A stretch of DNA of 64,000 nt, taken from assembly GCA_964652615.1 (NCBI GenBank), contig CAZZAT010000001.1, forward strand, positions 284,337 through 348,336. The letters run 5' to 3'. This document shows positions 1 to 64,000 of this stretch, one piece after another. The stretch comes from an uncultured Candidatus Saccharibacteria bacterium. Its GTDB lineage: Bacteria > Patescibacteriota > Minisyncoccia > Phycocordibacterales > Phycocordibacteraceae. The notes beneath the pieces were generated by a model. The model was not told the origin of the DNA and ran no database searches. It was given only the letters and a program-made list of their open reading frames with translations. Each line of letters starts with the position of its first letter. The first letter of the stretch is position 1. A program made the position numbers and the translations under genes.

Positions 1-734
1 GCTTTCTTCACTTTTGAGGCGAGCTTCTTTGATACGAAAATGTAATCGATACGCCATCCTACATTTCTTTCCCGTGCGCTCCCAAAATGGCTCCACCATG
101 TATAGAAACCGTTGCCTTTCTTGAAGAGCCTAAAGGTATCAACAAATCCTGCACCTATGACCGCTTGTATGCCTTCGCGCTCTTCTTTGGTATAGCCGTG
201 CTCGCCCTCATTTGCTTTAGGGTTTGCTAGGTCATCTGGAGTATGCGCGACATTCAGGTCTCCACAGAAGACTACTGGCTTTTCTTCCTCAAGCTGCTTC
301 ATGTACTCAAGAAATGCCGGGTCCCATTTGCTGTGGCGAAGTGAAAGGCGGGAAAGATCCGGCTTTGCGTTTGGGGTATATACAGAAACAACATGAAAAT
401 CACCCATATCAGCGGCAATAACGCGACCTTCTTTGTTTGGGTCTCCATAGCCATCCGTATCAAGGCCGTAACGATGAGCAATATCCTCTGGGAGGCCATA
501 GCGCACATCAAGCGGGGAAGTCTTCGTGAAAATAGCTACCCCACTGTACCCCTTCTTTTCGGCAGAGCACCAGTATTCCTCGTATTCCAGCAAATCAAGC
601 TCCGCCTGTCCTTCTTGTGCCTTTGTTTCCTGAAGGCAAAGAATATCTGGCTTTTCTTTGTTCAGAAAGGGAAGGAGAAGTCCTTTCCGGTGGACAGCAC
701 GTATGCCGTTTACGTTCCATGAAACTACTTTCAT
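1..734 (-). CDS. xth: Exodeoxyribonuclease III (AP endonuclease), C-terminus runs off window start
   Basis: Minus-strand translation from ATG at 734 reads MKVVSWNVNGIRAV...CLQETK...DYIF, a typical Xth/ExoIII; no stop codon before position 1. Confidence 0.85.
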   Translation of the reverse strand, partial: MKVVSWNVNGIRAVHRKGLLLPFLNKEKPDILCLQETKAQEGQAELDLLEYEEYWCSAEKKGYSGVAIFTKTSPLDVRYGLPEDIAHRYGLDTDGYGDPNKEGRVIAADMGDFHVVSVYTPNAKPDLSRLSLRHSKWDPAFLEYMKQLEEEKPVVFCGDLNVAHTPDDLANPKANEGEHGYTKEEREGIQAVIGAGFVDTFRLFKKGNGFYTWWSHFGSARERNVGWRIDYIFVSKKLASKVKK

Positions 735-796
735 GAACGCACTATAGCAAACGGAAAAAGCGGCACCGACCTTGTAAGGATCGATACCGCTTTGGT

Positions 797-1444
797 TTAT
801 TTTCCGGCTGCTGTTCGGTACCTCTTTCGCAGAGTGTCCCTTCCAGCGGCAATCGTCCTTTCTCTTTTTATACGCGTCTGCTCTCCAGCAAACACGCGAA
901 GCCTGCTTGGCTTCAATCGTTGCGCTTGGTCTTCAAGCGCTTTGTCTCCTGAAACAGGAGCATAGGCTGGCGTCAGGTTTTCCGTGAGGAGAACCGCGGC
1001 CAGAAGGACATCGGGTTTCACCCGATACCCCATGCCTACAAGAGCCTCCAACACCTCTCTCGCCTTTGCCCCATCAGGGGCAATAGTCGCCACTTGGCGA
1101 AACACGTGAGTTTCGAACATCCGGTGCTGGATTATGGAGAAGTGCCAAGACGGACGGTTTTTAAGCGCCCGCGCGATTTTGTTTGCGTCCTCGATCTGCC
1201 CTTCGTGCACCGCGTGAAGATAGGCGTTCACCACGGGGGCGAACTTAATCTCGCGGAACGAGTAGGGAAACCATTTCATGTAGTGAAGTGCTACCTTCAC
1301 CATCTTCGAGGGCGACTTATTCTTTTCTGGAGCGTGTGGGTGGATGCGCATAATGCATGCGCAGCGCCAACCAACCCAACGGGTCCACGCAAGACGCCAG
1401 ATTTTTCGCATCTCTAACTCCTTCTTGAGTACTGCCCGCCACAT
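797..1444 (-). CDS. Hypothetical protein, W/R-rich N-terminus
   Basis: 215-aa ORF with no recognisable motifs; lies between xth and a tyrosine recombinase. Confidence 0.4.
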   Translation of the reverse strand: MWRAVLKKELEMRKIWRLAWTRWVGWRCACIMRIHPHAPEKNKSPSKMVKVALHYMKWFPYSFREIKFAPVVNAYLHAVHEGQIEDANKIARALKNRPSWHFSIIQHRMFETHVFRQVATIAPDGAKAREVLEALVGMGYRVKPDVLLAAVLLTENLTPAYAPVSGDKALEDQAQRLKPSRLRVFAGEQTRIKRERTIAAGRDTLRKRYRTAAGK

Positions 1445-1686
1445 TGCTGCGGCGGAGCCGGTATGAAAATTTCAATGAGCATCTTTTTCTTCCTCGTCTT
1501 TTTACACGAACGTACCGCTGAACTGGTCGGCCCGTGGAGAGTTTCGAGAAATACTTCGGATCCTGTGAAAGGGCTGTTTTATCTGCTCTGATGCGGGGAA
1601 GGCTGAACTCTTCACCGTAGCTACCATCACTTCAAAAACAAACCTTTAGATGCGCACTGTACCACAAGCCATTTCCTTGTAAAGAC

Positions 1687-2595
1687 CTAGGCAGGGCGCT
1701 TCGAATGGAACTTTTTATGCACTTCCCGCAGATGCGCATCGGTAACGTGCGTATAAATCTGGGTGGTATTTATCGAAGCATGTCCGAGAAGGGCTTGTAC
1801 GCTTCGAATGTCAGCGCCGTTTCCTAAAAGGTCGGTTGCAAAGCTATGGCGAAGGATATGAGGCGTCACTTTCTTTGTAATGCCCGCCTTTGCGGCGTAC
1901 TTCTTCATGATGTTTTGGACGGAGCGAGCGGTAAGGCGCCGTGCCACTTTCTTCGAAGCCTTTTCGTCTGCAAGTACATTCACAAAAAGCGCCTCTTCCA
2001 TATCTTTGCGGCCTTTAAGGTATGCGCGTACCGCCTCTTTGGCAGAAGGGGAGAGGAAGACAACACGCACCTTATCCCCCTTACCACGCACTGAAAATTC
2101 ATCGCGTGAAAGATCGAGGTCGCAGTTCAGGGAGCAAAGCTCGGAAACGCGAAGGCCCGTAGAAAACAAAAGCTCAAGAATGGCGCGGTCTCGAAGCGCT
2201 CTTTGAGAAGTTCCTTTCGTAGAACCGATGAGTCGTTCAAGCTCTGTAGCTGAAATGAGGTCGAGGGAGCGCTCGGGAAGCTTTGCAAGCTCTATGCGCT
2301 CTGGAGAAATACAGGGTATTTCGCGCTTACGCAGAAACTTCAAAAAAGCTCGAAGTGCGATGAGGTAGTAATTCTGGGTGCGGCGCTTCATGGCGCCTTC
2401 AGTTCCTTTCTGACGATTCAGCCAGAGTCTGAATTCGCGTATCTTCTCTTCGGTTATGTCGCTCGTGTCTTTTATTTTTGCCCATTCAAAGAAACGGGAA
2501 AGGTAGTGGTCGTAGTTTTCGACCGTCTTTACGGCACGCCCGCGCTCGATTTCTATGTATTCGAGGAACTGACGTTTCATTGAAGAGGCATCCAT
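1687..2595 (-). CDS. xerC: Tyrosine site-specific recombinase, XerC/XerD family
   Basis: N-terminal SAM-like domain; C-terminal catalytic region ...HILRHSFATDLL...GHASINTTQIYTHV (R..HxxR..Y). Confidence 0.85.
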   Translation of the reverse strand: MDASSMKRQFLEYIEIERGRAVKTVENYDHYLSRFFEWAKIKDTSDITEEKIREFRLWLNRQKGTEGAMKRRTQNYYLIALRAFLKFLRKREIPCISPERIELAKLPERSLDLISATELERLIGSTKGTSQRALRDRAILELLFSTGLRVSELCSLNCDLDLSRDEFSVRGKGDKVRVVFLSPSAKEAVRAYLKGRKDMEEALFVNVLADEKASKKVARRLTARSVQNIMKKYAAKAGITKKVTPHILRHSFATDLLGNGADIRSVQALLGHASINTTQIYTHVTDAHLREVHKKFHSKRPA

Positions 2596-2713
2596 ACTGA
2601 AAGTATAGCCGATGAACTTCGCACAATATGCAATGATGCTACCGCCCGCCGAGGACGGCTCGCACCAGAAAACACTTGCGCTTTTTTACAAGCTGTGGTA
2701 GAGTACGGGGACC

Positions 2714-2980
2714 ATGCTAACAAAGCGCGTAAAGACGGCCCTCGTCAAAGATTCGGGCCGCCACGACAAAGACACTGGATCCCCCGAGGTTCAGGTCGCT
2801 TTGCTTACCCGCCGCATTGATGAATTGACCAAGCATTTGAAGAAGAATGCGAAGGATAACCACTCTCGCCGCGGCCTTCTTCAGATTGTGGCCGATCGCC
2901 GCTCACATCTTCGTTATCTTGAGAAGAATGATAAGCGCCGCTATAACGCGGTTGTGAAAAAGCTCGGATTGAAGAAGTAA
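2714..2980 (+). CDS. rpsO: 30S ribosomal protein S15
   Basis: 88 aa; ...GSPEVQVALLTRRIDELTKHLKKNAKDNHSRRGLL..., characteristic of S15. Confidence 0.9.
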   Translation: MLTKRVKTALVKDSGRHDKDTGSPEVQVALLTRRIDELTKHLKKNAKDNHSRRGLLQIVADRRSHLRYLEKNDKRRYNAVVKKLGLKK

Positions 2981-3071
2981 TCCCGCCAGAAGGCGGGTGC
3001 TTCGTTTGAAGGTGGTAGCATGGGAGAGAGCGACCTTCGCTTTTTAATAAGATTTTTACTATTTCATTTAT

Positions 3072-3584
3072 ATGCCTGTCATTAAACATACCGCCCAGCG
3101 CGTAGGGATTTTTATCGATACCCAGAATCTCTATCACAGCGCAAAGCACCTTTATAAATCCCGCGTTAACTTCGCAAACGTGCTCGCAGAAGCACTCGGG
3201 AACCGCACACTCGTGCGCGCTATCGCCTACGTCATCAAGACGGATAGCGGGGAAGAGAGCGCCTTCTTTGAAGCGCTTACAAAAATCGGCATCGAAACAA
3301 AGGTGAAAGACCTTCAGGTCTTCTCGGACGGCGCTAAGAAAGCCGACTGGGACGTAGGGCTTGCCATTGACGCCGTAAAGCTCGCGCCAAAGCTCGACAC
3401 CATCATCCTTGCAACAGGGGACGGAGACTTTGTGCCTTTGATTGAATACCTTGATATGAACGAAGGCTGCCAAGTCGAAGTAATTTCGTTTGGTAAATCC
3501 TCTTCATCGAAACTGAAAGAAGCCGCACACGCGTTTACCGACATGTGCGATAACCCAAAGCGTTTTCTTATAGGAGGAAGATAG
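3072..3584 (+). CDS. NYN-domain (LabA/DUF88-like) protein
   Basis: GIFIDTQNLYHS...VGLAIDAV...LATGDGDFVPL acidic motifs typical of the NYN nuclease fold. Confidence 0.7.
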   Translation: MPVIKHTAQRVGIFIDTQNLYHSAKHLYKSRVNFANVLAEALGNRTLVRAIAYVIKTDSGEESAFFEALTKIGIETKVKDLQVFSDGAKKADWDVGLAIDAVKLAPKLDTIILATGDGDFVPLIEYLDMNEGCQVEVISFGKSSSSKLKEAAHAFTDMCDNPKRFLIGGR

Positions 3585-3622
3585 ATTCTCTCGCAATACT
3601 ATTGCTATAATCGGCAGTAGCT

Positions 3623-4948
3623 ATGGCCGATACACCGGTAGTATCAGAACAAAAAGACGAAACGAACGTTTCGCACATGCGCACCTATGCAAGCGATGTT
3701 GCAAAGCTTACGGGCAAGCCGCTTCCAAGGAACGTGAAGAACGTGCCGGCTCCAGCGCCTCCTCCAAAAGAACCTGAACCTGCAAAAATAATCCCAAAAG
3801 CTCCGACAACAAACGAGTCGAGAGAAGAAGTGTTGAAGCGCCTCAAAGAGAAGAGTGTTGTACGGGGGGCGCCAAAGCCAGAGACACCTGCGTATGAACC
3901 GTATCCCAAGGCACCAACAACTTCAGAATCTCGGGAAGAGGTGTTGAAACGCCTAAAGAAGAAGGCGGGTGTTTCTCCTGCACCTCCCCCAGAAGCACCT
4001 CAGCCGCCCCCACCGCCGCTTCCCACCGTGAAAAAAGATGTTGCACTAAAAGCCCCTGAACGTGTACATACCTATAAGTCTGACTTTTCAGAGCACGCAA
4101 CCGAAAAGGGAGCGACGCGCATTAGCATGCTTGCCGCACAAGCTGACGCCGCGAACGCACCCGTCGTTCTTGCCGAAAAGAAACAGACAAATCATTTTGC
4201 CTTTGTTGTAGGCGCTGTCCTTGTGCTTGCTGGGCTTGGCGCAGTGTATGCTGCCTATCGTTTTGCGACTGGCTCGCCGCCCATTCCTGTAGAAACAGCT
4301 GTCCCTTCGCTTATTTTTGCAGATGAACGCCTGCGTATTGAGGGATCAGTAGAGACACTGCGCTCCTCGCTTGCTGCTCCAAGCGTCCTCTCTCTTGAGG
4401 CGGGTGAAGCAGCTGTCGTGTATATCTCCTATGCATCGTCGACGAAGGCGGGCATCATTGAAATAGTCGCAACTGGCGCAGAACTTATCGAAGCGCTTCG
4501 CCTTCCTGCTCCCGCAGTTCTCTTGCGTTCGATACAACCACAGAGCACTGTTGGTGTCCTAAACGAGGGCGGGGAAATGCGGCCGTTCTTTATCTTCAGC
4601 GTCGACTCCTATGAACGCTCGTTTGCCGGCATGCTCGAATGGGAAGCAACGCTTGAGCGCGATCTTTCTCTGTTTTATCCACCACACCCTGAACCTCCGC
4701 TAGAAGAGGTGGACATGAGCATCTCAACCACAACCGCATCCTCGACGCCATCTCCTGCGCCTATGCCGTTCCGGCTTTCGTTTGTTGATGCGGTGATTGG
4801 AAATCGTGACGTGCGTATCTTAAAAGACCAAGAAGAACGTACCGTATTTCTCTATGGATACCGCGATAAGGAAACGCTCGTTATCGCAAGAAATGAGGCA
4901 AGCTTTATTGAACTCCTTGAGCGCCTCTCCTCTGCAGGGAGGAGATAG
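3623..4948 (+). CDS. Proline-rich single-pass membrane protein with a tandem 20-aa repeat
   Basis: Repeat KAPTT(N/S)ESREEVLKRLK(E/K)K occurs twice; PPPxP tracts; one TM helix FAFVVGAVLVLAGLGAVYAAY. Confidence 0.5.
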   Translation: MADTPVVSEQKDETNVSHMRTYASDVAKLTGKPLPRNVKNVPAPAPPPKEPEPAKIIPKAPTTNESREEVLKRLKEKSVVRGAPKPETPAYEPYPKAPTTSESREEVLKRLKKKAGVSPAPPPEAPQPPPPPLPTVKKDVALKAPERVHTYKSDFSEHATEKGATRISMLAAQADAANAPVVLAEKKQTNHFAFVVGAVLVLAGLGAVYAAYRFATGSPPIPVETAVPSLIFADERLRIEGSVETLRSSLAAPSVLSLEAGEAAVVYISYASSTKAGIIEIVATGAELIEALRLPAPAVLLRSIQPQSTVGVLNEGGEMRPFFIFSVDSYERSFAGMLEWEATLERDLSLFYPPHPEPPLEEVDMSISTTTASSTPSPAPMPFRLSFVDAVIGNRDVRILKDQEERTVFLYGYRDKETLVIARNEASFIELLERLSSAGRR

Positions 4949-4970
4949 GGTACGTGATACACTCTTACGC

Positions 4971-5324
4971 ATGATTGACACTACGGTATACAAAACAAGG
5001 CTTGAGGAAGAGAAAGCAAAGCTTGAAGGAGAACTTTCAAGTGTTGGTAGGCGCAACCCTTCAAACCCAGATGATTGGGAAGCAGTGCCGCAAGGCACAG
5101 GACAAGAACCTGACCCCAATGATGCTGCAGATCTCATCGAGGACTTTGAAGCAAACACTGCTATCTTGAAAGAGCTCGAGACTCGATACAATGAAGTGCT
5201 TGCGGCACTTACCCGCATTGAAAACGGTACATATGGTGTGTGCGGCGTATCGGGAGAAGCGATTGAGGAAGATCGCTTAAACGCAGACCCTGCAGCACGT
5301 ACCTGCAAAGCGCATATTAGCTAA
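4971..5324 (+). CDS. DksA/TraR-family protein with a degenerate C4 zinc finger
   Basis: Coiled-coil N-terminus; C-terminus ENGTYGVCGVSGEAIEEDRLNADPAARTCKAH resembles the DksA finger region with only two Cys. Start set at the internal ATG 4971 because the upstream ORF extends to 4948. Confidence 0.55.
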   Translation: MIDTTVYKTRLEEEKAKLEGELSSVGRRNPSNPDDWEAVPQGTGQEPDPNDAADLIEDFEANTAILKELETRYNEVLAALTRIENGTYGVCGVSGEAIEEDRLNADPAARTCKAHIS

Positions 5325-5335
5325 CCTCTATCCCT

Positions 5336-5968
5336 ATGTTTCCCATTTCTGTTAAAGAATCACTTTTGTTTGGTTGGAATACGTTTAAGTCCCGTCCGTG
5401 GTTTTTTGTTGGAGTCATCCTTCTCTTGTTTGTTATACAGATGTTGGTGAGCGCTCTGCAGAACGCCCTTCCTGGCTTTCTTGGGTTTGTTATTTCTCTT
5501 GTTGCTTCGACACTGCTGTACTCTGGGATACTGCATTTGTTCCTTAAGGCGCACGACGACGTTGCTTCTGCCCGCTACCACGATTTGTGGTACCCGAAAC
5601 CGTTCTTAAACTACTTTGGCGTCTCCCTCCTTCTTATGGTCATTGTCGGTATTGGCTTCCTGCTACTTATCATTCCTGGCATCATCCTTGGCCTTATGTT
5701 CTTTGCTGCTGGCTATCTCGTTATCGACCGCGGCCTGAACCCTATCGAAGCTCTGAAGGAAAGCGCCCGCATTACAAAAGGAAGCCGTGTAAAGCTTCTC
5801 CTACTCTTCCTTGCGATGGCAGCGCTCAGTATTCTTGCAATGTTGCCGCTCTTCCTTGGATTCCTTGTTGTCGGCCCTATCGTCGCACTCGCAGGCGTAC
5901 ACGCGTATCGCACCTTGGCGCATCATGCAGGTGAATTGGTACAGGTTGAAGCTGAAGTGAAAGCATAG
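5336..5968 (+). CDS. Integral membrane protein (about 6 TM), unknown function
   Basis: Multiple hydrophobic helices; no catalytic motif recognised. Confidence 0.5.
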   Translation: MFPISVKESLLFGWNTFKSRPWFFVGVILLLFVIQMLVSALQNALPGFLGFVISLVASTLLYSGILHLFLKAHDDVASARYHDLWYPKPFLNYFGVSLLLMVIVGIGFLLLIIPGIILGLMFFAAGYLVIDRGLNPIEALKESARITKGSRVKLLLLFLAMAALSILAMLPLFLGFLVVGPIVALAGVHAYRTLAHHAGELVQVEAEVKA

Positions 5969-5971
5969 AAA

Positions 5972-6020
5972 GACAACGAAACCGCCCCTCTGCTTTTGCA
6001 GAGGGGCGTTGTCTTTTTGT
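5972..6020. terminator. Bidirectional rho-independent terminator
   Basis: gcccctctgc-tttt-gcagaggggc 10-bp stem inside an outer gacaacg/cgttgtc helix, followed by TTTTTGT; sits between convergent genes. Confidence 0.65.
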
Positions 6021-6021
6021 G

Positions 6022-6240
6022 CTAGCGAGCGTACACCAGAGGCTCTTCTTTGAGACGTCTGATGGGTAGCCCATTGACCATGTCAGAACGAACATCCGTG
6101 CGCGCTGAACGCATCGCGGCCTGAAAGCCGGCATCTACCAACTTCACATCGACCTCATAACCTTGTCCGCGCCAGTAGTCTTCAATGCGTTCCTTGAGAT
6201 CACTTGCGCCTTTTTTTGTACAAAAATCGGATGCAGACAT
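6022..6240 (-). CDS. Hypothetical small protein
   Basis: Start chosen at the ATG preceded by GGAGG plus 5 nt (reverse complement of 6241-6250); no recognisable domain. Confidence 0.35.
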   Translation of the reverse strand: MSASDFCTKKGASDLKERIEDYWRGQGYEVDVKLVDAGFQAAMRSARTDVRSDMVNGLPIRRLKEEPLVYAR

Positions 6241-6312
6241 ACCATCCTCCTTTCGTGCAGAACCGTTGCTGCACACGCGTACCATACGCCCGTTTACCAG
6301 AGAGTCAAGAAC

Positions 6313-7428
6313 TTAGTTTGCGAGCGGATTCTTTGCACCGCGTACTTCAAAGTGGAGGTGGTATCCGGTAGAGCGACCAGTGTTTCCAACGCCACCAAGC
6401 TTCTCGCCCTTTGAGAGAGACTCGCCTACAGAAACTGAAACTGAAGAAAGGTGCGCGTAGAGGGTCTGCGTACCATTATCGTGCGTGAGTACGACATAGT
6501 TTCCGTAACCACCATTCTCTCTTCCGTCACCTTTCGCTACGATGACTGTACCCGCAGCCGCAGCAAACACGGGCGTACCTTCTGCAATACCAGCAAGGTC
6601 AACACCATTCCAACCGTGAATACCTTGGGAGCGATACGAGCCAGGTACTGGATTACCGAAGTAGCCTGAAAGTTCTGGGGTCACCTTAGTCGTAGCTGGT
6701 GAGCCTGACGAAGCGATTTTTGCAGCAGGCTTCTTTGCAGGAATAAGGTTGCCGCCTGGAATGATGAGTTCTGTACCTGCGGCAAGCGACTCGCTTTCGC
6801 TAATACCGTTGAAGAGTGCTATTTCTTCAACATCAGCATCAAACAGCTTCGCAACATCAGAGAGAGTACCGCCGCTTTTAATGGTATAGCGTACGCCAGA
6901 AACAGGAAGGATGAGGAGCTCATCTCCTGGCTGAATAGTCTTTGCGTCCTTCACATCGTTTGCCCAGAGAATGGTGTTTACTGAGACTTCGAACATGTCT
7001 GCAATTTCTGAAAGGGAATCGCCCTCGCGCACCGTATAGAGGGTAATCTCACCGCCACCCCCGCCGCCCACCGAAGCTGAAGAAAGAGCGCCAACAGGAC
7101 CGCCAGAGGGAATGAGGGCAGAGCCGCCCGTTGTTGCGATAGCAAGCGTACCTTTAGAAGGGTTTGGGTCTGGGTGAGTTGCGGGGTCAAGATACTCAAC
7201 AGAAGCATCGTGAAGAGACGGAATCTCATCAGCGGCTCGTGTCGTTAAGAATGGCCATGAAAAAGCCTCAATGCGTATAGGAAAAGCCGCAAAGACGATT
7301 GCGACTGCGAAGCCTGCGATACCAACCGCGGCTATAGTTTTGTATGCATTTCCGCTTCGCTTAGGGGCGCCAGCTCGGAAAGGATGTTTTGAGGGCAAAA
7401 TAGGGGGTTCAGGGTGTTTCAAATCCAT
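6313..7428 (-). CDS. M23-family metallopeptidase with two LysM domains
   Basis: N-terminal TM; two LysM repeats (YTVREGDSLSEIA..., YTIKSGGTLSDVA...); C-terminal M23 motifs HxxxD...GNTGRSTGYHLHFEV. Confidence 0.85.
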   Translation of the reverse strand: MDLKHPEPPILPSKHPFRAGAPKRSGNAYKTIAAVGIAGFAVAIVFAAFPIRIEAFSWPFLTTRAADEIPSLHDASVEYLDPATHPDPNPSKGTLAIATTGGSALIPSGGPVGALSSASVGGGGGGEITLYTVREGDSLSEIADMFEVSVNTILWANDVKDAKTIQPGDELLILPVSGVRYTIKSGGTLSDVAKLFDADVEEIALFNGISESESLAAGTELIIPGGNLIPAKKPAAKIASSGSPATTKVTPELSGYFGNPVPGSYRSQGIHGWNGVDLAGIAEGTPVFAAAAGTVIVAKGDGRENGGYGNYVVLTHDNGTQTLYAHLSSVSVSVGESLSKGEKLGGVGNTGRSTGYHLHFEVRGAKNPLAN

Positions 7429-7613
7429 ACTTCCTAGTACAAAAATGGCTTACATAAGCCATTTCTTGAGTTCATCCGTATCAGCCGATTAGGGGAGTAT
7501 AGCGTTTTCGCTGAAACGGTCAATGAGGACACTATGAACGTGGGGATAGTCTAAAATAGGCTGTACATAAGCCATTTTATGAACTATCACCCTATCCAAG
7601 CTATAGTTAACCG

Positions 7614-10600
7614 ATGTCGTACCTCGATACCTTAAATACCGCACAAAAAGAGGCAGTCGAGACAACAGAAGGGCCGGTGATGGTGCTTGCTGGAGCTGGG
7701 AGCGGAAAAACAAAAGTCCTCACTACCCGCATCTACCACCTTATACGTTCCCATATTCTTCCGGAACGTATTCTGGCCATAACCTTTACCAATAAGGCTG
7801 CACGCGAGATGCGAGAGCGCCTCGGAAGCTTGCTTCAAACCGAGCTTGCGGTGTGGAAAAGGGAAGGGACGCCCTTTGTGGCAACTTTTCACGGACTGGG
7901 ACGCGAACTCCTTGAAGTGTACGGACGTCCCCTTGGTATCTCGCGCCATTTCACTATTTTTGATCGAGATGATTCTGAACGCGCAATAAAAGGGGCGCTC
8001 AAAGAGCTTGGTATCGATCCAAAAGAAGTAGCGCCTCGCTCTATTTTGGCGCGCATCAGCAAAGCAAAAGGAGAAGGACAGGACCGAGAGTCCTTTTCCG
8101 CAAAGCAAGCAAAAGAAAGTTTCAAGAGCCGCCTCACCGCTGATATTTGGCGCCTCTACGAAGCGGAACTCGCCAAAGAGAAAGCAGTTGATTTTGACGA
8201 CCTTATCGCGCTTCCCGTAAGACTTCTTGAAAACTATCCTGAGGTGCGCGCTGCTATTCAGGAACGCTTTCACTACCTGCATATCGACGAGTATCAAGAC
8301 ACGAGTGCCCTTCAGGGAAGACTCGTGCGCCTTATCGCTGGAGAACGACAAAATGTATTTGTCGTAGGCGATATCGATCAATGTCTTACACGTGGTACAC
8401 GCATTACCATGGCAGACGGATCCAAAAAAAATATCGAACACCTGCGAAAAGGAGATGAGGTTCTCTCAAACTTCGGAAGCGGCACTCTCAAAGCAGCTCG
8501 AGTGCAGCGAATTAAACAGAAGCGCCATACAAAACAACTGATACGCATTACCACACGCGGGAAGAAAACATTGACCAGTACGCCAGAACACATTCATTTT
8601 GCTGGATTTCGCCTTGGTCTCACACCACAACTTTATTTCACATATCTGATGTATAAGCAGGGAGTAGGGTGGCGCCTTGGCGTGTCACAAACATACACAA
8701 AAGGGCAACGCCTCCCTATGATTGGATTTCAGCAACGCTGCAACCATGAACACGGAGATGCTGTGTGGGTGGTTGGGGTATACACAACTCCGCAAGAAGC
8801 GCGCCTCAACGAATACACTCTTTCTCTTGCGTACCGTTTACCTACCCTCCCGTTTGTTGCTCGAAAAGGAACTACTGGAGGTTATGTACATGATCAGAAA
8901 ATAATCGATGGCGTTTTTGCAACATTCGACACAGAATCTGGTGCCCACATGCTTATGCGTGATAAAGGGCTTTCACGTGCATACCCGCATCATCGCGCGC
9001 AAGCAACAAGAAGCGACCGTAAAAACGCCGTGATTACCCTCTGCGGAAATAACCAAGGATCGGCTGCTCTACATCGTATTTCTATTGTCAGCAACGATGT
9101 GCTTACTGGAAAGAATCTTCAGGAGGCTGGGTTCTCTGTGCGACAAGCCAAAGCCGGATCGCAAAGTTGGAGATTTGAAACAGCGCACACCGACTACGGC
9201 GTACTACAGGAACGGTTGCTCCACCTTACGAAACTCATCCCTACGCTCCATGTCGTACAAAACGCTCGCTTAGGAGGACTGAAGAAAAATCCAAAAGATG
9301 GAAACTCTCTCCCATTCCTTCCTGCAGGATCGGTACTTCCCGGCATGGCAGTATTTGATGAAACAACAGGATACGACATCGTTGAAACCGTAGAGCACAT
9401 TACAGAAAAAAACGCTGTTGTATTTGATATTGATATTGAGAAAACACACAACTTCATTGCAAATGGCATCTTCACTCATAACTGCATCTATACTTGGCGA
9501 AGCGCAACTATTGAAAACCTGCTTGAGTTTGAAAACGAATATCAAAACGCCAAAAGTATCGTGCTTGAACACAACTACCGCTCTTCAAAAACTATTGTGG
9601 ATGCGGCTAATCAAGTCATCGAGAAGAACCGTAACCGTAAAGAAAAACGAAGCATAACCTCAAACGATGTCGGGGAACCCATACGCATACACATGGCGGG
9701 AACCGCTGACACTGAAGCGCGCTTTGTAGCAAAAGAAGCAGGGAAGTGTATAGAAGAAGGCACCTCTCCCGAGGATATAGCTGTCTTGTATCGTACAAAT
9801 TTTCAAAGCCGTGCACTCGAAGAAGCGTTTTTGCAGGCAGGCATTAGCTACCGACTTCTTGGCACCCAATTTTATGACCGCAAAGAAGTGAAGGACGTGC
9901 TTTCGTGGGTACGACTCTCACTTGATACCGAGCGCGAAGCTGACCGTATGCGCGCCGTACAGTTTCCTGCTCGCGGTATCGGAAAGGTCACGCTCGGCAA
10001 GCTTGCATCAGGTGCACGCGACGCTCTTAAACCAAGCGAGCGTGCAAAAGTAGAAGCGTTTGAGGAAACGCTTGCAAAACTTGGCGCGGCAGCGGACACA
10101 CTTCCTCCTTCCGAGTTCATTCGCCTTGTCATAGAAGAAAGCGGTATGCGTGCTACGTACGAAAAAGGCGGAGATGATGACGCGGAACGCCTTGAAAACG
10201 CAAAAGAGCTCGCAACGATTGCAAGCAGACACGACGGCACGCCAGGGAAGGAAGGTATCGCGGCATTTCTTGCTGACGCTGCGCTTGCAGGAGACCAAGA
10301 CGAGCTCGACAGGAAAAAGGAAAAGAAGGGAGTAACCCTCCTTACCATTCATGCTGCGAAAGGGCTTGAGTACAAGACGGTATTTATCACAGGGCTTGAA
10401 GAAGGACTCTTCCCGCATGAAGGTATGGGAGACGAGGAGCGTGATGAAGAAGAGGAACGACGGCTCTTCTATGTCGCACTTACGAGAGCCAAGGAGCGCT
10501 TGTATCTTACGCTTGCGCGAGTACGCCGCATATACGGCACCGACTATCTCCAAGAACCTTCTTCTTTTTTGCAGGACATAGATGCGTCCCTTGTCCTCTA

Positions 10601-10640
10601 TGCACACGAGGAAGCGTATGAACCCACTATTTCGCTATAA
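7614..10640 (+). CDS. uvrD: UvrD/PcrA-family DNA helicase containing an intein
   Basis: Walker A AGAGSGKTKV; motifs FTNKAAREM, DEYQDT, FVVGDIDQ|...|CIYTWRSA (motif III split by the insert), LEHNYRSS, TIHAAKGLEY. Confidence 0.9.
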   Translation: MSYLDTLNTAQKEAVETTEGPVMVLAGAGSGKTKVLTTRIYHLIRSHILPERILAITFTNKAAREMRERLGSLLQTELAVWKREGTPFVATFHGLGRELLEVYGRPLGISRHFTIFDRDDSERAIKGALKELGIDPKEVAPRSILARISKAKGEGQDRESFSAKQAKESFKSRLTADIWRLYEAELAKEKAVDFDDLIALPVRLLENYPEVRAAIQERFHYLHIDEYQDTSALQGRLVRLIAGERQNVFVVGDIDQCLTRGTRITMADGSKKNIEHLRKGDEVLSNFGSGTLKAARVQRIKQKRHTKQLIRITTRGKKTLTSTPEHIHFAGFRLGLTPQLYFTYLMYKQGVGWRLGVSQTYTKGQRLPMIGFQQRCNHEHGDAVWVVGVYTTPQEARLNEYTLSLAYRLPTLPFVARKGTTGGYVHDQKIIDGVFATFDTESGAHMLMRDKGLSRAYPHHRAQATRSDRKNAVITLCGNNQGSAALHRISIVSNDVLTGKNLQEAGFSVRQAKAGSQSWRFETAHTDYGVLQERLLHLTKLIPTLHVVQNARLGGLKKNPKDGNSLPFLPAGSVLPGMAVFDETTGYDIVETVEHITEKNAVVFDIDIEKTHNFIANGIFTHNCIYTWRSATIENLLEFENEYQNAKSIVLEHNYRSSKTIVDAANQVIEKNRNRKEKRSITSNDVGEPIRIHMAGTADTEARFVAKEAGKCIEEGTSPEDIAVLYRTNFQSRALEEAFLQAGISYRLLGTQFYDRKEVKDVLSWVRLSLDTEREADRMRAVQFPARGIGKVTLGKLASGARDALKPSERAKVEAFEETLAKLGAAADTLPPSEFIRLVIEESGMRATYEKGGDDDAERLENAKELATIASRHDGTPGKEGIAAFLADAALAGDQDELDRKKEKKGVTLLTIHAAKGLEYKTVFITGLEEGLFPHEGMGDEERDEEEERRLFYVALTRAKERLYLTLARVRRIYGTDYLQEPSSFLQDIDASLVLYAHEEAYEPTISL
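8382..9482 (+). other. Intein (367 aa) inserted in helicase motif III of UvrD
   Basis: Begins with Cys (CLTRGTRITMADG; block A), block B TLTSTPEHIHF, ends VVFDIDIEKTHNFIANGIFTHN followed by extein +1 Cys (CIYTW). The host motif GDxDQ/(S)IY(x)WRGA is reconstituted on excision. No clear LAGLIDADG or HNH motif in the central ~200 aa. Confidence 0.75.
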
Positions 10641-12258
10641 CCGAGAGGAGTACCGCGCCGACTAAAAATACAAACAGTACAGCAAATACGAGTTGTTCTC
10701 TATACGGCTGCAGAACACACGCAAGATACCCGAGAAGCGCGCACAAGGCGGCAAGATGCACAAGATAGGGCACGGCAAAAAAGAGCGGCGTTAAAAGGAA
10801 GGCGAGCGCGACAAGAACGCCCATAGAACGGAACGCTGCCTTTGTTCCAAAGCGTTTTTGTATAACCGTTGCAAGTGTTGCAATACCCTGCGAAGCATCA
10901 CCTTCAAGATCTTTCAGGTCTTTAAAGTTTGCAAAGAGCGTGTAGAAGAGCACGATGCCAAATACTAAAGAGACGGGGAAGATGCCGCTTTCTTTAAAGG
11001 GAATGGTATGGAAGAACCCTGCACACACTGCGGAAAGTGCAGCGAGGCCGATAATAAAGGAAGAAAAGAGGGGAACACGCTTTAACCGAAGCGGAGATGC
11101 AGAGTACGCATAGTATGCGGCCGTGAATGAAAGGAGAAAGAAGAAGGAGTAGTAGCCTGATACCCAACCAGCAAGAAGCATGAGAAGAAATGCACATAGA
11201 GCCGCACTATGCATCTGGCTTCTGGTAAGTGTCCGCACTACCAAAGGACGCTCTTTGTTTGATACCGCATCAATTGCTTCGTCTTCAAGATCGTTTATTA
11301 CGACCGCATAGTAGCAGGCGGCACACCAAGCAACGGCGAGTGTAGTGAGCGTAAGCAGGTCAGCCCACCCGTACGCATACCCGCCGCTCATGAAGTAGCC
11401 AAGCAAAGCGCCGATACCAACAAGCATAAGTGCGTGCAGTACGCGAAGCGGGCGGAAGTTTCGGATATGCGCTCGTAGTGTGGGCGCACTATGGCAATAC
11501 GCAATAACAAGGCCGAGCACGGTTGCTATAAGCGTAAAGCATGCGGCCATAAGCGCATTGAACCCTGTTTCTATAGTGATAAGTGTTGATGCGGGTACGA
11601 GTGTTGCAGGTAGCGTGTTTCTTAGAAGCCCCGAGGAGTAAAAAGCGTCCTGTAGAAAAGCGAAGACACTGCCGCCAGACACATAGGTGCCAGAAAGTGC
11701 GTAGAGGACGCTTGGAAAGGAGCCGAATATAAAGACGGTCACATAGACTGCAGCACCTGCTACAAGAGCGCGCAGTATGTTTTTTGTGCGCAAGAAAATA
11801 TACACGGCAAAAAGCAGTGTTGCGAAAAAGAGCGTAATACGAACCCCAAGCGTGGCTCCTGTGTCAGAGAGAAAATCGAAAAAAGAAAAGAAGATGCGTA
11901 GAAGTTCCGGAGGAGAGACAATAAGATACACCAAGGAAGCGCCTTGGCCTCCCGTGGCAATAACATCGAATGTTGGAGGTATAAGAAGTACAAGAAGGCC
12001 AAAAAGGGCGACAGGAAGAGCTTTTGCGTAGTCGCGCAAAGCGGTTCCGAGAATGCACACAAACGCAAAGAAGAGTGCGAGGAAGTACGCGCTGTAGTGG
12101 ACAAGCGTCCAAGGGTCAACAGGGAAGAGACCGTTGCCACTCGGACTTGAAAAACCCTCAAGCAGTATGCGAAGTGCGACAATAGAAAGGAATGCGCCGA
12201 TAAGGCCTGCTGCAGTCAGACGTGTTGTTTCGAGGGCGTGTAAAAAGCGCTCCACCAT
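10627..12258 (-). CDS. UbiA-family prenyltransferase with a long N-terminal polytopic membrane extension
   Basis: C-terminal half carries UbiA Asp-rich motifs VINDLEDEAID and KDLKDLEGD. Start placed at the internal ATG 12258 to avoid a 300-nt overlap with ksgA. Confidence 0.6.
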   Translation of the reverse strand: MVERFLHALETTRLTAAGLIGAFLSIVALRILLEGFSSPSGNGLFPVDPWTLVHYSAYFLALFFAFVCILGTALRDYAKALPVALFGLLVLLIPPTFDVIATGGQGASLVYLIVSPPELLRIFFSFFDFLSDTGATLGVRITLFFATLLFAVYIFLRTKNILRALVAGAAVYVTVFIFGSFPSVLYALSGTYVSGGSVFAFLQDAFYSSGLLRNTLPATLVPASTLITIETGFNALMAACFTLIATVLGLVIAYCHSAPTLRAHIRNFRPLRVLHALMLVGIGALLGYFMSGGYAYGWADLLTLTTLAVAWCAACYYAVVINDLEDEAIDAVSNKERPLVVRTLTRSQMHSAALCAFLLMLLAGWVSGYYSFFFLLSFTAAYYAYSASPLRLKRVPLFSSFIIGLAALSAVCAGFFHTIPFKESGIFPVSLVFGIVLFYTLFANFKDLKDLEGDASQGIATLATVIQKRFGTKAAFRSMGVLVALAFLLTPLFFAVPYLVHLAALCALLGYLACVLQPYREQLVFAVLFVFLVGAVLLSVIAK

Positions 12259-12292
12259 AACATCTGCAGTATAGCGTGTTAGGATTGCGGCG

Positions 12293-13063
12293 ATGCGCGC
12301 TAAGAAAACACTCGGCCAGCACTTTTTGATGCATGCGCAAACCGCAAACCGTATTGTGCAGGCGGCTCCTCTTGAAGAAGGCGATACTGTCCTTGAAATA
12401 GGGCCCGGAAGAGGCATCCTGACGCGCGCCCTGCTTTCTCGTGCAAAGCGCGTTATTGCAGTTGAGGCTGATGCGGACCTTATTCCTCTGCTTGAAGAAA
12501 CCTTTAAAGAAGAGCAGGGCCTCACTCTCATACACCAAGATATCCGTGCGTTTAACCCTTCAACGATAGAAGGGGAGTATGCCGTAGTCGCCAATATTCC
12601 GTACTACATCACGGGAGAAATCATCCGCAGCTTCCTTTCAGCAAGCCATAAGCCGCGCTCCCTTACGCTTCTCGTACAAAAAGAGGTGGCGGTGCGCATT
12701 GCACGCGCAAAGAAAGAGAGTCTTCTTTCGCTCTCGGTAAAAGCATACGGGACGCCCCACTATACATTTACCGTACCTAAAGGAGCTTTCAAGCCGGCTC
12801 CCTCGGTTGATTCGGCTGTCTTGACCATACGCGACGTACAAAAAGATGCTTTTGCCTCAAAAAAGGAAGAGGAAGACTTCTTCAGCCTCCTCCACGCAGG
12901 ATTTGCACACAAACGAAAGCTCCTTGTGGGGAATCTTTCCGTACTTGCACCAAAAGAACGTGTGCTTGAAGCCTTTACAGAGGCTCATGTTGCAGAAAAA
13001 GCGCGTGCAGAGGATGTTCCACTTTCTTCGTGGCGGGTACTTGCAAAAAACCTAGGAAAATAA
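12293..13063 (+). CDS. rsmA: 16S rRNA (adenine1518/1519-N6)-dimethyltransferase
   Basis: KKTLGQHFL..., SAM-binding VLEIGPGRGILT, NIPYYIT motif. Confidence 0.9.
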   Translation: MRAKKTLGQHFLMHAQTANRIVQAAPLEEGDTVLEIGPGRGILTRALLSRAKRVIAVEADADLIPLLEETFKEEQGLTLIHQDIRAFNPSTIEGEYAVVANIPYYITGEIIRSFLSASHKPRSLTLLVQKEVAVRIARAKKESLLSLSVKAYGTPHYTFTVPKGAFKPAPSVDSAVLTIRDVQKDAFASKKEEEDFFSLLHAGFAHKRKLLVGNLSVLAPKERVLEAFTEAHVAEKARAEDVPLSSWRVLAKNLGK

Positions 13064-13110
13064 TGCACAGATAGCATACGTACTCTTCGCTTCTTGGTGC
13101 TATCATTGCC

Positions 13111-14043
13111 TTGACGAGCATGGCTGTTTCTACCAAAACAACAAGCATTCTCCTTTCCATCGTCATAGCGGCGGGTCTTATGGGAGTCGCCTTCTATTTC
13201 TCGGGAGCACGGCCAAACGTAGCTGATGCTGTTTCAACCGAAGAGCTTCTTCGCGCCTACGCAGAGAAAGACAGTGACAGCGACCTTCTTCCTGACTGGC
13301 AAGAAGCCCTTTATGGTTCAGACCCCCTAAACCCACGCTCGATAGACTCGTCCATGACCGATGGGGAAGCGGTTGCCGCAGGACGAGCTACGGTTTCTCT
13401 GCGTGAGGAAGTTTCACCAGAGCTTCCCGATATTCCAGGAGTTGAGGTGGAAGCAGATACCGTTACTGGTGCTTTTGGCCGCAAGCTCTTTACAGACTAC
13501 TTCGAAGCGCGCGGACAAAATCAACCCACAAGCGACGATATCATTGCGTTTGTAACGTCCGCTGCAGACACGCTCGCTATAGAAAACGACACGAGAGCCC
13601 GTTACAGCTCAAAAGACCTCACTATCGTGCAAGATAACAGCCAAGAAGCTTTGAAGGCATACGCTGCACGAGTAGCGTCTAGTGTCGTACGCCCATCAAT
13701 TGATGCGCCCCAAAACGAACTCTTCTACTTCTACGACTATGTGGCACTCAAAGATGAAGCTGCACTTCCTAAAGTCGCCGCGCTTGGAAAGTCCTACAAA
13801 GAAACTGCCGCTGCATATATGCGCATTCCTGTTCCTGCAATTGCCGCAGCTCCCCATCTCGAACTAGTGAACGCTCTCTATCGCACAGGAGAAGCGACTG
13901 AATACATGGCAGCTGTGAAAACCGATCCGCTTCTTGCGTTTCTCGGTATTGCACAGTACCAAACGGCAAGCGCCGCACTCCATGAAGCGCTCAAAAAATC
14001 CGTTGCTGTGTTTGTGGCAACGTTTCCTGCACAAACACCATGA
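13111..14043 (+). CDS. Membrane-anchored hypothetical protein, first gene of the T4SS-like operon
   Basis: N-terminal TM helix; no known domain; translationally coupled (ATGA overlap) to the next gene. Confidence 0.45.
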   Translation: MTSMAVSTKTTSILLSIVIAAGLMGVAFYFSGARPNVADAVSTEELLRAYAEKDSDSDLLPDWQEALYGSDPLNPRSIDSSMTDGEAVAAGRATVSLREEVSPELPDIPGVEVEADTVTGAFGRKLFTDYFEARGQNQPTSDDIIAFVTSAADTLAIENDTRARYSSKDLTIVQDNSQEALKAYAARVASSVVRPSIDAPQNELFYFYDYVALKDEAALPKVAALGKSYKETAAAYMRIPVPAIAAAPHLELVNALYRTGEATEYMAAVKTDPLLAFLGIAQYQTASAALHEALKKSVAVFVATFPAQTP

Positions 14044-15542
14044 GTACTTTCTCCTTCCGCACCATTCTCTCACTACTCCTTATAGGAGTGCTTTTCACGC
14101 CCGTAGCTCCTGCTAAAGCGCAATGGGTAACTTGGGACCCAGGAAACAACATTGCAAACTTCGGAGACTGGATCACTAATATATTTTCAAGTGTTTCTGA
14201 AGAGTCCACTGCCGTCACCTCTGCCCTTACTGAAGGTTCTACCGGTTCGCTCTTCACCAAGGAATACATTCTTGACCAGATAGCCTTCATTCTTGCAAAA
14301 GAAGCACTGCAGTCTGTTATCGACGAGGTGATTGATTTTTCTGGTTCAGGGTATGACGGAGCTCCGGCATTTGTAACAAACATTCGAAGTCACATGCTCG
14401 CGCTTGGCGACTTGGTTGCCGATGACTTTATAAACCAGTTTTTGTCAGAGGGCATGATTGATTCTCCATTTCGAAATACGATTAGCTCCTCGCTTCGAGG
14501 TGAATACTATCGCTCAACCGGACCTAACGCATACTTTAATGTAAATCGTTACACTCTTGACCAATTTTCGGATGATCCTGAAGCATTCTTGCGCGGTGAT
14601 TTCGGAAGAGGAGGTATTGAGGCTTGGATACAAACGTGGAGGAACCCGCAAAACAATCCGTTTGGCGCGTATGAGCGAGCAAATAGCGAGCTTTCGCGTC
14701 GCATTATTTCTGCGCAAACCGACCGCTCGTCAGAGCTTGATAGAAACAGCGGCTTCCTAAACTACTGTGAAGATCCTCCTGCAGATGCTTCAGAGGGGGA
14801 AGAAACTGCAGAAACAGAGGGAGAGGCAACGAGCCTTCAAGCGCCCGCTACAGGTGGGGGGCCTAAATGCCAAACCAAGACGCTTGGTTCAACACTTAAT
14901 GCTGCCCTTGAGAAGTCTATTGGTGCTCCTATCGATCAGTACGTGGAAGCTGATGAGTTGAATGAAGTGATGACTGCGCTTGTACAGGCACTTGTTACTT
15001 CCGTTTTCGAGGAAGGTATTACCGGTCTTGCAGAAGGAGAGGGGACGAGAAACAGGCCGGTTGGGGGCGCAACGGACATCATCAATACCATGCTTGGCCG
15101 TGCGCGCGATATCCGTGGCAAGATCGTGCAATACCAAGCAGACTGGCAGAAAATTGGTGCAAAAGCGCAAGAGGCTTCACAGCGCTGCCCTACAGATCCT
15201 CTCGTGCAGAGCACAGTATCAAAAGCGGCGGCGGCGGCGGTGAAGGTGGTCGATGCGCTTCCTGCGCTTGATGCAGTTATTCAAAAACTCCTCACACTTC
15301 AGAGTGGGGAAGTACTAAGCGATGAACTTCAGGAAGTGACTACTGAATACAACAGTCTTTCCAGTTCAGGTCGCCTACCTACCCCAGCAGAGCTAAGCGA
15401 AGCGAAGCTCGGTGCAGTCGATACTCCGCCACCTAACCCAGAGGTCGACCTTAGAGGACAAGTCACTGGCTCTTTGTATGACCAGATGGAAAACGCTGTT
15501 ACAACTGGTGTTTGCCCTACACCACCACCAACGACAACGTAG
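14040..15542 (+). CDS. Secreted hypothetical protein (signal peptide), T4SS-like operon
   Basis: Signal peptide LLLIGVLFTPVAPAKAQ; 500 aa; no recognisable catalytic motif. Confidence 0.5.
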   Translation: MSTFSFRTILSLLLIGVLFTPVAPAKAQWVTWDPGNNIANFGDWITNIFSSVSEESTAVTSALTEGSTGSLFTKEYILDQIAFILAKEALQSVIDEVIDFSGSGYDGAPAFVTNIRSHMLALGDLVADDFINQFLSEGMIDSPFRNTISSSLRGEYYRSTGPNAYFNVNRYTLDQFSDDPEAFLRGDFGRGGIEAWIQTWRNPQNNPFGAYERANSELSRRIISAQTDRSSELDRNSGFLNYCEDPPADASEGEETAETEGEATSLQAPATGGGPKCQTKTLGSTLNAALEKSIGAPIDQYVEADELNEVMTALVQALVTSVFEEGITGLAEGEGTRNRPVGGATDIINTMLGRARDIRGKIVQYQADWQKIGAKAQEASQRCPTDPLVQSTVSKAAAAAVKVVDALPALDAVIQKLLTLQSGEVLSDELQEVTTEYNSLSSSGRLPTPAELSEAKLGAVDTPPPNPEVDLRGQVTGSLYDQMENAVTTGVCPTPPPTTT

Positions 15543-15548
15543 CGCTAT

Positions 15549-18011
15549 ATGAAAAGCCTTCGTTTCGCACTATCCATGAGTCCGAAAGCTCTTATAGCGC
15601 ATAGTGTATTTTTCTCTTTGTTTGCATCTCTAGCATTCTTTGGCTTTAGTACACCCGCGTACGCAAGCTGCGGATTTGGAGATCTAGTTTGTGGCATTAT
15701 GAGCGGCGCTGGGAAGCTCTTCGCCACTTTTATCTTCGTGGTGGTACAGATTTTCGGTGTTCTTCTCGGCTGGATAAGTGCATTTTTTAACACTGCAGCC
15801 ATTGTTACCGTCTTCCAGTTTTCAAATTACTTCGGAAACTCCGAAGGACTCTTGCTTGCGTGGGGAATACTGCGCGACCTTGCAAATATCGTGATTCTCT
15901 TCGGCTTTGTCTTCATCGGCATCGGCACTATTTTGAATATTGGAAACTTCAGCGCAAAGAAAGCTCTCCCTTCTCTCCTTATTTTCGCGGTTCTTCTTAA
16001 CTTCAGCCTATTCGCCACCGAAGCAGTCATAGATGCATCAAATGCGATCGGATCATCATTCTTCGCGCAAGCAGGAGGAGTTGATTGCACCCTTAGCGCA
16101 AGCATCACGCAGTGTTCTGGACAGGGTATTGCAGGACATCTTTTGAGTGCTGTAGGTATCTCAAGCATCTTTGATCCTGACTCGTGGGGAGACGGCATTG
16201 GAGAAATAATGAACGCAGACGACGGTATTGCTGCGGCTGTACTCTATCTTGGTATTTTGATCCTCATTATCGTCATGTGTGCCATCATGTTTGCTGGTGC
16301 AATTATTCTCATTACCCGCGCGATTACACTAATGCTCCTCATGGTTACGTCTCCGCTTGGATTTGCGGGCATGGCCATTCCAGGACTCCAGAAACTAGGC
16401 AAGAAATGGTGGGACACGCTTCTTCAGAATGTTATCTTCGCACCTATCTTCGTCCTACTTATCCTTGTAGGACTTAAGGTCGCAGAGGGAATACGTACAG
16501 GACTTGTAGGGAACAGTTTTAGTATCACCGAAAAGCTTTCGGGGTCCGATCCTGTAGGTATAGGTACTGTCTTTGTTATGTTCGCACTTGTTATAGGTCT
16601 CTTTTGGGGAGCGCTTATGTTCGCAAAGCAGTCGGGCATCATTGGTGCAAGTGCAGTTGCAAGCGGTGCGATGAAATGGGCGGGGAATACAGCTGGTTCG
16701 TTCACCACTACACCTATTGGTATGGGTGCAAGAGCTCTGGAGAAGGGGTACGGAGGCGCAGCTCGAGCCGTACGTCGAGCAACACCATCTTTCGCACGCC
16801 CTGTACTTGCCGCACTCGGAGGTAACGCCATAGACAGTGGTATACGAGGCGCACTCGGTTCAGCACAAAAAGTCACTATACCTGGAACTGGTATGGATAC
16901 GTATGAGACGAGCCGTAAGCGCCGAGAAGACAGGTTCAAAGGAATGAACGAAGGAGACTCTCTTGACAAAAAGAAGGAACGTCTGAATAAAGCACTCGAG
17001 AGCGGTAATAAAGACGATATAAAAGCGGCTGTATCAAGTATGAGTGTTTCCCAACTCAAAGAGGGGGGCTACTTAGACGATGACAAAAAATCTAAAACTA
17101 TTGCAACTGCACTCGGAGCTCCAAAATTCAAGGAACTCATGGAGGATACGACTATCTCTAGTGGCATTAAAGATCGCATGAAGAAGGAGCGGTACGACAC
17201 TCTTGAAACAGCGGCTGATGCTGCTGTCCGCGATGCTAGAGCTGGGAATTTCGATACTATCGAGAAGTTCATGAAGGACACTGACGTTATTGATTTGAAA
17301 GAAATGAAGCACCTTAAAGACTCCGGTCGTGGAGCAGAACTTGAACTTATGGCTGGAGCTATGTCATCAACCAAATTCAAACAGTTTAACGAGGATAAAG
17401 AGGTTGATAGCGTTACAAAGAAACGCTTCCGCGATGCTCGCTATGAAGGACCAAGAGGTTTGAAGAAACGAATACGGGACGCTGCTGATACTACTAGGTC
17501 TCCAGCTGAAGTTGCTGCGGCTATTGAAGACGTATCGAAGTGGTCTGCAGAAGAATTCGAAACCTCTGGAGCCCTCTCTGATCCGACCCTAAGGGAGCAG
17601 GTTGCCCGTGTGATCTCTGATGACCAATACAAAGCTCTGCAAGCATCAAGCTCCATTGGTACAAGCACAAAGACAACCCTTGAAGGGTTGCGGGAAGATC
17701 CAACTAAAGACGGATCTCGATTCCATGCTCGGCATATCGATCACACGTTTAATAAAATTATTACGCGTCCGAGTGAGCGCGCCAAACTCCCAGGCAATAT
17801 TCTGGCTTCGTTGCAGGTAAGAAGTCGCTTGAAGCCAGCTGACTTTGTAGCTGTACAAAAAGCAGGTCGACTTGAAGAAGGAGATCGGCAACTTCTGGCC
17901 ACACGAGTTCAGGCGCTTGTTCGTGTTAATGACCCTGTCATGCTTGCACAAATTGGAAGACTTAAGGGTCGTGAACTTGCTCGATTTAAGGATTTCTATA
18001 ATCTTCCATGA
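15549..18011 (+). CDS. TrbL/VirB6-like polytopic membrane protein with a long charged C-terminal domain
   Basis: About 8 TM helices in the first ~400 aa, then a ~400-aa K/E/D-rich soluble domain; positioned next to PrgI/VirB4 genes. Confidence 0.45.
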   Translation: MKSLRFALSMSPKALIAHSVFFSLFASLAFFGFSTPAYASCGFGDLVCGIMSGAGKLFATFIFVVVQIFGVLLGWISAFFNTAAIVTVFQFSNYFGNSEGLLLAWGILRDLANIVILFGFVFIGIGTILNIGNFSAKKALPSLLIFAVLLNFSLFATEAVIDASNAIGSSFFAQAGGVDCTLSASITQCSGQGIAGHLLSAVGISSIFDPDSWGDGIGEIMNADDGIAAAVLYLGILILIIVMCAIMFAGAIILITRAITLMLLMVTSPLGFAGMAIPGLQKLGKKWWDTLLQNVIFAPIFVLLILVGLKVAEGIRTGLVGNSFSITEKLSGSDPVGIGTVFVMFALVIGLFWGALMFAKQSGIIGASAVASGAMKWAGNTAGSFTTTPIGMGARALEKGYGGAARAVRRATPSFARPVLAALGGNAIDSGIRGALGSAQKVTIPGTGMDTYETSRKRREDRFKGMNEGDSLDKKKERLNKALESGNKDDIKAAVSSMSVSQLKEGGYLDDDKKSKTIATALGAPKFKELMEDTTISSGIKDRMKKERYDTLETAADAAVRDARAGNFDTIEKFMKDTDVIDLKEMKHLKDSGRGAELELMAGAMSSTKFKQFNEDKEVDSVTKKRFRDARYEGPRGLKKRIRDAADTTRSPAEVAAAIEDVSKWSAEEFETSGALSDPTLREQVARVISDDQYKALQASSSIGTSTKTTLEGLREDPTKDGSRFHARHIDHTFNKIITRPSERAKLPGNILASLQVRSRLKPADFVAVQKAGRLEEGDRQLLATRVQALVRVNDPVMLAQIGRLKGRELARFKDFYNLP

Positions 18012-18778
18012 TCTTTTCTGAACAGCAAATCGAAGATGCTTTGAATGCAGCCCCTCAAGCGATACGGGACGTGCTTGAGGATGGTACACTTGACACATCT
18101 GTAGCGAAATCCTGCCAAGAACAAGGTCTCCATGTCGACCAAATTGGCGCTGTCGCTTTACACTCGCAAAATATACTCATAGGACTGCTGAAACCTTCAG
18201 AGTTTATATTCGAACTTGAATCAAGTGGAATCCCTAAGCCTGTAGCAAATGCCATTCTTCAAGACTTAAACGAACAGGTATTTAAACCATTGAACGAGAA
18301 AATACGGGCTGAAAAGGAAAGTGGGGAAGAAACACCAGAAGAGCCTGTAGAACCTACCCGCACGCCAGAAAAACCTGCGCCACCTCCACCCCCACGTATC
18401 GAAATAGCCGTACAGGAACCACCTCCTGTTCCTGTTATAGCTCCTCAAGTTCAAGCTCCTGTTGCTACGCCTCCTGCACCCACGCCAACTCCTCCACCTG
18501 TAGCACCAATGCCTCCAGCACCTACACCTCCTCCAACCCCTGCACCAGAGCCGCCTGCACCTCCAGCAACTCCGCAAATGCGCACCATGGCGCATGATGT
18601 CGAAGCGCTCAAAGATGGAAAGATGCCTGAACCACAGCGTCCTGCCCCACCTACACCGCAAACTCCTGCACAAGCACCGGTCACACATGAAGCAGCGCAA
18701 GATATGCCAAGCCATCAAGAAGTAACTGAATCTTTGAAGCAGTACGGTGTTGACCCCTATCGAGAACCCGTAGAATAG
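18008..18778 (+). CDS. Proline-rich protein (PPAPTP repeats), T4SS-like operon
   Basis: Start overlaps the previous stop; central (P-x)n low-complexity region. Confidence 0.4.
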   Translation: MIFSEQQIEDALNAAPQAIRDVLEDGTLDTSVAKSCQEQGLHVDQIGAVALHSQNILIGLLKPSEFIFELESSGIPKPVANAILQDLNEQVFKPLNEKIRAEKESGEETPEEPVEPTRTPEKPAPPPPPRIEIAVQEPPPVPVIAPQVQAPVATPPAPTPTPPPVAPMPPAPTPPPTPAPEPPAPPATPQMRTMAHDVEALKDGKMPEPQRPAPPTPQTPAQAPVTHEAAQDMPSHQEVTESLKQYGVDPYREPVE

Positions 18779-18817
18779 CGGATAGCTCGCTTCAAGAGCT
18801 TGGTATACTAGTTTGTA

Positions 18818-19243
18818 ATGGAGTACCAAGTTCCTCAATTTATCGAGGTTGAAGATAAGATTTTTGGACCGCTTACCTTAAAGCAGTTCATCTATCTTGC
18901 TGGAGGCGCAGGTCTCTGCGTCGTGCTTCTGCTCTACCTTCCATTTTTCTTTGGCGTACTGCTTGCAATACCGGTAGCCGCTCTCTCTCTTGCGCTTGCG
19001 TTCTATAAGATTAACGGGAAGTCGTTCGTTGAAATGATGGAATACGGCTTTAACTATCTTATAGGGAAGCGCCTGTATCTCTGGAAAAAGGTTAAGGAAC
19101 CGGTTGTGCCGGCAGCAACGCCCGCAGAAACACTAGGAGGAGCCCCCGCCATAGCTCCGAAAGAGGGGTTGTCTCGAAGAAAGCTTGAAGACCTTGCGTG
19201 GGCACTTGATGTAAAGACTGACCGCGACCAAACCATTACGTAG
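18818..19243 (+). CDS. PrgI/VirB3-like small membrane protein
   Basis: MEYQVPQFIEVEDKIFGPLTLKQFIYLAGG followed by two TM helices; immediately precedes VirB4. Confidence 0.5.
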   Translation: MEYQVPQFIEVEDKIFGPLTLKQFIYLAGGAGLCVVLLLYLPFFFGVLLAIPVAALSLALAFYKINGKSFVEMMEYGFNYLIGKRLYLWKKVKEPVVPAATPAETLGGAPAIAPKEGLSRRKLEDLAWALDVKTDRDQTIT

Positions 19244-19247
19244 CCCT

Positions 19248-19883
19248 ATGCCCGAAGCAAACCCAACACAAGCATTCGTTCCCGTAAAAGAAGTCCGTAA
19301 TGGCATTATCATCCTGAAAGACGGAGGGTACCGTGGCGTGCTTATGTGCTCCTCATTAAACTTCGCCCTAAAATCAGAAGATGAGCAGCGCGCCATCATT
19401 GGAGGCTTCCAGAACTTCCTTAATACGCTCGATTTCTCGGTTGAGATAGTGGTGCAGTCTCGCCGCATGGATATACGCCCCTATCTTGCGTTCCTTGAAA
19501 CACTAGAGCCGACCCAGAAGACTGACCTTATGAAGATACAGCTGCGCGAGTACATTCAATTCATTAAGAACTTCATTGAAGGCTCCGACATCATGACGAA
19601 GCTCTTCTACGTCATCGTGCCATTTAACGCAGCCCCAGGAACAGAAGTCGCAAGCGCTCTGCCGTTTCTCCAAAAGAAACCAGAGAAAGCCACTGCAGGA
19701 CTCTCTGGCTCTTTTGAAGAGCATCGTATTCAGCTTGAGCAGCGCATGGGACTCGTGTCTTCCAGCCTTATGTCAACAGGATTACGGGCGGTACCGCTTG
19801 GAACCGAGGAGGTGATAGAGCTTTTGTACCGCTCGTTCAATTCGGGGGATATAGGAGGTCCGATACAACTTACTGAAAAATAA
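19248..19883 (+). CDS. VirB4-like protein, N-terminal domain fragment (split gene)
   Basis: Ends 1 nt before the VirB4 ATPase ORF, in a different frame; the two ORFs together make about 819 aa, the length of a normal VirB4; junction lies at an A5 homopolymer. Confidence 0.5.
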   Translation: MPEANPTQAFVPVKEVRNGIIILKDGGYRGVLMCSSLNFALKSEDEQRAIIGGFQNFLNTLDFSVEIVVQSRRMDIRPYLAFLETLEPTQKTDLMKIQLREYIQFIKNFIEGSDIMTKLFYVIVPFNAAPGTEVASALPFLQKKPEKATAGLSGSFEEHRIQLEQRMGLVSSSLMSTGLRAVPLGTEEVIELLYRSFNSGDIGGPIQLTEK

Positions 19884-19884
19884 T

Positions 19885-21711
19885 ATGGCTCTTCTTGATT
19901 TTCTAAACAAAAAGCATAAGGATGCACAAGCTTCTACGGTCGTTGCGCCGGTGCTTCCGCAGGATATCTATGCGGAAGGAGCGCTCTCTCTTGCGGACAC
20001 CATCGCTCCCGCAGCTTTGAAGGTAAGCGCTAAAGAAATCACGCTTGGCGAGAAGATGTCGCGTACCTTCTATACCATCTCCTACCCGCGCTACCTTACT
20101 GACAGCTGGTTTACGCCGGTTGTAAATATGCCGCAGGTTTTTGATGCATCTATTTTCATTCATCCAGTAGATACAGCACAGGCGCTCCGAGGCTTCCAAC
20201 GAAAGGTAGCCGAGGTACAAAGCCAGATTTCGGAGCGTGCAGAGAAGGGGCTTGTGCGTGATCCGATGCTTGATACTGCCTACCAAGACCTTGAGGCGCT
20301 ACGCGATAACCTCCAACAGGCACAGGAGCGGCTCTTTGATGTAGGCCTCTACCTCACCATATACGGCGACTCGAAGGAGCATCTCGATAAGATTGAAGCG
20401 GAGGTGCGCGGCATACTCGACTCAAGGCTTATCTACACGAAACCTGCTCTCTTTCAGCAGGAACAGGGTTTTCGTTCAACGCTTCCGCTTGCAAACGATG
20501 AACTTGCCGTACATTCGAAGTTAAACTCTTCTCCTCTTTCATCAATCTTCCCATTCGTTTCCTTCGACCTTACAAGTGACAAGGGTATTCTCTTTGGTGT
20601 TAACCGCCACAACGCCTCTCTCATTCTCTTCGACAGGTTTTCACTTGAAAACTACAATTCAGTCGTGTTTGCAAAGTCTGGTTCCGGTAAGTCCTATGCG
20701 GTGAAGCTTGAGATTCTCCGCTCGCTTATGTTTGGAACGGACGTGATTGTTATCGACCCTGAACGCGAGTATGAGTACTTAGCAGAAGCTACCGGCGGAC
20801 GCCTCTTCAACATCTCGCTCTCTTCAGAACACCACATCAATCCGTTTGACCTTCCGCCGGTCAAAGAAGACGAGACGCCTTCTGACATTCTTCGCTCAAA
20901 CATCATTAATCTCGTAGGTCTCTTCCGCATCATGCTTGGCGGCCTTACTCCTGAAGAAGACGCCATTGTCGACAGGGCGATAACCGAGACCTATGCTTTG
21001 AAGGACATAACGGGGGATAGAGACTTTAGCGGTATCGAAGCGCCTCTCTTGTCTGACTTTGAGAACGTACTTTCGGGCATGGCAGGGTCCGAGTCTCTCG
21101 TCGCGCGGCTTTCAAAATACACCCGCGGTACGTGGGCAGGCTTTATGAACCAACCGACAAACGTCGACATCGGGAAGCAATTCATCGTCTTCTCGGTGCG
21201 CGATATGGAAGACGAGTTGAAACCGGTTGCTATGTACATCGTCACGCACTACATATGGAATGCGGTGCGGCGCGATTTGAAAAAGCGCATTCTTGTTATC
21301 GACGAGGCGTGGTGGATGATGAAGTCGGAAGATACTGCTTCCTTCCTCTACAGCCTCGCCAAGCGCGGCCGCAAATACTACCTTGGCGTCTCAACCATAA
21401 CGCAAGACGTTGAAGACTTCCTGAAGAGTCCGTACGGAAAACCTATTCTCACAAACTCCTCAATACAGCTTCTCTTGAAGCAATCGCCCACAACTATCGA
21501 CCTCTTGAAGGACATCTTCAATCTTACTGAAGAAGAGAAGTTCCTTCTTTTGGAGTCTGGGGTGGGAGAGGGCTTGTTCTTTGCGGGCTTGAAGCACGTT
21601 GCCATAAAGATAGTGGCTTCCTATACCGAAGACCAGATTATTACGTCAGATCCATCCCAGCTCCTTGCTATTAAGCGGGAAAAACAACGCCTTGAAATGG
21701 CGAAGGAATAG
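19885..21711 (+). CDS. VirB4/TrbE-family type IV secretion ATPase (C-terminal part)
   Basis: Walker A VVFAKSGSGKSY, Walker B ILVIDEAWWMM, VIDPEREY, TQDVEDF. Confidence 0.8.
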   Translation: MALLDFLNKKHKDAQASTVVAPVLPQDIYAEGALSLADTIAPAALKVSAKEITLGEKMSRTFYTISYPRYLTDSWFTPVVNMPQVFDASIFIHPVDTAQALRGFQRKVAEVQSQISERAEKGLVRDPMLDTAYQDLEALRDNLQQAQERLFDVGLYLTIYGDSKEHLDKIEAEVRGILDSRLIYTKPALFQQEQGFRSTLPLANDELAVHSKLNSSPLSSIFPFVSFDLTSDKGILFGVNRHNASLILFDRFSLENYNSVVFAKSGSGKSYAVKLEILRSLMFGTDVIVIDPEREYEYLAEATGGRLFNISLSSEHHINPFDLPPVKEDETPSDILRSNIINLVGLFRIMLGGLTPEEDAIVDRAITETYALKDITGDRDFSGIEAPLLSDFENVLSGMAGSESLVARLSKYTRGTWAGFMNQPTNVDIGKQFIVFSVRDMEDELKPVAMYIVTHYIWNAVRRDLKKRILVIDEAWWMMKSEDTASFLYSLAKRGRKYYLGVSTITQDVEDFLKSPYGKPILTNSSIQLLLKQSPTTIDLLKDIFNLTEEEKFLLLESGVGEGLFFAGLKHVAIKIVASYTEDQIITSDPSQLLAIKREKQRLEMAKE

Positions 21712-21714
21712 GCA

Positions 21715-22341
21715 ATGGCACAGCTTCCAAGCGTACAGCAGGTCGTAAGTGTTTCTCGAGCAGTACAGAAATCTGACCTCGGAAGAGTTTTGGATGAAGA
21801 GGGTAAACGCATAAAAAACCAAGGAGCTGCAGCACTTATTACCGTGGCTCTCTTGGCTGACTTAGTCCAGTCGCTACAGCTTATTCCTGGCCTTGGTTTC
21901 CTCTTTATTGCGCCCGCCATAGCCGCAGTCGTCTTCGGGTATGTCTTTATTATCATCGCCCTTAAGTTTTTCTTTGACGGCATAGAGCTTATTGGCGGCC
22001 AGTACACCATGATGAAGGGTGGGGCGCTTATCGTGTCCGCTCTTGTTGAGTTCGTCCCGTTTATTAGCGCCTTTCCTGCTATAACTCCTGGCGTTGTGGC
22101 CATCATAATTGCAACGCGCCTTGAGGATATTGGTAAGGAACGTCTCATACCTACCACTAAAGAGGTGGTAGGCAGAGCCTTTCAAAGCAAGCGTGGACGT
22201 CAAAGAACTGATGAGTTGTATCGGGCTAGATTCCAACGTTCAGTAAACGAGGTTGCAGACGACTTTTACGAAAAACTGCAAGAGGAGGAAGAGCGGCAGG
22301 CTCTCAAAGAGGAGCAGAAACGCAAGGTGCGTGCCTTTTAG
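21715..22341 (+). CDS. Membrane protein, unknown function, T4SS-like operon
   Basis: Three or four TM helices then a charged coiled-coil tail. Confidence 0.4.
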   Translation: MAQLPSVQQVVSVSRAVQKSDLGRVLDEEGKRIKNQGAAALITVALLADLVQSLQLIPGLGFLFIAPAIAAVVFGYVFIIIALKFFFDGIELIGGQYTMMKGGALIVSALVEFVPFISAFPAITPGVVAIIIATRLEDIGKERLIPTTKEVVGRAFQSKRGRQRTDELYRARFQRSVNEVADDFYEKLQEEEERQALKEEQKRKVRAF

Positions 22342-23351
22342 TGCCCACAGCGCATCTTCGCCACACACTAAGACGCGCTATACTTCTTGTGATGCTTCGC
22401 GCTCTTCTACTTCTCGTCTTTATTGCTATACCTGTGTCTGTATCGGCACAGTTCTCTCCTGATGCAAAACCACTTCGGATTAGTATCTCCCCTGAATATC
22501 CGCGTCCCTATGACCAAGTGACGGTCTCGCTTGAGAGCAACCTTATTAACCTCTCTGCAGCAGATCTCGTTATATCCGTAAATGGAGCAGTTATTGAAGA
22601 GGGATCAAAGACAGCTACCTTTAAGGCGGGAGGTCCTGGAACGAGATCGGTCATCCGTGCATCTGCAACAACTCCTGCAAGCACCGAATCAGCTGAAAAG
22701 ACGATAGTTCCTGCTGAAATAGCGCTTGTTATTGAACCATCGGGAACTTCGCATCCTTTCTATGACGGCGGTCTTTTAGTGCCAAGCGAAGGCCGCCTTC
22801 GCATCATTGCGCTTGGCGATCTTCGAAGCACGCCGGGAACACGCCTTTCTGAAGCTGATGTGAGCTATACCTGGAAAGTGGGGGATAGGAACCTATCCGA
22901 GGAGTCCGGTTTTGGAAAGAACGTCCTTACCGCAATAGCTCCCACTCGCTATCGCGATACCCAAGTGACCGTAACTGCAACAAGTCGCGACAGAACCGTT
23001 GTTGCACGTTCATCAATATCTGTGTCTCCCGTGGACCCGATAGTACGTTTCTATAGCGATGACCCGCTTTCTGGAACAAACTTTGCTGCTGCCATTACCG
23101 ATGCCTTTTCGTTTAGCGGCAGTGAGGCTGGCTTCCGCATTGTTCCGTTCTATTTCAAGGAGACCCCTTCGTTCTCCTGGAGACTAAACGGAACAGAAAG
23201 TGGTACCCAAGACACCATCACAGTGCGTTCAAGCGGAGGTTCTGGGTCAGCAGTACTTTCTGCTGATGCTATGCTTGGAACCATACGAGCAAGCGAATCA
23301 TTTAACCTTCGCTTTGAAACAGCGCGCCAAGGCGGCTTCTTCGGATTCTAA
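22341..23351 (+). CDS. Secreted hypothetical protein, T4SS-like operon
   Basis: GTG start overlapping the upstream stop; signal peptide ...IAIPVSVSAQ; beta-rich composition. Confidence 0.45.
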   Translation: MPTAHLRHTLRRAILLVMLRALLLLVFIAIPVSVSAQFSPDAKPLRISISPEYPRPYDQVTVSLESNLINLSAADLVISVNGAVIEEGSKTATFKAGGPGTRSVIRASATTPASTESAEKTIVPAEIALVIEPSGTSHPFYDGGLLVPSEGRLRIIALGDLRSTPGTRLSEADVSYTWKVGDRNLSEESGFGKNVLTAIAPTRYRDTQVTVTATSRDRTVVARSSISVSPVDPIVRFYSDDPLSGTNFAAAITDAFSFSGSEAGFRIVPFYFKETPSFSWRLNGTESGTQDTITVRSSGGSGSAVLSADAMLGTIRASESFNLRFETARQGGFFGF

Positions 23352-23353
23352 CC

Positions 23354-24388
23354 ATGAATTTCCTCACCAAAACCCTTCTTGCAGCCGGCGCTCTTGCGCT
23401 TCTTAGCTCTCCCACGCTTCTATTTGCACAAGAAACGGTCGTCTTTACTCCTCTAACCGGCCTTCCAGGACTGACTGATGTAAGCAGCGCGGACGCAATA
23501 GGAGACTTCCTAAACGTCATTTATCGACTCTGTGTAGGTATCGCTGCAACGCTTGCGGTACTGAAGATAATTCAGGCAGGTGTTATGTACATGCGAAGCG
23601 ACAGTATTACCGGACATAAGGAAGCGCGCGACATTATAAAAACATCTTTGCTTGGATTGGTGCTTGTTCTTTCTCCAGCTATTGTCTTCGGCCTCATTGA
23701 TCCTCGTATTTTGAGTCTCTCCCTAAACACAACACCGCTTCAGCTTTCGGAACTTGCGCCACAAAATCCTTCTGGTGGGTTAAACGCTGCCCAAAGGCAA
23801 GTCATAGTTAATGAGGTTGTCGCTGCTGCGCAGGCTTGTGGTGTGCAGGCAACCGAGCAACAGGGGAGATGTTTTCTTGACAGTATGCCTGATACGGAAC
23901 GAACACGCGCTTGTATCCCTGGCATCACCGATGCACAGTTTCAGTGTATGGGAGAAGGAATAATTGAGGCAGGAGAGAGAATGCAAGCTGAAGAAAATCG
24001 CTGCCAAGCAGTAGCACCTATCACTGAAGGTAAAATGGTCTCTGAACAGTATCAAAACTGCTGCGCGCTTGCTGGTTTTCAAGCGGTTCGCTATGGATTC
24101 CGCAACGTAAACTATATGTGCACTAACTCTCCTCCAGAACAAGAAACTTCTCCGATAAATGCCGCCGAAGGAACTTACAATTTTGTGCTCTATGCGCTTT
24201 CTTCAGATGAAACATGTGTTCAACTTGTGCACGGTTCATACCCAGATCAAAGTACATGCACCGCACGGCTTGCCGAAGAACAAAATAGTCGACCTCAATA
24301 CACACCACTCTATTCTTGTGTTATTCCGCCGCTAAATACTTCTTTGTTTAATAAGCCTGTGTGTTCGAACATAACTACTGCAAACTAA
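23354..24388 (+). CDS. VirB2/TrbC-like pilin domain fused to a Cys-rich C-terminal domain
   Basis: Signal peptide, then two hydrophobic helices (...IYRLCVGIAATLAVLKIIQAGV..., ...SLLGLVLVLSPAIVFGLI) typical of T4SS pilins, then ~200 aa with 12 Cys. Confidence 0.45.
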   Translation: MNFLTKTLLAAGALALLSSPTLLFAQETVVFTPLTGLPGLTDVSSADAIGDFLNVIYRLCVGIAATLAVLKIIQAGVMYMRSDSITGHKEARDIIKTSLLGLVLVLSPAIVFGLIDPRILSLSLNTTPLQLSELAPQNPSGGLNAAQRQVIVNEVVAAAQACGVQATEQQGRCFLDSMPDTERTRACIPGITDAQFQCMGEGIIEAGERMQAEENRCQAVAPITEGKMVSEQYQNCCALAGFQAVRYGFRNVNYMCTNSPPEQETSPINAAEGTYNFVLYALSSDETCVQLVHGSYPDQSTCTARLAEEQNSRPQYTPLYSCVIPPLNTSLFNKPVCSNITTAN

Positions 24389-24389
24389 T

Positions 24390-25631
24390 ATGCGGCGCGT
24401 CTTCCTTATCATCCTCGCAATCATAGTTCTGATAGGTCTTGCGCTTGGCATCTATATGCTTTTCTTCTCTGCAAAAGCCCCTGACTTTACTGCAAACCCT
24501 GGATCTTTTGGTACGGGAGGAGAGTATGTTCCAGGAGAGTTCGGAGAGCCCGGAGAAGGAGAAGTGGGAGAAACTGAAACTGAAGCAGGAGAGGAAGTCG
24601 CGCCACGACTTGTAAAGATAACAGACGGTCCAGTTGCGTTTGGTTCAGTTGCTTTCACTACTGAAGAAGTAGTTGAAGGAGAAACAGTTGGCTCAACCAC
24701 TGCAAGTTCTACAGTGGTGTATGACACGGAAGTGCGCTATGTGGAGCGGTTAAGTGGAAACGTGTACGGCTACAAAGCACACGAGCGTACATTAACGAGA
24801 ATCTCAAACCGCACGCTTCCTGGCGTCTATGAAGCATCATGGCTTTCTGATGGTTCCACTGTATATGCGCGCTTCCTTACAGAAAGTGGTGCTGGAGATG
24901 AAGTGCTTGAAACCTATGCGCTTCCCGTACAGGAAGGGGAGGGTGGCTATTTCCTTGAGCCAAACATAGCGGAAGTTGCTGTGCGCGGAACAACGACAGT
25001 AGCAACACTTCTTCCAAGCTCAAGTGGCTCTCTTGCAAGCGCGTCTTCTGCAGATGGCGCAACGGTACGTACACTCTTTACTTCTTCTCTTTCAGCACTC
25101 CAGCTTCTTGCTTCGAATGTAGGGTACGCAGCGTACACAAACGCTTCAGCGCAGTCAGGAGGGTACGGGTTTTTGATAAGTGAGACCGGTGTATTTGAGC
25201 GTTTGGTTGGCCCGCTACGCGGCCTTACGCTTCTCCCAAGTCCTTCGGGTTCCTATGTGTTTTATACCTACCTTTCTGGAAGCACACTTCGTTCCGAACT
25301 TCTTGAAACCACATCTCGCGTCTCTACAACCATTCCTCTTGGCGCCCTTTCAGAAAAATGTGTCTGGGCTCCTGATGAATCAAGCATCTATTGTGCTGTG
25401 CCACGTTCGGTTTCAGGCACGCTTCCTGATGACTGGTACCAAGGTGTTGTTTCTTTCTCGGACCGCATATGGAAAGTCGATCTTGGCGCACGAGTGGCTG
25501 TTCTTGTTGTAGATCCACTAAACGCAGGGGGAGTGGCTATTGATGCCGTGAATCTTGCGATAGATCCGCGTGAAGATACGCTTGTATTTACAAACAAGAA
25601 GGATGATTCTCTTTGGGCGTACGACCTTTAG
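24390..25631 (+). CDS. Membrane-anchored hypothetical protein, Gly/Glu-rich linker plus probable beta-propeller-like domain
   Basis: N-terminal TM; GEFGEPGEGEVGE linker; last gene of the operon, convergent with yidC. Confidence 0.45.
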   Translation: MRRVFLIILAIIVLIGLALGIYMLFFSAKAPDFTANPGSFGTGGEYVPGEFGEPGEGEVGETETEAGEEVAPRLVKITDGPVAFGSVAFTTEEVVEGETVGSTTASSTVVYDTEVRYVERLSGNVYGYKAHERTLTRISNRTLPGVYEASWLSDGSTVYARFLTESGAGDEVLETYALPVQEGEGGYFLEPNIAEVAVRGTTTVATLLPSSSGSLASASSADGATVRTLFTSSLSALQLLASNVGYAAYTNASAQSGGYGFLISETGVFERLVGPLRGLTLLPSPSGSYVFYTYLSGSTLRSELLETTSRVSTTIPLGALSEKCVWAPDESSIYCAVPRSVSGTLPDDWYQGVVSFSDRIWKVDLGARVAVLVVDPLNAGGVAIDAVNLAIDPREDTLVFTNKKDDSLWAYDL

Positions 25632-26359
25632 GTCGAAGCTACGGTAGGGGTTTTGTGAAGGAAGCGTACAAGAAACTCTTGACCTACCATAAAGAGGCTT
25701 GAGGCAGAGAAGTAGAGGGCAATAGCTCCTGACGTAAGAGCAAAAGCGCCAATAAGAAGGGGGAGGATAAAGCGAGCTTGAAGCGCCATCGCGCGACCAA
25801 ACTCTTCCATAGTCGTTGCGGTGCCATTTGTATTCTTTGGCGGAACCGGAATGACGTACCACGCCTGTATGAACTGGGTTATGCCCGCAACAAGCGCAAG
25901 GACAATACTCATGCCTGCAACAGAGAAGACGCCGAGAAAGAGTGGGTTTACTGCCTCAGGGAGTGGAATAAATGAGTAGAGGAGGGAAGGATCAAGCGCT
26001 GTTGTTACCGCCCCTTGGCAGACGAAATAGAGGCCAAAAACAATAGGAATCTGCACAAAGAGCATAAGAATGCTTGCAAATGGTTTTACGCCTCGCTCTT
26101 TATAGAGAGCAAACATTTCACGAGCCTGTTTTTCCTTATCATCCTTGTATTTTTCGCGAAGCGCTTTCAGCTCCGGCTCTATGACTTTCATAGCCTTTTG
26201 CGTCTTTGCAGCCTCAAGAGAGAGGGGGAGGAGAACAAACTTCACTGCGAGCGTTACCCCTATCACTGCAAGTCCAAGGTCTCCACCTGGAATGATGTCT
26301 ATAAAGAAGACGAGGAGGTTATGAATGGGGAGATAGACGAGTGTGTGAAAAAGTTCCAT
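25628..26359 (-). CDS. yidC: Membrane protein insertase YidC (short form)
   Basis: 243-aa polytopic protein downstream of rnpA in the canonical rpmH-rnpA-yidC order; conserved ...KALREKYKDDKEKQAREM... Confidence 0.85.
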   Translation of the reverse strand: MELFHTLVYLPIHNLLVFFIDIIPGGDLGLAVIGVTLAVKFVLLPLSLEAAKTQKAMKVIEPELKALREKYKDDKEKQAREMFALYKERGVKPFASILMLFVQIPIVFGLYFVCQGAVTTALDPSLLYSFIPLPEAVNPLFLGVFSVAGMSIVLALVAGITQFIQAWYVIPVPPKNTNGTATTMEEFGRAMALQARFILPLLIGAFALTSGAIALYFSASSLFMVGQEFLVRFLHKTPTVAST

Positions 26360-26371
26360 AGCGACACTTGA

Positions 26372-26677
26372 TTATACTCGAGCGAGAAGGGTTTCCAACT
26401 CCTTCTTGAGCTCGCTAAAGGGGAGGGAAGGGGCGCCACTTCGTGCGTAGGCGATAATCGCCTTCGTGTGTGGTCCGCGCTTTAACACCTCAAGCATACG
26501 GCGCTTCATAAGATGGCGGTCTACAGAACGCTTTGCGACTTTCTTTGATACCACTGCAGAAAAGCCTGTTCCTTGGCTATAGGAAAGGGAGAAATGCTCG
26601 CTTATAAGGCGTTTTTTGGCTTGTAGGACCTTTGGAAACGCTTCCCTTGTAAGACGGAGCTTTTTGGGAAGGGTCAT
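26372..26677 (-). CDS. rnpA: Ribonuclease P protein component
   Basis: Basic 101-aa protein; position between rpmH and yidC. Confidence 0.8.
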   Translation of the reverse strand: MTLPKKLRLTREAFPKVLQAKKRLISEHFSLSYSQGTGFSAVVSKKVAKRSVDRHLMKRRMLEVLKRGPHTKAIIAYARSGAPSLPFSELKKELETLLARV

Positions 26678-26689
26678 TGACTACACTCT

Positions 26690-26842
26690 TTAGCGGCGAG
26701 GCTTTGAAACCGTGAGGGTCTTGCGGCCTTTGCGGCGGCGGCGAAGGAGTACGTTCTTGCCGGTAGGGCTCTTGGTGCGGGAAAGGAAGCCGTGCGTCTT
26801 GGCGCGCTTTCTCTTTTTTGGCTGATAGGTTCGCTTTGGCAT
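26690..26842 (-). CDS. rpmH: 50S ribosomal protein L34
   Basis: [46 protein letters not shown] from the internal ATG at 26842. Confidence 0.8.
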
Positions 26843-26852
26843 AGAAATGTGT

Positions 26853-26870
26853 TGTGGACTCTTATCCACA
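26853..26870. promoter_or_regulatory. Inverted pair of DnaA boxes (TGTGGAC / TTATCCACA) in the rpmH-dnaA intergenic region
   Basis: TGTGGACTCTTATCCACA; perfect consensus box TTATCCACA at 26862-26870, about 70 bp upstream of the dnaA start. Confidence 0.6.
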
Positions 26871-26940
26871 GGATAATAACAGGTTCTCCACCGCCACGCA
26901 ATGATTCGCAAAAGACCGTACTCGCGTATACTACAGGCTC

Positions 26941-28287
26941 ATGAACCGCTCTGATCCACACGAGCTTTGGGAGCACCTTCTTTCGCAGGTAGAACTTTCT
27001 ATTTCAAGCGCAAACTTCAATACCTGGTTTCGCGAGAGTCACATTGTAAAAATAGAGGAGGGAATCGTATATATAGGCGTTCCAAGCCAGTTTTTTAGAG
27101 ATTGGTACCAGAAAAAATTCCATCAACTTCTCCTTAAGATACTGCGTGCTGTTTCATATGAGTACCGGAATATCGAGTACGTCATCGTTAAAGATGCAAG
27201 AAAGCCTCGTACCGAAAAGAAAAGGGAGCAAAACAACCAAGAACTACCGCTCGATGAGTTTTACATTAATAAGAGCGACAATCTAAACCCTCGCTATACG
27301 TTCGAAACGTTTGTTATTGGTTCCTTTAACGATCTTGCGGTAAAAGCCGCTGAAGCTGCCATCAGGCGGCCTGGTATTACCTATAACCCGCTCTTTATTT
27401 ATGGAGAAACTGGCCGTGGTAAGACGCACCTTATTCAAGCTATAGGCAATCAGTACAAGAAACTCTACCCCGCACGCAAAGTCTATTACTTAACGTCTGA
27501 AAAGTTTGCTGTTGAATACACCGATGCGATGCAGCAGGGAACAGGGAATCGCTTTAAGGAAAAGTACCGTCAGTACGATCTCCTTATCATTGATGATGTG
27601 CAGTTCTTCTCAAAGAAAGATAAGACGCAAGAAGAACTCTTCCACCTCTTCAATGCGCTTCATGACAATAACCGTCAGATTATTTTCTCAAGCGACAGAC
27701 CACCACAAGCTATTCCTGATATAGCAGACAGGCTGCGCGGTCGGTTCCTTTCAGGTATGACAGTTGATATTTCTGAACCTGACGTTGAGTCGCGTGTAGC
27801 TATTGTTCGTAAAAAAGCAGCGCTTCATGGAGTGCTTCTTGGAGATGAGGTGGTTGAATATATCGCAACGAACGTTTCAGGTTCTATTAGAGAGCTTGAG
27901 GGGGTTATTAATAGTCTTGTCTGCCATGCGCAGGTAAAAGGCTCTGCTCCTGATATTGCTGAAGTGCGGCAGTCGCTTCGCTCATTCTCCAGACCTACAA
28001 AGACTGTTTCTGTAAAGAATGTAGTGTCTAAAGTTGCCGAGTTTTACGGTATCGATGAAGAGAGTATTTATGAAAAGACACGAAGAAGGGAGGTGGTACG
28101 ACCGCGCCAAGTCATTATGTATCTTCTTCGAGAAGACTTTTCTGTGTCCTATCCAACTATCGGTACCAAGCTCGGCGGACGCGATCACACTACCGTCATT
28201 CACTCGTGTGAGAAGGTGAAGCGGGAAGTGGTTGATGATGCAGAACTTGCAAAAGAAATACAGGATATTCGCGGGCTGTTAGTATAA
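26941..28287 (+). CDS. dnaA: Chromosomal replication initiator protein DnaA
   Basis: AAA+ motifs GETGRGKTHL, LLIIDDVQF; C-terminal DNA-binding helix ...YPTIGTKLGGRDHTTV. Confidence 0.95.
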   Translation: MNRSDPHELWEHLLSQVELSISSANFNTWFRESHIVKIEEGIVYIGVPSQFFRDWYQKKFHQLLLKILRAVSYEYRNIEYVIVKDARKPRTEKKREQNNQELPLDEFYINKSDNLNPRYTFETFVIGSFNDLAVKAAEAAIRRPGITYNPLFIYGETGRGKTHLIQAIGNQYKKLYPARKVYYLTSEKFAVEYTDAMQQGTGNRFKEKYRQYDLLIIDDVQFFSKKDKTQEELFHLFNALHDNNRQIIFSSDRPPQAIPDIADRLRGRFLSGMTVDISEPDVESRVAIVRKKAALHGVLLGDEVVEYIATNVSGSIRELEGVINSLVCHAQVKGSAPDIAEVRQSLRSFSRPTKTVSVKNVVSKVAEFYGIDEESIYEKTRRREVVRPRQVIMYLLREDFSVSYPTIGTKLGGRDHTTVIHSCEKVKREVVDDAELAKEIQDIRGLLV

Positions 28288-28499
28288 CTGTGGAAAACAT
28301 ATGAAAAACTTCCGTAGAGCGCTGGGGATACTAAAGAAGGAAGTGGTTATAACTCTGCGTTCTGTATTTTCTATCAACACAAGTGTTTTTACTTCGACTA
28401 TCTTTTCCCCACGTTATTACGCATACACCCTTCAAGAAAGTGAGTATCTAGGAGGTAAAACAAAGTTATCCACGTATTAACAGCATTAATAGTATTCAT
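28288..28499. promoter_or_regulatory. Candidate oriC: AT-rich dnaA-dnaN spacer with DnaA boxes
   Basis: TGTGGAAAA (28289-28297), TTATAACCAC-like, TTATCCACG (28467-28475), AT-rich stretch 28360-28500. Confidence 0.55.
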
Positions 28500-29597
28500 A
28501 TGATTATTTCAATAGATAAAAAAATACTAGGAGATGCAGTAAATACTGTTTCTAAGTTTTCTGAACGAAAAGTACTTTCTCTTCCTGCGCTTTCAGGAGT
28601 GGCACTTGAAGCAGGTGAAACTATTACGCTTCGGGCCACAAACCTTGAGACGGGGATAGAGCTACATATTGATGGTTCAGTGCGTTCAAAAGGCGGCGTG
28701 GCGCTCCCTGCGTCTATTTTCCGCGATATAACCGCATCCCTTTCAGGAAACGGATCGATAACACTTGAAACGTCTGGAGATACCCTTGCGCTCTCTACAG
28801 ATAAAGGGAAAAGCACGATTAAGACGCTTTCGTATGAGGATATGCCCACCCTCTCGGCTCCAGAAGAAGGAAAGACAACCTTCACCCTTTCAGGAGCAAC
28901 CCTACGCTCTCTTATACAGTCAGTAGCATCCTACGCGTCTCCTTCGACAGTACGTCCTGAACTTGCAAGTATCTTCCTATCAGCTGAAGGAGGTATGATA
29001 AAAGCGGTTGCAACTGATTCCTTCAGGCTTGCGGAGAAGAAAGTATCCGTGAATACAAAACTCTCTCCATTCTCCATGCTTATACCTGCAAAGAATGCAC
29101 TCGATATCATGCAGGTTATTCCAGATTCAGATATTGAAGTGAAAGCAGATGAACATCAATGCGTCTTCATATGGAACTCTGGGCGAGCTGTTACCAGACT
29201 TGTCTCTATGCAGTACCCAGATTACGCGCAGATTATTCCCAAAGCATTTTCTGCGGAAGCGACCGTCCTTAAAAAAGACTTTGAGACAGCTCTCAAAAGA
29301 GCCTCTGTATTTTCAGACTCTTTCCAGAAAGTGAAGCTTGGTCTTGATGCGAAAGGGAAGAAGGTAGCGTTTTCTGCCCGCAATACGGATATTGGAGAGT
29401 CGTCTGAAGATATAAGCGCATCAGCTTCTGGAGAGTCGCTTGAGCTTTCATTTAATCACCGCTATCTTGCAGCCCCCCTTCAAGGAATGACCAGTGAAAG
29501 TATTAGTCTTTCAGCTGCTGGTATAGGGCGTCCATTGGTAGTACGAGGACAAGGAGATCAGTCGTTTTTGTATCTGGTGATGCCAATGAATCAGTAG
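28500..29597 (+). CDS. dnaN: DNA polymerase III beta sliding clamp
   Basis: 365 aa immediately downstream of dnaA; three-domain clamp-like pattern. Confidence 0.9.
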   Translation: MIISIDKKILGDAVNTVSKFSERKVLSLPALSGVALEAGETITLRATNLETGIELHIDGSVRSKGGVALPASIFRDITASLSGNGSITLETSGDTLALSTDKGKSTIKTLSYEDMPTLSAPEEGKTTFTLSGATLRSLIQSVASYASPSTVRPELASIFLSAEGGMIKAVATDSFRLAEKKVSVNTKLSPFSMLIPAKNALDIMQVIPDSDIEVKADEHQCVFIWNSGRAVTRLVSMQYPDYAQIIPKAFSAEATVLKKDFETALKRASVFSDSFQKVKLGLDAKGKKVAFSARNTDIGESSEDISASASGESLELSFNHRYLAAPLQGMTSESISLSAAGIGRPLVVRGQGDQSFLYLVMPMNQ

Positions 29598-29602
29598 TTT
29601 TT

Positions 29603-31813
29603 TTAAAATACAAAATCAGGCGGCATTATCTCATATAGAATTTCTTGCTCCTCCTCATCACGGTTTCTTCGGTCGTTATCTTCATCAGTATCACTAAAAT
29701 CTGCAGAAAGAGAGTATTCCCAGTACGGGGTTTGTGCATCTCCTCGCGAAGTACCTCCCCCAAGCGGATTATCCTTGTTTACCCACCATAAAATGTCGTG
29801 TATGGAGCGTCCGTCGGTATAAATGCCGCGTAGCGCTGGCGGAGCGTTTTCAGGGATAGGACGGCGCTCCGAGAAATATTCTTGAGGAAGCTTCGCAAGC
29901 GCTACTTCCATAAATTCGTGCCACATAGGGGCGACGATGTAGCCTGCCACCTCTTTCACCATAGGAGAATTGTCATTGTTGCCAGCCCACACACCAACCG
30001 CAATGTTGGGAGTATATCCAACCGTCCACGCGTCTCGATAGTCGTTTGTCGTACCGGTCTTTGCGGCTACGTCATAGCCGGGGAAGTGGAACGGGTTTTG
30101 GGGAGGATATTCAGGGAACCGCGCTTCGTTGTTTGAAAGCATGTACGACATATCGCGTGCAACTCCCGCATCAATAACTTGTTCAGGAGCAGCTTCAAAT
30201 TCCTCAAGCGTCTTTCCGGTATCGTCCACTACTTTCAAAATGCCTGTAGGAGGATTGCGTACTCCTTCTGCGGCAAACACCGAGTAGGCACTTACCATAT
30301 CAAGGAGGCGTACTTCTGCAGCTCCGAGCGCAAGTGAGAGACCATACTCTTTAGCGTCTCCAAGGGTAGTGATGCCCATGCGCGTTGCGGTATCAATGAC
30401 CGTATCAATGCCTGCCATGTACATAATCTTCACTGCAGGGATGTTTATGGACTGTGCAAGGGCTGTGATGAAGGTCATGGGGCCACGGAACTTATCATCA
30501 TAGTTTCCAGGGGCGTAGCAGGGGTATTCACGCTCAAAGATGCCAGAAGGGTCGCAGGCGGTAGAGAACTGGGTGGGGAGGTCGAAGATGATGGTTTCAG
30601 GGGTGAAACCTTTTGCAAGCGCAGAAGCGTAGGTGAATGGCTTAAAAGAAGAGCCTGGCTGGCGTTCAGCGAGTGCAATATTGAAGTTGCCGTCTATTGC
30701 TTCATCGAAATAGTCGCGCGAACCAACCATAGAAAGGATCTGGCCCGTCTTTGGATCGATAGCAACGAGTGCCGCGTTCTCTGCGTTGAATTTCGTCTCA
30801 TTTTCAAGGGCGTAACGATTTACAACCGATTCAGCTTCACGTTGCAGGTCTACATCAAGGGTGGTTGTGACGGTGAGTCCTTGAGTTATTGCGGTAGGGC
30901 CATATTTATCTTCAAGATATTCTTCAATAAAGAAGACAAAATGAGGAGCAATGATTGAGTTCTCTCTATGTGGTGAGAACGCCACTTCTTCAGCAACCGC
31001 CTCTTCATATTCACTTTGCGTTATATACCCAAGCTTCAGCATGCGCTCAAGCACTATTTGCACGCGCGCATCAAGCGCTTCGCGGTTATTGCCGTACGGA
31101 GAGTAGTAGGTAGGAGCTTGGGGAAGTGCCGCAAGATACGCCGCTTCTTTTACCGATACCTCGGTGGCAGATTTTCCAAAGAATGCACGAGTTGCTGCTT
31201 CAATACCGTACAGAGTGCCTCCGTACGGGGTGTTGTTGAAATAGAGAGCAAGTATCTCTTCCTTGGTGTATCTCTGTTCGAGCTTAATAGCGAGCACCCA
31301 TTCATGTATCTTGCGTACGATAGTGCGATCGTTCGTAAGGAGAGTATTTTTAACAACTTGCTGGGTCAGTGTGGAACCTCCTTGGGTATAGCCATCGCGA
31401 AGGCCGGTCCATATAAGGATGTCAGCGCCCACCGCACGAATAATTGCAGGGATACTGATGCCGTTATGGTAGTAGAATGCCGAGTCTTCAATAGCAATCG
31501 TTGCCTCTTGAATGTTTTCGGAAATCTCTGAAAGAGGGACAATACTTCTCGTCACATCAGGATTAAGGTCGTGAAGCACTGTCTGTCCGGTACGATCTAA
31601 GATACGAGTGGACTCACTAATTTTTCTGGTTGAAAGCGTGTTTACGTCAGGCACTGGTTCAAGTGCAATCCAAAGGAGACCGATACCAAAACCGACCAAA
31701 ACAATACCAACCATAACAAAGCCCGCCTTTAAGAAGGCTGGCGGCTCATGCAGGAGCTTTTTGAGAGAGGAGAAAAGGGTCTTCTTTCGCACCATATGGA
31801 AGCATCGTAGCAT
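29603..31813 (-). CDS. Bifunctional class A penicillin-binding protein (glycosyltransferase/transpeptidase), PBP1A
   Basis: GT51 motifs EDSAFYYHNGIS, GGSTLTQQ; transpeptidase SxxK (SSFKPF), KTG(T). Confidence 0.9.
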   Translation of the reverse strand: MLRCFHMVRKKTLFSSLKKLLHEPPAFLKAGFVMVGIVLVGFGIGLLWIALEPVPDVNTLSTRKISESTRILDRTGQTVLHDLNPDVTRSIVPLSEISENIQEATIAIEDSAFYYHNGISIPAIIRAVGADILIWTGLRDGYTQGGSTLTQQVVKNTLLTNDRTIVRKIHEWVLAIKLEQRYTKEEILALYFNNTPYGGTLYGIEAATRAFFGKSATEVSVKEAAYLAALPQAPTYYSPYGNNREALDARVQIVLERMLKLGYITQSEYEEAVAEEVAFSPHRENSIIAPHFVFFIEEYLEDKYGPTAITQGLTVTTTLDVDLQREAESVVNRYALENETKFNAENAALVAIDPKTGQILSMVGSRDYFDEAIDGNFNIALAERQPGSSFKPFTYASALAKGFTPETIIFDLPTQFSTACDPSGIFEREYPCYAPGNYDDKFRGPMTFITALAQSINIPAVKIMYMAGIDTVIDTATRMGITTLGDAKEYGLSLALGAAEVRLLDMVSAYSVFAAEGVRNPPTGILKVVDDTGKTLEEFEAAPEQVIDAGVARDMSYMLSNNEARFPEYPPQNPFHFPGYDVAAKTGTTNDYRDAWTVGYTPNIAVGVWAGNNDNSPMVKEVAGYIVAPMWHEFMEVALAKLPQEYFSERRPIPENAPPALRGIYTDGRSIHDILWWVNKDNPLGGGTSRGDAQTPYWEYSLSADFSDTDEDNDRRNRDEEEQEILYEIMPPDFVF

Positions 31814-31878
31814 AACCCATGTATAGAAATAGAGAAACGGCGGCCAGTATTGGCCGCCGTGCTCGCGAAGAATACAAC

Positions 31879-32046
31879 CTACGCTTCTTCTTCGTCTTCG
31901 GTAGTGTCGCTTCCGCCGACTTCACTGAAACCGTTTTCAAGCAGATCTTCTTCGTCGGTGTCATCTACCATACCATCATCATCTCCAAGAAGGGAGCCGG
32001 TGGCCTCTTCTTCTAACTCATCGTCTCGTTCGAACTCGTCGCTCAT
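31879..32046 (-). CDS. Possible 55-aa highly acidic protein (MSDEFERDDELEEE...TEDEEEA)
   Basis: ORF below the 60-aa track cut-off, found by manual translation; no obvious RBS. Confidence 0.2.
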   Translation of the reverse strand: MSDEFERDDELEEEATGSLLGDDDGMVDDTDEEDLLENGFSEVGGSDTTEDEEEA

Positions 32047-32125
32047 GAACAGTAAGTTATTTTATATGCCGCTTGCGCGGGACACCCTATATGTAGCAAA
32101 CAGTGTTTTGCTTCGCAAGAGCGCT

Positions 32126-32605
32126 CTAGGAGGTCTGGGGATAGCGAAGGGAAAGCGCGGCAATGCCGATGCCAATCGCATCGAGTTCATCGTCCAAACG
32201 CTTCTTATGAGGTAGAGCTATAAGCAACGGAATCATGCGAGCCATGGCCTTTTTATCAGCGCGTCCGTCTCCCGTAACCGCAAGTTTTATGGTTCCTGGG
32301 GGGAGTTCGCGCACTTCAAGAGTCTGTGTTCCCGCTACAGCCAGAATTGCGCCCCGTGCTTCAGCAACACCAAGCGCTGTTTTTTTGTTAGTACTGAAAA
32401 AGAGCGTTTCAAGCGCAAGAATGTCTGGAGCGTAGGTGGTAATCGCTTTGGATACCGCCAAAGAAACCGCAGCAAGGCGTTCTTCCTTGTCTCCTTTTGG
32501 CGGCTGTATGCAGTCGCTCCACACAAGCACAGGCTTTGAAGGAGAGCCTTCAAGCACCGCAACACCCATGCGGTCAAAGCCAGGATCAATCGCCAGTATT
32601 CTCAT
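32126..32605 (-). CDS. ruvC: Holliday junction resolvase RuvC
   Basis: MRILAIDPGFDRMGVAVL... with catalytic Asp/Glu; start at the internal ATG 32605. Confidence 0.8.
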   Translation of the reverse strand: MRILAIDPGFDRMGVAVLEGSPSKPVLVWSDCIQPPKGDKEERLAAVSLAVSKAITTYAPDILALETLFFSTNKKTALGVAEARGAILAVAGTQTLEVRELPPGTIKLAVTGDGRADKKAMARMIPLLIALPHKKRLDDELDAIGIGIAALSLRYPQTS

Positions 32606-33143
32606 AGCCGTCAGCGTTTGTGAATACTTCCTGCGTATCGTCATAGTCATCAAGAAGGGTAAGTATTTCACGAAGCTTCTCCTCGTCTTCTCCTACAATC
32701 TGCATCTTCGGATCATTGGGTTCGTACCTCCCTTCAGGAGACTTAGTAAATGCCCACGAGGCACTTCCTGGTGTACCAAGCTCGTATCCATTTTTAGAGA
32801 GCAGATGTTTTATTTCCTGCGTCGTCCTATTCCTGCTATCAGTCACTGCAACGACGATAACAGCGCTTGCGCCAGGGCCGAAGAATTCATACGCAACTTG
32901 TTCAAGTGCTCCAGAGTCTTTGGAAGTACCTTTCGCTACTGCTCGCTCGATACTATCTTTAGGCATATTTGCTGCCTTGGCGCGCGTAATTGCTGCTGCA
33001 AGGGAAGGGGAAGAGGTGTCTCCGGCAACCTTCTTACTTTCAAGAGCTATTTCACGAGCAAATTTAGTAAAGGCTCGACTCTTTGCTGCATCAGTTACCG
33101 CTTTTGCGCGCTTTATTTGGGCCCACTTACTGTGTCCTGCCAT
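32586..33143 (-). CDS. YebC/PmpR-family protein (short, 185 aa)
   Basis: MAGHSKWAQIKRAK... signature N-terminus; conserved yebC-ruvC adjacency. Confidence 0.75.
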   Translation of the reverse strand: MAGHSKWAQIKRAKAVTDAAKSRAFTKFAREIALESKKVAGDTSSPSLAAAITRAKAANMPKDSIERAVAKGTSKDSGALEQVAYEFFGPGASAVIVVAVTDSRNRTTQEIKHLLSKNGYELGTPGSASWAFTKSPEGRYEPNDPKMQIVGEDEEKLREILTLLDDYDDTQEVFTNADGYENTGD

Positions 33144-33245
33144 GAGAGGAACTATAGCAAAAGGTTCGAATCCTAGGATGCCAACTAACTTTTGTGTGCA
33201 AAGAGAAAAGCCTACGCCCTTGCGGGTTTCGGCTCTCTGGAACTG

Positions 33246-33461
33246 TTATTTGTGCTTGAGCTTCGCTTTCACCTCTTCCTTGAAGCGCTCACGGTCTTCC
33301 GCCGGTACGGCGGCAACGTCCGCAGCGAAATCAAGATAGGTGAAGAGGTTGCCTCGCACCATAGATTCAACTTGGCTGTTGCCAACCAGGCTGGCTCGAT
33401 AGAGGTCGAGCGTATGGTCAACGAAGCTCGCGGCAGCTCGCACTTGATCTTCCGTATACAT
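33246..33461 (-). CDS. Hypothetical small cytoplasmic protein (cassette-array gene A)
   Basis: 71 aa; GGAG RBS 8 nt upstream; consensus promoter TTGACA-17-TAATAT upstream. Confidence 0.45.
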   Translation of the reverse strand: MYTEDQVRAAASFVDHTLDLYRASLVGNSQVESMVRGNLFTYLDFAADVAAVPAEDRERFKEEVKAKLKHK

Positions 33462-33487
33462 GACACGTCTCCTGCAGTCCTGGATTA

Positions 33488-33516
33488 ATATTAAGACACG
33501 GTAAACGCTATGTCAA
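33488..33516 (-). promoter_or_regulatory. Sigma-70-like promoter (TTGACA, 17-nt spacer, TAATAT) for gene A
   Basis: Read on the minus strand: TTGACAtagcgtttaccgtgtctTAATAT, directly downstream of repeat copy 1. Confidence 0.55.
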
Positions 33517-33522
33517 TAGCGC

Positions 33523-33551
33523 GGTTCCAACATCGTCCCAGGATGCCAGCA
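33523..33551 (+). repeat. 29-bp conserved element, copy 1 (GGTTCCAACATCGTCCCAGGATGCCAGCA)
   Basis: Manual alignment of the seven copies; followed by hairpin cgacccgc...gcgggtcg. Confidence 0.7.
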
Positions 33552-33607
33552 ACAAAACGACCCGCCGTTCCCTTGCGGTACTTAGCGGGTCGCTCATGCG
33601 TGTTGTC

Positions 33608-33967
33608 TTAGTTCATGGCGTAGTATGCCTTGGTCGCTTCGAAGTACTCATCGGACCAGCGCGGATCGAGGATGAAGACTCCTGTGATCCGCTGCGTGGT
33701 CCGCGTCGCCACGAGCTGTGCCAGGAATCGAGACTCCTGGTCCGTGTTGTCGATGCGGCGGATTTGTCCGTCGGTCGTCGTATAGATGACGCCACCGCAC
33801 TCGTCGATCCGAACCGAGCAACGCATAGCCCATTGCTCGACTTCGTACTCCGTTGCGATGACCGGCCTGAGCCCGTTATCCTGGGCAGCAGGCCGCGTCG
33901 GGTCCGATCCGCATGATGCGAGCGCGAGAAGCGCAGACACCAGAACAAGACTTTTCACATGCAGCAT
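33608..33967 (-). CDS. Putative lipoprotein (cassette-array gene B)
   Basis: Signal peptide with lipobox LALASC; AGGGAG RBS; start at the internal ATG 33967. Confidence 0.5.
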   Translation of the reverse strand: MLHVKSLVLVSALLALASCGSDPTRPAAQDNGLRPVIATEYEVEQWAMRCSVRIDECGGVIYTTTDGQIRRIDNTDQESRFLAQLVATRTTQRITGVFILDPRWSDEYFEATKAYYAMN

Positions 33968-34080
33968 GTGTATCTCCCTTTGCTGATGGGTGGTTGCCCA
34001 CGTGAACGGGTTTCCTAATAAATTATACACAAATATAGATATATGTCAATAACCTAGGTACACAGGCTCTTTTTCTAAAA

Positions 34081-34109
34081 AGTTCCAACAGCGTCCCAGA
34101 CAGCCAGCA
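34081..34109 (+). repeat. 29-bp conserved element, copy 2 (AGTTCCAACAGCGTCCCAGACAGCCAGCA)
   Basis: Followed by hairpin aaaccgcccgac...gtcgggcgggttt plus TTTATT. Confidence 0.7.
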
Positions 34110-34164
34110 TAAAAGAAACCGCCCGACCCAAGGAGCCGAGAGGTTCCTTTTGAGTCGGGCGGGT

Positions 34165-34398
34165 TTATTGCAATTGTGCTTGAACGCGGTCGCAGGGCAC
34201 TTCGACGACAACGTATGAGGCGTTGGCGTGAGCTGTGCCAGGAGCCGTCGTGACGCCGAAGCAGAGTCCGTTGCGAGTATCCTGAACGTAATTCAGGCTA
34301 TCGACAATAGCTTGTGCTCGGGTGTCGCTCGGGCTGCTGGGTTGGCCGCAGCTAGCGACCAAAACGGCCAAGCAGGCTGCAAAAACGAGCTTACGCAT
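34165..34398 (-). CDS. Putative small lipoprotein (cassette-array gene C)
   Basis: 77 aa; lipobox LVASC; GGGAG RBS. Confidence 0.5.
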   Translation of the reverse strand: MRKLVFAACLAVLVASCGQPSSPSDTRAQAIVDSLNYVQDTRNGLCFGVTTAPGTAHANASYVVVEVPCDRVQAQLQ

Positions 34399-34462
34399 GT
34401 CTTTCTCCCAAGGTTCAACTCAAAGTATATGCTACATAGTAACGCTACTTTGTCAATAGCAT

Positions 34463-34491
34463 GGTTCCAACAGCGTCCCAGACAGCCAGCA
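34463..34491 (+). repeat. 29-bp conserved element, copy 3 (GGTTCCAACAGCGTCCCAGACAGCCAGCA)
   Basis: Preceded by tgtcaatagc (reverse complement gives a TTGACA -35 for gene C); followed by hairpin taatctc...gaggatta. Confidence 0.7.
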
Positions 34492-34794
34492 TGGCTTAAA
34501 ACCTAATCTCCACAGACATGAGGATTAGTACTATCGAACTACTTGCATATTTTTAATACCTCGCTATTCTTATCTTTGGAAAGTCTGAAACTCTCTGCTG
34601 GTGACGAACTGGTCTATCAAGCCGCCAGAACGACAGAGAGGAAATGGGAATTGCAGCCCTAACCTATAGCTAAGGTGCCAAATGGGAACCGCGAGGTTCC
34701 AACCGACGCTTAGGGGAGTGCCCCACAACCGTGATCAGCGAGTTAGGGGAGCGCACACGATCCGATAGGATTTTCCGCTCTTTCAACCAATAGC

Positions 34795-34823
34795 CACCCC
34801 ATGCGCGGGGTGGCTAACTTTTT
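34795..34823 (+). terminator. Hairpin plus T5 tract ending a ~290-bp non-coding stretch
   Basis: gccacc-atgcgcgg-ggtggc followed by taacTTTTT. Confidence 0.4.
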
Positions 34824-34830
34824 GCATAAA

Positions 34831-34859
34831 AGTTCTAACTTCGTCCCATTCCCTCAGCA
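34831..34859 (+). repeat. 29-bp element, degenerate copy 4 (AGTTCTAACTTCGTCCCATTCCCTCAGCA)
   Basis: About 20 of 29 positions match the consensus; lies just upstream of the DUF1653 gene. Confidence 0.45.
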
Positions 34860-34879
34860 ATTTGTTAGAATTATTTACA

Positions 34880-35160
34880 TGGAATATAAGAAACTTGATA
34901 CGTCCGTAATCCGCAATCGTATCTATGAGCATTACCGAGGCAATCGCTATGTCGTCGTTGATATTGCAAAGAATGCTGATCTCGACGGAGATGAGTTTCT
35001 GGTCATCTATCGCGCGCTTTATGATCACGGGCAGTTGTACTCAACAGCGCTAGAGCGGTTCACAGGACTCAATAGTGAAGGCACTCCTCGTTTCCGCCTG
35101 GTCGACATCGAAGAGGGGAACCGAAACCCTAATCACGTCTATCCAACGATTACGATGTAG
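34880..35160 (+). CDS. DUF1653-like small protein (cassette-array gene D)
   Basis: IYEHYRGNRYVVVDIAKNADLDGDEFLVIYRALYD...PRFRLV resembles the DUF1653 pattern (hYKG..Y.V...A.HSET.E.LVVY..LY). Confidence 0.55.
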
Positions 35161-35170
35161 TTTGGACAAA

Positions 35171-35199
35171 AGTTCCATAATCGTCCCAGACGGCCAGCA
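35171..35199 (+). repeat. 29-bp conserved element, copy 5 (AGTTCCATAATCGTCCCAGACGGCCAGCA)
   Basis: Followed by hairpin atgcccgg-aatgt-ccgggcat, which also serves as the terminator of minus-strand gene E. Confidence 0.65.
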
Positions 35200-35238
35200 T
35201 CGGCAAAAGAAAATGCCCGGAATGTCCGGGCATTAGTC

Positions 35239-35463
35239 TTAGTCTGTGGCACTCCTGAGTTCAAGGAACCTCTTGGCTTGAGAATACCCACAATCGTAGT
35301 GCTCGTTGCCTTTAAGTTCAAAGTTAGGCTCACGACCATTGTCAGCGTCCTCAGCTCCCATTTGTCGTAGGCGTGCTGGGCTCACTTCAACACCTCTCAT
35401 GTGGTCAAAGACGCCAGTGCAGTTTGTGGGCCTGTCCCACCGACCGGTCTCATGGTTGTACAT
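35239..35463 (-). CDS. Hypothetical small protein (cassette-array gene E)
   Basis: 74 aa; GAGGAG RBS. Confidence 0.45.
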   Translation of the reverse strand: MYNHETGRWDRPTNCTGVFDHMRGVEVSPARLRQMGAEDADNGREPNFELKGNEHYDCGYSQAKRFLELRSATD

Positions 35464-35503
35464 GATGTATCTCCTCTGAAATCAAGAGTACCAGACCTAG
35501 ACT

Positions 35504-35530
35504 GGTTCCAATAGCGTCCCAGACAGCCAG
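35504..35530 (+). repeat. 29-bp conserved element, copy 6 (GGTTCCAATAGCGTCCCAGACAGCCAG, 3' end truncated)
   Basis: Ends 18 bp before the NUDIX gene start; no hairpin follows. Confidence 0.65.
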
Positions 35531-35548
35531 AAACGGTATACTGTTCGC

Positions 35549-36046
35549 ATGAGTGAATATCCAGATAAGCTTGTTTCTTGCAGGACTCTCGATGGAGAGC
35601 TTAAGCAGGTGCGCGTTGGAGACCTTACATTCAGGCCTTCGATATACGGCGTGGCGATAAAAGATAACAAAGTTCTCCTTGTCCCATGTAAGGACGGATA
35701 TGATTTTCCTGGAGGTGGGATCCATGAAGGCGAACCAATGCTTGAATCTCTCGTTCGAGAAGTAAAAGAAGAAAGTGGTATTGAAGTAGAGGTGGGAGAT
35801 ATTCTCTACGCAAAAGACGATTTCTTTATTCATCCACGAAGCCAAAAGGCCTTTCACACCACACTAATGTATTACACGGTAACCCCAGTAGGAGGAGAAC
35901 TTTCCAGCGCGGGACTTACTGAGTTCGAGAAGACTCTTGCTAAAGACCGCCTTCCGGAATGGGTAGACATATCAAAGATTGATAATCTCAAGTTCTACAA
36001 TCCTATAGACAGTCCAGCTCTAGTTCGCAAGGCCTCAAGACACTAA
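35549..36046 (+). CDS. NUDIX hydrolase (cassette-array gene F)
   Basis: Nudix box GGGIHEGEPMLESLVREVKEESGIEV (Gx5Ex7REUxEExGU). Confidence 0.75.
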   Translation: MSEYPDKLVSCRTLDGELKQVRVGDLTFRPSIYGVAIKDNKVLLVPCKDGYDFPGGGIHEGEPMLESLVREVKEESGIEVEVGDILYAKDDFFIHPRSQKAFHTTLMYYTVTPVGGELSSAGLTEFEKTLAKDRLPEWVDISKIDNLKFYNPIDSPALVRKASRH

Positions 36047-36054
36047 GCGAGGGC

Positions 36055-36083
36055 GGTTCCAACTACGTCCCAGACAGCCAGCA
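36055..36083 (+). repeat. 29-bp conserved element, copy 7 (GGTTCCAACTACGTCCCAGACAGCCAGCA)
   Basis: Followed by bidirectional terminator aggcgaggac-taaaa-gtcctcgcct TTCGTTT. Confidence 0.7.
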
Positions 36084-36090
36084 ACATAAA

Positions 36091-36122
36091 AGGCGAGGAC
36101 TAAAAGTCCTCGCCTTTCGTTT
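36091..36122. terminator. Bidirectional rho-independent terminator
   Basis: 10-bp GC-rich stem with T tracts on both strands; between convergent genes F and G. Confidence 0.6.
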
Positions 36123-36360
36123 AACGACGGGTACCGATGAATTCATCAGACAGACGCTTCAGACGCTTACGCGCCCGACGACGACTCCACTTCTTGAACG
36201 TCGAAAGCTTAACATTCAAGGCTTGGCAGCAATGACACCCGTAGGTGTGCTTGCCGTGGCGTGCGCCGCCAGGGTTAGTATCCATCTTCTGCATCTGCCG
36301 AAACACATCAGCCATGAGACTCTCCTTAGGTGAGGTTAGGCTCTCATACTGACTCTCCAT
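36121..36360 (-). CDS. Hypothetical small basic protein (cassette-array gene G)
   Basis: 79 aa; C-terminus very basic (KKWSRRRARKRLKR); CHCC cluster. Confidence 0.35.
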   Translation of the reverse strand: MESQYESLTSPKESLMADVFRQMQKMDTNPGGARHGKHTYGCHCCQALNVKLSTFKKWSRRRARKRLKRLSDEFIGTRR

Positions 36361-36658
36361 GGTTATTTCTGGACAGACCCTACCACATATGTTGGAAATA
36401 CTTCAACAGCACTTTAGGTGTGGTACAGTCGAGCATATGGGTGGATATATTTTCTTAATGGTTCTCATAATGCTCGGCATCGTCGGGCTTCTCGGTCTTG
36501 TCTTTTTGCTTACCAAACCAAAGAAAGGAACGGGAGATCAAACGAAACACACAGTACGCATCTTTTTGTGGCTACCCCTCATTGCCGCAGGACTCTGTCT
36601 CTTGGTGATTATTGGTATAGCTGTGTACACGGTCATGACGGGACCGTACAGTCTCTAA
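36359..36658 (+). CDS. Small two-TM membrane protein (start uncertain, possibly 36437)
   Basis: Two hydrophobic helices (IFLMVLIMLGIVGLLGLVFLL; LWLPLIAAGLCLLVIIGIAVY). Confidence 0.35.
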   Translation: MVISGQTLPHMLEILQQHFRCGTVEHMGGYIFLMVLIMLGIVGLLGLVFLLTKPKKGTGDQTKHTVRIFLWLPLIAAGLCLLVIIGIAVYTVMTGPYSL

Positions 36659-36660
36659 AA

Positions 36661-37662
36661 CTACTGGGCCAAGTATCCACGCCCCTTTTGCGTGAGCAGG
36701 CGTCCGCGAGGTCCTCTCTCGATAAACCCAAGACGAAGGAGATATGGTTCATACACGTTTTCAAGCGTATCTGGGTCTTCATGTAGGGAAGAGGCGAGTG
36801 CGCGGATACCGGCAGGTCCTCCGCGAAATCCTTCCAGAAGCGTTTCAAGATAGCGGCGGTCGTCTTTAGTGAGTCCGAGCGCATCAATGCCAAACAAGTC
36901 GCACGCCTCATCACACACGTCTATCGTAATAGGCACATCGTGCACTTGTGCGTAGTCGCGCACTCTCTTCAAGAGAGCATTTGCAACGCGCGGCGTTGCA
37001 CGGCTGCGCGATGCGAGTGTTCGAACCACATCCTTTTCGATTTCAAGACCAAGAAGTCCTGCAGAGCGTGCAATGATGCTGTGCACATCATCATCGCTAT
37101 AGAAGTCGAGCTGGTAGACGCCACCGCCAAAGCGAGAGCGAAGCGGTCCTGAAATCTGCGCAACGCGCGTCGTAGCGCCTACGAGTGTGAAGCGAGGGAG
37201 TGCAAGCTCTACCGTGCGTGCTGAAGGACCTTTGCCAAGTACGATATCAAGCGATCCATTTTCAAGAGCGGGATACAGCAACTCTTCTATTTTCGTACCA
37301 AGCCGATGTATTTCGTCTATAAACAGCACCGACCCCTCTTCAAGATTAGTGAGTATTGCGGCAAGGTCTGCGGCGCGCTCGATAGCGACTCCTGACGTGC
37401 TTTTAAGCGGTGCGCCAAGCGTCTTTGCTACAAGATGTGCGAGCGTTGTCTTACCCACTCCCGGAGGTCCATAGAAAAGGAAGTGTTCTGGCATGCTGCT
37501 TCGCTTTTTTGCTGCATCAAGCGCGATACGCACATTCGCTTTTACATGTCCTTGGCCCACATACTCATCCCAGAGCGAGGGGCGTAGCGCCGAGTCGAGT
37601 CCCTGATCGCCTTTAAGGGAAGGAGTGTCGTTTTTCGCAGAAGCCTTAGGAGGGGTTGACAT
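36661..37662 (-). CDS. ruvB: Holliday junction branch-migration helicase RuvB
   Basis: LDEYVGQ..., Walker A GPPGVGKTTLA, Walker B LFIDEIHRL, sensor TTR; start at the internal ATG 37662 (the longer 406-aa ORF adds a non-conserved N-terminus). Confidence 0.9.
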   Translation of the reverse strand: MSTPPKASAKNDTPSLKGDQGLDSALRPSLWDEYVGQGHVKANVRIALDAAKKRSSMPEHFLFYGPPGVGKTTLAHLVAKTLGAPLKSTSGVAIERAADLAAILTNLEEGSVLFIDEIHRLGTKIEELLYPALENGSLDIVLGKGPSARTVELALPRFTLVGATTRVAQISGPLRSRFGGGVYQLDFYSDDDVHSIIARSAGLLGLEIEKDVVRTLASRSRATPRVANALLKRVRDYAQVHDVPITIDVCDEACDLFGIDALGLTKDDRRYLETLLEGFRGGPAGIRALASSLHEDPDTLENVYEPYLLRLGFIERGPRGRLLTQKGRGYLAQ

Positions 37663-37953
37663 AAAAAGAGGGTATGCTACTCTACCAGTATACCGCAGGG
37701 GACGAGCTTCGTCTCCGGCAGTTAGGAAGGGGGAGGCCCTGCCGACGCGCTTTTTCAAAGAAGGGCGTTTTATTTTGTCCCATACATCGCGTATAGAACC
37801 CTCTAGGCAAGGCTTGACGGCTAAGGGCGACTCCCCAAGGACTTTTTGGTTCCATTCTCCGGAATGGAGCGCTGGAAACATCCTCAGGCGTGTTGTTCGG
37901 CCTGGAGGGTTCTGTACGGGAAAGAAAACACCGCGCTGTATGCGCGGTGTTTT

Positions 37954-39624
37954 CTAATTAGGAAGGTCTACCGTTCTTCGCACTTCCTCAAGAGTCGTGA
38001 CGCCAGCGAGCGCTTTAACGACAGCATCTTGTGTCATGGTGAGATACCCTTGGCGCACCACGTGCTTTGCAATATCTCCTTCAGACGGGTTATCGCGAAG
38101 GAAGGTACCAAGTTCTTCATCCATAAAGATAGCTTCGTGTACGCCGGTACGTCCTTTGTATCCGGTTGTACCGTCTTCACCTGGAACGGCGTCATACAAC
38201 GTATCAAAAGAAGCGGGGCGTAGCGTTTCATCTCCAAGGTTTTCAAACACTTTCTCCATAACGCGCTTTTCTTCGTCGGTAGCAGGACGCGCTTTCTTTG
38301 TGGTCTGATCGAGTGTGCGAAGGAGGCGCTGCGCCATGGCAACCGTAATAGCAGATGCGAATGACTTTGGATCAACACCAAGATCTACAAGGCGGGGGAA
38401 GGTACCAGCCGCGTTATTTGTGTGAAGCGTTGAGAAGACAAAGTGTCCCGTGAGCGCAGCCTGTATTGCTGTCTCTGCCACCTCTTTGTCGCGGATTTCT
38501 CCTACGAGAATAATGTCAGGGTCTTGGCGGAGTACCGAGCGAAGACCAGAAGCAAAGGTGTAGTTCTTTCCGTCAGTTTGTGTTTGGACGATACCCTCGA
38601 GGTGGTATTCGACGGGATCTTCAATCGTCACAATCTTTGTCTGTGGCGTATGGAGTTCGCGAAGGAAGGTATACAGCGTCGTTGTTTTACCAGAACCGGT
38701 AGGGCCGGTGGTAAGGAGCATGCCGTTTGGACGCTGTATTTCGCGGCGCAATTGCGCAAGGAGTTTCCCGTGTACGCCCATGTCCTCAAAGGAGCGGTTC
38801 AGGGTGTTCGGGTCGAGAATACGCAGCACGATAGCTTCTCCATAGTTTCCAGGAATAACCGAAGCGCGCACCTCTATTTCTTTCCCGCGAACCGCAATAG
38901 TGAAGCGTCCGTCTTGCGCTTGGTTTTCAATGTTCAGCTTCAAACCAGAAAGGAGCTTCACGCGGGAATTCAATTGTTTATACGTACGCGGGTCAAAGTC
39001 GTACGCATCTTGGAGAAGGCCGTCGAGGCGAAGGCGAAGGCGTACTGCTTTCTCTTCCGGCTCGATGTGAATGTCAGACGCTTTCATGGAAAGGGCAGCG
39101 GCAATGATGTCCTCAAAGACACGAGAAACTTGCGCCGCTTTCCCGCCGCCCAAGAGTTCATCGAGGTGTGCGTGTAGGGCGCTAAGGCTTGCAAAGGATT
39201 CTGAAAGCTTGTCGAAGTCTTGTGCAGAAATATCAAACACGCCAGCAGTGGTTACGTGCGCATATGAAAGGTCTTCGTAGCGGGCAAGTGCTTTTTCAAG
39301 GCTTCGTCCTGAAACCATGAACTTCTCAAGAAGAAAATCACGTCCTTCAAGATCGGCGTATACATTGGCAAGCTCTGGATTTTGAGGACTGCGCACGGCA
39401 ACAGAAAGTTTCTTGCCCGCACGATCAAAAGCAACAATTTCGGCCTTGCGCGCCGTCTCTTCGCTAATCAAGCGAAGCGCATCGACGTTTACCGGCACGA
39501 CCGAAAGGTCGGTATACGTTAAGCCGTACTTATCTGAAAGGATGCGAGCAAGATCCTCTTCCTCCTTTTCACGAAGTTCTGCAAGCTTCTTATCCTCTGC
39601 GTCAGTATCGAATTTCTGGGGCAT
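37954..39624 (-). CDS. pilB: Type IV pilus assembly ATPase PilB (GspE family)
   Basis: Walker A LLTTGPTGSGKTTTLY; Asp/His boxes; Walker B ILVGEIRD; 556 aa. Confidence 0.85.
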   Translation of the reverse strand: MPQKFDTDAEDKKLAELREKEEEDLARILSDKYGLTYTDLSVVPVNVDALRLISEETARKAEIVAFDRAGKKLSVAVRSPQNPELANVYADLEGRDFLLEKFMVSGRSLEKALARYEDLSYAHVTTAGVFDISAQDFDKLSESFASLSALHAHLDELLGGGKAAQVSRVFEDIIAAALSMKASDIHIEPEEKAVRLRLRLDGLLQDAYDFDPRTYKQLNSRVKLLSGLKLNIENQAQDGRFTIAVRGKEIEVRASVIPGNYGEAIVLRILDPNTLNRSFEDMGVHGKLLAQLRREIQRPNGMLLTTGPTGSGKTTTLYTFLRELHTPQTKIVTIEDPVEYHLEGIVQTQTDGKNYTFASGLRSVLRQDPDIILVGEIRDKEVAETAIQAALTGHFVFSTLHTNNAAGTFPRLVDLGVDPKSFASAITVAMAQRLLRTLDQTTKKARPATDEEKRVMEKVFENLGDETLRPASFDTLYDAVPGEDGTTGYKGRTGVHEAIFMDEELGTFLRDNPSEGDIAKHVVRQGYLTMTQDAVVKALAGVTTLEEVRRTVDLPN

Positions 39625-39679
39625 TTCAAGGGCAATGATACCACCTAGGGGAGGGCGTATATACAGCCTTTTCGGGGTA

Positions 39680-39708
39680 TTGACAGTATCTTTCTATTGT
39701 GATATATT
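39680..39708 (+). promoter_or_regulatory. Sigma-70-like promoter TTGACA-17-TATATT
   Basis: Read in the pilB/39744 intergenic region; drives the high-GC secreted-protein gene. Confidence 0.5.
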
Positions 39709-39743
39709 TAACTTACCTTTGACCGCCAACCCAGGAGGGAAGA

Positions 39744-40178
39744 ATGCGGATGAACATTGGGAGTTTCGGTATTGTGGCAGCGGCAGCCCTGCTTGGCATG
39801 CTCTCGTTCGCTCCGGCGGCCGAGGCGCAAGAACGGCGTCAGTTCCAGTATGGTGCTGAGCGTTGCTACGGCTCTCACGAGCGCTGCTCGGAGCGTCAAC
39901 GCAGTCGCGAAAGCGGCGGGACTCGCCTCACCGGCGACCAAGCGGTGGAGATTGAACATCTCCGGACGGAACAAGCGCGGCTTCATGCGCAAGCTGCTCG
40001 TGATAACGCTCGCGCCCGTGTCGCTACCACCATTCTCGGTGGTGTGGCGCAAGTCGCAATCGCGCGCGAGCGCAACCGCAACGCGCGGCGGTATCAACAA
40101 CCGCCGTCGTACTACCAGCCGCCGCCGCGTCGTCAGCCGCCGCGCCACCGCTGCAACCACGGTTGCCGTTACCACTAA
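39744..40178 (+). CDS. Secreted Arg/Gln/Tyr/Pro-rich small protein
   Basis: Signal peptide ...LSFAPAAEA; region is about 60% GC against about 50% genome-wide; C-terminus QQPPSYYQPPPRRQPPRHRCNHGCRYH. Confidence 0.45.
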   Translation: MRMNIGSFGIVAAAALLGMLSFAPAAEAQERRQFQYGAERCYGSHERCSERQRSRESGGTRLTGDQAVEIEHLRTEQARLHAQAARDNARARVATTILGGVAQVAIARERNRNARRYQQPPSYYQPPPRRQPPRHRCNHGCRYH

Positions 40179-40287
40179 AACCGAAACGAAGAGAGGGCTC
40201 CAGCTTACGCTGGGGCCCTTTTTATATCTTGCCAAAAACCATATTTCATTGCAGGATGCGTTTAGAACCTGAATGGAAGGAGACGAC

Positions 40288-40596
40288 ATGCTTAGGTTCC
40301 TTGTAGCGTTCATAGCGCTTATGTTCACTGGCCTTTTCGCTTCTCCTGCAGAAGCGCACGGACGAGACTGGCAACATCGCTATTGTGGCGAGCGGCACGT
40401 TTCGCGTGACCGCGGATGCGGCGACTGCGGCTACCATCGTCGCTATCGTAGGCCACCACCCCCAGCGTGGCACGGCGAATACCGCCGTTCCGTGCGCGAG
40501 TACGGCTACCACTATACTCGCAGTGGTTATACGGTATGGAGGCGGCACTACTACGGGTGCGAGCGTCATCACGTACGCCGCTACCGGCGGTGGTAG
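40288..40596 (+). CDS. Secreted His/Arg/Tyr/Cys-rich small protein
   Basis: Signal peptide MLRFLVAFIALMFTGLFASPAEA; mature ~80 aa with 6 Cys, many RRY/HRR repeats. Confidence 0.4.
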   Translation: MLRFLVAFIALMFTGLFASPAEAHGRDWQHRYCGERHVSRDRGCGDCGYHRRYRRPPPPAWHGEYRRSVREYGYHYTRSGYTVWRRHYYGCERHHVRRYRRW

Positions 40597-40659
40597 AAAG
40601 ACAGAAGGGCTTCTGCGTACAGCAGGAGCCCTTTTCTCATACATTGGTACAATCAGTGT

Positions 40660-41094
40660 ATGGAGAGGCGCATTCACACTATCGAAGACTTAGACGCAGA
40701 AGCTAGGGCGTTTGCTGCCTCTCTCTCACCGAAAGACTCTGGCGCCACACTCGTTTTTCTTTCTGGAGAACTTGGAGCAGGGAAGACAGCTTTTACCAAA
40801 GCTGCTGCAGCTGCGCTTGGTGTTGCAGAACACGTTACAAGCCCTACGTTCGTACTCGAGAAGATATACGCGCTTGAAGAGCAGCGTTTCCTTCGGCTCA
40901 TACACATAGATGCATATCGCTTGCAGGATGCGAGCGAGCTTGCGGCACTTGGTTTTGATGAGGCGATGGCGGATAGAGATACGCTTATCTTTCTTGAATG
41001 GCCCGAGCGCGTTTCCGATATGGCGCACACGGCAACGGTTTCCATAACGCTTGTCGCGCACGATGATGGTTCGCGCACCCTTACCTATGATTAA
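40660..41094 (+). CDS. tsaE: tRNA threonylcarbamoyladenosine biosynthesis protein TsaE
   Basis: VFLSGELGAGKTAFTK, SPTFVL, HIDAYRL motifs. Confidence 0.8.
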   Translation: MERRIHTIEDLDAEARAFAASLSPKDSGATLVFLSGELGAGKTAFTKAAAAALGVAEHVTSPTFVLEKIYALEEQRFLRLIHIDAYRLQDASELAALGFDEAMADRDTLIFLEWPERVSDMAHTATVSITLVAHDDGSRTLTYD

Positions 41095-43474
41095 AGGAAA
41101 GTTTGGACGAAAGAGACTCATACTTCTTGATGCGCATGCGATTATTCATCGCGCATACCACGCACTACCCGACTTCACGTCGCCTTCTGGAGAACCTTCT
41201 GGTGCGCTCTACGGACTCTCGTCCATGTTGCTTCGTATCATTGCAGATCTTGAACCTGATTATCTTGTTGCTTGCTACGACCTTCCAGGACCTACCGTGC
41301 GTCATGAGGCGTATAAGGAATACAAAGTAACGCGCGCAAAGACAGATGATGCCCTCTCGCTCCAACTCGATTCTTCGCGCCGCATCTTCGAAGCATTTTG
41401 CATACCTATCTACGAGCGCGCCGGCTTTGAAGCAGATGACATTCTTGGCACCATCGTAGAAAAACTGAAAGACGATGAGAGCATCGAAATCGTCATTGCT
41501 TCAGGCGATATGGACACGCTGCAGCTCATAACAGAGGGAGTGAAGGTATATACCCTTAAGAAAGGGTTGAATGACACTATCTTGTATGACGCAAAGGCGG
41601 TTGAGGCGCGCTTTGGGTTTCCTCCGTCACACATTGCAGACTACAAAGGACTGCGCGGCGATCCTTCCGACAACATTAAGGGCGTGCCTGGCATAGGGGA
41701 GAAGACAGCGACTGACCTTATTACATCGTTTGGGTCCATAGAAGATATCTATAAAACGCTCAAGAAGGATGAACAAAAGCTACTTGCTAAGGGTATCAAG
41801 CCGCGTATCGTTGAACTCCTAAAGACGCACGAAGAAGACGCGCTCTTTTCAAAGTCGCTTGCAACCATTCGCCGCGATGCCCCTATATCCTTCCGTCTCC
41901 CCGAAGCATCATGGAAAGAGCATCCAGACCTTGGAAATGTACGTATCCTTTTCGAAGAGCTTGGGTTTCGTTCGCTTCGCCCACGTCTTGATGCGCTTTT
42001 AGGCGCAGCACCGGAAGCAGAAGAAGAGGAAGAGGGTGAAGCAGAGGCAGCTCCTAAAGAAGAAATACCAAAAGCACGTTTTCGTGAGGCGCAGGCGATG
42101 CTCTGGCTCTTGCATTCAGAGTTCACGAATCCAGGTCTTGAAGACATACTTGCGTACGCAGGAGCGCGCGACTTTGATGAGGCATACCAAGCGCTCGAGA
42201 AAAAACTTACCGAAGCAGGGCGCGTCAACGACGTATGGGAGAACATCGAGAAGCCTCTCGTTCCCGTTATTGTGAAAATGGAAGAGCGGGGCGTGAAGAT
42301 AGATCGCGATGCCCTTACAAAACTCCAGAAGAAATATCAAAAAGAAGTACAGGACGCAGAAAAGCGTATCTTTGAGGCAGCAGGGAAGGAATTCAACGTC
42401 TCTTCCCCAAAGCAGCTCGCTGAGATCCTCTTTGATGATCTTGGCCTTGTCGCCAAGGGGCAGAAAAAGACGGCAACTGGACAGCGCTCCACGCGTGAGA
42501 GCGAACTGGAAAAGATACGCGACTTAAACCCTATCGTGGAAGATGTGCTCGAGTATCGAGAAATACAGAAACTGCTTGGCACCTACATCGAAGCGATTCC
42601 ACCACTCCTTGATGACCGAAACCGCCTCCACGCAACATTCATACAGACGGGAGCTGCAACTGGCCGCATGGCAAGCGCGGACCCGAACCTTCAAAATATC
42701 CCGATACGTACTGAACGGGGACGCGCTATACGCGATGCGTTTATCGCTGAAGAAGGTTTCTTACTTGTCGCACTCGACTACTCGCAGATAGAGCTACGTA
42801 TTGCAGTACTCCTTTCAAAGGATGAGAAATTCCAGGAAATATTTGCCGCAGGACGCGACGTGCATACCGAAGTCGCTGCCCGTGTGTTTAAGGTTCCTCC
42901 GGAGAAGGTAGACGCCGAACAACGCAGGCGCGCAAAAGCCATAAACTTCGGCATCCTCTATGGCATGGGAGTGAACTCACTACGTCAAGCGCTTGGTACA
43001 ACTTCCGCCGAAGCGCATCAATTCTATGATGACTACTTCACTACGTTCTCGACGCTTGCGGCATACCTTGAATCAACAAAAGGATTTGCGAGAAAGCATG
43101 GATACACCGAGACCTTGTTTGGGCGCCGCAGGCAGTTTCCTGAAATGAAGTCGCCTCTACCTTACGTGCGCGCACAAGCAGAGCGCACTGCGATTAACGC
43201 GCCCATCCAAGGAACACAGGCCGATATCATCAAGCTCGCCATGGTGCGTATCGATGCAATGCTTAAAGAAGAGAAGGCCCAACAAGATGCACACCTTCTC
43301 CTGCAAATTCACGATGAACTTGTATATGAGGTGCGTGCCGAGCGCGTACAGGAACTTGCGCCAAAGATTGAACATATCATGGAGACTGTCCTTACCGACG
43401 AAGAGCGCGCGGGCGTTCCTATCATCGCAGAAGCGCGAGTGGGAAAGCACTGGGGAGAGATGGAAAAACTCTAG
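41087..43474 (+). CDS. polA: DNA polymerase I (5'-3' exonuclease plus polymerase; vestigial 3'-5' exonuclease region)
   Basis: N-terminal FEN domain (LLDAHAIIHRAYHA..., GVPGIGEKTA); pol motifs DYSQIELR, RRRAKAINFGILYG, LLQIHDELVYE; only ~80 aa between nuclease and pol domains. Confidence 0.9.
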   Translation: MIKGKFGRKRLILLDAHAIIHRAYHALPDFTSPSGEPSGALYGLSSMLLRIIADLEPDYLVACYDLPGPTVRHEAYKEYKVTRAKTDDALSLQLDSSRRIFEAFCIPIYERAGFEADDILGTIVEKLKDDESIEIVIASGDMDTLQLITEGVKVYTLKKGLNDTILYDAKAVEARFGFPPSHIADYKGLRGDPSDNIKGVPGIGEKTATDLITSFGSIEDIYKTLKKDEQKLLAKGIKPRIVELLKTHEEDALFSKSLATIRRDAPISFRLPEASWKEHPDLGNVRILFEELGFRSLRPRLDALLGAAPEAEEEEEGEAEAAPKEEIPKARFREAQAMLWLLHSEFTNPGLEDILAYAGARDFDEAYQALEKKLTEAGRVNDVWENIEKPLVPVIVKMEERGVKIDRDALTKLQKKYQKEVQDAEKRIFEAAGKEFNVSSPKQLAEILFDDLGLVAKGQKKTATGQRSTRESELEKIRDLNPIVEDVLEYREIQKLLGTYIEAIPPLLDDRNRLHATFIQTGAATGRMASADPNLQNIPIRTERGRAIRDAFIAEEGFLLVALDYSQIELRIAVLLSKDEKFQEIFAAGRDVHTEVAARVFKVPPEKVDAEQRRRAKAINFGILYGMGVNSLRQALGTTSAEAHQFYDDYFTTFSTLAAYLESTKGFARKHGYTETLFGRRRQFPEMKSPLPYVRAQAERTAINAPIQGTQADIIKLAMVRIDAMLKEEKAQQDAHLLLQIHDELVYEVRAERVQELAPKIEHIMETVLTDEERAGVPIIAEARVGKHWGEMEKL

Positions 43475-43506
43475 AAACGAGGTATAGTGCGAAGCGGAGG
43501 TGTCTC

Positions 43507-43722
43507 ATGACCATTCGTTTTGAGGAAGTGGACGGGGTTTTATGGGCAAAAGGAGCCCGCGTCCATCCAAACGACAGTCCAGGGGAAGGGTCGTGGCCCT
43601 ATCTTCGTTTAGAAGAAGTGGCGAGACTGCGTGCGAAAGACCGCTTTCGGTGGTTTCTTGCAAGTTTCTTCCTAATCCTTGCTCTTTTTGGGGGAGGCGT
43701 CACCTTCGCCTTTCTTGGATAA
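43507..43722 (+). CDS. Hypothetical small protein with C-terminal TM
   Basis: 71-aa ORF between polA and the holA-like gene. Confidence 0.25.
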   Translation: MTIRFEEVDGVLWAKGARVHPNDSPGEGSWPYLRLEEVARLRAKDRFRWFLASFFLILALFGGGVTFAFLG

Positions 43723-43770
43723 CCAATGGCCGGAACGCACACGCGTTCCGGCTTTTGTTATCATGCCCGT

Positions 43771-44424
43771 ATGCTCTACCTCTTTACCGGTTCTGATGCA
43801 GACAAGGTTCGCACTAAGGCGTTCCAGTGGGTTGCGGCTGCGCGCTCTAAAGCGCCGGACGCAGCATATATACGTCTTGGCGCTTCGGACATAACCCCCG
43901 AAACACTTGCAGAAGCAGCTGGTTCTCAAGGCCTCTTTTTTTCAAAAACACTCGTACTTCTTGATGATCCGTTTTCAGAGAAGGTCGCAGGCGAAACGGT
44001 GCTTGAGCATCTTTCAATGCTTTCTGAAAGTGCGAATGCAATTGCCATCCTTGCTCCTAAGCTGTTAGCTGCACGGCAAAAAAAGCTCGAAGCGAAAGCA
44101 GAGAAAGTATTTTCTTTTGATGTAAAAACAAAGGCGAATGCGCGCGGATTTAATGGAGCTTTGGTGAATGCGCTTGCTGCGCGAGATGGTGAAGCGCTCT
44201 GGAAGGAAATCACGCTTGCGCTTCGTCAGGGCGATGCTCCTGAAATGATTCATGGACTGCTTCACTGGAAAGCGCGCGACCTTATGCAAAAGGGCGGCGG
44301 GAAATGGGGCGAAGAAGGCGCACGCACGCTTTCACTTGAACTTATTGAACTTATATCCGATTCGCGAAGCGGGGATCTGCCGCTTTCCCAAAACCTCGAA
44401 CGGTTTGCGCTTTCTCTTGCCTGA
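43771..44424 (+). CDS. holA: DNA polymerase III delta subunit-like protein (short)
   Basis: MLYLFTGSD...SQGLFFSKTLVLLDDP... resembles HolA domain I; start at the internal ATG 43771. Confidence 0.45.
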   Translation: MLYLFTGSDADKVRTKAFQWVAAARSKAPDAAYIRLGASDITPETLAEAAGSQGLFFSKTLVLLDDPFSEKVAGETVLEHLSMLSESANAIAILAPKLLAARQKKLEAKAEKVFSFDVKTKANARGFNGALVNALAARDGEALWKEITLALRQGDAPEMIHGLLHWKARDLMQKGGGKWGEEGARTLSLELIELISDSRSGDLPLSQNLERFALSLA

Positions 44425-44430
44425 CTCGTG

Positions 44431-44503
44431 TCCGCCCGCCAGGGCTCGAACCTGGGACCGTCTCCTTAAAAGGGAGCTGCTCTACCAACTGAGCTACGGG
44501 CGG
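44431..44503 (-). tRNA. tRNA-Lys (anticodon UUU)
   Basis: Manual cloverleaf fold: acceptor CCGCCCG/CGGGCGG, D-arm GCTCAGTTGGTAGAGC, anticodon loop CTTTTAA, T-arm CCAGGTTCGAGCCCTGG. Confidence 0.8.
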
Positions 44504-44538
44504 ATGCTCTACAACGTAGCACTTTGTGCGTGTTGTTT

Positions 44539-45468
44539 CTAGTACGAAAATTCACTCACTACCTTTCCTTCAGCATCAAGAAGGAGAACGGTCTCTCCGC
44601 TCTTCTGCCAGAGCTCGCTTCCTTGCCCCAAGAATAAGCGCCAAGTACGCCCTTCAAAATCACTATCATTTTCGTGCGCATCAACACAGCCGTTGTAATT
44701 CAGGTAGTCTTGGGCAAATGCTTCACAGGAAGCGGACGCACTTCCTGACGCTTCGCTTGCACAGTAGGGGATAGTGCGAAGATAGGCGAGACATCGCTCA
44801 TCCTCGTCGTCATAAAAGCGTTCGTATTCCTGGTACGCCGTAGGACAAGCTTGGGTAAGCGGGGGTCGAAAGTCCTGTCGCTCTTCAAAGTAGCCGGTAC
44901 ATTTATTTTCCTTAAAGGAAATGCCAATAGGAGAGCGACCCGAGACGATGATGGCAGTATCGCCTGCTTCAAAGGTGATGGGAGAGAGTACGTTTACTCT
45001 TCCTGATTGAGGCAGCTCTGCTGCTTGCGGAAACGGTACGCCTCGGCCTGTCTTTTTACTCACCAGCTTCCATCCTGCAGTTGGGACAGAACCGTAGGCA
45101 TTTAGGGTGAGGTACTCCTTATCCTCATCTGTTTCTTTTGCACCATACGGGTCAGGAACAAGCGATACGAGCGATGCGTTTCCTGAAGCTCCTGGCGCAT
45201 AAGTTCCGCCGGTGCCGCCTGAAGATATGTTTGCGCCAAAACCCCCAATACTTATGCCGGTAGAAAACCCAGCATAGCCGCTTGGGTCTCCGTACGCTTC
45301 TGCTGTCTGGCCTGGGCCTGAAATAGGACGCAGATACGGGCCTGCAAATGAGATGGGACGATTAGGGCCGCCGCCAGCAACCCAGATAACAAAGAAAAGA
45401 AGGAAGATACCGACAAAGAGAAAGAGATCGCCGCCAACGCCTCCGCCACCTTCAGATTTTTCCGCCAT
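44539..45468 (-). CDS. Membrane-anchored Gly-rich hypothetical protein with Cys-containing C-terminal domain
   Basis: N-terminal TM FLFVGIFLLFFVIWVAGGG; Gly-rich linker. Confidence 0.45.
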   Translation of the reverse strand: MAEKSEGGGGVGGDLFLFVGIFLLFFVIWVAGGGPNRPISFAGPYLRPISGPGQTAEAYGDPSGYAGFSTGISIGGFGANISSGGTGGTYAPGASGNASLVSLVPDPYGAKETDEDKEYLTLNAYGSVPTAGWKLVSKKTGRGVPFPQAAELPQSGRVNVLSPITFEAGDTAIIVSGRSPIGISFKENKCTGYFEERQDFRPPLTQACPTAYQEYERFYDDEDERCLAYLRTIPYCASEASGSASASCEAFAQDYLNYNGCVDAHENDSDFEGRTWRLFLGQGSELWQKSGETVLLLDAEGKVVSEFSY

Positions 45469-45475
45469 GTACTTT

Positions 45476-46732
45476 CTATGATACCAACTGCTTGAGCTCT
45501 TCTCGTACTACCTGTGCATCACTCCATGGTTCTTTTGTACCGTTTGCACGCATGATGAATGGATCGGTGCCTTTTCCGGTTATAAGAACAGACGAGTCGG
45601 GAGAGGCGGCGCGAAGTGCAGCGCGTATCGCTTCACGCCTATCCATGATGATAGTTGGCTTTCGTTTCATGCCGCGTGCCATTGCTTCAACAATGTCGTG
45701 CGGGTCCTCATCATAGGGATCTTCATCGGTTAGAAATACCTGTTCGCATTCTCTGTCTGCAATGTGTCCCATCTCTGGACGCTTCCAGGTGTCACGCCCG
45801 CCCCCCGTATTTCCAAGCACGCAAATCTTCTTTCCAGGATATGCGCCATAGAGCGCTTCGAGCGAATCAGGGGTATGCGCGTAATCGACAACCACCGTAA
45901 ACGGCTGACCCTCTTCGATGCGCTCTGTTCTTCCGGGGATGCGTTCAAGTGAAGCGAGCGCCGAAGCAATCTTCTCTAAAGGAACGCCCACAAACTCTGC
46001 AGCGTGTATAACTGCAAGTGCGTTCATGACCGAGAAGCTTCCAGGAAGATGGAGTGAGAACGAGACGCCTTTGTAGGTAAAAGACACGTGCCCTTTGGTG
46101 AGTACAAGGTTCTCGGCTTCTTGATAGGAGAAAGGATGCTTTTCTTCAAGAGGAAGTGCGAGATATGGGGCGCTTGCTGCATCATCGCTATTTGCAATGA
46201 TGGCGCGTGGACGCTTTCTCGAGTGGAGAAGCGATGTACCGATGCGGAACTTTGCGGCTGCGTACTTTTCATAAGAGCCATGCGATTCAATATGCTCTTT
46301 CTGAAGGTTCGTGAAGATGAGCGCATTCAGATCAAGAAATAGGTGTCGGTAGAGCTTCGTGCTTTCCGAAGTAATTTCAACAACCGCATGCGTACAGCCA
46401 GAACGCACCGCTTTCTGCAGGAAGCGCTGTATGAAGCCTCGTCCTGGGAGGGTCATCTTATAGAGGTTCGGTTCGCTCTTTTCGTTAATAGCAAAGCGTA
46501 TGGTGGAAGCGGCGCACACGGCATAGCCTGACTTGTGCAATACGCTGTAGAGCATATCTGAAACAGAAGACTTTCCCTTTGTGCCCGTAACGCCTATCAC
46601 TACAAGCTTACGCGATGGAAAGCCTGCGAGCACCGCCGAGAAGACAGCGAGAGCGTAGTGGTAGGGAAGCGTGAGCGCGTGATACACCGAGCGCGGAAGG
46701 AGCTTCTGGAGGAGAGAGCGGAGAGTACGCAT
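45476..46732 (-). CDS. murE: UDP-N-acetylmuramoyl-tripeptide ligase MurE (Mur ligase family)
   Basis: P-loop GVTGTKGKSS; DYAHTPDSLEAL signature. Confidence 0.8.
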   Translation of the reverse strand: MRTLRSLLQKLLPRSVYHALTLPYHYALAVFSAVLAGFPSRKLVVIGVTGTKGKSSVSDMLYSVLHKSGYAVCAASTIRFAINEKSEPNLYKMTLPGRGFIQRFLQKAVRSGCTHAVVEITSESTKLYRHLFLDLNALIFTNLQKEHIESHGSYEKYAAAKFRIGTSLLHSRKRPRAIIANSDDAASAPYLALPLEEKHPFSYQEAENLVLTKGHVSFTYKGVSFSLHLPGSFSVMNALAVIHAAEFVGVPLEKIASALASLERIPGRTERIEEGQPFTVVVDYAHTPDSLEALYGAYPGKKICVLGNTGGGRDTWKRPEMGHIADRECEQVFLTDEDPYDEDPHDIVEAMARGMKRKPTIIMDRREAIRAALRAASPDSSVLITGKGTDPFIMRANGTKEPWSDAQVVREELKQLVS

Positions 46733-46738
46733 ACCAAA

Positions 46739-47299
46739 TTAAGCTTTCGCGGAGAGCGCCGCTTTCAGACGCGCATCCTTGCCTTCAACAGAGGAAGGAA
46801 TGGATGAGAGTGCGCTTCGCGCTTCGCGTTCTGTGTATCCAAGGGCGACGAGCGTATCGAAGACTTCCGCATCCTCTCCTTGTGTTCTTGTACCGCTACT
46901 ACCAAGCTTCTCTGAAATTTCGACAACAAGCTTCTCGGCTGCTTTCTTTCCAAGACCCACTACGCGAGTGAGATAGGAAACATCGCGTGCGCCAATTGCT
47001 TTTTCAAGTGCTTCGCGCGGAGCTCGCTTCAAGAGTGAGAGCGCAGTTTTAGGGCCAACGCCCGAAACAGAAAGAGAGAGTTCAAAAAAGCGCAGATCGG
47101 CAGGGTCTATAAATCCGTACAACTCCATACCGTCTTGCTTAACGGCAAGATGCGTTTGAAGGGAAATAGAGTCGCCAACAGCAAAAGCATCAGGAGAGGG
47201 CACAAAGACGAGTACGCCAAACCCTGCCACATCGACAACTACCCCCATGGGCTCTACCGAAAGGACGGTCCCCGCTATCGCTCGAATCATTCTCCCCAT
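46739..47299 (-). CDS. ruvA: Holliday junction DNA helicase RuvA
   Basis: MIRAIAGTV...; HhH motifs LSVSGVGPKTAL, VVGLGKKAAEKL; C-terminal domain III. Confidence 0.85.
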   Translation of the reverse strand: MGRMIRAIAGTVLSVEPMGVVVDVAGFGVLVFVPSPDAFAVGDSISLQTHLAVKQDGMELYGFIDPADLRFFELSLSVSGVGPKTALSLLKRAPREALEKAIGARDVSYLTRVVGLGKKAAEKLVVEISEKLGSSGTRTQGEDAEVFDTLVALGYTEREARSALSSIPSSVEGKDARLKAALSAKA

Positions 47300-47339
47300 T
47301 CTTGCATATCCGAGGGAAATGCCGTAGTGTTGCACTCAC

Positions 47340-47582
47340 ATGGCAATCACGACATCAGCAAAGAAGGCCCACCGCGCATCGCTTCGCAAGCGCGTTTTTA
47401 ACGTACGCCGCAAGCGTGCACTACATAGCGCAGTCAAGGATGCACGAAGCTCCATGAGCACCGAGTCGCTCGCAAAGGCATACCAGGCAATTGATAAGGC
47501 GGCAAAGCGCGGCGTTATCAAAAAGAACACTGCAGCGAGAAAGAAGTCGAGACTCGCGAAAGCAATTGCGAAGAAAGCGTAA
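47340..47582 (+). CDS. rpsT: 30S ribosomal protein S20
   Basis: MAITTSAKKAHRASLRKRVFN... Confidence 0.9.
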   Translation: MAITTSAKKAHRASLRKRVFNVRRKRALHSAVKDARSSMSTESLAKAYQAIDKAAKRGVIKKNTAARKKSRLAKAIAKKA

Positions 47583-47589
47583 CGATAGA

Positions 47590-47615
47590 AACCCCGCGAG
47601 AGCGGGGTTTCTTCG
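47590..47615 (+). terminator. Rho-independent terminator after rpsT
   Basis: ccccgc-gaga-gcgggg TTTCTT. Confidence 0.6.
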
Positions 47616-47623
47616 TATCAGGG

Positions 47624-47696
47624 TGCTTCCAGCAGGAATCGAACCTGCATTTTCTCCTTCGGAGGGAGATGTCCTATCCATTGAACGACAGAAGCG
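47624..47696 (-). tRNA. tRNA-Arg (anticodon CCG)
   Basis: Acceptor GCTTCTG/TGGAAGC, D-arm GTTCAATGGATAGGAC, anticodon stem-loop TCTCC-CTCCGAA-GGAGA, T-arm GCAGGTTCGATTCCTGC. Confidence 0.75.
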
Positions 47697-47760
47697 TTCA
47701 TCGCGTTATAGCATGCGGCGCCTTGCCAGTGTGCCTAAGGAACGCTACAGTCTGCGTACT

Positions 47761-47832
47761 GCTCTCGTCGTTCAATGGATAGGACGCTAGCTTGCGGAGC
47801 TGGTAATGTAGGTTCGATTCCTGCCGAGAGCA
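47761..47832 (+). tRNA. tRNA-Arg (anticodon GCG as read; may be ACG-like)
   Basis: Acceptor GCTCTCG/CGAGAGC, identical D-arm GTTCAATGGATAGGAC, anticodon loop TTGCGGA, T-arm GTAGGTTCGATTCCTGC. Confidence 0.7.
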
Positions 47833-47838
47833 CACGAT

Positions 47839-47869
47839 ACACAAAGCGCCCCAGAGGGGCGCTTTGTGT
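47839..47869. other. Long perfect hairpin (13-bp stem) between the tRNA-Arg gene and the convergent CDS
   Basis: acacaaagcgcccc-agag-ggggcgctttgtgt; no clear U-tract on either strand. Confidence 0.4.
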
Positions 47870-48342
47870 TAGAGACGAAAGAGTTCAACGACCCTATCAA
47901 TAGGAGATTCGTGATGGTTGCCTTCTTCAAGGTGGAGCGCAAGGTACTCGTATATTTCAACCGGATCATGCCCGATGATAGGTATGAGAAGGTGGGGAGT
48001 AAGGAAATGCTTTGTCTTTATGGAAAGAGATGGGGGGAGGGCTTCATCTGCGTACTCAAGAACAGAGAAGTGCAGCATGTTCTCAAATGGGTAGAAGTCA
48101 TTATCAACAGCAACGCCGTCTTCTAGAATCATGAAGCGGTGCGTGTGGGGCGCTTTTGCAGCAGCAGCAGCAATTGATACAGCGGCTGCAAAAATGACGA
48201 GTGCGAGGATAACATTCCCAAAGAGTATGGAAGAGATGCCAGCAGCGGTAGCAAAAATGCCGAGCGCCCAGTACCAGTCTGCGCTTTTTTCTTCGAAACG
48301 GTATTCACTGCCTTCCCACTCGTAAAGAGCTTTTCGAGCCAT
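47869..48342 (-). CDS. Hypothetical membrane protein
   Basis: Start moved to the internal ATG 48342 because the longer ORF overlaps tRNA-Ser; two TM helices. Confidence 0.4.
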   Translation of the reverse strand: MARKALYEWEGSEYRFEEKSADWYWALGIFATAAGISSILFGNVILALVIFAAAVSIAAAAAKAPHTHRFMILEDGVAVDNDFYPFENMLHFSVLEYADEALPPSLSIKTKHFLTPHLLIPIIGHDPVEIYEYLALHLEEGNHHESPIDRVVELFRL

Positions 48343-48368
48343 GCGGATATGATAGCACCACTTCTTAG

Positions 48369-48453
48369 CGGAGGAGGTGAGATTCGAACTCACGGTACCT
48401 TGCGGCACTCCTGTTTTCAAGACAGGTGCGATAGACCACTCTGCCACTCCTCC
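48369..48453 (-). tRNA. tRNA-Ser (anticodon UGA)
   Basis: Acceptor GGAGGAG/CTCCTCC, D-arm GGCAGAGTGGTCTATCGC, anticodon stem-loop CCTGT-CTTGAAA-ACAGG, long variable arm, T-arm GTGAGTTCGAATCTCAC. Confidence 0.8.
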
Positions 48454-48767
48454 TAGTTCTTCTTTGGCGCGTACGCCATGAGTTCACGCTTTACGTCTTT
48501 CAAGAAAGGAAAGACTGCTTCGCGTGAGCCATCTGCAGCTTTCTGAAACCACTTCAAATAGATGATTTCAAGAATGCCCGCTGTGTTTATAACAAGGAGT
48601 GCGACAAACCACCAGCGCTGCCCGTGACGGCTTGCATGCCAGAGTGCAATTGCTTTCCACGCGAACGTCCAGACGATAAGGGCGACAAAGAGTGTAGGAA
48701 ATATAATGCCAAGCCCCGCACCATGAAGCAGGGGACCGATAAGGGAATCGCCAGTAGCGTGCCACAT
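48453..48767 (-). CDS. Small membrane protein (start uncertain: 48767 or 48821)
   Basis: Two TM helices GLGIIFPTLFVALIVW and WWFVALLVINTAGILEIIYL; the longer ORF would overlap the ruvX start. Confidence 0.35.
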   Translation of the reverse strand: MWHATGDSLIGPLLHGAGLGIIFPTLFVALIVWTFAWKAIALWHASRHGQRWWFVALLVINTAGILEIIYLKWFQKAADGSREAVFPFLKDVKRELMAYAPKKN

Positions 48768-48812
48768 GCAGGACACGATACCACAAGCTTCTTTTGTTGG
48801 TAGTATGGGCGT

Positions 48813-49196
48813 ATGCGGCATCTCGGCATCGATTTTGGTACCAGAAAAGTAGGCCTTGCGCTCTCTGATGAAGCGGGAACGATGGGGTTTCCGCACGAGG
48901 TGTTGCCAAATAGCGAACGCCTTCTTGAAGAGGTGCGCACCCTCATACAAAACAAAGATGTAGGGTGTGTTGTTATCGGAGATTCGCGAAACGCGAAAGG
49001 AGAAGAAAACCCTATCGCAAAAGAGGCGCGTGCGTTTGGAGATGCGCTCTCTGCACAAGGCATTCGCGTTGTCTACGAAATGGAAGCGTTTTCAACGCAG
49101 GAAGCGCGTCGTGATGTGGAAGGAAACCGCACAAATACAGGAGCAGTGGACGCTTCTGCAGCTGCGCTTATACTAACGGCTTACCTTTCAAAATAA
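48813..49196 (+). CDS. ruvX: Putative pre-16S rRNA nuclease / Holliday junction resolvase-like YqgF (RuvX)
   Basis: MRHLGIDFGTRKVGLALSDE...VVIGDSRNAKGEENP... Confidence 0.8.
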   Translation: MRHLGIDFGTRKVGLALSDEAGTMGFPHEVLPNSERLLEEVRTLIQNKDVGCVVIGDSRNAKGEENPIAKEARAFGDALSAQGIRVVYEMEAFSTQEARRDVEGNRTNTGAVDASAAALILTAYLSK

Positions 49197-49198
49197 CT

Positions 49199-49525
49199 AT
49201 GGCAACTCTCGAAGACTTGGGAAAGATTGAGGTGCGAGTGGGCACCGTGCTTTCTGCCGAGCGCGTTCCAGAGACAGACAAACTCCTGCGCCTTATGGTT
49301 GACCTTGGAGAACCGGAGCCGCGCCAGATAGTGTCCGGTATTGCAGCGTATGTTGAAGATCCGCAAACGCTTGTCGGGCGCCAGCTTTCATTTGTTGCAA
49401 ATCTTGAACCGCGCACCATTAAAGGGCTTGAATCAAACGGCATGCTCTTTGCAACAGGACAGGGAGAGACGTTTGCATTTCTTGTTCCTGATAGAACAGT
49501 GCCTCCTGGAACAGGCGCGCACTAA
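49199..49525 (+). CDS. tRNA-binding domain protein (EMAP/Trbp111/CsaA-like)
   Basis: LGKIEVRVGTVLSAERVPETDKLLRLMVDLGEP...QIVSGIAAYV resembles an OB-fold tRNA-binding domain. Confidence 0.7.
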   Translation: MATLEDLGKIEVRVGTVLSAERVPETDKLLRLMVDLGEPEPRQIVSGIAAYVEDPQTLVGRQLSFVANLEPRTIKGLESNGMLFATGQGETFAFLVPDRTVPPGTGAH

Positions 49526-49557
49526 TTTGAAAGAGCGCGTGCGCTATACTACAGAGC

Positions 49558-50640
49558 ATGAACGCTCTTTCGAGGTTTCTGCGCGTTGAATTTGCACCGC
49601 CCTCCTATCTTTCTCTCCCTACCGCAGGCATTGATATTTCAACGAGCGGGATAAAGATAGCGTGCATTAAGGAACACATGCACGGTCTTGAACTCGCTTC
49701 ATTTGCTGAAGAGGCGCTTCCGTCGGGCGCCGTGGTTGGAGGAGAAATACGTGATCCGCATGCGGTTATCGAAGGAGTGCGCAAACTTGCGCACGAGCAC
49801 AACATACGTCTTGCAAATGTGGCGCTGCCTGAAGCGCGCGGCTATCTCTTTGAAGCTGAAGTTCCCGCAGGCACCAAGAACGAGCAGCGGGTTGCGGTTG
49901 AGCGCAAGCTCGATGAGTATGTGCCGCTTCCTTCAGGTGAAGTTATTTTTGATATTGCTCCTGTGGGGAAGTCAGATGCAGGTATGCGTGTGGTTGGTAC
50001 CGGCTATGCGCGCCGTGTCCTTGAAGAGACGCTTGCAGTTATGGACGATGCACACGTTCAGGTGCGCGCCGTTGAAAGCGAAACCTTTGCGCTTCCAAGA
50101 GCACTCTTACCGCACGACAATAAGGAAACCGCACTTATTATCGATATTGGGAAAACCACGACAAAGCTTCTCGTTGTTACAAACCGTCTCCCGCGGTATG
50201 TGACGACCCTTGATATTGGCGGACACGCACTCACACTTGCTGTCGTGAAGCATTTTGGCGTGTCAGAAGAAGAAGCAAAGCAGGTAAAAGCAGAGAAGGG
50301 CATAGCGCCAGGAGCAGGAAATGAAGAGTATCTTGCTTCCATGCTTTCAACAGTTTCAGTTATCCGTGATGAAATAGGGAAGCGTCTCGACTACTGGCAA
50401 TCAAGATCTGGACAGGTCGATGCGGTGACACGGGCTGTGTTGGTTGGAGGAAACGCAACGGTGCTTGGCCTTCCTGAATATCTTGAGGCAGCACTTAAGG
50501 TGCCGGTGGCGCTTGGCGATGTGTTTGCGAACTTCGCATCAAGAAATGTCTGGCTCCCGCCCCTTGAGTATCAGGAGTCGCTTGCTTACGGCACAGCGAT
50601 AGGTCTGGCGCTCCGCGAGCAAGCAGCAGTATCTCTATGA
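49558..50640 (+). CDS. pilM: Type IV pilus assembly protein PilM (actin-like ATPase)
   Basis: ...GIDISTSGIKIACIK...DIGKTTTKLLVV...LVGGNATVLGLPEYL; precedes pilN/pilO. Confidence 0.8.
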   Translation: MNALSRFLRVEFAPPSYLSLPTAGIDISTSGIKIACIKEHMHGLELASFAEEALPSGAVVGGEIRDPHAVIEGVRKLAHEHNIRLANVALPEARGYLFEAEVPAGTKNEQRVAVERKLDEYVPLPSGEVIFDIAPVGKSDAGMRVVGTGYARRVLEETLAVMDDAHVQVRAVESETFALPRALLPHDNKETALIIDIGKTTTKLLVVTNRLPRYVTTLDIGGHALTLAVVKHFGVSEEEAKQVKAEKGIAPGAGNEEYLASMLSTVSVIRDEIGKRLDYWQSRSGQVDAVTRAVLVGGNATVLGLPEYLEAALKVPVALGDVFANFASRNVWLPPLEYQESLAYGTAIGLALREQAAVSL

Positions 50641-51188
50641 GTCTCACCAACCTTCTTTCTTTTGAGCGGCGCAAAGAACTTACCCACGAGTATCTTCTTC
50701 GGCTCGGTGCCGTGTGTTGTATGCTCGGCGCACTTCTCGTGCTTATTCATGGAGCGCTTCTTCTGCCAACCTACCTCTATCTTTCCGAAGAGGTGAAAAC
50801 GCAGCGTGCGCACCTTGAAGGTATTGCTTCTTCACTTCAAACATCTGAAGGTAAGCAACTTAGTGAGCGCCTTACGACGCTATCAAAAAATGCAGAAGCG
50901 CTTGTTGCGCTTGCGTCAGGTCCTTCTGCTTCAGAAGCGGTGCGCAGCGTGCTTGCTGTTTCGCATACGGGAGTGCGGCTTGGAGAAATTGCCCTTACCT
51001 TGCCTGAAACGGGAGAAGGGCAGATGCGCATTTCAGGCATAGCCTCAACACGCGAATCGCTTCGTTCATACCATAACGCTCTCAAAGAGCTTCCTTCCGT
51101 TTCAAAAGCAGAGCTGCCACTTTCGGTGTACGCCGAAGAGAGCGATCTTCTCTTTTCCATAACCCTTACGGGCTCCTTCGCGCCATGA
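50637..51188 (+). CDS. pilN: Type IV pilus assembly protein PilN
   Basis: Single N-terminal TM then periplasmic coiled coil; overlapping start with pilM. Confidence 0.6.
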   Translation: MSLTNLLSFERRKELTHEYLLRLGAVCCMLGALLVLIHGALLLPTYLYLSEEVKTQRAHLEGIASSLQTSEGKQLSERLTTLSKNAEALVALASGPSASEAVRSVLAVSHTGVRLGEIALTLPETGEGQMRISGIASTRESLRSYHNALKELPSVSKAELPLSVYAEESDLLFSITLTGSFAP

Positions 51189-51694
51189 AAACACCCGCTC
51201 TTACCCATCTCATCGTAGCCGCACTAGTATTTCTTGTGTTGGTGGGTGCGTATGTCTATGCGTTTTTTGAAACGCAACGCCTTGAGCGCGACGTACTGAC
51301 GCTTTCAGCGGATATTGCTGCAAAAACGAACGAGCATCAGGAGGCAGGATCGGTACGTACTGCGCTTGCTGAAGTTGAAGCACAAGAAGCAAAGCTTGAA
51401 AGCCATCTTGTGCCTGCTTCAGACATTGTGCCGTTTCTTGAGAGCGTGGAAGCTCTCGGGAGCGAGTTTGGCGCACGCGTTTCGGTACTTTCGGTAAGTG
51501 ATCCTGCAGAAGATGGGAAGATAGCATTGTCGCTTTCAGTTGAAGGCTCTTTTGATGCGGTGATGCGCACCGTTGGCGTTCTTGAAAACAGCACGCGTGC
51601 AAGCGTGATACGTTCGCTTACTCTTGATGCGGCAGATGACGGCATGTGGAGTGCTGCCGTCTCCGCGTTTTCACTTGCCCCACTTTCACCATGA
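51185..51694 (+). CDS. pilO: Type IV pilus assembly protein PilO-like
   Basis: N-terminal TM plus coiled coil; operon position. Confidence 0.55.
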   Translation: MKTPALTHLIVAALVFLVLVGAYVYAFFETQRLERDVLTLSADIAAKTNEHQEAGSVRTALAEVEAQEAKLESHLVPASDIVPFLESVEALGSEFGARVSVLSVSDPAEDGKIALSLSVEGSFDAVMRTVGVLENSTRASVIRSLTLDAADDGMWSAAVSAFSLAPLSP

Positions 51695-52002
51695 CGCTTC
51701 CTCCGTATCTACAGAAATATATAAAGCTGCTGCGGCGCGAGTCTAAAGGCGATGCGCTTAATCCGCACCGCGACTGGCATAGTGCGGTTGTGTTGTTTCT
51801 CGTCTTCTTTGTTGCAAGCGTTATATGGAATGTGTGGCTTTTCTCTGAAGCTCTTTCAGGGAAGGAAGGCCTTATCACCTCTACCCCTGAAGAAGCAGCG
51901 GACACAAGCTTCTTGGAGCAGGCAGACCTTCTGTTTGAAGAGCGAGAAAGCGAAGCAGGACGGTATCGTAGCGAGTATCGATTCGTTGACCCATCGCGCT
52001 AG
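51691..52002 (+). CDS. Small membrane protein (PilP-position hypothetical)
   Basis: Start at the ATG overlapping the pilO stop; one TM helix. Confidence 0.35.
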   Translation: MTLPPYLQKYIKLLRRESKGDALNPHRDWHSAVVLFLVFFVASVIWNVWLFSEALSGKEGLITSTPEEAADTSFLEQADLLFEERESEAGRYRSEYRFVDPSR

Positions 52003-52020
52003 TGCCTATACGCTTAGAGA

Positions 52021-52092
52021 GCCCCCATAGCTCAATGGATAGAGCAGCGGACTTCTAAGCCGTTGATGTTGGTTCGATTCCAGCTGGGGGCA
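52021..52092 (+). tRNA. tRNA-Arg (anticodon UCU)
   Basis: Acceptor GCCCCCA/TGGGGGC, D-arm GCTCAATGGATAGAGC, anticodon loop CTTCTAA, T-arm GTTGGTTCGATTCCAGC. Confidence 0.8.
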
Positions 52093-52165
52093 CAGACTAG
52101 TGCTAATTCAAGAGACTAAGATGGGTTATTGGAAACCAATACCTTCACGAAGGTATACTTGAGAT

Positions 52166-52888
52166 ATGAAAGATAGCAACGCAGAAAAACCAAAACCTAA
52201 ACCAGAGGCCGATTATTCATTTGATCCAATTTCTGCGTCTGCTAATCAATGGAGGACATATTTACTCAACGTAAAGAACTTTGAAAAAGATTTTACTCGA
52301 GGTGAATATCCGTTCGAGACACCAGCAAGCACTATTCTTAACAAGGTTCGCGAAGCTGGGACCCCTCGGTCTGCTATTGAGACTGCCGTTCAAGTAGTTC
52401 TAGACAACTGGGAAGAGATTGTCGGACAGGAGGTGGCCTTATTCTCAAGAGAGATTGATCCGGTCGAATTTGTCGCATCTCTTGCAGATGAAGCATCAAT
52501 TGGTGTGGTCCAAAGACTCTGGACTGACGTACCAAGAGACTCGGAACTGACGCAAAAAGGATTACGTCAGGCCCTCAAAGGACTTGGCGTAAATGTGCCT
52601 GTAGATCAAAAAGGCTTAGAAAAGCTATATACCGAACAGTTCGATACATATAGTTTTACCGCACTAGAGGTAATGCTTAAACGTGGCGAAGTAAATCGTG
52701 CGGCCGCGCTATTTGAAGAACATGTAGGCCAGTATCCAAAAGGGAACGACCCAGTAATGCTTGATTGTTTAGTATCGTTAGGTCTTCCAGCAGAATCTGC
52801 TAAGAAGTGGCTTGATCAGAGCGCTAATACGGGAACAGGATACGAACCTTGGTATAACCAAGCGTTAGAACGATGGGGCTATAAGTAA
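52166..52888 (+). CDS. Hypothetical protein (low-GC islet)
   Basis: 240 aa; A/T-rich codon usage distinct from neighbouring genes. Confidence 0.45.
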   Translation: MKDSNAEKPKPKPEADYSFDPISASANQWRTYLLNVKNFEKDFTRGEYPFETPASTILNKVREAGTPRSAIETAVQVVLDNWEEIVGQEVALFSREIDPVEFVASLADEASIGVVQRLWTDVPRDSELTQKGLRQALKGLGVNVPVDQKGLEKLYTEQFDTYSFTALEVMLKRGEVNRAAALFEEHVGQYPKGNDPVMLDCLVSLGLPAESAKKWLDQSANTGTGYEPWYNQALERWGYK

Positions 52889-52943
52889 GAATAATAACTA
52901 GACCAAGACGCCTCATTCCAATCTCTGAATCCGTCAAAAATCT

Positions 52944-54257
52944 TTGAATTATCTAACTCTACCTAGTCCGAGACTGGGGTGGGCACTTGAAATCACGGGC
53001 GAGTGTTATAGTCAGGACATGCCTCTAGAACGGACTCCTAAGCAGCAAAAAAAGGAATTCCCCCCAAAGCTCTCAAAGAAAGATACACAAGAATTAGTTC
53101 TCGCGCTTATGCGTAGAGGAGAGGGTAAGAATAAGATGAACTTAATGCAGCGTGCAGAAGAAGCATATAAGGAAGCTCGCGCAGATGTTCGTGCCGCGTC
53201 AAAACTTTCAAGAGAGCAGAAGAAAATGCTTGTTGCTCGGGCTGAATATCTAAACAAAGTGCTTAAGACCCTTGAAGAGCTCGCAGAGGGGAAGGTGCCA
53301 AGAACAATGAAAGCTCTCGATTATCTGGGTGAGGGCATCTTTGGCAGTGCGCACCGGAGGTCAGAGCGCTTTTATGACGGACCGATTGTTACAAAAGAAG
53401 GAATCGAAAAAATGATGTCCGTTCTCGAACGGGCAATTTATGGCGCTACGTTTATTGATGCACGTAAAAATCAGCACGCTATTTTTCACGAAGAAGTTGG
53501 TGAGGACGTAGAAACAGAAGAAACAGAAGAAACAGGAGAAGCAGAGAAGGTGGAAGAGCATGCTCCTGAAGAGCCCATAATCGAACCAGCTGCACCTCTT
53601 GAAGGGGAAGAGGAGCCTATTGCAGACGAAGAGGTTGAAGAAGAGCAAATTTCTGAAGAAGACGAAGAATTAGACGAGGAAGCTCTTTTAGAGAGGAAGG
53701 CTCGTCTTATGGAAATAGGAGAAGAATCTGAGGAGATCGCTAATATTCTTAGTAATCCGGACACAACCCTTTCACCTGAACAGGCGAAAGAATTAGTTGA
53801 TGATGTATGTGAAAGATATCTTGCTGAATATGAAGATTATCCAGAACGTGCCGAGGCGGAACAAAAAATAAGAATGTACAAAGAAATTGTGTCTGCAAAA
53901 TATAGAGAAGCACTAGAGGCACGTGCAATACGGTACGGGGAAGCACTCGAAGCGCGTATGATGCGGTATGGCAATGCTACTGGATTTGATGAGATCCAAA
54001 AGGAAGATAAAAAGAGGGGCGCCAGGAAAATAAGCTTTTGGGGAGCGGCACTTGCAGCGCTTGCGGCAGCAGGAGCATACATGGGTATGAAGCAATCTGA
54101 AGGTACAGTTATAGAAGATGCGGTTAAGGGAGAGAAGTTCACAGTTAGCGCAACCCTTGATGAAGTCCTTCCTCCCGAGGGTGAGGCATATATTCCTGAT
54201 GAACTATCAAAACCAGATGAGGGCCGTCCTGGCTTTGAGCCGCCGAACGCCCCTTAG
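52944..54257 (+). CDS. Hypothetical protein with extended acidic (E-rich) region and C-terminal TM (low-GC islet)
   Basis: EEVGEDVETEETEETGEAEK...EEVEEEQISEEDEELDEE; one TM near the C-terminus (ISFWGAALAALAAAGAYMG). Confidence 0.45.
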   Translation: MNYLTLPSPRLGWALEITGECYSQDMPLERTPKQQKKEFPPKLSKKDTQELVLALMRRGEGKNKMNLMQRAEEAYKEARADVRAASKLSREQKKMLVARAEYLNKVLKTLEELAEGKVPRTMKALDYLGEGIFGSAHRRSERFYDGPIVTKEGIEKMMSVLERAIYGATFIDARKNQHAIFHEEVGEDVETEETEETGEAEKVEEHAPEEPIIEPAAPLEGEEEPIADEEVEEEQISEEDEELDEEALLERKARLMEIGEESEEIANILSNPDTTLSPEQAKELVDDVCERYLAEYEDYPERAEAEQKIRMYKEIVSAKYREALEARAIRYGEALEARMMRYGNATGFDEIQKEDKKRGARKISFWGAALAALAAAGAYMGMKQSEGTVIEDAVKGEKFTVSATLDEVLPPEGEAYIPDELSKPDEGRPGFEPPNAP

Positions 54258-54265
54258 AACTTTAG

Positions 54266-54338
54266 TGCGCGGTGAGGGACTTGAACCCCCGACCTTCTCG
54301 GTGTAAACGAGTTGCTCTACCAACTGAGCTAACCGCGC
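54266..54338 (-). tRNA. tRNA-Val (anticodon UAC)
   Basis: Acceptor GCGCGGT/ACCGCGC, D-arm GCTCAGTTGGTAGAGC, anticodon loop TTTACAC, T-arm GGGGGTTCAAGTCCCTC. Confidence 0.75.
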
Positions 54339-54378
54339 GTAGAGAAACCATACCCGAGAAGTCGTATAATGTGAAGGT

Positions 54379-54651
54379 ATGGAAAGACTCGAGGCAGTGG
54401 TCTCGGGAAGAGTGCAGCTCGTGCTGTACCGCGACTTTGCGTGCCGGAACGCACGGGCACTTTCACTTGTGGGGGAAGTTGAGAATATGCCTGACGGCAC
54501 CGTGCGTGTGGCAGCCGAGGGCGAACGCGCCGCACTTGAAGCCTATGTATTAAAACTATGGAAAGGGTCGCTACTTTCAAAGGTAGAGATGGTGAAGACA
54601 AACTACACGCCTGCAACTGGAGAGTTCAAGGCATTTCGCATCATCTACTAA
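54379..54651 (+). CDS. acyP: Acylphosphatase
   Basis: 90 aa; VSGRVQLVLYR...GEVENMPDGTVRVAAEG fits the acylphosphatase fold. Confidence 0.8.
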   Translation: MERLEAVVSGRVQLVLYRDFACRNARALSLVGEVENMPDGTVRVAAEGERAALEAYVLKLWKGSLLSKVEMVKTNYTPATGEFKAFRIIY

Positions 54652-54668
54652 TGCGCTAGGGTGTAGCT

Positions 54669-55394
54669 ATGGAGCTGTCTATCATCTACGAAGACGCGAA
54701 TATTGTTGCGGTCGACAAACCCGCAGGCGTCATGACGCATCCCGATGGAAGAAATACTGAAGAGACGGCAAGTGATTGGTTTGCAAGCAACTACCCAGAC
54801 GCAAGCGAGGTGGGGGAGACGCAGCGCTTGCAGGATGGAACAGAATTGAGACGCCCCGGAGTCGTGCATCGGCTTGATAGAGATACGTCGGGGGTTTTGG
54901 TTTTTGCAAAAACAGCCGAGGCGCATGCCTTTTTGAAAGACGCGTTTCAGAATCGTCTCGTGAAAAAGACATACACCGCATTTGTGTACGGCGTTCCGAA
55001 AGAAAAGAAAGGCACGATAGAGTTTTCAATAGGACGCTCTCGCAAAGACTTCAGACTCCGTTCCGCGCAGCCTAAAGCAAAGGGAACGCTACGAGAGGCG
55101 ATTACGCGCTATGAAGTGAAAGGAGAGGACGCGCTTGGTAAGCATGCACTCTTGCAGGTATATCCAGAAACAGGACGCACCCACCAGATACGCGTGCATC
55201 TAAAAGCACTCCATCACCCCATCGTAGGCGATTCGCTCTATGCACCTAACCGTTCCGTTGATCTCGGGTTTCAAAGACTGGGCCTTCACGCATCCTTGCT
55301 TGAGCTTCCGCTTCAAAATGGCGAGACCCTGAAGCTCGAATCACCCCTCCCCGAGGATTTAGCCAAGGCTGCAGCGCTGTTTGCCGCCTTCTAA
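54669..55394 (+). CDS. RluA-family pseudouridine synthase
   Basis: VHRLDRDTSGVLVFAKT catalytic Asp motif; THQIRVH. Confidence 0.85.
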   Translation: MELSIIYEDANIVAVDKPAGVMTHPDGRNTEETASDWFASNYPDASEVGETQRLQDGTELRRPGVVHRLDRDTSGVLVFAKTAEAHAFLKDAFQNRLVKKTYTAFVYGVPKEKKGTIEFSIGRSRKDFRLRSAQPKAKGTLREAITRYEVKGEDALGKHALLQVYPETGRTHQIRVHLKALHHPIVGDSLYAPNRSVDLGFQRLGLHASLLELPLQNGETLKLESPLPEDLAKAAALFAAF

Positions 55395-55418
55395 GAGGCG
55401 TGCTACAGTAGCGCAACT

Positions 55419-55973
55419 ATGGCAGGCATCATTACTCCGGTGAAGACGGACGAACGCACCAAGCTCGGGATACGCCCTGGCGACACGGTGCGTGTCCACC
55501 AGAAGATTACCGAGCAAAAGAAGGGTAGAGCAGCAAACAAGAAGGAAACCACTACCCAGAATATGCGTACCCAGGTTTTCGAAGGACTTGTTCTTGCGGT
55601 AAAGCACGGCAATGAGGCAGGCGCTTCCTTTACGGTCCGCGCCACCATGTCCGGCATTGGCGTTGAGCGTGTGTTTCCACTCTTTGCCCCTTTCATTGAG
55701 AAGATTGAAATCGTGAAGCGTTCTAAGGTTCGCCGCGCAAAGCTCTACTTCATTCGTGAGAAAGTAGCGCGCGAAGTGAAGCGCCAGCTCCGCAATATGC
55801 GCATGATGAACATTTCTACCGAAGACTTTGCACAGAAAGCTGATGAGGTTGTCCTTGATGAGAAGCCTGCAGAGGAAGTGGTTGCAGCAGCAGAAGCAGA
55901 GGCTGTTGTTGAGGAAGGAGCACCTGAAGAAGTAGCTTTGGAGGAGAAAGAGGAAGAGAAGGTAGCTGCGTAG
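55419..55973 (+). CDS. rplS: 50S ribosomal protein L19 with acidic C-terminal extension
   Basis: ...GDTVRVHQKI...RTQVFEGLVLAVK... core, then a ~70-aa E/A-rich tail. Confidence 0.9.
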   Translation: MAGIITPVKTDERTKLGIRPGDTVRVHQKITEQKKGRAANKKETTTQNMRTQVFEGLVLAVKHGNEAGASFTVRATMSGIGVERVFPLFAPFIEKIEIVKRSKVRRAKLYFIREKVAREVKRQLRNMRMMNISTEDFAQKADEVVLDEKPAEEVVAAAEAEAVVEEGAPEEVALEEKEEEKVAA

Positions 55974-56031
55974 CGTAGAGTAGTTTTCATAGAAGTTGTG
56001 TATCTCCCGTGGATAAATCGGGTTTTTCAGG

Positions 56032-56739
56032 ATGTGGCTTCCGTACCATTTGGGTATGGGAAAGATAGTGCAAAAGCCTAGTAGAGGGGACGTAGAGTGG
56101 TCACCTGATTTTTCCTATGCAATTGGTCTGTTAGCTAGTGATGGATGCGTTTCATCCGATGGACGCCATCTCACACTTGTTTCAAAGGATAGAGAACAGC
56201 TTGAAAATCTCGTCAGATGCTTGCGTTTACACGCGGCAATAAAATCAGACAGGATTCAATGGAGTGATGCGCGTCTGCATAAATTCCTCTGCTCCATCGG
56301 GATATCTCCTCGAAAATCATTAACACTCGGCGCGATAGACATACCTCCCAAATACTTCTTCAACTTTCTTCGCGGTTTATTTGATGGAGATGGAAGCTTT
56401 TACAGCTATTTCGATAAACGATGGCGCTCAAGCTTTATGTTCTATCTCAGTTTTACCTCCGCTAGTCCTGCACACATAGAATGGATACGGACTACGCTTG
56501 AATATAGATTGTGCGTTAAGGGTCATATCTCTAGAGTACCTCCCAGGCATGGAAAGAAAGGATGCGAAACTTTACGATATGCGAAAAGGGAAGCGGTGAA
56601 AATAATGCGTTGTATGTATGCTGGCCAAGGACCCTCATTGTCGCGGAAGCGCTTGAAAATAGAAGAAGCACTGCGTATAGTGGGCGAGTCCCTTAGAGAT
56701 AATGCCCAGGTGTTGAAATTGGTAGACATCATACCTTGA
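56032..56739 (+). CDS. LAGLIDADG-family homing endonuclease (two-motif, free-standing)
   Basis: Motif 1 AIGLLASDGCVS, motif 2 LRGLFDGDGSF; 3' end overlaps tRNA-Leu by 36 nt. Confidence 0.75.
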   Translation: MWLPYHLGMGKIVQKPSRGDVEWSPDFSYAIGLLASDGCVSSDGRHLTLVSKDREQLENLVRCLRLHAAIKSDRIQWSDARLHKFLCSIGISPRKSLTLGAIDIPPKYFFNFLRGLFDGDGSFYSYFDKRWRSSFMFYLSFTSASPAHIEWIRTTLEYRLCVKGHISRVPPRHGKKGCETLRYAKREAVKIMRCMYAGQGPSLSRKRLKIEEALRIVGESLRDNAQVLKLVDIIP

Positions 56740-56788
56740 GGTGGTATGGCCGAAAGGCGTGGAGGTTCGAGTCCTCTCCTGGGCACCA
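56704..56788 (+). tRNA. tRNA-Leu (anticodon GAG)
   Basis: Acceptor GCCCAGG/CCTGGGC, D-loop AAATTGGTAGA, anticodon stem-loop ATACC-TTGAGGT-GGTAT, long variable arm, T-arm GGAGGTTCGAGTCCTCT, CCA encoded. Confidence 0.8.
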
Positions 56789-56794
56789 GAAAAA

Positions 56795-56822
56795 GAAGCG
56801 GCGCATGCGCCGCTTCTTTCAT
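56795..56822 (+). terminator. Hairpin terminator after tRNA-Leu
   Basis: gaagcggcgc-at-gcgccgcttc TTTC. Confidence 0.5.
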
Positions 56823-56865
56823 CCCCACACTGTCCTATCGTTATACACAGGTTGTCCCCGAAGTT

Positions 56866-57078
56866 ATGCAGGCGTATATTTTTTACATGAAGCAGCGTCT
56901 CCTTAAATCAGTCATGGCGTCACTTGAGTGGCGCCTCATCGCTTTTGCGATAACCGAAGTATTTTTCATAGCAACAACAGGACATGTCTGGCAGGCGACT
57001 ATGCTCGCGCTCTCGCTCCAAGCAATTCTTTTTATAGGACATTTTGCATGGTTCTTTGCGCGCGAAACAAAGGCGTAG
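56866..57078 (+). CDS. Small two-TM membrane protein (start uncertain)
   Basis: Longer ORF from 56746 overlaps tRNA-Leu; the hydrophobic part starts near 56866. Confidence 0.3.
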   Translation: MQAYIFYMKQRLLKSVMASLEWRLIAFAITEVFFIATTGHVWQATMLALSLQAILFIGHFAWFFARETKA

Positions 57079-57138
57079 TTGCTAGGGTGCAACACAAATT
57101 CGTGTTATAAGAGCGACACGAAGCTTCTGCTTCAAAAT

Positions 57139-57212
57139 GGCGGCTTTAGCTCAGCTGGTAGAGCTCCTGGTTGTGGTCCAGGCGGTCATGGGTTCGAGTC
57201 CCATAAGTCGCC
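57139..57212 (+). tRNA. tRNA-His (anticodon GUG) with encoded G-1
   Basis: G-1 plus GCGGCTT acceptor pairing with AAGTCGC-C73; anticodon stem-loop CCTGG-TTGTGGT-CCAGG; T-arm ATGGGTTCGAGTCCCAT. Confidence 0.8.
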
Positions 57213-57287
57213 CATTCTTTGAATCTTTTAAAAATCCGCGTATCATGCCGCGGTGGGCGAGAGTGCCCAGCATAAGGAGTACTGCAC

Positions 57288-57845
57288 GTGAAGTATTTCA
57301 TCGGGTTTGAAGTACCTGTCGCAGAGCGAGAACAGCTCTGGGGGGTACAGACGAAAGCTGCGCAAAAGCTTTCGTTTGAAATCTCACAAGGTTCGGCGCC
57401 GCTGCATCTCACGCTCGTTCCGCCTTTCTTGGTGGCAAACCGGAAAGAGGATGAAGAGCTTCAACGAGGCCTAAGTGTTGCAATACACAGGCTGCGGGCG
57501 CAAACGATCACCCTTGTAGGGATTGGTTCCTTCGAAGAACATACGGTTTTTGCCGGTGTTAGCGAAGAACAGCGCAAGGCGATTGCTGCATTTCGTCGAG
57601 ACCTGCATTTCTATCTTGATAGAAAAGATTCATACGAGAAAAGCTTTGTGCCACATGTAAGTCTCGCTCGGCATTTCGAACCGCGTCATTTTGTTGCGGT
57701 CGAACGGGCGCTTCGTGCGGCAGCAGGCGAACTGCGAGTTCTGCCACTTTCTTTTGAAGCCGGTTCATTCACGTTGTTTCGGAACGAAGGGAAGGAGTGG
57801 GAGCGTACCACAACCTACGGGCTTCGCGAACAGCGGGCAGCGTAG
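57288..57845 (+). CDS. thpR: 2H phosphoesterase (RNA 2',3'-cyclic phosphodiesterase ThpR/LigT family)
   Basis: Two HxT/SxL motifs: PLHLTLVPPF and PHVSLARHF. Confidence 0.7.
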   Translation: MKYFIGFEVPVAEREQLWGVQTKAAQKLSFEISQGSAPLHLTLVPPFLVANRKEDEELQRGLSVAIHRLRAQTITLVGIGSFEEHTVFAGVSEEQRKAIAAFRRDLHFYLDRKDSYEKSFVPHVSLARHFEPRHFVAVERALRAAAGELRVLPLSFEAGSFTLFRNEGKEWERTTTYGLREQRAA

Positions 57846-57852
57846 CTATCAG

Positions 57853-57880
57853 CAGGAGGGTCCTCGACCCTCCTGTTTTT
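57853..57880 (+). terminator. Rho-independent terminator after thpR
   Basis: caggagggtc-ctc-gaccctcctg TTTTT. Confidence 0.7.
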
Positions 57881-57896
57881 GCTATACTGCCCGCAT

Positions 57897-58280
57897 ATGA
57901 CTACCTTCGTACAAGAATTCAAAACATTTGCACTTCGCGGCAACGCGCTCGACCTTGCGGTAGGTGTTGTTATTGGAGCGGCCTTTAATAGCATTGTTAA
58001 TTCGCTTGTCGCCGATATCCTCACGCCACCGCTTGGCATGCTCATGGGCGGCGTCGATTTCAGCTCGCTCTCCTTCGTGCTTTCAGGAGATGCGGCAATT
58101 AATTACGGCCTCTTTATCGAGGCAACCGTCAGTTTCATTATCACGGCATTCGCGCTCTTCCTTCTGATTAAATTCATCAATACGTTCCTTCGAAAAGCAG
58201 AGACTGAACCAAAGGCTCCTGCGCCAAAATCTGCAGAGCTTCAGGTACTCGAAGATATTCGCGATTCGCTTAAGAAATAA
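57897..58280 (+). CDS. mscL: Large-conductance mechanosensitive channel MscL
   Basis: FKTFALRGNALDLAVGVVIGAAFNSIVNSLVADILTPPLG, the hallmark MscL TM1. Confidence 0.9.
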   Translation: MTTFVQEFKTFALRGNALDLAVGVVIGAAFNSIVNSLVADILTPPLGMLMGGVDFSSLSFVLSGDAAINYGLFIEATVSFIITAFALFLLIKFINTFLRKAETEPKAPAPKSAELQVLEDIRDSLKK

Positions 58281-58282
58281 GC

Positions 58283-58942
58283 ATGAAGACGCTCGCATTC
58301 GGCATCATTCTTATCGTCTTGGTTGGATTTGCAGGCTTCTTCTATCGAAATATCGCAGAGCGTTCGGGAGCTCCCGACATGATTGCCTGTACTGCTGATG
58401 CGAAACTCTGCCCAGACGGTTCTGCGGTAGGGCGCACAGGTCCTGCCTGCGAGTTTGTTCCATGCGCATTTCCTAACGTTGAAATTGAGGCTAAAGGACT
58501 AGCGTTTGCTGTGCCTGCAGGATATGTAGTTGAACAAACCGCAGACGCATCACTTCTTAGTAGATTTACAAAACCATCCCTGTCCGAATCAGTGCGCCAT
58601 ACGATTACCGTTCAAAGCTATCCGCTCGGAGAAGGGGAGAGCGCAGATGATGTTATTCTTGCGCATACCCGCTACCAACCCGCAGACATGCAAGCGGAGG
58701 ACTTCTCTCGCTTTGAGACAACGCTCATAAACGGAAAGGAATTTCGTTCAACCGTTATTGAACGCTTCGAAGCACTCGTACAATCAAGCTACTATCTCGT
58801 TCGTACAGAAGACGTGCTTGTCTTCACTATTACCGAGCACGACGTTTCCGATTGGATGAATCCAGATCTTCAGGTTGAGACACTACCCGAGCACAAAGCG
58901 CTGCTTGAACTTCTTGGCACGCTTCAGGTAGCAGGCGAGTAG
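58283..58942 (+). CDS. Membrane-anchored hypothetical protein with Cys-rich stretch
   Basis: N-terminal TM; CTADAKLCPDGSAVGRTGPACEFVPC. Confidence 0.45.
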   Translation: MKTLAFGIILIVLVGFAGFFYRNIAERSGAPDMIACTADAKLCPDGSAVGRTGPACEFVPCAFPNVEIEAKGLAFAVPAGYVVEQTADASLLSRFTKPSLSESVRHTITVQSYPLGEGESADDVILAHTRYQPADMQAEDFSRFETTLINGKEFRSTVIERFEALVQSSYYLVRTEDVLVFTITEHDVSDWMNPDLQVETLPEHKALLELLGTLQVAGE

Positions 58943-58978
58943 AAGAAATGCTAGGCTCTCGCAAGAAGGAGAGACTTC

Positions 58979-59464
58979 ATGCAAATAGCAACACTAGGAA
59001 TTATCCTTGAGGGAAACACGACGTTTCTTGCTGAAAAGAAGAAGGGGGAGATAGGAACAGGTGTCCTGTCGAGTCCTGGCGGCAAGCTTGATCCGGGAGA
59101 AACTCTGGTTTCGTGCCTTATTCGGGAAACGAAAGAGGAATGGAACATAGAGCTTCACGAGAAAGGAATTGAGTTCGCAGCTGTTCTCGACTGTTTTGCG
59201 GGTGGCGTCCTCGATTTTCGAGTGTTCGTCTATCGTGTGCGTGGCTTTGACGGCATCCTTTCAGAAACAAAAGACGCAAAGATGCCTGAAGCGTTTCCGA
59301 TAGACGAACTACCATTCAACAGAATGTTTGAGGCAGACCGGCACTGGTTTACCAAAGCTCTTTCCGGACCAGCATTCTACGCAAGGCTCTATTACCGAGA
59401 ACGCGCGCAGCACTTCGAACGTATCGAATTTCCTTCGTTTGAAGAAGCGCTGCTTACGCTCTAG
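58979..59464 (+). CDS. NUDIX hydrolase (MutT-like)
   Basis: Nudix box GGKLDPGETLVSCLIRETKEEWNIEL. Confidence 0.7.
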   Translation: MQIATLGIILEGNTTFLAEKKKGEIGTGVLSSPGGKLDPGETLVSCLIRETKEEWNIELHEKGIEFAAVLDCFAGGVLDFRVFVYRVRGFDGILSETKDAKMPEAFPIDELPFNRMFEADRHWFTKALSGPAFYARLYYRERAQHFERIEFPSFEEALLTL

Positions 59465-59504
59465 GCACGAAAGGGACGGCTACAGCCGTCCCTTTTTGTA
59501 GTAT

Positions 59505-60314
59505 TCAATGCGCGTGCTCGTGCGCTTCGTGCTCGTGTTCTGCTTCGTGGCTATGACCTTCGCTATAGAGAAGGCCAGCCATAGCTGCTATGCCAAGCAC
59601 AATGACTAAGAACTGCAGGAAAGAACGCTTCTTTCCAGAGGTTTTGTGCAGTTCCGGCACAAGGTCTGCAAGCGCGATATAGATGAAGTTTCCTGCCGCG
59701 AAAGCCGCTATGAGGGGGATGAAGAGTTCATTGGTCTCACCAAGCCAGAAAGCGAGCGCGACACCGAGAAATGCAGTAACGGCAGAAAGAAAGTTAAAGA
59801 AGAGTGCCTTTATACGCGAGAACCCAGCATGAACAAGGAGGCCGAAGTCGCCAATTTCCTGTGGAATTTCATGAAGCGCAATGGCAATCGTCGTTGCGAT
59901 ACCTACTTCAGGTGAGACCATGAACGCCGCGCCTATCGCAAGACCGTCAATAAGATTATGAATACCGTCTGATACAAGAACAAGCTTACCTACAGGATGT
60001 ATCGTTGCGTGGTCAGGAGAGAACTCCTCATCGCCGTGACTGTGGTGCCAATTAAAGCATTTCTCAAGAAGAAAGAAGCTCAAGATACCGGCAACGATAA
60101 GGAGCGAGACAAGAAGCGGGTTTCCTGCTTCTGCAAATGCTTCAGGAATAAGATGGATGAAAGCATCGCCAAGGAGTGCGCCAGCGGCAAGAGAAATAAG
60201 GAGGAAGAGCATTCTTCGAACCAGGTGCTCTTTGAAGGAAAGGGCGGCAAGCCCGATAAGAGAAATAAGAGAGATAGCGCCTACGGCGAGAATGCTTTGA
60301 ATGAGTGCGGTCAT
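59505..60314 (-). CDS. zupT: ZIP-family divalent metal transporter (ZupT-like) with His-rich C-terminus
   Basis: HEIPQEIGDF and HNLIDGLAIG signature helices; C-terminal HSHEAEHEHEAHEHAH. Confidence 0.8.
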   Translation of the reverse strand: MTALIQSILAVGAISLISLIGLAALSFKEHLVRRMLFLLISLAAGALLGDAFIHLIPEAFAEAGNPLLVSLLIVAGILSFFLLEKCFNWHHSHGDEEFSPDHATIHPVGKLVLVSDGIHNLIDGLAIGAAFMVSPEVGIATTIAIALHEIPQEIGDFGLLVHAGFSRIKALFFNFLSAVTAFLGVALAFWLGETNELFIPLIAAFAAGNFIYIALADLVPELHKTSGKKRSFLQFLVIVLGIAAMAGLLYSEGHSHEAEHEHEAHEHAH

Positions 60315-60397
60315 GCGGGCAGAATAGCATGTCTGTCATAAAGAGGGCTGATGAACGTCGTGATACAGTGAAGCCATTATTACAACGAATTACTACC

Positions 60398-61201
60398 ATG
60401 AACGAATCCTTTGGAGAGGTTTTTCTTAAGGCATCTCGCCCCGTACGCCTTGCGGCAACGGCGGCGCTTTCGATGCTTGCGCTCTTACTACTTGCACTTG
60501 CTATTACCGCGTGGACGAATGTCGGGAAATCAGAGAATCCCTACATGAACACCATTACGGTTGAAGGCACGGGAAAGGGTACGTCTATTCCAAACCTTGC
60601 AGTGGTGAGTTTCTCCGTAACAGAAGAGGGAACTACGGTTGCTGATGCACAGACTAAGGCTACCGGAAAGACTGACGCAGCACTTGCAGCAGTTGAGGGA
60701 CTTGGTATTGAAGAGAAGGATGTGAAGACGATTTCGTACAACGTCTATCCTCGCTACGAAAACACCCCCGTTTGCTACACCGGCTACTGCCCGCCAGTAC
60801 GCAATCCGTCAATTATCGGCTACGAAGTATCTCAAACGGTTGAGGTAAAAGTTCGCGACACCGCAAAGGCAGGAGATGTTTTGCAGGCGCTTGGCACCCT
60901 AAACGTTCAGAACATTTCTGGTCCGTCTTTCCAGGTGGATGAAGAAGATGCAATACGAAACGTAGCGCGCGAAGAAGCTATTACCGAAGCAAAGGCGAAA
61001 GCAAAAGCGCTTGCAGACCAACTTGGCGTTCGTCTTGGAAAAGTAGTTTCGTTCTACGAGAACCCAGGCTACCCAATGTACGGCTATGGCGGCGCCTATG
61101 ACATGAAGGCAGAAGTTGCTATGTCAGCACCTGCGCCAACGCTTCCAACAGGAGAGCAAGAAACGGTAGTGACTGTCTCTATTACCTACGAGATTAAGTA
61201 A
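60398..61201 (+). CDS. SIMPL/DUF541-domain periplasmic protein
   Basis: TM anchor, then ...ITVEGTGKGTSIPNLAVVSFSV... and ...SGPSFQVDEEDAIRNVAREEAITEAKAKAKALA... typical of SIMPL; start at the internal ATG 60398. Confidence 0.55.
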   Translation: MNESFGEVFLKASRPVRLAATAALSMLALLLLALAITAWTNVGKSENPYMNTITVEGTGKGTSIPNLAVVSFSVTEEGTTVADAQTKATGKTDAALAAVEGLGIEEKDVKTISYNVYPRYENTPVCYTGYCPPVRNPSIIGYEVSQTVEVKVRDTAKAGDVLQALGTLNVQNISGPSFQVDEEDAIRNVAREEAITEAKAKAKALADQLGVRLGKVVSFYENPGYPMYGYGGAYDMKAEVAMSAPAPTLPTGEQETVVTVSITYEIK

Positions 61202-61222
61202 GAAAGGAGCAAAAGGATGCAT

Positions 61223-61247
61223 AAAACGGCCTAGATGGGCCGTTTTA
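61223..61247 (+). terminator. Rho-independent terminator after the SIMPL gene
   Basis: aaaacggcc-tagatg-ggccgtttt. Confidence 0.6.
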
Positions 61248-61252
61248 TGCTA

Positions 61253-61281
61253 TTGACATATATGCTGTAGTGTGATATTCT
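61253..61281 (+). promoter_or_regulatory. Sigma-70-like promoter TTGACA-17-TATTCT (TGTGA upstream of -10)
   Basis: gctATTGACAtatatgctgtagtgtgaTATTCT, upstream of the 61349 gene. Confidence 0.45.
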
Positions 61282-61348
61282 GGTTCCAGAATGGTGGTTG
61301 GTCTGGCTCCACCTTCAGCTTGTATTGTTAGCCAGCCAAGGAGACGAC

Positions 61349-61768
61349 ACTATGTCTGATTCCAACGCTCTCGTTCGCGCAATGAACACGCTTGCGAAGC
61401 CGGCGAAGTATCGTGACGATTCGGAAGAATACGGCTCGACTTCTGCTGGGCGCACGAAAGCGCGCCATGTGCTGCTTGACCTCTACGTGTCAGGCGGCCT
61501 GCCGGAAGACAAGATTGCGTATGTGAGGGGCGCGCTCAAACACGCTCTTCTTCATAATGATCTTGCTCCCTCACTCAAAAAACGCATCGAAGGCACCGTC
61601 TTCGATTTCGAAGCAGAACTCGAGGCGCAAGCCAAGACGAAGCGTGAAGAAGGCGTCCAAAAGCGCGCCAAACGCGAGAGAAATCTCGCCGCGCGCCGCG
61701 AACGTGATCGCAACGATCGTCTCGCACGCCAAGGCGTTTCGGGCGGCAAAAAAAAGAACCGCGCGTAA
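61349..61768 (+). CDS. Hypothetical protein with basic C-terminus
   Basis: Start at the internal ATG (MSDSNALVRAMNTL...); C-terminal KR-rich coiled coil. Confidence 0.4.
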   Translation, partial: TMSDSNALVRAMNTLAKPAKYRDDSEEYGSTSAGRTKARHVLLDLYVSGGLPEDKIAYVRGALKHALLHNDLAPSLKKRIEGTVFDFEAELEAQAKTKREEGVQKRAKRERNLAARRERDRNDRLARQGVSGGKKKNRA

Positions 61769-61815
61769 GCGCACTGGGCACCGTAGGTTGTAAAACCCGC
61801 GGTGCCCAGACTCTA

Positions 61816-61843
61816 TTGACTAGGGGAAAGGCCTTGGTATAAT
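61816..61843 (+). promoter_or_regulatory. Sigma-70-like promoter TTGACT-16-TATAAT upstream of secE
   Basis: ctaTTGACTaggggaaaggccttggTATAAT. Confidence 0.55.
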
Positions 61844-61887
61844 GGCCGGCAAGAGCGCCCCGAGGGGCGTTTTAAAATACAACAACG

Positions 61888-62073
61888 ATGAAGAACTTCT
61901 TGAGCTATCTGAAGAATGTGCGCGGGGAACTTGCGCATGTTGTCTGGCCAAAACCAAAGCAGGCGGTAATACACACACTACTTATTCTCGCTATTTCAGC
62001 GGTTGTTGCCGTCTTTATCGGCATCTTGGACTATCTCTTCACGTCCCTTATCGGCATGATTATCGCTCGCTAA
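61888..62073 (+). CDS. secE: Preprotein translocase subunit SecE
   Basis: 61 aa; ...VRGELAHVVWPKPKQAVIHTLLILAISAVVAVFIGILD...; precedes nusG. Confidence 0.8.
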   Translation: MKNFLSYLKNVRGELAHVVWPKPKQAVIHTLLILAISAVVAVFIGILDYLFTSLIGMIIAR

Positions 62074-62074
62074 T

Positions 62075-62644
62075 ATGGATACGCGCACCGCACCACAGTT
62101 TGATGAGAGCGATGCTTCAAACGAGCCGCGCTGGTATACCATCCATACCTACGCAGGCTACGAAAACGCTGTTGAGAGAAACCTCAAGCAGCGCATCGAG
62201 TCTCTTGGTATGCAGCACAAGATCTTTGAAGTTATTGTGCCAACTGAAAAGAAGGTTCGCGTGAAAGCAGGGAAGCGTGTTGTCGAGGAAGAGAAAATCT
62301 ATCCTGGCTACATTCTCGTGAAAATGATTGTTGATGAGGACTCATGGTTTGTTGTTCGAAACACTCCTCGCGTTACCGGCTTTGTGGGTTCTGGCGTCAC
62401 GCCCGTCCCTATGGAAGAGAGCGAGGTTGCAAGCCTCATGAAGCGTATGGGTCAGGAAGCTCCGAAGCACCGTATCGACCTTGTAAAGGATGATCCGGTC
62501 GTCATCAATGACGGGCCATTCAAGGATCTTGAAGGCAAGGTGGGGGAGATAGACGAGGAACGAGGCAAGGTGAAAATCATGGTTTCGATGTTCGGCCGTG
62601 AGACTCCGGTAGAACTCGATTTCTTGCAGATTAGGAAGCTCTAA
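62075..62644 (+). CDS. nusG: Transcription termination/antitermination factor NusG
   Basis: WYTIHTYAGYENAV...IYPGYILVKM...KVGEIDEERGKVKIMVSMFGRETPVELDF (NGN plus KOW). Confidence 0.9.
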   Translation: MDTRTAPQFDESDASNEPRWYTIHTYAGYENAVERNLKQRIESLGMQHKIFEVIVPTEKKVRVKAGKRVVEEEKIYPGYILVKMIVDEDSWFVVRNTPRVTGFVGSGVTPVPMEESEVASLMKRMGQEAPKHRIDLVKDDPVVINDGPFKDLEGKVGEIDEERGKVKIMVSMFGRETPVELDFLQIRKL

Positions 62645-62664
62645 GATAGATTCACAAGACGCAT

Positions 62665-63084
62665 ATGCCAAAAGTAGTAAAAAAGATTAAGCTCCAAATC
62701 CCTGCAGGGAAGGCAACACCAGCCCCTCCTGTAGGTACCGTACTCGGTCCTGCCGGCGTTAATATCGGCGACTTCGTCAACAAGTTTAACGAAGCTACTC
62801 GCGACAAGATGGGGGACATCATTCCAGTTGATCTCTCCGTGTATGAGGACCGCACGTTCTCATTCGTCTTGAAGACCCCGCCTGCCTCTCGTCTCATTTT
62901 GAAGATTCTCGGCATTGAGAAGGGTGCGCAGAAGCCAGGGCCAAAGAAGGTTGCAAGCCTCACCAAGGCACAGGTGCGCGCTATTAGCGAACAGAAGGCA
63001 CCAGACCTGAATGCCGCTTCTCCTGAAGCTGCAGACCGCATCATCGAAGGTACTGCACGTTCGATGGGTATTGATGTGAAATAA
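62665..63084 (+). CDS. rplK: 50S ribosomal protein L11
   Basis: [34 protein letters not shown]... Confidence 0.95.
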
Positions 63085-63100
63085 GGAGAGAAACAGAAGA

Positions 63101-63136
63101 AAGGCCGGAGCAAGAATGCTCCGGCCTTTCTTCTTA
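63101..63136. terminator. Bidirectional rho-independent terminator
   Basis: aggccggagc-aagaat-gctccggcct TTCTTCTT; between the rplK end and the convergent ATPase gene. Confidence 0.65.
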
Positions 63137-63685
63137 TAGTCCAAGCGCTTCTTTTACGATGCGAACGCGCTCTTCTCGTGGTCCTGTGACGGTGAGAATG
63201 GGGTAGGAAACCTGTGTCCTCAAAGAAAGCAGCTTATCAATAAAGAGCCGATTCACTGCGTCGATAAATGAACGATCTATATCACGAAGTTCATCGTCAA
63301 CGAGCGCAACGCCCGTAACAGTCGGAATGAAAACCAGCACATCAAATTGCTTCACATTCTCAAGAACGCGTGCCTCGGTCTCTTTCAGAAAAGATTCACT
63401 AATCTTTCCTTTGTCGTACTGGTACTTCGTATATACCCAGTTATCAATGAGACAACGGTCAAAGACTGCCTTCTCTGCAGGAAACTGCAAAGGTTGATTC
63501 TCAAGAAACTCAAGAATGGCACGCTGGGACTCCTCGCCAGTGTCTTGATTGATAAGAAGACCTTTTTCGTGGACGACATCTCGATAGGTATCGGTAGGTG
63601 TTGCGTACGAGGGGAATGCTGCAAGAAAGTCTTCGATAAAAGTCGACTTTCCTGTGTTTTGAGGGCCGATAACCGCAATGCGCAT
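63134..63685 (-). CDS. P-loop NTPase (AAA_28/NadR-like ATPase domain)
   Basis: Walker A VIGPQNTGKSTF; Walker B-like VLVFIP. Confidence 0.55.
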   Translation of the reverse strand: MRIAVIGPQNTGKSTFIEDFLAAFPSYATPTDTYRDVVHEKGLLINQDTGEESQRAILEFLENQPLQFPAEKAVFDRCLIDNWVYTKYQYDKGKISESFLKETEARVLENVKQFDVLVFIPTVTGVALVDDELRDIDRSFIDAVNRLFIDKLLSLRTQVSYPILTVTGPREERVRIVKEALGL

Positions 63686-63776
63686 TCCTCCGATTGTAGC
63701 GCATTTGCACCTCTTCCCCTGAAGCCGTACAGTGCGTTTCGGAGCAATAGTTCATAACAGAAAAGGAGGCGTCTAA

Positions 63777-64000
63777 TGCCAAATGGTGTTTTGCCCATAC
63801 AGAAGCTTCAAGAGCTTCTGCACCCGAAATTCATCGACGGGGTGGATGAGAAATACCTCAACCCCGCCTCTATCGATCTTCCTTTGTCGGAAGAAGCATA
63901 TCGGGTGGAAACCATCTTCCTACCGCTCCCAGGCGAAATTGTGCGTGATGCGCTTACGCTTGTGGGCGCTACGCCCCATAAGCTTACCGACCAGCTTGAG
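63777..64000 (+). CDS. dcd: dCTP deaminase-like protein, N-terminal part (runs off window end)
   Basis: GGAGG RBS; ...KYLNPASIDLPLSEEAY... resembles the Dcd/dUTPase-fold N-terminus; truncated at the window end. Confidence 0.5.

Follow-up and report, generated by a model that had tools for sequence, protein, structure and literature searches.

A tRNA-Gln-like 28–29-bp repeat as the probable junction site of gene-cassette arrays in Patescibacteria

Described systems of tandem gene modules

Integrons carry tandem, mostly single-gene modules of ~0.5 kb between co-oriented recombination-site repeats. Their cargo is very diverse and for the most part without known function, a distinct first site (attI) lies at a fixed end, genes in the same sense as the sites stand tight against them, and reverse-oriented cassettes have promoters of their own. 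An array with these traits, the 3' end of tRNA-Gln being comparable to attI, was found in the 64-kb stretch of DNA analyzed here (hereafter the window), and related arrays occur in other genomes. They differ from integrons, however, in that no intI is adjacent to them (Pfam annotation of neighbors; phmmer searches of the window and 118 loci) and in that the site is a linear, non-palindromic 28 bp, whereas attC is a folded site of 57–141 bp (R''-L''/L'-R'). In addition, the cassettes have their own promoters and terminators and no Pc, their orientation is biased only ~60:40, and a genome holds several arrays, each anchored at a tRNA gene or tRNA fragment.

The arrays also resemble tRNA-targeted integrative elements, which insert at tRNA 3' ends: here tRNA-Gln lies at the upstream array edge in 34 loci. 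In both, the inserted DNA lies between direct repeats akin to the tRNA 3' end, insertions that follow one another pile up in tandem, and units without an integrase would rely on one supplied in trans. The integrase-less, att-flanked CIMEs of the ICESt1/ICESt3 family, which accrete in tandem, and the genomic islands of Prochlorococcus, which carry tRNA-end repeats, are comparison systems for these arrays. The units here are nevertheless tiny (median ~550 bp, one gene), and arrays reach 8 or more of them; no parent element with an integrase was seen, nor any integrase inside the element next to the tRNA; and the internal repeats are a conserved variant of the tRNA end rather than an exact copy of it, which departs from the classical attL/attR repeats. 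Xer/dif modules (IMEX; the pdif modules of Acinetobacter plasmids) offer a further parallel, namely a 28-bp site that bounds small recombinase-less gene modules relying on a housekeeping enzyme, and this genome has a single Xer-like gene. The element, however, lacks the 11-6-11 dyad of dif (inspection of the consensus, and folding), pdif orientations alternate whereas the copies here are all direct, and a role of Xer here is hypothetical.

In a non-exhaustive literature search, neither the sequence nor arrays of this kind turned up. We consider it probable that the 28–29-bp element descends from the tRNA-Gln 3' end and is the att-like junction site of mobile gene-cassette arrays whose promoters are borne by the cassettes. 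More tentatively, Patescibacteria may have independently evolved an integron-like platform in which the linear 28-bp site serves as attC and the tRNA-Gln end as attI, an unlinked recombinase moving self-expressed single-gene cassettes between many species and thereby supplying accessory functions to minimal genomes; we give slightly less than even weight to this broader picture. The arrays would then be a second, structurally different answer to the problem that integrons solve. Patescibacteria (CPR) have tiny genomes in which the gain and loss of accessory genes is poorly understood, and an easily searched, conserved 28-bp junction site would make the hypervariable accessory genes of these bacteria recognizable in any metagenome. 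The tRNA-Gln 3' end and the element would form a defined substrate pair for a recombinase search, and the arrays would account for the frequent assembly breaks in CPR MAGs. In exact-protein look-ups with the window's genes, the contigs found were of the same strain and broke at copy 2.

Copies of the element in the window

Seven co-oriented copies of GTTCCAACAGCGTCCCAGACAGCCAGCA lie within 33.5–36.1 kb of the window. When GTTCYANNNNCGTCCCA was searched at ≤1 mismatch, it matched seven times, always on the plus strand (at 33524, 34082, 34464, 34832, 35172, 35505 and 36056), while only 0.07 copies were expected in shuffled sequence. The copies span, on the plus strand, 33523–33551 (copy 1, a variant ending ..CCCAGGATGCCAGCA), 34081–34109 (copy 2), 34463–34491 (copy 3), 34831–34859 (copy 4, its right part degenerate: ..CCCATTCCCTCAGCA), 35171–35199 (copy 5), 35504–35532 (copy 6) and 36055–36083 (copy 7, the last full copy). 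The first-pass annotation assigned to copy 1 the sequence that copies 2 and 3 have; copy 1 itself reads TGCTGGCATCCTGGGACGATGTTGGAACC and differs from it at 4 positions. By Pfam, the array is flanked by rnpA, yidC, dnaA, dnaN, a PBP gene, ruvC and yebC on one side and by ruvB, pilB, tsaE and polA on the other.

An eighth, degenerate copy (copy 0, GGTTCGAATCCTAGGATGCCAACTA), which the first-pass annotation overlooked, marks the left array edge at 33163–33188 on the plus strand, 20 nt upstream of the yebC start. This fragment resembles the tRNA-Gln 3' end and could be aligned both with that end and with the edge sites of other arrays, and loci L070 and L115 have orthologous degenerate copies at the same place. 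ARAGORN called no tRNA at 33163–33188, and an Rfam search of 33100–36700 gave no match even at E ≤ 1.

Since the element is short, intergenic and multi-copy, it could be imagined as a selfish repeat (REP, MITE or BIME-like) that has colonized the gaps between genes. A profile search of the 64 kb, however, found significant matches only at the seven copies, the rest of the window being free of the element, and the element is non-palindromic with a uniform orientation within arrays. The genes between copies are, moreover, non-homologous accessory genes that are missing from the same site in relatives, and we regard a selfish repeat as extremely improbable. We also looked at a phage or plasmid origin, which was rejected: the full 26-nt pattern had 0 matches in IMG/VR, and the >100 matches of a 20-nt sub-pattern came, by coincidence, from the coding sequence of a single conserved prophage gene.

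Array anatomy, cassette turnover and the tRNA-Gln anchor

We counted 538 occurrences of the element in 198 public stretches, nearly all from Patescibacteria. Within arrays, the copies are spaced by a median of 551 bp, with intervals of 180–5900 bp, and both element orientations were seen in one array locus only. While the orientation of the element is thus uniform, the cassettes are oriented 102 plus to 71 minus (~40% minus). Each interval is a one-gene module, and 190 intervals gave only 9 small homology families; the cargo includes NUDIX and HAD hydrolases, lipoproteins, ATPases and many genes of unknown function. A CRISPR array was rejected as an explanation, the intervals being of such lengths and holding genes with promoters and terminators, and no cas genes were present among the Pfam-annotated neighbors (~26–52 kb). 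The consensus is almost invariant over >70 species, and all 28 positions are highly conserved. Copies differ by 3.53 mismatches within an array and by 3.58 between genomes, and concerted evolution within arrays was rejected on this comparison.

Content at these conserved positions is hypervariable. The junction between yebC and ruvB is empty in L038, holds 2 copies in L070 and at least 1 in L115, and holds 7 + 1 in the window; a single full element in L013 compares with six in contig CAMTWI010000004, and many further syntenic pairs have their flanks in common (65–80% nucleotide identity) but not their cassettes. Homologous cassettes are flanked by non-homologous neighbors, and homology between genomes ends within ~6 bp of the elements (400-bp flanks included). 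In the clearest pair, L276 has an element, an 877-bp cassette and another element where L280 has a single element; left and right flanks match at 92–95%, and the difference is exactly one cassette plus one element. Homologous cassette pairs and this indel, which offer few informative differences, place the crossover to the right of element position 2. The edge sites suggest that it falls at about positions 15–22, CCAGAC(T).

We then compared the elements with neighboring tRNA genes. Of the 58 tRNA genes near arrays, 34 are tRNA-Gln (UUG or CUG), and by comparison of coordinates every one of these 34 is upstream of the elements and shares their direction. A tRNA-Gln 3' end marks the start of the arrays, whether that of a whole gene or that of a 3' fragment; the window has only the fragment. 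The tRNA-Gln 3' end, GGTTCGATCCCTAGTCTCCCAGCA, aligns with the element. Edge sites match it at 23 of 24 positions, while internal copies align with a 5-nt insertion, which lengthens the loop, and 3–4 substitutions. The edges are hybrid: upstream of arrays we counted 40 right-half-only (tRNA-like) sites vs. 6 left-half-only sites, and downstream 27 left-half-only sites vs. 9 right-half-only sites, with reverse-strand controls of 2–6. Sites of the same type also occur at tRNA-fragment pseudo-sites elsewhere in the chromosome.

These features would be expected of a junction site that descends from the last ~24 nt of tRNA-Gln, that is, the T arm and the 3' acceptor strand. A cassette would combine a single small gene, under its own promoter and in most cases with its own terminator, with one copy of the site. 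Recombination between co-oriented copies would add and remove cassettes, which would keep all copies in the same direction and leave the cargo gene free to lie either way. The likeliest agent would be a site-specific recombinase whose gene lies elsewhere in the genome; the site-specificity, the acting enzyme and any circular intermediate are inferred. No linked recombinase was found in the 8-kb flanks of the 118 loci, within 10 kb in the window or, by Pfam, inside large cassettes, and clustering of 1314 flanking proteins yielded none. When all ORFs of the window and the 118 loci were searched by phmmer with XerD and Hin, only the Xer orthologue 31 kb away and its L012 orthologue were recovered; this Xer protein, encoded at 1687–2595 of the window and the sole tyrosine recombinase seen, is housekeeping-like.

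The lack of any array with a linked recombinase would suit repeats that are mere homology anchors, with RecA-type swapping between 28–35-bp repeats (for instance after natural transformation) and loss by repeat-mediated deletion, and with no dedicated recombinase. Most recombinase core sites have dyad symmetry or a hairpin, whereas the element has neither. Its consensus gives only a 3-bp stem, and the folding energies of 309 copies in 40-nt windows (mean −3.45 for the top and −5.53 for the bottom strand) were not clearly different from those of shuffled sequence (mean −4.21, SD 2.62). The one-cassette indel could equally be a direct-repeat deletion, Patescibacteria are believed to rely on the uptake of DNA, and the "minimal mobile elements" of Neisseria exchange cassettes by homologous recombination. 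Yet RecA-type exchange needs identity only within a genome, while the consensus is near-invariant across species and copies are no closer within arrays than between genomes. In addition, 28 bp lies at the lower limit for efficient RecA recombination, and a tRNA 3'-end anchor with complementary edge half-sites is the classical signature of integrase-type integration. We consider homologous recombination alone rather unlikely.

Promoters of the cassettes

Cassettes carry their own promoters and usually their own terminator. On the view that the element is a junction site, a minus-strand gene would have to hold its promoter at the right end of the cassette, against the next element, which is the pattern at copies 1–3, and a plus-strand gene would begin just past the element, using the extended −10 and leaderless ATG that are usual in the host. 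The first-pass annotation had described near-consensus sigma-70 promoters that abut the copies and fire away from them, and three such promoters are indeed present at copies 1–3, each upstream of an SD-led minus-strand ORF. Gene A (33246–33461, minus strand) encodes 71 aa without a Pfam family, and its promoter (33488–33516, minus strand; TTGACA-17-TAATAT) has its −35 box 6–7 nt from copy 1. Gene B (33608–33967, minus strand) encodes 119 aa with a lipoprotein-like N-terminus, and its promoter (34022–34049, minus strand; TTGACA-16-TATAAT) has its −35 box 31–32 nt from copy 2. Gene C (34165–34398, minus strand; 77 aa, terminator at 34122–34140) also has a lipoprotein-like N-terminus, and the −35 box of its promoter (34429–34456, minus strand; TTGACA-16-TAGCAT) is again 6–7 nt from copy 3. 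The extra spacer reported at copy 2 is therefore present, but it measures ~25 bp rather than 22 (31 nt from element to −35, vs. 6 nt at copies 1 and 3). Transcription of genes A, B and C is predicted to begin ~7 nt past their −10 hexamers (33488, 34022 and 34429, respectively).

From this arrangement, the element had been read in two ways: for the minus-strand promoters, where it lies at −40 to −70, as a site for a class I activator or of the UP-like type, and for plus-strand genes as a repressor site. A conserved site directly upstream of the −35, as at copies 1 and 3, does recall class I/II activator sites (e.g., that of CRP); genes A and C have their −35 at equal distances from the element, and a weak mode at 7–9 nt is seen in this distance across loci. 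However, genes A and C are equally spaced because they share a promoter segment, GCTATTGACA..AGCGTT.AC, and gene B does not conform. Across loci, a strong divergent promoter is present at only 22 of 307 copies, with its −35 starting 4 to 44 nt from the element and thus no fixed spacing or helical geometry; in contrast to activator sites, the element also lacks a dyad, is oriented independently of the gene and, at most copies, has no divergent promoter. The repressor half fares no better, given the constant orientation of the element beside ~40% minus cassettes; past 4 of the window's 7 copies lies a convergent gene's terminator, which leaves these copies no target on the plus strand. We judge the activator–repressor reading very improbable.

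The remaining cassettes differ in their promoters. A non-coding cassette (34492–34830, plus strand), which ends in a terminator at 34791–34816, may be an sRNA or a decayed cassette. Cassette D (34866–35160, plus strand), encoding a DUF1653 protein, has a TGt-TAGAAT extended −10 (34863–34871) followed after 7 nt by a leaderless ATG at 34879, and cassette F (35537–36046, plus strand), encoding a NUDIX hydrolase, has a TATACT −10 (35537–35542) followed after 6 nt by a leaderless ATG at 35549. The distance of 18–20 bp from element to start codon previously given for both holds for D, where the element ends 19 nt before the ATG, but not for F, where it ends 16 nt before. Cassette E (35239–35490, minus strand; 74 aa, SD-led, terminator at 35212–35234) has, by inspection only, a putative TGg-TACTCT extended −10 at 35485–35493, 15 nt from a TTGGAA inside copy 6. 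Genes G (36121–36360, minus strand) and H (36359–36658, plus strand) lie between copy 7 and ruvB; a profile search of the window found no closing element beyond them before ruvB, so that they are at most putative cassettes.

Across loci, a −10 followed by 6–7 nt and an ATG, mostly with TGn, was found after 74 of 305 copies but after only 9 of 883 controls. The extended −10 of plus cassettes lies at a narrow distance, 4–8 nt past the element, which covers ~−19 to −46. A conserved divergent promoter module is present at 31 of 306 copies and appears to use the TTGGAA at the element edge as its −35. Promoter type is, moreover, strongly correlated with cassette orientation (p = 2e-12 and 2.5e-10). 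This geometry, together with the conservation of all 28 positions, would fit an element that is chiefly regulatory, serving as an operator or promoter half for a conserved Patescibacteria factor or alternative sigma that controls plus cassettes, the arrays being clusters of co-regulated small genes. Yet with ~40% minus cassettes, a similar share of copies, 4 of the window's 7 among them, faces a convergent gene and its terminator without a −10, and the tRNA-Gln anchor, the edge half-sites and the modular homology limits would be left unexplained. The host's own promoters are leaderless and without a −35, and plus cassettes match them (TGn-extended −10, leaderless ATG); as a −35 is dispensable at the host's ordinary promoters, plus cassettes can do without the element, which likewise weakens the idea that it supplies their −35. 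We regard a chiefly regulatory element as improbable. A sigma-54 or ECF promoter reading was dropped by eye, the spacing being a misfit and the copies disagreeing.

We therefore return to the junction site, with the promoters beside it a property of individual cassettes rather than something controlled from the motif. The fallback offered in the first-pass annotation, a recombination site with incidental promoters, finds support from the comparative evidence in its first part; the promoters, however, are not wholly incidental, as the 31-copy module and the correlation of type with orientation indicate. Since a pure junction model does not explain this asymmetry, the element may also take part in transcription. 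The lineage's own genes have leaderless promoters without a −35, whereas many cassette genes instead carry a canonical −35, −10 and SD.

Repeated element in the window and in other genomes

As the first-pass annotation had proposed, the motif is repeated in the window: a search with GTTCYANNNNCGTCCCA, allowing at most one mismatch, returned seven matches against 0.07 expected from shuffles, all on the plus strand (copies 1-7 at 33524, 34082, 34464, 34832, 35172, 35505, and 36056), and a profile built from ~300 copies found the same seven as the sole significant matches within 64 kb. The sequence quoted there for copy 1 is in fact that shared by copies 2 and 3, and copy 1 departs from it at four positions. 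Logan short-read contigs of the same strain (L238-L241) start or end exactly inside copy 2 (34084-34111); the repeats thus break up the assembly of genomes like this one.

Scanning one genome per species, we found at least 117 stretches from ~71 assemblies among the matches listed, almost all of them MAGs labeled Patescibacteria, Paceibacterota or Parcubacteria, Nomura-, Kaiser- or Berkelbacteria, or Saccharibacteria, some labels being possibly unreliable; a metagenome scan added 80 stretches. The pooled sets hold at least 538 copies in 198 loci and, among the matches listed, both orientations occur in one locus only. Among these listed matches, copies are spaced by a median of 551 bp (interquartile range 408-728 bp), and nearly all 28 core positions of the consensus, A.AAAG-GTTCCAACATCGTCCCAGAC[T/A]GCCAGCA-A, are >90% conserved. 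Copies from one array differ about as much as copies from different genomes do (3.53 vs. 3.58 mismatches, among the matches listed). Folding revealed no hairpin or dyad in the element, Rfam returned no match to it, and the full pattern had 0 matches in IMG/VR. The 20-mer GTTCCAAYNNCGTCCCAGAC does occur in >100 IMG/VR viral contigs (L118-L237), but this is a coincidence of coding sequence that has nothing to do with the element; these matches lie inside one conserved, cytosine methylase-like prophage gene (translation ..VWDDVGTFDGRPWRG..). Deletion variants reading GGTTCC|AGACTGCCAGCA, at 1993 in locus L075 and 7167 in L076, lack the 11 nt between two TCC repeats.

Array anatomy and the tRNA-Gln anchor

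The copies are flanked by ruvC-yebC (32126-33143, minus strand) and ruvB (36661-37881, minus strand), with dnaA and dnaN ~5 kb away. Each interval between copies, or cassette, carries one small gene in either orientation, the exception being 34492-34830. A minus-strand gene is terminated just to the right of one element and has its promoter just to the left of the next. A plus-strand gene begins directly 3' of an element and ends a few bases short of the next; genes D and F are co-oriented with the element, and A, B, C, and E are opposed to it. The cargo is mainly without a Pfam family, D being a DUF1653 protein and F a NUDIX hydrolase. The proteins of B (33608-33967) and C (34165-34398) begin with lipoprotein-like signal peptides (..LLALASCGS and ..LAVLVASCGQ). 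The geneless interval between copies 3 and 4 (34492-34830) has no credible ORF and no Rfam match. A strong terminator (34791-34816) closes it, and inside are a palindrome, GGAACCGCGAGGTTCC, and, near 34693, a partial element-like stretch, GGTTCCAACC. Cassette leaders in L044 and L088 share the initial ~50 nt, which in L088 stand before an AAA ATPase gene; the interval may encode an sRNA or be a decayed cassette.

We searched for half-sites within 1.5 kb outside the arrays. Among the matches listed, right-half-only sites prevailed upstream (40, vs. 6 left-half-only) and left-half-only sites downstream (27, vs. 9 right-half-only), with reverse-strand controls giving 2-6. All upstream half-sites correspond to GGTTCGAWNCCTAGTCTGCCAGCA, i.e., the T arm plus 3' acceptor strand of a tRNA. 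In at least 34 loci, according to ARAGORN, a complete tRNA-Gln (UUG or CUG) occupies the upstream array edge. These make up 34 of 58 tRNA genes detected across 147 loci (among the matches listed), and coordinate comparison showed all 34 to be co-oriented with the elements. The tRNA-Gln 3' end, GGTTCGATCCCTAGTCTCCCAGCA, is one base different from the edge sites and aligns with the element given 5 nt inserted in the loop (GGTTC-CAACATCG-TCCC-AGACTGCCAGCA). At the left edge in the window, where ARAGORN detected no tRNA body, a tRNA-Gln 3' fragment (33163-33188) lies 20 nt upstream of yebC, and orthologous fragments occupy the same position in L070 and L115. Integration of the integrase type classically targets the 3' end of a tRNA and leaves hybrid edges that complement each other; judging from the edge sites, crossover may take place at about element positions 15-22. 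In the window, yebC is equipped with a separate TATAGT -10 box, which adjoins the tRNA-like edge site and lies 7 nt upstream of the ATG.

Cassette gain and loss

The intervals behave as mobile modules: among the matches listed, 190 intervals yielded only nine small homology families. Homologous cassettes were found amid unrelated neighbors, L083 having three different cassettes in common with three different arrays, and, with 400-bp flanks included, homology stopped no more than ~6 bp from the element at either end, or at an internal copy that has degenerated. In related genomes, housekeeping flanks retain 65-80% nucleotide identity and cassettes are not in common. The yebC-ruvB junction is empty in L038 (25-38-bp gap) and holds two copies in L070, at least one in L115, and 7+1 in the window. 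In L038 (6812-6850), ruvB, yebC, and ruvC are contiguous on the same strand; in the window, the array (33143-36661) parts ruvB from yebC. Two closer comparisons show such differences directly. L280 has a single element where L276 has element, 877-bp cassette, and element, and the sequence to its left matches that beside L276's first copy, the sequence to its right that beside the second (92-95% identity); one full element in L013 faces six in contig CAMTWI010000004 between flanks 92-94% identical. An indel of ~155 bp with a ~55-bp repeat, located within a cassette and not at an element, separates the otherwise 100% identical contigs L003 and L305.

Together, the modular homology limits, cassette indels, tRNA-Gln anchor, and hybrid edges uphold what had been offered as a fallback, that the element is a structural or recombination site, its promoters being incidental. 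The best-supported reading is of tRNA-Gln-anchored arrays of integrase-less cassettes, which would be gained and lost through recombination between co-oriented sites. The tRNA target, the hybrid edges, and the near invariance of the consensus between species lead us to favor a site-specific enzyme acting at the element; homologous recombination between the repeats is less likely. No recombinase was linked to the arrays in the 8-kb flanks of 118 loci, within 10 kb in the window, or in large cassettes. The sole tyrosine recombinase seen was an XerD-like, housekeeping-type Xer (1687-2595, minus strand), whose 77% identical orthologue (L012, 4195-5142) lies immediately beside an array that may mark just another insertion hotspot.

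The arrays are functionally like integrons but have no adjacent intI, attC hairpins, or promoterless cassettes. Like genomic islets and CIMEs, they target a tRNA and build up in tandem from att-flanked units that lack an integrase; they differ from these in unit size, copy number, conserved variant site, and pseudo-tRNA anchors. In a non-exhaustive search of the literature open to us, we found no description of such arrays.

Promoters beside the element

The near-consensus sigma-70 promoters reported on the minus strand beside copies 1-3 were recovered by a promoter scan, each before a small SD-led ORF: TTGACA-17-TAATAT (33516-33488) for gene A (33246-33461), TTGACA-16-TATAAT (34049-34022) for B, and TTGACA-16-TAGCAT (34456-34429) for C, all on the minus strand. 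Copy 2 does have the extra spacer, at ~25 bp rather than 22. The element had been read as an activator or UP site for these genes. This does not hold: among the matches listed, strong divergent promoters occur at only 22 of 307 copies, and the distance from element to -35 box varies over 4-44 nt, which is not the geometry of an activator site. The identical spacing of copies 1 and 3 reflects a promoter segment that both have.

For the plus-strand genes, where a repressor-like site (a reading likewise rejected) had been proposed from starts 18-20 bp after the element, D begins 19 nt after copy 4, as described, but F only 16 nt after copy 6. The host's own genes are mostly leaderless: 6-7 nt separate the ATG from a -10 box, often G/TGn-TAnnnT (examples across the window are the starts at 2595, 7614, 26941, 40660, 49558, and 52166); their best -35 match scores 2.33 vs. 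2.39 at random positions, hence no -35 signal, and SD sequences are rare in housekeeping genes of this genome. Plus cassettes follow this -35-less leaderless style, reading element, 4-8 nt, TAnnnT, 6-7 nt, ATG at 74 of 305 listed copies (controls, 9 of 883), usually with TGn before the -10, so the element is not needed as their -35. Minus cassettes have SD leaders and full -35/-10 promoters. This contrast is strong and replicated in two independent sets (198 loci): leaderless/SD starts numbered 61/18 in plus and 6/40 in minus cassettes in the genome set (matches listed; Fisher p = 2e-12), and 40/11 and 4/33 in the metagenome set (p = 2.5e-10).

A regulatory role is possible as a second function. 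It is not the primary one, as ~40% of cassettes are minus-oriented (among the matches listed) and the copies in front of these are followed by a convergent gene and lack a downstream -10. Immediately 5' of 31 of 306 listed copies (e.g., in L005, L027, and L097) is a conserved 32-bp module, tCTAGACAGAACCTAsCATAtrTTGCAGAAAG, located before minus-strand genes that are unrelated to one another. Its minus strand runs TTGGAAC (contributed by the element), then 17-18 nt, then TGc-TAGGTT, so the element edge can serve as a -35; the module looks like a portable promoter with its -35 (TTGGAA) inside the element. Its spacer contains a 6-3-6 inverted repeat in some copies, and a remnant lies at 35493-35503 in the window. 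By inspection, gene E may have a similar arrangement.

Follow-up and report, generated by a model that had tools for sequence, protein, structure and literature searches.

Between pilB and tsaE in the window, the 64,000-nucleotide stretch of DNA analysed here, lies a GC-rich spacer of 1 kb, and the question it raises is whether it carries real genes, how these came to lie there and what their products might do. An initial annotation had read it as an islet for two small secreted cationic proteins that were possibly acquired horizontally. The anatomy and the evolutionary reading of the locus set out below are, taken together, conclusions that we hold with high confidence. The best explanation as a whole, which we regard as somewhat probable, is that of an insulated cassette at an old, fast-evolving locus encoding exported, surface-binding polycations.

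An insulated two-gene cassette

Pfam matches identified the flanking genes as those of a PilB-type T2SSE ATPase (E 9e-103) and TsaE (E 5e-32), in agreement with the initial annotation. The relatives of this PilB are Patescibacteria/Paceibacterota MAGs in which the order pilB, tsaE, polA is conserved, and the host itself is a CPR bacterium of Paceibacterota-like type, with contigs from SRR15237804 and SRR15237817. Its PilB is 86% identical to that of L028, the closest relative found. The spacer (39625–40659) holds two plus-strand genes, g1 and g2, which are the only genes of a cassette ordered as promoter, g1, terminator T1, g2 and terminator T2 between the divergent promoters of pilB and tsaE. 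Thus arranged, the 1-kb spacer is an insulated expression cassette. Its features are as follows, with the pilB and tsaE promoters and the Shine-Dalgarno sites read from the sequence:

39635–39643, minus strand: pilB promoter, extended −10 TGGTATCAT
39680–39708, plus strand: g1 promoter, TTGACA-17-TG-a-TATATT, 11/12 matches plus TG extension
39708–40328, minus strand: 206-aa antisense ORF over g1, not a gene (201-aa protein call in Logan contigs)
39733–39738, plus strand: g1 Shine-Dalgarno site AGGAGG, 5 nt before the g1 ATG
39744–40178, plus strand: g1, 144-aa precursor (ORF and L028 orthologue)
40190–40228, plus strand: terminator T1, 15-pair hairpin then U-run (UUUUU), dG −26.7 kcal/mol, z = −6.0
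40246–40677, minus strand: 143-aa antisense ORF over g2, not a gene (starts inside tsaE, spans T2)
40277–40282, plus strand: g2 Shine-Dalgarno site AAGGAG, 5 nt before the g2 ATG
40288–40596, plus strand: g2, 102-aa precursor (ORF and L028 orthologue)
40600–40640, plus strand: terminator T2, hairpin then UUUUCUC, dG −26.0 kcal/mol, z = −6.8
40645–40653, plus strand: tsaE promoter TG-g-TACAAT, 6 nt before the tsaE ATG

The near-consensus TTGACA-17-TATATT sequence reported ahead of g1 was found with an additional TG extension, and just two other sites in the 64-kb window also reach 11/12 matches or more; its −35 element, spacing and TG-n-TAT are kept in L028 amid diverged DNA. The initial annotation placed a strong promoter before each gene, which holds for g1 and fails for g2: a promoter scan of the spacer gave no convincing promoter upstream of g2 (best candidate TTGCCA-17-CAGGAT), which lies behind the strong T1. 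L028 has AAAGGAGG at the position matching the g2 Shine-Dalgarno site. Both T1 and T2 combine a stable GC-rich hairpin with a U-run downstream of a stop codon, as is characteristic of intrinsic (Rho-independent) terminators. The T1 stem is preserved in L028 despite changes in both arms, and a hairpin equivalent to T2 is found in L028 and in other relatives with an occupied pilB–tsaE slot. A simple consensus terminator scan missed both T1 and T2. Since the sigma-70-type promoter is near-consensus, transcription from it would be expected to be high, though less clearly so for g2.

The outer promoters lie close to their genes. The pilB extended −10 sits only 10 nt ahead of the pilB ATG, so that the leader is very short; it is conserved in L028, and relatives with an empty slot have an equivalent ATCATA/ATGATA element. 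The tsaE mRNA is probably leaderless because its promoter ends 6 nt ahead of the ATG, and the arrangement TGGTACAAT-N6-ATG is kept in L028 and, irrespective of slot occupancy, in most relatives.

The initial annotation also mentioned alternative-frame ORFs, and these are present on the minus strand over both genes. Automatic gene calls have picked such frames: the Logan contigs carry the call antisense to g1 and a 95-aa plus-strand off-frame ORF over g2, and an ENA contig has the 143-aa minus-strand ORF. Together with the low codon-usage log-odds of g1 (0.05) and g2 (−0.13) against 0.16–0.41 for the genome's long genes, these calls would fit a reading in which the true genes are the antisense or off-frame ORFs, with g1 and g2 as spurious frames produced by the high GC. 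This reading is almost certainly wrong. The competing ORFs score no higher in codon-usage log-odds (−0.14 to +0.10), and the antisense frame over g1 is open because g1 contains no TTA, CTA or TCA codons. In L028 that frame is broken by a stop and less well conserved (E 3e-11) than the sense frame (E 1e-22), and the antisense and off-frame translations of the g2 region have no tblastn match there, whereas g2 itself matches at E 3e-14. It is the plus strand that carries the promoter, both Shine-Dalgarno sites and ATG starts, the signal peptides and the terminators. Moreover, variation in comparison with L028 is greatest at the third codon position, both in g1 (differences per codon position 1/2/3: 0.37/0.36/0.58) and in g2 (0.45/0.28/0.70), as it is in seven further slot-gene pairs; this pattern suits the sense frames and indicates that they are coding. 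g1 and g2 are therefore real protein-coding genes of the plus strand. An Rfam scan placed no RNA family in the islet, and tRNAs elsewhere only.

A slot filled or empty in relatives

The L028 orthologues were found by a search with PilB and a reading of the flanks; they occur in the same order as g1 and g2, with a homologous promoter and terminators. The g1 orthologue (P0001) is 42% identical (E 1.4e-12; sense-frame E as above) and that of g2 48% identical (tblastn E as above). In this comparison dN reaches 0.53 in g1 and 0.51 in g2, compared with 0.11 in pilB, 0.15 in polA and 0.29 in tsaE; the rate of non-synonymous change in g1 and g2 is thus about five times that of pilB. Synonymous sites are saturated between the window genome and L028.

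A check of synteny at pilB–tsaE, proposed in the initial annotation, extended this picture to more distant genomes. A promoter–gene–terminator cassette occupies exactly the same pilB–tsaE site in 19 related genomes, while at least 13 other relatives have an empty slot, where only the two divergent promoters of pilB and tsaE are kept. All 19 occupied loci have a TTGACA-type −35 element (exact in 18) at the same relative position, eight of them score 12/12 across both promoter hexamers, and most show a visible GC-rich hairpin and T-run ahead of the tsaE TACAAT box. The product of each occupied slot is a single protein or a pair of proteins bearing a signal peptide or lipobox. The mature slot proteins are net positive without exception (21/21, +3 to +21), Arg, Tyr, Gly, Pro and Gln together account for 32–63% of their residues, and the products of the relatives contain Cys. 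The cassette type tracks the PilB tree, with empty-site clades nested inside occupied ones. The cassette is thus an old feature of the clade, with a slot that is either filled or empty in relatives.

The coding sequences themselves have diverged widely. Comparison of g1 and g2 with the slot genes of distant relatives gave no detectable homology (hhalign probabilities below 3%), and in a profile–profile comparison of the slot families only two, GA and GB, relate to each other (77% probability). We infer the common descent of the slot coding sequences only from their position, flanking signals and shared composition; alternatively, the coding sequence may have been replaced within a conserved cassette. 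As to the idea that g1 and g2 are tandem duplicates, the two match by BLASTP at E 3e-4, mainly within the signal peptide, and hhalign of their mature parts gave a probability of 2.4%.

Base composition and the question of horizontal origin

The reported GC rise (about 60% against 50%) was borne out by a sliding-window calculation, which gave 0.581 over 39625–40659 and 0.499 for the 64-kb window (z = 3.7 among other 1035-bp windows). GC is 0.646 in g1 and 0.605 in g2, and no 300-bp segment of the 64 kb is richer than the one at 39851, with 0.670. Codon usage was not uniform with that of the genome either: GC3 is 0.657 in g1, above all 24 reference genes, where 0.463 is expected from its own amino acids and the genome's codon usage (z = 4.7), and 0.614 in g2, where 0.501 is expected on the same basis (z = 2.4). 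The GC expected from the amino acids is 0.577 for g1 and 0.571 for g2. About half of the GC excess thus reflects amino-acid composition (Arg, Pro, Gly and Ala codons), and the remainder is a synonymous GC3 bias.

Such a composition could be the signature of a higher-GC donor from which the islet was recently acquired. GC and GC3 clearly exceed the values usual in the genome, atypical in the manner of a genomic island; neither protein has a homologue in large protein collections except the L028-type orthologue of g1; and at least 13 relatives have an empty slot. We nevertheless consider recent acquisition highly unlikely. Both genes are present in L028 in the same order with homologous signals, and because synonymous sites are saturated between the two genomes, a donor signature should have decayed. 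Analogous cassettes occupy the same site in 19 relatives and their type follows the PilB tree, so that the islet is neither absent from close relatives nor phylogenetically incongruent. Furthermore, 17 of 19 slot genes from relatives that differ in genome GC show an excess of GC3, between +0.06 and +0.35, which makes the bias a lasting trait of the locus instead of a remnant of a donor.

Hallmarks of mobility were also sought. The spacer has no integrase, adjacent tRNA (the nearest lies 3.8 kb away), direct or inverted flanking repeats or mobility-type ORF, and yielded no matches in viral contigs, PHROGs or PADLOC. Neither arrays nor a DGR-like repeat pair nor significant flanking repeats emerged from searches for tandem and other repeats; as a possible target of a diversity-generating retroelement, the islet is not repeated in the 64 kb (best match 23 nt). 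With these hallmarks missing, the horizontal acquisition suggested by the initial annotation is not supported. Moron-like self-contained cassettes, consisting of a promoter, a small gene and a terminator, occur in prophages. The pilB–tsaE cassette resembles them in its own promoter and terminator, deviant composition, location between housekeeping genes and small, probably exported product, but differs in being syntenic and vertically inherited, with no phage context or PHROG or viral match. A local GC rise therefore need not mean horizontal transfer; its source here is amino-acid composition and a lineage-persistent GC3 bias.

Probably exported polycations and their possible roles

Both products begin with the basic n-region, hydrophobic h-region and AxA motif (AEA) of a type I Sec signal peptide, as judged by eye and by Kyte-Doolittle hydropathy (h-region of about 12–18 residues, small residues at −3/−1; 15-residue maxima of 2.2 for g1 and 2.5 for g2). 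These hallmarks of a cleavable signal peptide, noted in the initial annotation and evident in both ORFs, are kept in the L028 orthologues, whose cleavage motifs are TAEA and AYA. The predicted signal peptide of g1 spans residues 1–28 and reads MRMNIGSFGIVAAAALLGMLSFAPAAEA followed by Q (APAAEA before QERR at the cleavage site), and that of g2 spans residues 1–23 and reads MLRFLVAFIALMFTGLFASPAEA followed by H (SPAEA before HGRD). We found no transmembrane segment after the signal peptide: a membrane anchor considered for the g1 helix (VATTILGGVAQVAIA) was rejected on a best 19-residue Kyte-Doolittle average of 1.13 in g1 and 0.42 in the L028 orthologue. A type IV pilin or pseudopilin, considered in view of the neighbouring pilB, was rejected as well, the proteins having no G|FTxxE motif, AxA cleavage and no pilin Pfam match.

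The mature chains are strongly cationic, with four Cys each and a high content of Arg, Tyr, His, Pro, Gly and Gln. Mature g1 (116 aa, net charge +12) has a tail rich in Pro, Gln, Arg and Tyr (RRYQQPPSYYQPPPRRQPPRHR) and ends in HRCNHGCRYH, and translation reproduces the C-terminus quoted in the initial annotation. Mature g2 (79 aa, net charge +13, nine His) consists of 27% Arg (21% in the precursor), 14% Tyr and 11% His; its earlier description as about 80 aa with six Cys was right for length, but four Cys were counted. The L028 orthologues of g1 and g2 have five and three Cys, respectively, so that a fixed disulfide pattern is not conserved. The Pro-rich tail of g1 is not conserved in L028, whereas the His/Cys-rich C-terminal cluster is present in both orthologues (HQHDCYCGHQRC in L028) though the surrounding tail has diverged. 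AlphaFold2 (AF2) modelling predicted a long helix in g1 (residues 64–118, pLDDT about 90) with low-confidence ends, and disorder in g2 (pLDDT below 50, about 40, at residues 23–102); because both are single-sequence models, low pLDDT lends weak support to disorder. Together, these features support g1 and g2 as genuine genes for small, cationic and apparently exported proteins of odd composition.

g1 and g2 are database-orphan genes with no known family match. Pfam, NCBIfam, PHROGs and PADLOC scans of g1, g2 and their L028 orthologues returned nothing above threshold, as did Pfam and NCBIfam scans of 13 slot proteins from relatives. PDB sequence searches, word-index protein searches (g1; g2; a g2 plus L028b profile) and direct searches of JGI metagenome and viral contigs with g1 and g2 gave no match. 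A full HMMER scan of g1 against 1.84 billion representatives retrieved only the L028-type orthologue and a repeat protein, P0002, which matches a 37-residue FEYG..YGS..C motif and is regarded as spurious. The homology search proposed in the initial annotation thus reached no known family; the two L028 orthologues together emerged only from the search with PilB. Rejected candidates were phrog_767 (E 0.017 and 0.075, sub-threshold), a Spy/CpxP-type chaperone for g1 (NF007769; 13.9 bits, E 0.05, cut-off 174 bits) and DUF3551 (PF12071; g2 residues 6–50, 13.2 bits, E 0.1, gathering 26.5; none for g1). DUF3551 comprises small secreted Cys proteins, and this sole Pfam match of g2 covers the signal peptide and the first Cys region.

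Known systems offer partial likenesses. BA14K-type small secreted proteins (Pfam PF07886) belong to alpha-proteobacteria and share with g1 and g2 a signal peptide, a short cationic Arg/Tyr/His/Gly/Pro chain, a Cys-containing C-terminal part and the lack of an enzymatic domain. The taxon differs, the C-terminal domain motif is absent from g1 and g2, and the BA14K Pfam model gave no match (g1 and g2 at E up to 1, the 13 slot proteins of relatives at 0.1), leaving a likeness of composition only. Pro/Arg- and Arg/aromatic-rich antimicrobial peptides, and adhesive or phase-separating low-complexity proteins with Arg/Tyr 'stickers', are known classes. g1 and g2 share their high Arg, Tyr and Pro content, strong positive charge and predicted disorder, but have longer chains and no sequence homology to them, so that any parallel would be one of mechanism by analogy. 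According to a preprint, Paceibacteria strongly express secreted proteins of unknown function as part of a parasitic lifestyle (Kuroda et al., bioRxiv 10.1101/2023.08.25.554742). Those proteins come from the same class and are similar in their signal peptides, inferred high expression and proposed host-contact role, but carry peptidoglycan-binding, Ig-like and PKD domains, whereas g1 and g2 have no recognisable domain.

The initial annotation considered metal binding, interaction with the cell wall and antimicrobial action as roles. Based on these sequence features, we tentatively propose that g1 and g2 function as surface-binding extracytoplasmic polycations. Their products would be released outside the single membrane as abundant polycations, with g2 and the g1 tail largely disordered and g1 containing one long helix, and Cys–Cys loops would probably form disulfide staples. 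Binding to polyanionic surfaces, for which the cell's own wall, the host-cell envelope and extracellular DNA are candidates, could then proceed via charge and Arg/Tyr contacts. Exposure at the cell surface would account for the fast divergence as well as for the recurrent losses.

The same fast evolution and presence/absence variation would also suit an antagonistic role, in which g1 and g2 are secreted antimicrobial or host-permeabilising peptides acting on the membrane or an intracellular target of a competitor or host. The export signal, small size, charge and Pro/Arg/Tyr tail of g1 are compatible with this analogy, and a predatory or parasitic lifestyle has been reported for Paceibacteria (bioRxiv 10.1101/2023.08.25.554742). 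However, the cassette contains no immunity, transporter, modification or processing genes, the Pro-rich tail has not been kept in the L028 orthologue, the mature chains (79–116 aa) are long and very hydrophilic for membrane-active peptides, and neither protein matches a bacteriocin or toxin family. We therefore regard such a role as conceivable but unlikely.

Alternatively, His/Cys clusters could capture or buffer Cu, Zn or Ni outside the cytoplasm. Candidate sites are the C-terminal clusters HRCNHGCRYH of g1 and its counterpart in L028, retained while the tail diverged, the nine His and four Cys of g2, and His1 of mature g2, which like its orthologue begins with HG directly behind the predicted cleavage site. 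An N-terminal His can form a copper 'histidine brace' in known proteins. Against metal binding, Cys and His vary in spacing and number from one orthologue to the other, most slot proteins in other relatives hold few His (0 to 6), and there is no metal-binding family match and no metal transporter or regulator nearby, which makes this reading distinctly unlikely.

Returning to surface binding, a bolder version, which we consider unlikely to hold in full, is that across the clade the slot serves Paceibacteria as a surface-contact locus with very high expression. It would encode a hypervariable, secreted or lipid-anchored polycation that makes Arg/Tyr contacts, is stapled by a C-terminal Cys loop and either serves as glue or perturbs the host envelope, so that these ultrasmall cells can attach to particular hosts. 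If so, sequence turnover and loss would track host switches, and the persistent GC3 excess would mark strong codon selection linked to expression or, at a locus undergoing diversification, GC-biased gene conversion driven by recombination.

Automatic callers mis-annotate this locus by choosing antisense ORFs, which hides its proteins from databases and homology searches. Most CPR/Patescibacteria have not been cultured; they are thought to live in attachment to other cells, and how they recognise and hold their hosts is poorly known. A small, strongly promoted, fast-diverging and probably exported protein at a fixed position is an easily synthesised candidate for host contact or envelope function, and the pilB–tsaE slot may serve as a marker locus for strain and host diversification.

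Two small secreted-protein genes between pilB and tsaE

The spacer between pilB and tsaE holds two genes for small exported proteins, g1 and g2; polA is next after tsaE.

Features of the pilB–tsaE locus (window coordinates, strand, description)
37954-39624, minus: pilB, PilB-type T2SSE ATPase (Pfam T2SSE, E 9e-103)
39625-40659: pilB–tsaE spacer with g1 and g2
39680-39708, plus: g1 promoter, TTGACA-17-TATATT with TG extension
39744-40178, plus: g1, 144 aa, AGGAGG 5 nt before ATG
40190-40228, plus: T1, terminator after g1, hairpin and U-run (-26.7 kcal/mol, z = -6.0)
40288-40596, plus: g2, 102 aa, AAGGAG 5 nt before ATG
40600-40640, plus: T2, terminator after g2, hairpin and U-run (-26.0 kcal/mol, z = -6.8)
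40660-41094, plus: tsaE (Pfam, E 5e-32)

The initial annotation of this spacer as a GC-rich islet encoding small secreted cationic proteins was largely correct, with errors in the g2 promoter and a cysteine count. Spacer GC is 0.581 against 0.499 for the window (z = 3.7 relative to the remaining 1035-bp windows), and the 300-bp GC maximum of the 64 kb (0.670, at 39851) lies inside it. At the N-terminus of both predicted proteins, a basic n-region is followed by a hydrophobic h-region and then an AEA site (MRMNIGSFGIVAAAALLGMLSFAPAAEA/QERR in g1, MLRFLVAFIALMFTGLFASPAEA/HGRD in g2). The predicted mature chains comprise 116 aa with a net charge of +12 (g1) and 79 aa with +13 (g2), with Arg, Tyr, Gly, Pro and Gln making up 48% and 57%, respectively; each contains four Cys, not the six reported for g2. 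A strong promoter had been assigned to each gene. That of g1 is one of only three window sites matching at 11 or more of 12 positions, whereas a promoter scan and comparison with the closest relative found none comparable upstream of g2. Both terminators were overlooked by a simple terminator scan.

As anticipated for GC-rich DNA, antisense and off-frame ORFs are open over both genes. Codon-usage log-odds of the sense frames are low (g1 0.05, g2 -0.13, versus 0.16-0.41 in the window's long genes), and in two identical Logan contigs (SRR15237804, SRR15237817) a 201-aa antisense and a 95-aa off-frame ORF were called, not g1 and g2. A PilB search of public genomes and metagenomes, followed by inspection of the flanks, led to the closest relative found, L028 (Ga0172380_10000500; identity to the window 86% for PilB, 80% for PolA and 65-69% for TsaE), which has the same two-gene arrangement. 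Sense translations match this locus by tblastn (g1, E 1e-22, 42% identity in a MAFFT alignment; g2, E 3e-14, 48% identity). The antisense ORF over g1 reaches only E 3e-11 and is broken by a stop codon in L028, and alternative frames over g2 have no tblastn match there. Differences between window and L028 by codon position (g1, 0.37/0.36/0.58; g2, 0.45/0.28/0.70) are as expected if the sense frames code, and the third position is also the most variable in seven further orthologous pairs of slot genes. Antisense frames remain open because TTA, CTA and TCA codons are absent from g1 and g2. L028 further retains the -35 hexamer, spacing and TG-n-TAT of the g1 promoter within diverged DNA, both Shine-Dalgarno sites and both terminators, the T1 stem being preserved despite changes on both arms. 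On these comparative grounds we accept g1 and g2 as genuine genes and dismiss the antisense ORFs as by-products.

Neither protein matches a known family in Pfam, NCBIfam, PHROGs, PADLOC or PDB sequences; matches to DUF3551 (E 0.1), Spy (E 0.05) and phrog_767 (E 0.017 and 0.075) were sub-threshold. Searching 5.8 billion protein clusters with g1, g2 or a g2 profile returned nothing, and a full HMMER pass of g1 over 1.84 billion representatives found only the L028-type orthologue P0001 (E 1.4e-12) and one repeat-motif match, P0002. The latter is a large repeat protein (1048 aa) in which a CKFEYGTTTSYGS..C motif occurs six times. It aligns with an N-terminal segment of g1, QFQYGAERCYGSHERC (residues 21-57, E 5.8e-6); this match is probably a spurious short-motif coincidence, although the motif is retained in the L028 orthologue (SFEYEESGRCYGSRDYC). 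The scarcity of matches arises in part because gene callers often choose the antisense ORF: public calls at the locus (contig L001, 3791-4078 and 4171-4776; contig L048, 4426-4857) are antisense or off-frame ORFs of 201, 95 and 143 aa. As a result, protein databases lack the true small secreted proteins, and this probably inflates their apparent orphan status.

The slot across relatives

PilB relatives are all MAGs labelled Patescibacteria, Paceibacterota, Parcubacteria or 'Saccharibacteria', and the window therefore derives from a CPR bacterium. The order pilB, tsaE, polA is conserved among them, and spacer length is bimodal, at 46-83 bp in at least 13 relatives (empty slots) and 570-1060 bp in 19 (occupied slots). 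Empty slots hold nothing beyond two divergent promoters, that of pilB with an ATCATA/ATGATA -10 box and that of tsaE reading TGGTACAAT-N6-ATG. The 19 occupied slots all have, 32-78 nt away from the pilB ATG and in the window's orientation, a TTGACA-type -35 hexamer, exact in 18; eight score 12/12 over both promoter hexamers. Every occupied slot encodes one or two ORFs with a Sec signal peptide or lipobox, oriented as in the window, and in most a GC-rich hairpin and T-run are visible immediately 5' of the tsaE TACAAT box. Mature slot products are net positive in 21 of 21 cases (+3 to +21), with 2-11 Cys and 32-63% Arg, Tyr, Gly, Pro and Gln; C-termini read by eye end in a short, g1-like C-x(2-10)-C loop (HRCNHGCRYH) in approximately 14.

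In the window, the promoters of tsaE (40645-40662, TGGTACAAT-N6-ATG) and pilB (39622-43, minus strand, TGGTATCAT-N10-ATG) each place an extended -10 nearly abutting the start codon, with no Shine-Dalgarno site, and this motif is kept by the majority of over 30 relatives compared (L003-L047). This suggests that both housekeeping mRNAs are leaderless or near-leaderless, that of tsaE probably leaderless.

Slot products sort into families GA, GB and GC plus singletons, most of which align neither with each other nor with g1 or g2 (hhalign probabilities <3%, except 77% for GA-GB). Coding sequences may have been swapped within a conserved cassette. In a PilB neighbour-joining tree, family type follows clades, with empty-slot clades nested inside groups whose slots are occupied. 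Values of dN between window and L028 genes are 0.53 (g1) and 0.51 (g2), versus 0.11 (pilB), 0.15 (polA) and 0.29 (tsaE), with dS saturated. The simplest reading of these sequences is an ancestral expression cassette with a coding sequence that is diverging very fast and has been lost repeatedly. Recent acquisition, the horizontal origin first raised as a possibility for the islet, is rejected as highly improbable given the g1 and g2 orthologues in the closest relative and the clade-wide synteny of the cassette, at the same site in 19 relatives. Hallmarks of mobility were not found either: the spacer has no integrase and no flanking direct or inverted repeats, no tRNA adjoins the islet, no DGR-like repeat pair occurs within the 64 kb, and there is no viral-contig or PHROG match.

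Origin of the GC excess and other regions of the window

If their amino-acid sequences are re-coded with the genome's codon usage, g1 and g2 would be expected to have a GC of 0.577 and 0.571, so roughly half of the excess over 0.50 reflects amino-acid composition (Arg, Pro, Gly, Ala). The remainder is synonymous: GC3 is 0.657 against 0.463 expected in g1 (z = 4.7) and 0.614 against 0.501 in g2 (z = 2.4). In g1, CCG encodes 8/8 Pro, CGG 6/24 Arg and GCG 9/21 Ala, and A-ending codons are depleted. Among 19 slot genes from relatives, 17 have a GC3 above that of their flanks (+0.06 to +0.35), which indicates a recurrent property of the locus, not a donor signature; the excess is weak in the L028 orthologues (+0.10, +0.005). 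Expression-linked codon bias is a plausible cause, favoured by the near-consensus slot promoters and by the L19 and NusG genes of the window, where G3 is likewise raised and A3 lowered; the raised GC3 of nusG is consistent with this trend. GC-biased gene conversion at a recombining, diversifying locus is also plausible.

Features elsewhere in the window (coordinates, strand, description)
14040-15542, plus: sub-threshold DUF4141 match
19885-21711, plus: TraG/VirB4-like P-loop ATPase (PF19044, E 3e-24)
33608-33967, minus: small GC-rich lipoprotein gene (MLHVKSLVLVSALLALASCG..), perfect TTGACA-16-TATAAT promoter at ~34049
34165-34398, minus: small GC-rich lipoprotein gene (MRKLVFAACLAVLVASCG..), 10/12 promoter at ~34456
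61888-62073, plus: secE
62075-62644, plus: nusG, GC3 0.58

The third promoter site with at least 11/12 matches (TTGACT-16-TATAAT with TG) lies upstream of secE and nusG (61816-62644, plus). The lipoprotein-gene spot (33608-34398) is the only other one with 300-bp GC >0.60; both genes show depleted A-ending codons and a GC3 excess, as in g1 and g2, and have no Pfam match. They lie in the yebC-ruvB interval (~33200-36600), ~3.5 kb that also holds a DUF1653 gene, a NUDIX gene and small ORFs; its counterpart in the closest relative (L048 1-1900) has a single 104-aa gene, and the interval looks like a second variable region. Co-directional genes at 13111-25631 (plus), including the TraG/VirB4-like ATPase gene and the DUF4141 match, encode large proteins that carry signal peptides or membrane segments; together they may form a type IV secretion or conjugation-like system. 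Their GC3 is mostly ordinary or low (0.32-0.44), unlike that of the small secreted-protein genes, except in the TraG-like gene and two short ORFs (0.48-0.58). Eight tRNA genes (Lys, three Arg, Ser, Val, Leu, His) are scattered over 13 kb (44430-57213).

Predicted products and possible function

In single-sequence AlphaFold modelling of g1, the signal-peptide helix is followed by an N-terminal part that contains Cys and has low confidence, by one long helix (residues 64-118, pLDDT ~90) and by a Pro/Gln/Arg/Tyr tail, again of low confidence; mature g2 has pLDDT ~40 over its entire length. The g1 helix includes a moderately hydrophobic stretch, which we rejected as a transmembrane segment since its 19-residue hydropathy average (1.13; 0.42 in the orthologue) is below transmembrane level.

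The locus is an insulated, strongly promoted cassette for two highly cationic, low-complexity, fast-evolving products with export signals. We propose that it would be highly expressed, with the signal peptides cleaved and the proteins released outside the single membrane, the slot product probably being lipid-anchored instead in some other clades. Through charge and Arg/Tyr contacts, the g1 and g2 proteins could bind polyanionic surfaces, candidates being the cell's own wall, the host envelope or DNA; this function is a tentative assignment. Exposure at the surface would explain why the coding sequences diverge rapidly and are lost repeatedly. An antimicrobial or host-permeabilising role seems unlikely, as neither immunity nor export partners are encoded in the cassette and the tail of g1, rich in Pro, is not conserved. 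Metal binding could involve the His/Cys clusters and the conserved N-terminal His of mature g2, since predicted mature g2 (window 40357-40362, AEA/HGRD) and its L028 orthologue (AYA/HGSRD) both begin with His-Gly, and in other proteins a His in this position can make up a copper 'histidine brace'. However, the His/Cys pattern is not conserved clade-wide, and we consider this role less likely still.

For Paceibacteria, high expression of secreted proteins in a parasitic lifestyle has been reported in a preprint (bioRxiv 10.1101/2023.08.25.554742), a context that fits the cassette, although those proteins have recognisable adhesion domains. The g1 and g2 products are new proteins of a familiar sort, being lineage-specific, fast-evolving, small and secreted, rather than a new type of system. 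The conserved, presumably highly expressed slot that carries them is of moderate interest to CPR biology and to annotation practice.

Follow-up and report, generated by a model that had tools for sequence, protein, structure and literature searches.

A slot of 2.2 kb between two tRNA genes, holding two open reading frames that lack annotation, poses a simple question: are the two genes a site-specifically integrated element or its remnant – as an earlier note on this DNA proposed – or do they have separate histories? The host chromosome is that of a member of the Parcubacteria (Paceibacterota); reads of the source sample SRR15237804 give an identical contig. The window referred to below is the whole stretch of 64 kb that was analysed, the islet is the segment between the two tRNA genes, and L008 is the closest relative. 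The features concerned are these.

52021-52093, + strand: tRNA-Arg(TCT), the left boundary (ARAGORN; Rfam tRNA, 67.5 bits)
52094-52165, + strand: 72-nt spacer with a promoter-like site, GC 0.375
52166-52888, + strand: ORF1, 240 aa, acidic, pI 4.8
52889-53018, + strand: ORF1-ORF2 spacer of 130 nt, the last ~17 nt conserved with L008
53019-54257, + strand: ORF2, 412 aa from ATG
53019-53498, + strand: conserved helical N-domain of ORF2, 64% identical to L008
about 53484-53723, + strand: poly-acidic linker of ORF2, 46% Asp+Glu, residues 156-235
53907-53971, + strand: 33-nt tandem duplication within the coiled-coil-like repeats of ORF2 (repeat search)
54030-54086, + strand: transmembrane helix of ORF2, residues 338-356, ISFWGAALAALAAAGAYMG
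54265-54338, - strand: tRNA-Val(TAC), the right boundary (ARAGORN; Rfam, 69.4 bits)

ARAGORN and Rfam agree on both tRNA genes and on their convergent orientation, and the flanks are thus those that the earlier note had read as tRNA-Arg(UCU) and tRNA-Val(UAC). The first is the final gene of a conserved block, pilM-pilN-pilO-p103-tRNA-Arg, and follows PilMNO/p103 at the same position in every syntenic locus; homology between the window and L008 ends 2 nt past its 3' end, and the ORF1 segment begins immediately after that end at 52093. The 3' end of tRNA-Val points toward the islet and lies 7 nt beyond the stop codon of ORF2. ORF1 and ORF2 are the only credible open reading frames in between.

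Part of the case for foreign origin was compositional. The estimate made by eye, about 44% GC, was close to the mark: the interval 52094-54264 has a GC of 0.449 (44.9%) compared to 0.499 (49.9%) for the window, and falls at the 2.5th percentile of equal-size windows. The A/T-ending codons that had been remarked upon are evident in the GC3 of both genes (0.349 for ORF1 and 0.358 for ORF2 vs. a gene mean of 0.472, sd 0.072; z about -1.7), but not in synonymous codon usage, which is unremarkable: ORF1 has a z of -1.4 and is not atypical, while ORF2 does not rank among the 12 genes, out of 48, that deviate most. Nowhere in the window is GC lower than at dnaA/dnaN (26941-29597, GC 0.44-0.45). The compositional dip of the islet is real but not exceptional: with dnaA and dnaN just as poor in GC, and with ordinary codon usage, the low GC is not diagnostic of foreign DNA and is a weak argument for foreign origin.

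The order PilM-N-O-p103-tRNA-Arg(tct)-[tRNA-Leu(cag)]-X-tRNA-Val(tac)-[AcP]-RluA-L19, in which X stands for the slot, is kept in 18 syntenic Parcubacteria genomes with PilM identities of 53-86%, the closest comparison genome being at 86%. In six of the 18 (L015, L016, L017, L020, L023 and L028) X is empty, measuring 38-161 bp and containing just a terminator hairpin with or without tRNA-Leu; the other 12 carry about ten unrelated gene sets of 0.65-5.8 kb. One of these is a true integrated element: the slot of L035 holds 5.4 kb with a 598-aa large serine recombinase adjoining tRNA-Val and, at the far side of the element, 19 nt that repeat the 3' end of tRNA-Val exactly (z 7.2; 0/500 shuffles), which proves this end to be an attachment site in L035. 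In L008 a 4.8 kb set comprising a 441-aa serine recombinase, ParE and UDG sits exactly at the position of ORF1. The recombinase gene with Resolvase, Recombinase and Zn_ribbon_recom domains is present in both L035 and L008, and not in the window. L029 and L030, which are about 91% identical, differ by a 1.5 kb insert in L029 immediately 3' of tRNA-Arg, and toxin-antitoxin genes occupy the slot in L008 and L021. For this family the space between tRNA-Arg and tRNA-Val is a true hot spot, where genes are inserted and turned over. At about 70% nucleotide identity the alignment of non-coding DNA is lost, and the exact junctions with it.

Comparison of this interval among relatives, which the earlier note had recommended, separates the two genes. 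Within the islet ORF1 alone is peculiar to this genome: it is missing from the slot in all 17 other syntenic genomes, the closest included. ORF2, on the other hand, has an ortholog in L008, at the same position by tRNA-Val and with the same low GC (0.434 vs. 0.493 for the L008 locus); the N-domains are 64% identical (E 2e-58), whereas the remainder is unalignable. The earlier note had named, as evidence against its own reading, relatives carrying the same genes in the same place with similar composition, together with a lack of any att-like repeat: half of this is observed, in the form of ORF2 in L008. A further candidate, in L033, agrees in place, strand and size, and shares a collinear motif and the C-terminal octapeptide; aligned against shuffles it gives a z of 4.8 with the L008 copy and of 0.4 with ORF2 of the window, and is a probable distant ortholog. 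Large charged ORFs in the slots of L012, L013, L014 and L018 were also considered as homologs, and were unconvincing (pairwise z <=4.2).

The ortholog also bears on the extent of ORF2. The 437 aa originally reported correspond to a model that starts at a TTG (52944-54257), whereas public gene calls place the start at the ATG at 53019; the resulting 412 aa is the better model because homology to the L008 ortholog starts about 17 nt upstream of that ATG (the length of 240 aa given for the first protein stands). There, blastn homology with L008 resumes at 53002, and the conserved ~17 nt, with the sequence TATAGT (53007-53012) among them, make up the upstream signal of ORF2; aligned between window and L008, the conserved block reads AGTG[TG]TATAGTCA[GA]GACATGC. 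The poly-acidic segment and the C-terminal transmembrane segment that had been noticed in the protein are both borne out, the latter as a single hydrophobic helix followed by an acidic, Pro-rich tail of 56 aa that ends in GFEPPNAP. The bulk of the protein – helical N-domain, poly-acidic linker and coiled-coil repeats – would be cytoplasmic, with the one helix spanning the membrane and the short tail lying outside; the predicted structure of the N-domain has a pLDDT of just 64. The low GC of ORF2 follows from a Glu/Lys-rich sequence together with A/T-rich third positions, and the ortholog is alike. A search of a 5.8-billion-protein index with full-length ORF2, dominated by the acidic low-complexity segment, returned the protein itself and one homolog; a metagenome scan with the N-domain alignment gave no match, and also missed the L008 contig present in that collection.

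ORF1 belongs to a small unnamed family and is all-alpha, with helical repeats of HEAT/ARM-like type: its antiparallel helix pairs are stacked to form a solenoid. The likeness to HEAT/ARM alpha-solenoid proteins is one of fold class only. None of 27 family members matches any Pfam family, those of HEAT, ARM or related repeats included, and a PDB sequence search returned nothing with E below 0.08. The family is tiny (25 clusters) and patchy in distribution. Homologs 55-71% identical to ORF1 occur in at least 9 other contexts, in none of which is a relative of ORF2 found beside them. DNA similarity among the homologs is limited to the coding sequence and a short promoter block: a promoter scan places a -10 box, TATACT, at 52154-52159, 6 nt before the ATG of ORF1; a TATAnT box stands at an equal distance upstream in five of six homologs, and the upstream block CTTCAC[GA]AAGGTATACT is common to the L061/L062 homolog.

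The surroundings of these homologs are instructive. Three of ten family contexts lie directly 3' of a tRNA gene (Arg-tct, Gln-ctg, Gly-tcc), and in L059 a single homolog has tRNA-Gln on one side and, on the other, a 19/20-nt repeat of the 3' end of that tRNA (z 7.9; 0/500). The homolog in L011 is frameshifted, and 5 kb away lies a recombinase 56% identical to that of L008. A UPF0176 rhodanese belongs to a loose neighbourhood common to three homolog loci, and the GC of homologs follows that of the host. In the ORF1-bearing L005, the RrnaAD protein is 25% identical to that of the window and is possibly a paralog.

The earlier note had proposed looking for a direct repeat of the tRNA-Arg 3' end near tRNA-Val. 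None was found by exact, mismatch or gapped searches. An att-like repeat of either tRNA end is lacking from the window, whether the search asks for exact matches of 8 nt or more, allows <=3 mismatches over 23 nt across the whole window, or uses gapped local alignments compared to shuffles. The best gapped-alignment scores in the window have z values of -0.7 for tRNA-Arg and 0.7 for tRNA-Val (187/500 shuffles); the positive controls L035 and L059 gave 7.2 and 7.9 in the same test. The best match to the 3' part of tRNA-Val, at 52978-52991 in the ORF1-ORF2 spacer, is not significant, and Rfam detects no partial tRNA. The stretch at about 52979-52999 was considered as a degenerate tRNA-Arg 3' end, with a counterpart motif in L008; both were dismissed on local alignment against shuffles. 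Neither ORF1 nor ORF2 contains a recombinase domain, and three serine recombinases of relatives, compared to the 64 kb window by tblastn, gave no match and no fragment; that no integrase remains in the islet had been correctly seen.

Wider searches with the two proteins were negative. Neither matches anything in PADLOC, Pfam, PHROGs or NCBIfam, no relatives of either were found in viral contigs, phage records or plasmid records, and a literature search yielded no paper on this site or on the proteins. What we infer of the functions of both comes from fold or architecture only.

The explanation we favour, and hold to be reasonably probable, is that of a slot of gene turnover between convergent tRNAs in which ORF2 is resident and ORF1 inserted – two histories side by side, with mobility genes absent. 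ORF2 would be a vertically inherited, fast-diverging single-pass membrane protein that has stood beside tRNA-Val since at least the ancestor common with L008. ORF1, to judge by its fold a small cytoplasmic alpha-solenoid and probably a binding scaffold rather than an enzyme, would have been inserted with its own promoter just past the tRNA-Arg 3' end and ahead of ORF2, in this lineage alone. Most likely it was carried in by an integrative element that targets tRNA genes, and as cargo has outlasted the recombinase and the att repeats, which were lost by deletion or decay. ORF1 is probably leftover cargo, and ORF2 a resident gene. For the copy in the window this element origin is argued by analogy, since the window has neither a tRNA-end repeat nor a recombinase or fragment of one; an old family gene, relocated, would also fit the codon usage of ORF1 and the host-tracking GC of its homologs.

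Could the whole 2.2 kb nevertheless have been gained as a unit at the tRNA-Arg 3' end? In favour are the position of the interval, with a tRNA 3' end on either side, the low GC3 of both genes, the vacant site of six relatives and the real elements that integrate there; yet ORF2 occurs without ORF1 in L008, homologs of ORF1 never neighbour ORF2, att repeat and integrase are both absent, and the GC of dnaA and dnaN is equally low. We therefore regard acquisition in one piece as very unlikely: of the original proposal, what survives is the slot as a hot spot of insertion and turnover, and ORF1 as a gene that 17 relatives lack there, but not the 2.2 kb as one unit. Scarcely better placed is the idea that ORF2 is itself old cargo, from an element integrated at the tRNA-Val 3' end as in L035, with ORF1 added later and with two tRNA-like stretches, one at 52978-52991 and one in the final codons of ORF2, as decayed att fragments. 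The best tRNA-Val 3' match of the islet does fall in the spacer just before homology to L008 resumes; the C-termini GFEPPNAP of ORF2 and GLEPPSAP of the L033 protein correspond to the peptide of a tRNA T-arm read antisense; L033 DNA matches its own tRNA-Val T-arm at 14/15 nt (3/500 shuffles); and six relatives have an empty site. However, such matches as the window has do not exceed chance (z 0.7, 187/500 shuffles; 10/14 nt), the Rfam search is negative for partial tRNAs, and a C-terminal fragment adjoining an intact tRNA misfits a single integration event, all of which makes this account quite improbable.

A different possibility is that both genes are old and vertically inherited, and that genomes differ through recurrent loss and local rearrangement, horizontal transfer and integrative elements having played no part in this window. 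Such a history agrees with codon usage in the normal range, with the match between GC of ORF1 homologs and that of each host, with the lack of any trace of mobility genes or att sites and with the clear inheritance of ORF2; the three homolog loci near a UPF0176 rhodanese even hint at an ancestral home elsewhere. Against it stand the absence of ORF1 from the slot in 17/17 other genomes (the closest among them), homologs in at least 9 different contexts, a significant tRNA 3' end repeat that encloses one homolog, three of ten homologs directly after a tRNA, and a family so small and patchy; we consider it unlikely. Finally, ORF1 and ORF2 might be a functional two-gene system, for example the toxin/immunity or phage-defence pair suggested by the earlier note. 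They are adjacent, on the same strand and in a variable region, and toxin-antitoxin genes occupy the same slot in L008 and L021, but the pairing is absent from every other locus, no defence or toxin model matches either protein, and the two genes have separate promoter-like sites and a 130-nt spacer between them, leaving a joint function barely credible.

Beyond the turnover slot with one resident and one inserted gene, a bolder version can be drawn, to which we attach little probability. Genes of the ORF1 family could be minimal single-gene cargo cassettes with their own promoter, moved in trans to the 3' ends of tRNAs (Arg-tct, Gln-ctg, Gly-tcc) in CPR bacteria; the tRNA-Arg/tRNA-Val pair could be a double attachment site reused by serine-recombinase elements, and ORF2 domesticated older cargo whose last codons come from a tRNA fragment.

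Integrase-less remnants flanked by att sites are cis-mobilizable or decayed islands. The L059 homolog of ORF1 resembles these in being a lone gene with a tRNA 3' end on one side and the repeat of that end on the other, without a recombinase; the window differs in that even the repeat is absent, and position and cargo gene remain. As in the tRNA-gene islands defined by Islander/TIGER (PMC4383910), the islet lies directly 3' of a tRNA gene. The full signature of such islands is seen in L035 (intact tRNA-Val, displaced 19-nt 3' fragment, recombinase), and likewise around the L059 homolog with its tRNA-Gln and displaced 19/20-nt fragment, whereas integrase and displaced tRNA fragment are both missing from the window, where one half of the interval (ORF2) is inherited. 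Absence from the same site in relatives, a further mark of these islands, holds for ORF1 (17/17) but not for ORF2: L008 has this gene, and L033 probably does too. In the Islander/TIGER account, tyrosine integrases are the usual catalysts of tRNA-gene islands; the recombinases found at this site in relatives are, by contrast, large serine recombinases. A parallel is also offered by the tycheposons of Prochlorococcus (bioRxiv 10.1101/2020.12.28.424599), where a small streamlined genome likewise carries flexible genes at few tRNAs through repeated integration and decay of small cargo elements, and where cargo at the same tRNA differs between strains; here, however, phylum and recombinases are others, and the slot is tiny (0-5.8 kb) and lies between two convergent tRNAs.

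The islet is an ordinary example of a known pattern and would not surprise a specialist. It serves as a calibration: a 5-point dip in GC beside a tRNA is in this genome no proof of foreign DNA, given that replication genes dip equally, and the inherited half (ORF2) and the inserted half (ORF1) are separable only by comparison with relatives. Two small protein families, the ORF1 solenoid and the ORF2 membrane protein, are delineated. In the Parcubacteria, whose mobile elements have been little described, a turnover hot spot is now well defined, with examples of the empty, the filled and the actively integrated state; it could help to map the attachment sites of serine-recombinase elements in CPR bacteria.

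The islet between tRNA-Arg(tct) and tRNA-Val(tac) is as the earlier note had described it: checks of tRNAs, reading frames and GC content agree with its two tRNAs, two ORFs, low GC, acidic segment and transmembrane helix. Its features are as follows.

Features of the islet
52021-52093, + strand, tRNA-Arg(tct) (ARAGORN and Rfam agree)
52166-52888, + strand, ORF1, 240 aa
52944-54257, + strand, ORF2, TTG-start model, 437 aa
53019-54257, + strand, ORF2, adopted model, ATG at 53019, 412 aa, as in public gene calls
54265-54338, - strand, tRNA-Val(tac) (ARAGORN and Rfam agree)

The shorter ORF2 model was adopted because similarity to the ortholog starts ~17 nt before the ATG at 53019. The protein carries a segment that is 46% Asp+Glu and a single hydrophobic helix close to the C-terminus. 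TATA-type boxes lie 6 nt upstream of both start codons (TATACT at 52154-52159 for ORF1; TATAGT at 53007-53012 for ORF2, kept in the closest relative, L008), neither with a clear Shine-Dalgarno sequence, and a TATAnT box is found at the same distance in five of six ORF1 homologs: these positions suggest that the transcripts would be leaderless or near-leaderless.

As the earlier note proposed, the interval between the two tRNAs was compared in relatives, here 17 further Parcubacteria/Paceibacterota genomes (PilM 53-86% identical to that of the window) obtained by context look-ups and two PilM-alignment scans. All share the backbone PilM-PilN-PilO-p103 (a conserved gene)-tRNA-Arg(tct)-[tRNA-Leu(cag)]-X-tRNA-Val(tac, opposite strand)-[acylphosphatase]-RluA-L19-[LAGLIDADG]-tRNA-Leu(gag)-tRNA-His, in which X is a variable slot, empty or filled. 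When neither empty nor occupied by tRNA-Leu(cag) alone, X spans 0.65-5.8 kb, with gene contents showing no detectable kinship to one another.

Contents of slot X in relatives (L numbers denote genomes or loci)
L015 (41 bp), L020 (48 bp), L023 (57 bp), L028 (38 bp): empty, only a hairpin followed by T runs
L016, L017: tRNA-Leu(cag) alone
L012, L013, L014, L018: large charged ORFs
L021: Vut_1 transporter, glutaredoxin-like ORF, extra tRNA-Arg(cct), RelE-like pair
L022: 156-aa ORF
L029/L030: 206-aa ORF

Three relatives are described separately. An integrated element of 5.4 kb occupies the tRNA-Val(tac) 3' end in L035 (12824-18339), marked by an exact 19-nt direct repeat of that end, GTGCGCGCTGAGGGACTTG, at 12824 and 18266 (z 7.2, scored against shuffled sequences); it encodes a 598-aa large serine recombinase (16480-18276) whose gene ends inside tRNA-Val, together with genes that could not be annotated (a 181-aa HTH-like ORF, a 351-aa membrane protein and a 221-aa coiled-coil protein). 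L008 has, exactly at the position of ORF1, a 4.8 kb gene set (5141-9983; same DNA in L009, L010 and L024). Besides a large serine recombinase (441 aa), the set encodes an antitoxin-like ORF (92 aa) with a ParE toxin, a UDG-family protein and five orphan ORFs; around it, an att repeat was not detected. Of the ~91% identical genomes L029 and L030, only the former carries a 1.5 kb insert (2632-4136, against 12592-12613 in L030), which takes exactly the place of the 22-nt spacer separating tRNA-Arg(tct) from tRNA-Leu(cag). The insert encodes a TrmB-like HTH regulator (262 aa) as well as a 193-aa ORF, and its junctions show no visible repeats. Because the slot is empty, filled with unrelated genes or carrying integrated elements across relatives, it is truly a hot spot, into which elements have integrated.

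In most relatives tRNA-Leu(cag) comes immediately after tRNA-Arg(tct). This gene is missing at the window locus and throughout the 64 kb window; it is also missing at the locus in L008, L015, L020, L022, L023, L028, L033 and L035.

The two islet genes differ in history. The alignment of the window with L008, at ~70% nucleotide identity, breaks off 2 nt beyond tRNA-Arg; it resumes 17 nt upstream of the ORF2 ATG, at 53002, and continues through the ORF2 N-domain, tRNA-Val, acylphosphatase, RluA and L19. The N-domain of the L008 homolog is 64% identical (E 2e-58), the remainder being unalignable. ORF2 is therefore an inherited, quickly diverging gene, and the window-specific part is confined to 52096-53001, that is, to ORF1. 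A 411-aa ORF of L033, which matches ORF2 in position and strand and has a TM helix near its end, is probably a distant ORF2 ortholog, judging from a collinear FG[ST]..DR..TK[EG]GI motif shared with the L008 homolog (z 4.8, versus only z 0.4 against window ORF2) and from its last eight residues (GLEPPSAP, versus GFEPPNAP in ORF2). ORF2 is a resident, fast-evolving membrane-protein gene.

The composition of the islet is not very unusual. GC of 52094-54264 is 0.449 versus 0.499 for the window (2.5th percentile among equal-sized windows), and GC3 is 0.349 for ORF1 and 0.358 for ORF2 (mean 0.472, sd 0.072, 48 genes). The window minimum (0.435-0.44, at 26.3-29.6 kb) falls on the core genes dnaA (26941-28287, GC 0.442) and dnaN, the DNA polymerase III beta clamp (28500-29597, GC 0.452). 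When the synonymous codon choice of each gene is tested against that of the remaining window, ORF1 scores z = -1.4, and ORF2 lies outside the 12 most atypical genes. Since the L008 ortholog likewise falls ~6 points short of the locus that holds it (0.434 versus 0.493), low GC is a property of ORF2 itself; GC of ORF1 homologs tracks their hosts (0.37 to 0.56).

YidC lies upstream of dnaA/dnaN, and the minimum of cumulative GC skew falls nearby (~24-26 kb), which makes this region the probable site of the replication origin. The most atypical synonymous codon usage (z about -3) belongs to ORFs 62652-63113 (-) and 39708-40328 (-), which may be of foreign origin or may be reading frames that were called wrongly.

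Ten distinct contexts of the ORF1 family were recovered, the window included, and an ORF2 relative is absent beside ORF1 in all the others. DNA similarity is confined to the CDS, plus a short upstream block common to L061. In three contexts the gene comes directly after the 3' end of a co-oriented tRNA, with a gap of 72 nt in the window (Arg-tct), 73 nt in L059 (Gln-ctg) and 136 nt in L061/L062 (Gly-tcc). At L059 (586-1523) a lone ORF1-family gene sits between tRNA-Gln(ctg) and a 19/20-nt direct repeat of the tRNA 3' end, CG[A/C]ATCCAAGTCCGGCAGCC, at 1504-1523, 44 nt past the stop codon (z 7.9, 0/500 shuffles), enclosed exactly as expected for a tDNA island; with no recombinase within the interval, it resembles either a single-gene remnant of an island or a cassette that is mobilised in trans. 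The L011 homolog carries a frameshift, and a recombinase with 56% identity to the L008 enzyme is encoded 5 kb away from it. From these contexts ORF1 acts as roaming cargo that favours tRNA 3' ends. In L002, L011 and L059, loci otherwise different, a UPF0176-type rhodanese gene is found 0.3-8 kb downstream of the homolog, a neighbourhood that may be the trace of an older home for the family.

Within the window itself, searches by exact words, by words with up to three mismatches and by gapped local alignment against shuffles gave no second copy of the tRNA-Arg or tRNA-Val 3' end, and thus not the att-like repeat of tRNA-Arg that the earlier note had proposed looking for. Nor was a recombinase found anywhere in the window, in keeping with the reported lack of an integrase in the islet; neither protein was found in phage, plasmid and viral-contig collections, and Rfam revealed no partial tRNA. 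G[LF]EPP is the peptide of any tRNA T-arm read antisense, and it is encoded by the final codons of ORF2 (54231-54257) and of the L033 ORF (14004-14030): the L033 DNA matches its own tRNA-Val T-arm at 14/15 nt (3/500 shuffles), the window ORF2 end at only 10/14. The best islet match to the 3' part of tRNA-Val (52978-52991) lies just before L008 homology resumes and scores at chance level. Both are weak leads and were not relied on.

Two further features of the window concern tRNA genes. A free-standing LAGLIDADG endonuclease gene (56032-56739, +; Pfam LAGLIDADG_3, E 5e-12; GC 0.446; codon usage third most atypical, z -2.2) lies between L19 and tRNA-Leu(gag) (56704-56788), which its last 36 nt overlap; L014, L015 and L020 have homologs of 48-52% identity at this position, which is empty in L008, L012, L013, L016 and others. 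At 47622-47833, tRNA-Arg(ccg) (-) and tRNA-Arg(gcg) (+) point away from each other; relatives have both on one strand (- in L013, L014, L018 and L021; + in L017), and one of the window pair has therefore been locally inverted.

The proposal that the islet is an integrated element or its remnant is supported for the insertion hot spot and for ORF1 as inserted; it fails for the islet as a single element, which is rejected, ORF2 being inherited (L008). The observation named beforehand as speaking against an element, the same genes with similar composition in relatives, was made for ORF2 (in L008, where GC is also low) and not for ORF1. ORF1 would be an accessory gene inserted 3' of tRNA-Arg in the window lineage and, by analogy with L059, L035 and L008, is probably left over from an integrative element. 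The main rival, plain vertical inheritance with relocation and loss, we regard as rather unlikely; the missing repeat and recombinase in the window speak for it, the tRNA-adjacent contexts of the ORF1 family against it. The combined account, a resident ORF2 joined by an ORF1 inserted after tRNA-Arg in this lineage as a probable integrative-element remnant, is the one we favour, with some reserve. The tRNA-anchored flexible slot is already known as a pattern, both from tDNA islands (PMC4383910) and from the tRNA-anchored islands of Prochlorococcus (bioRxiv 10.1101/2020.12.28.424599); the instance itself is new.
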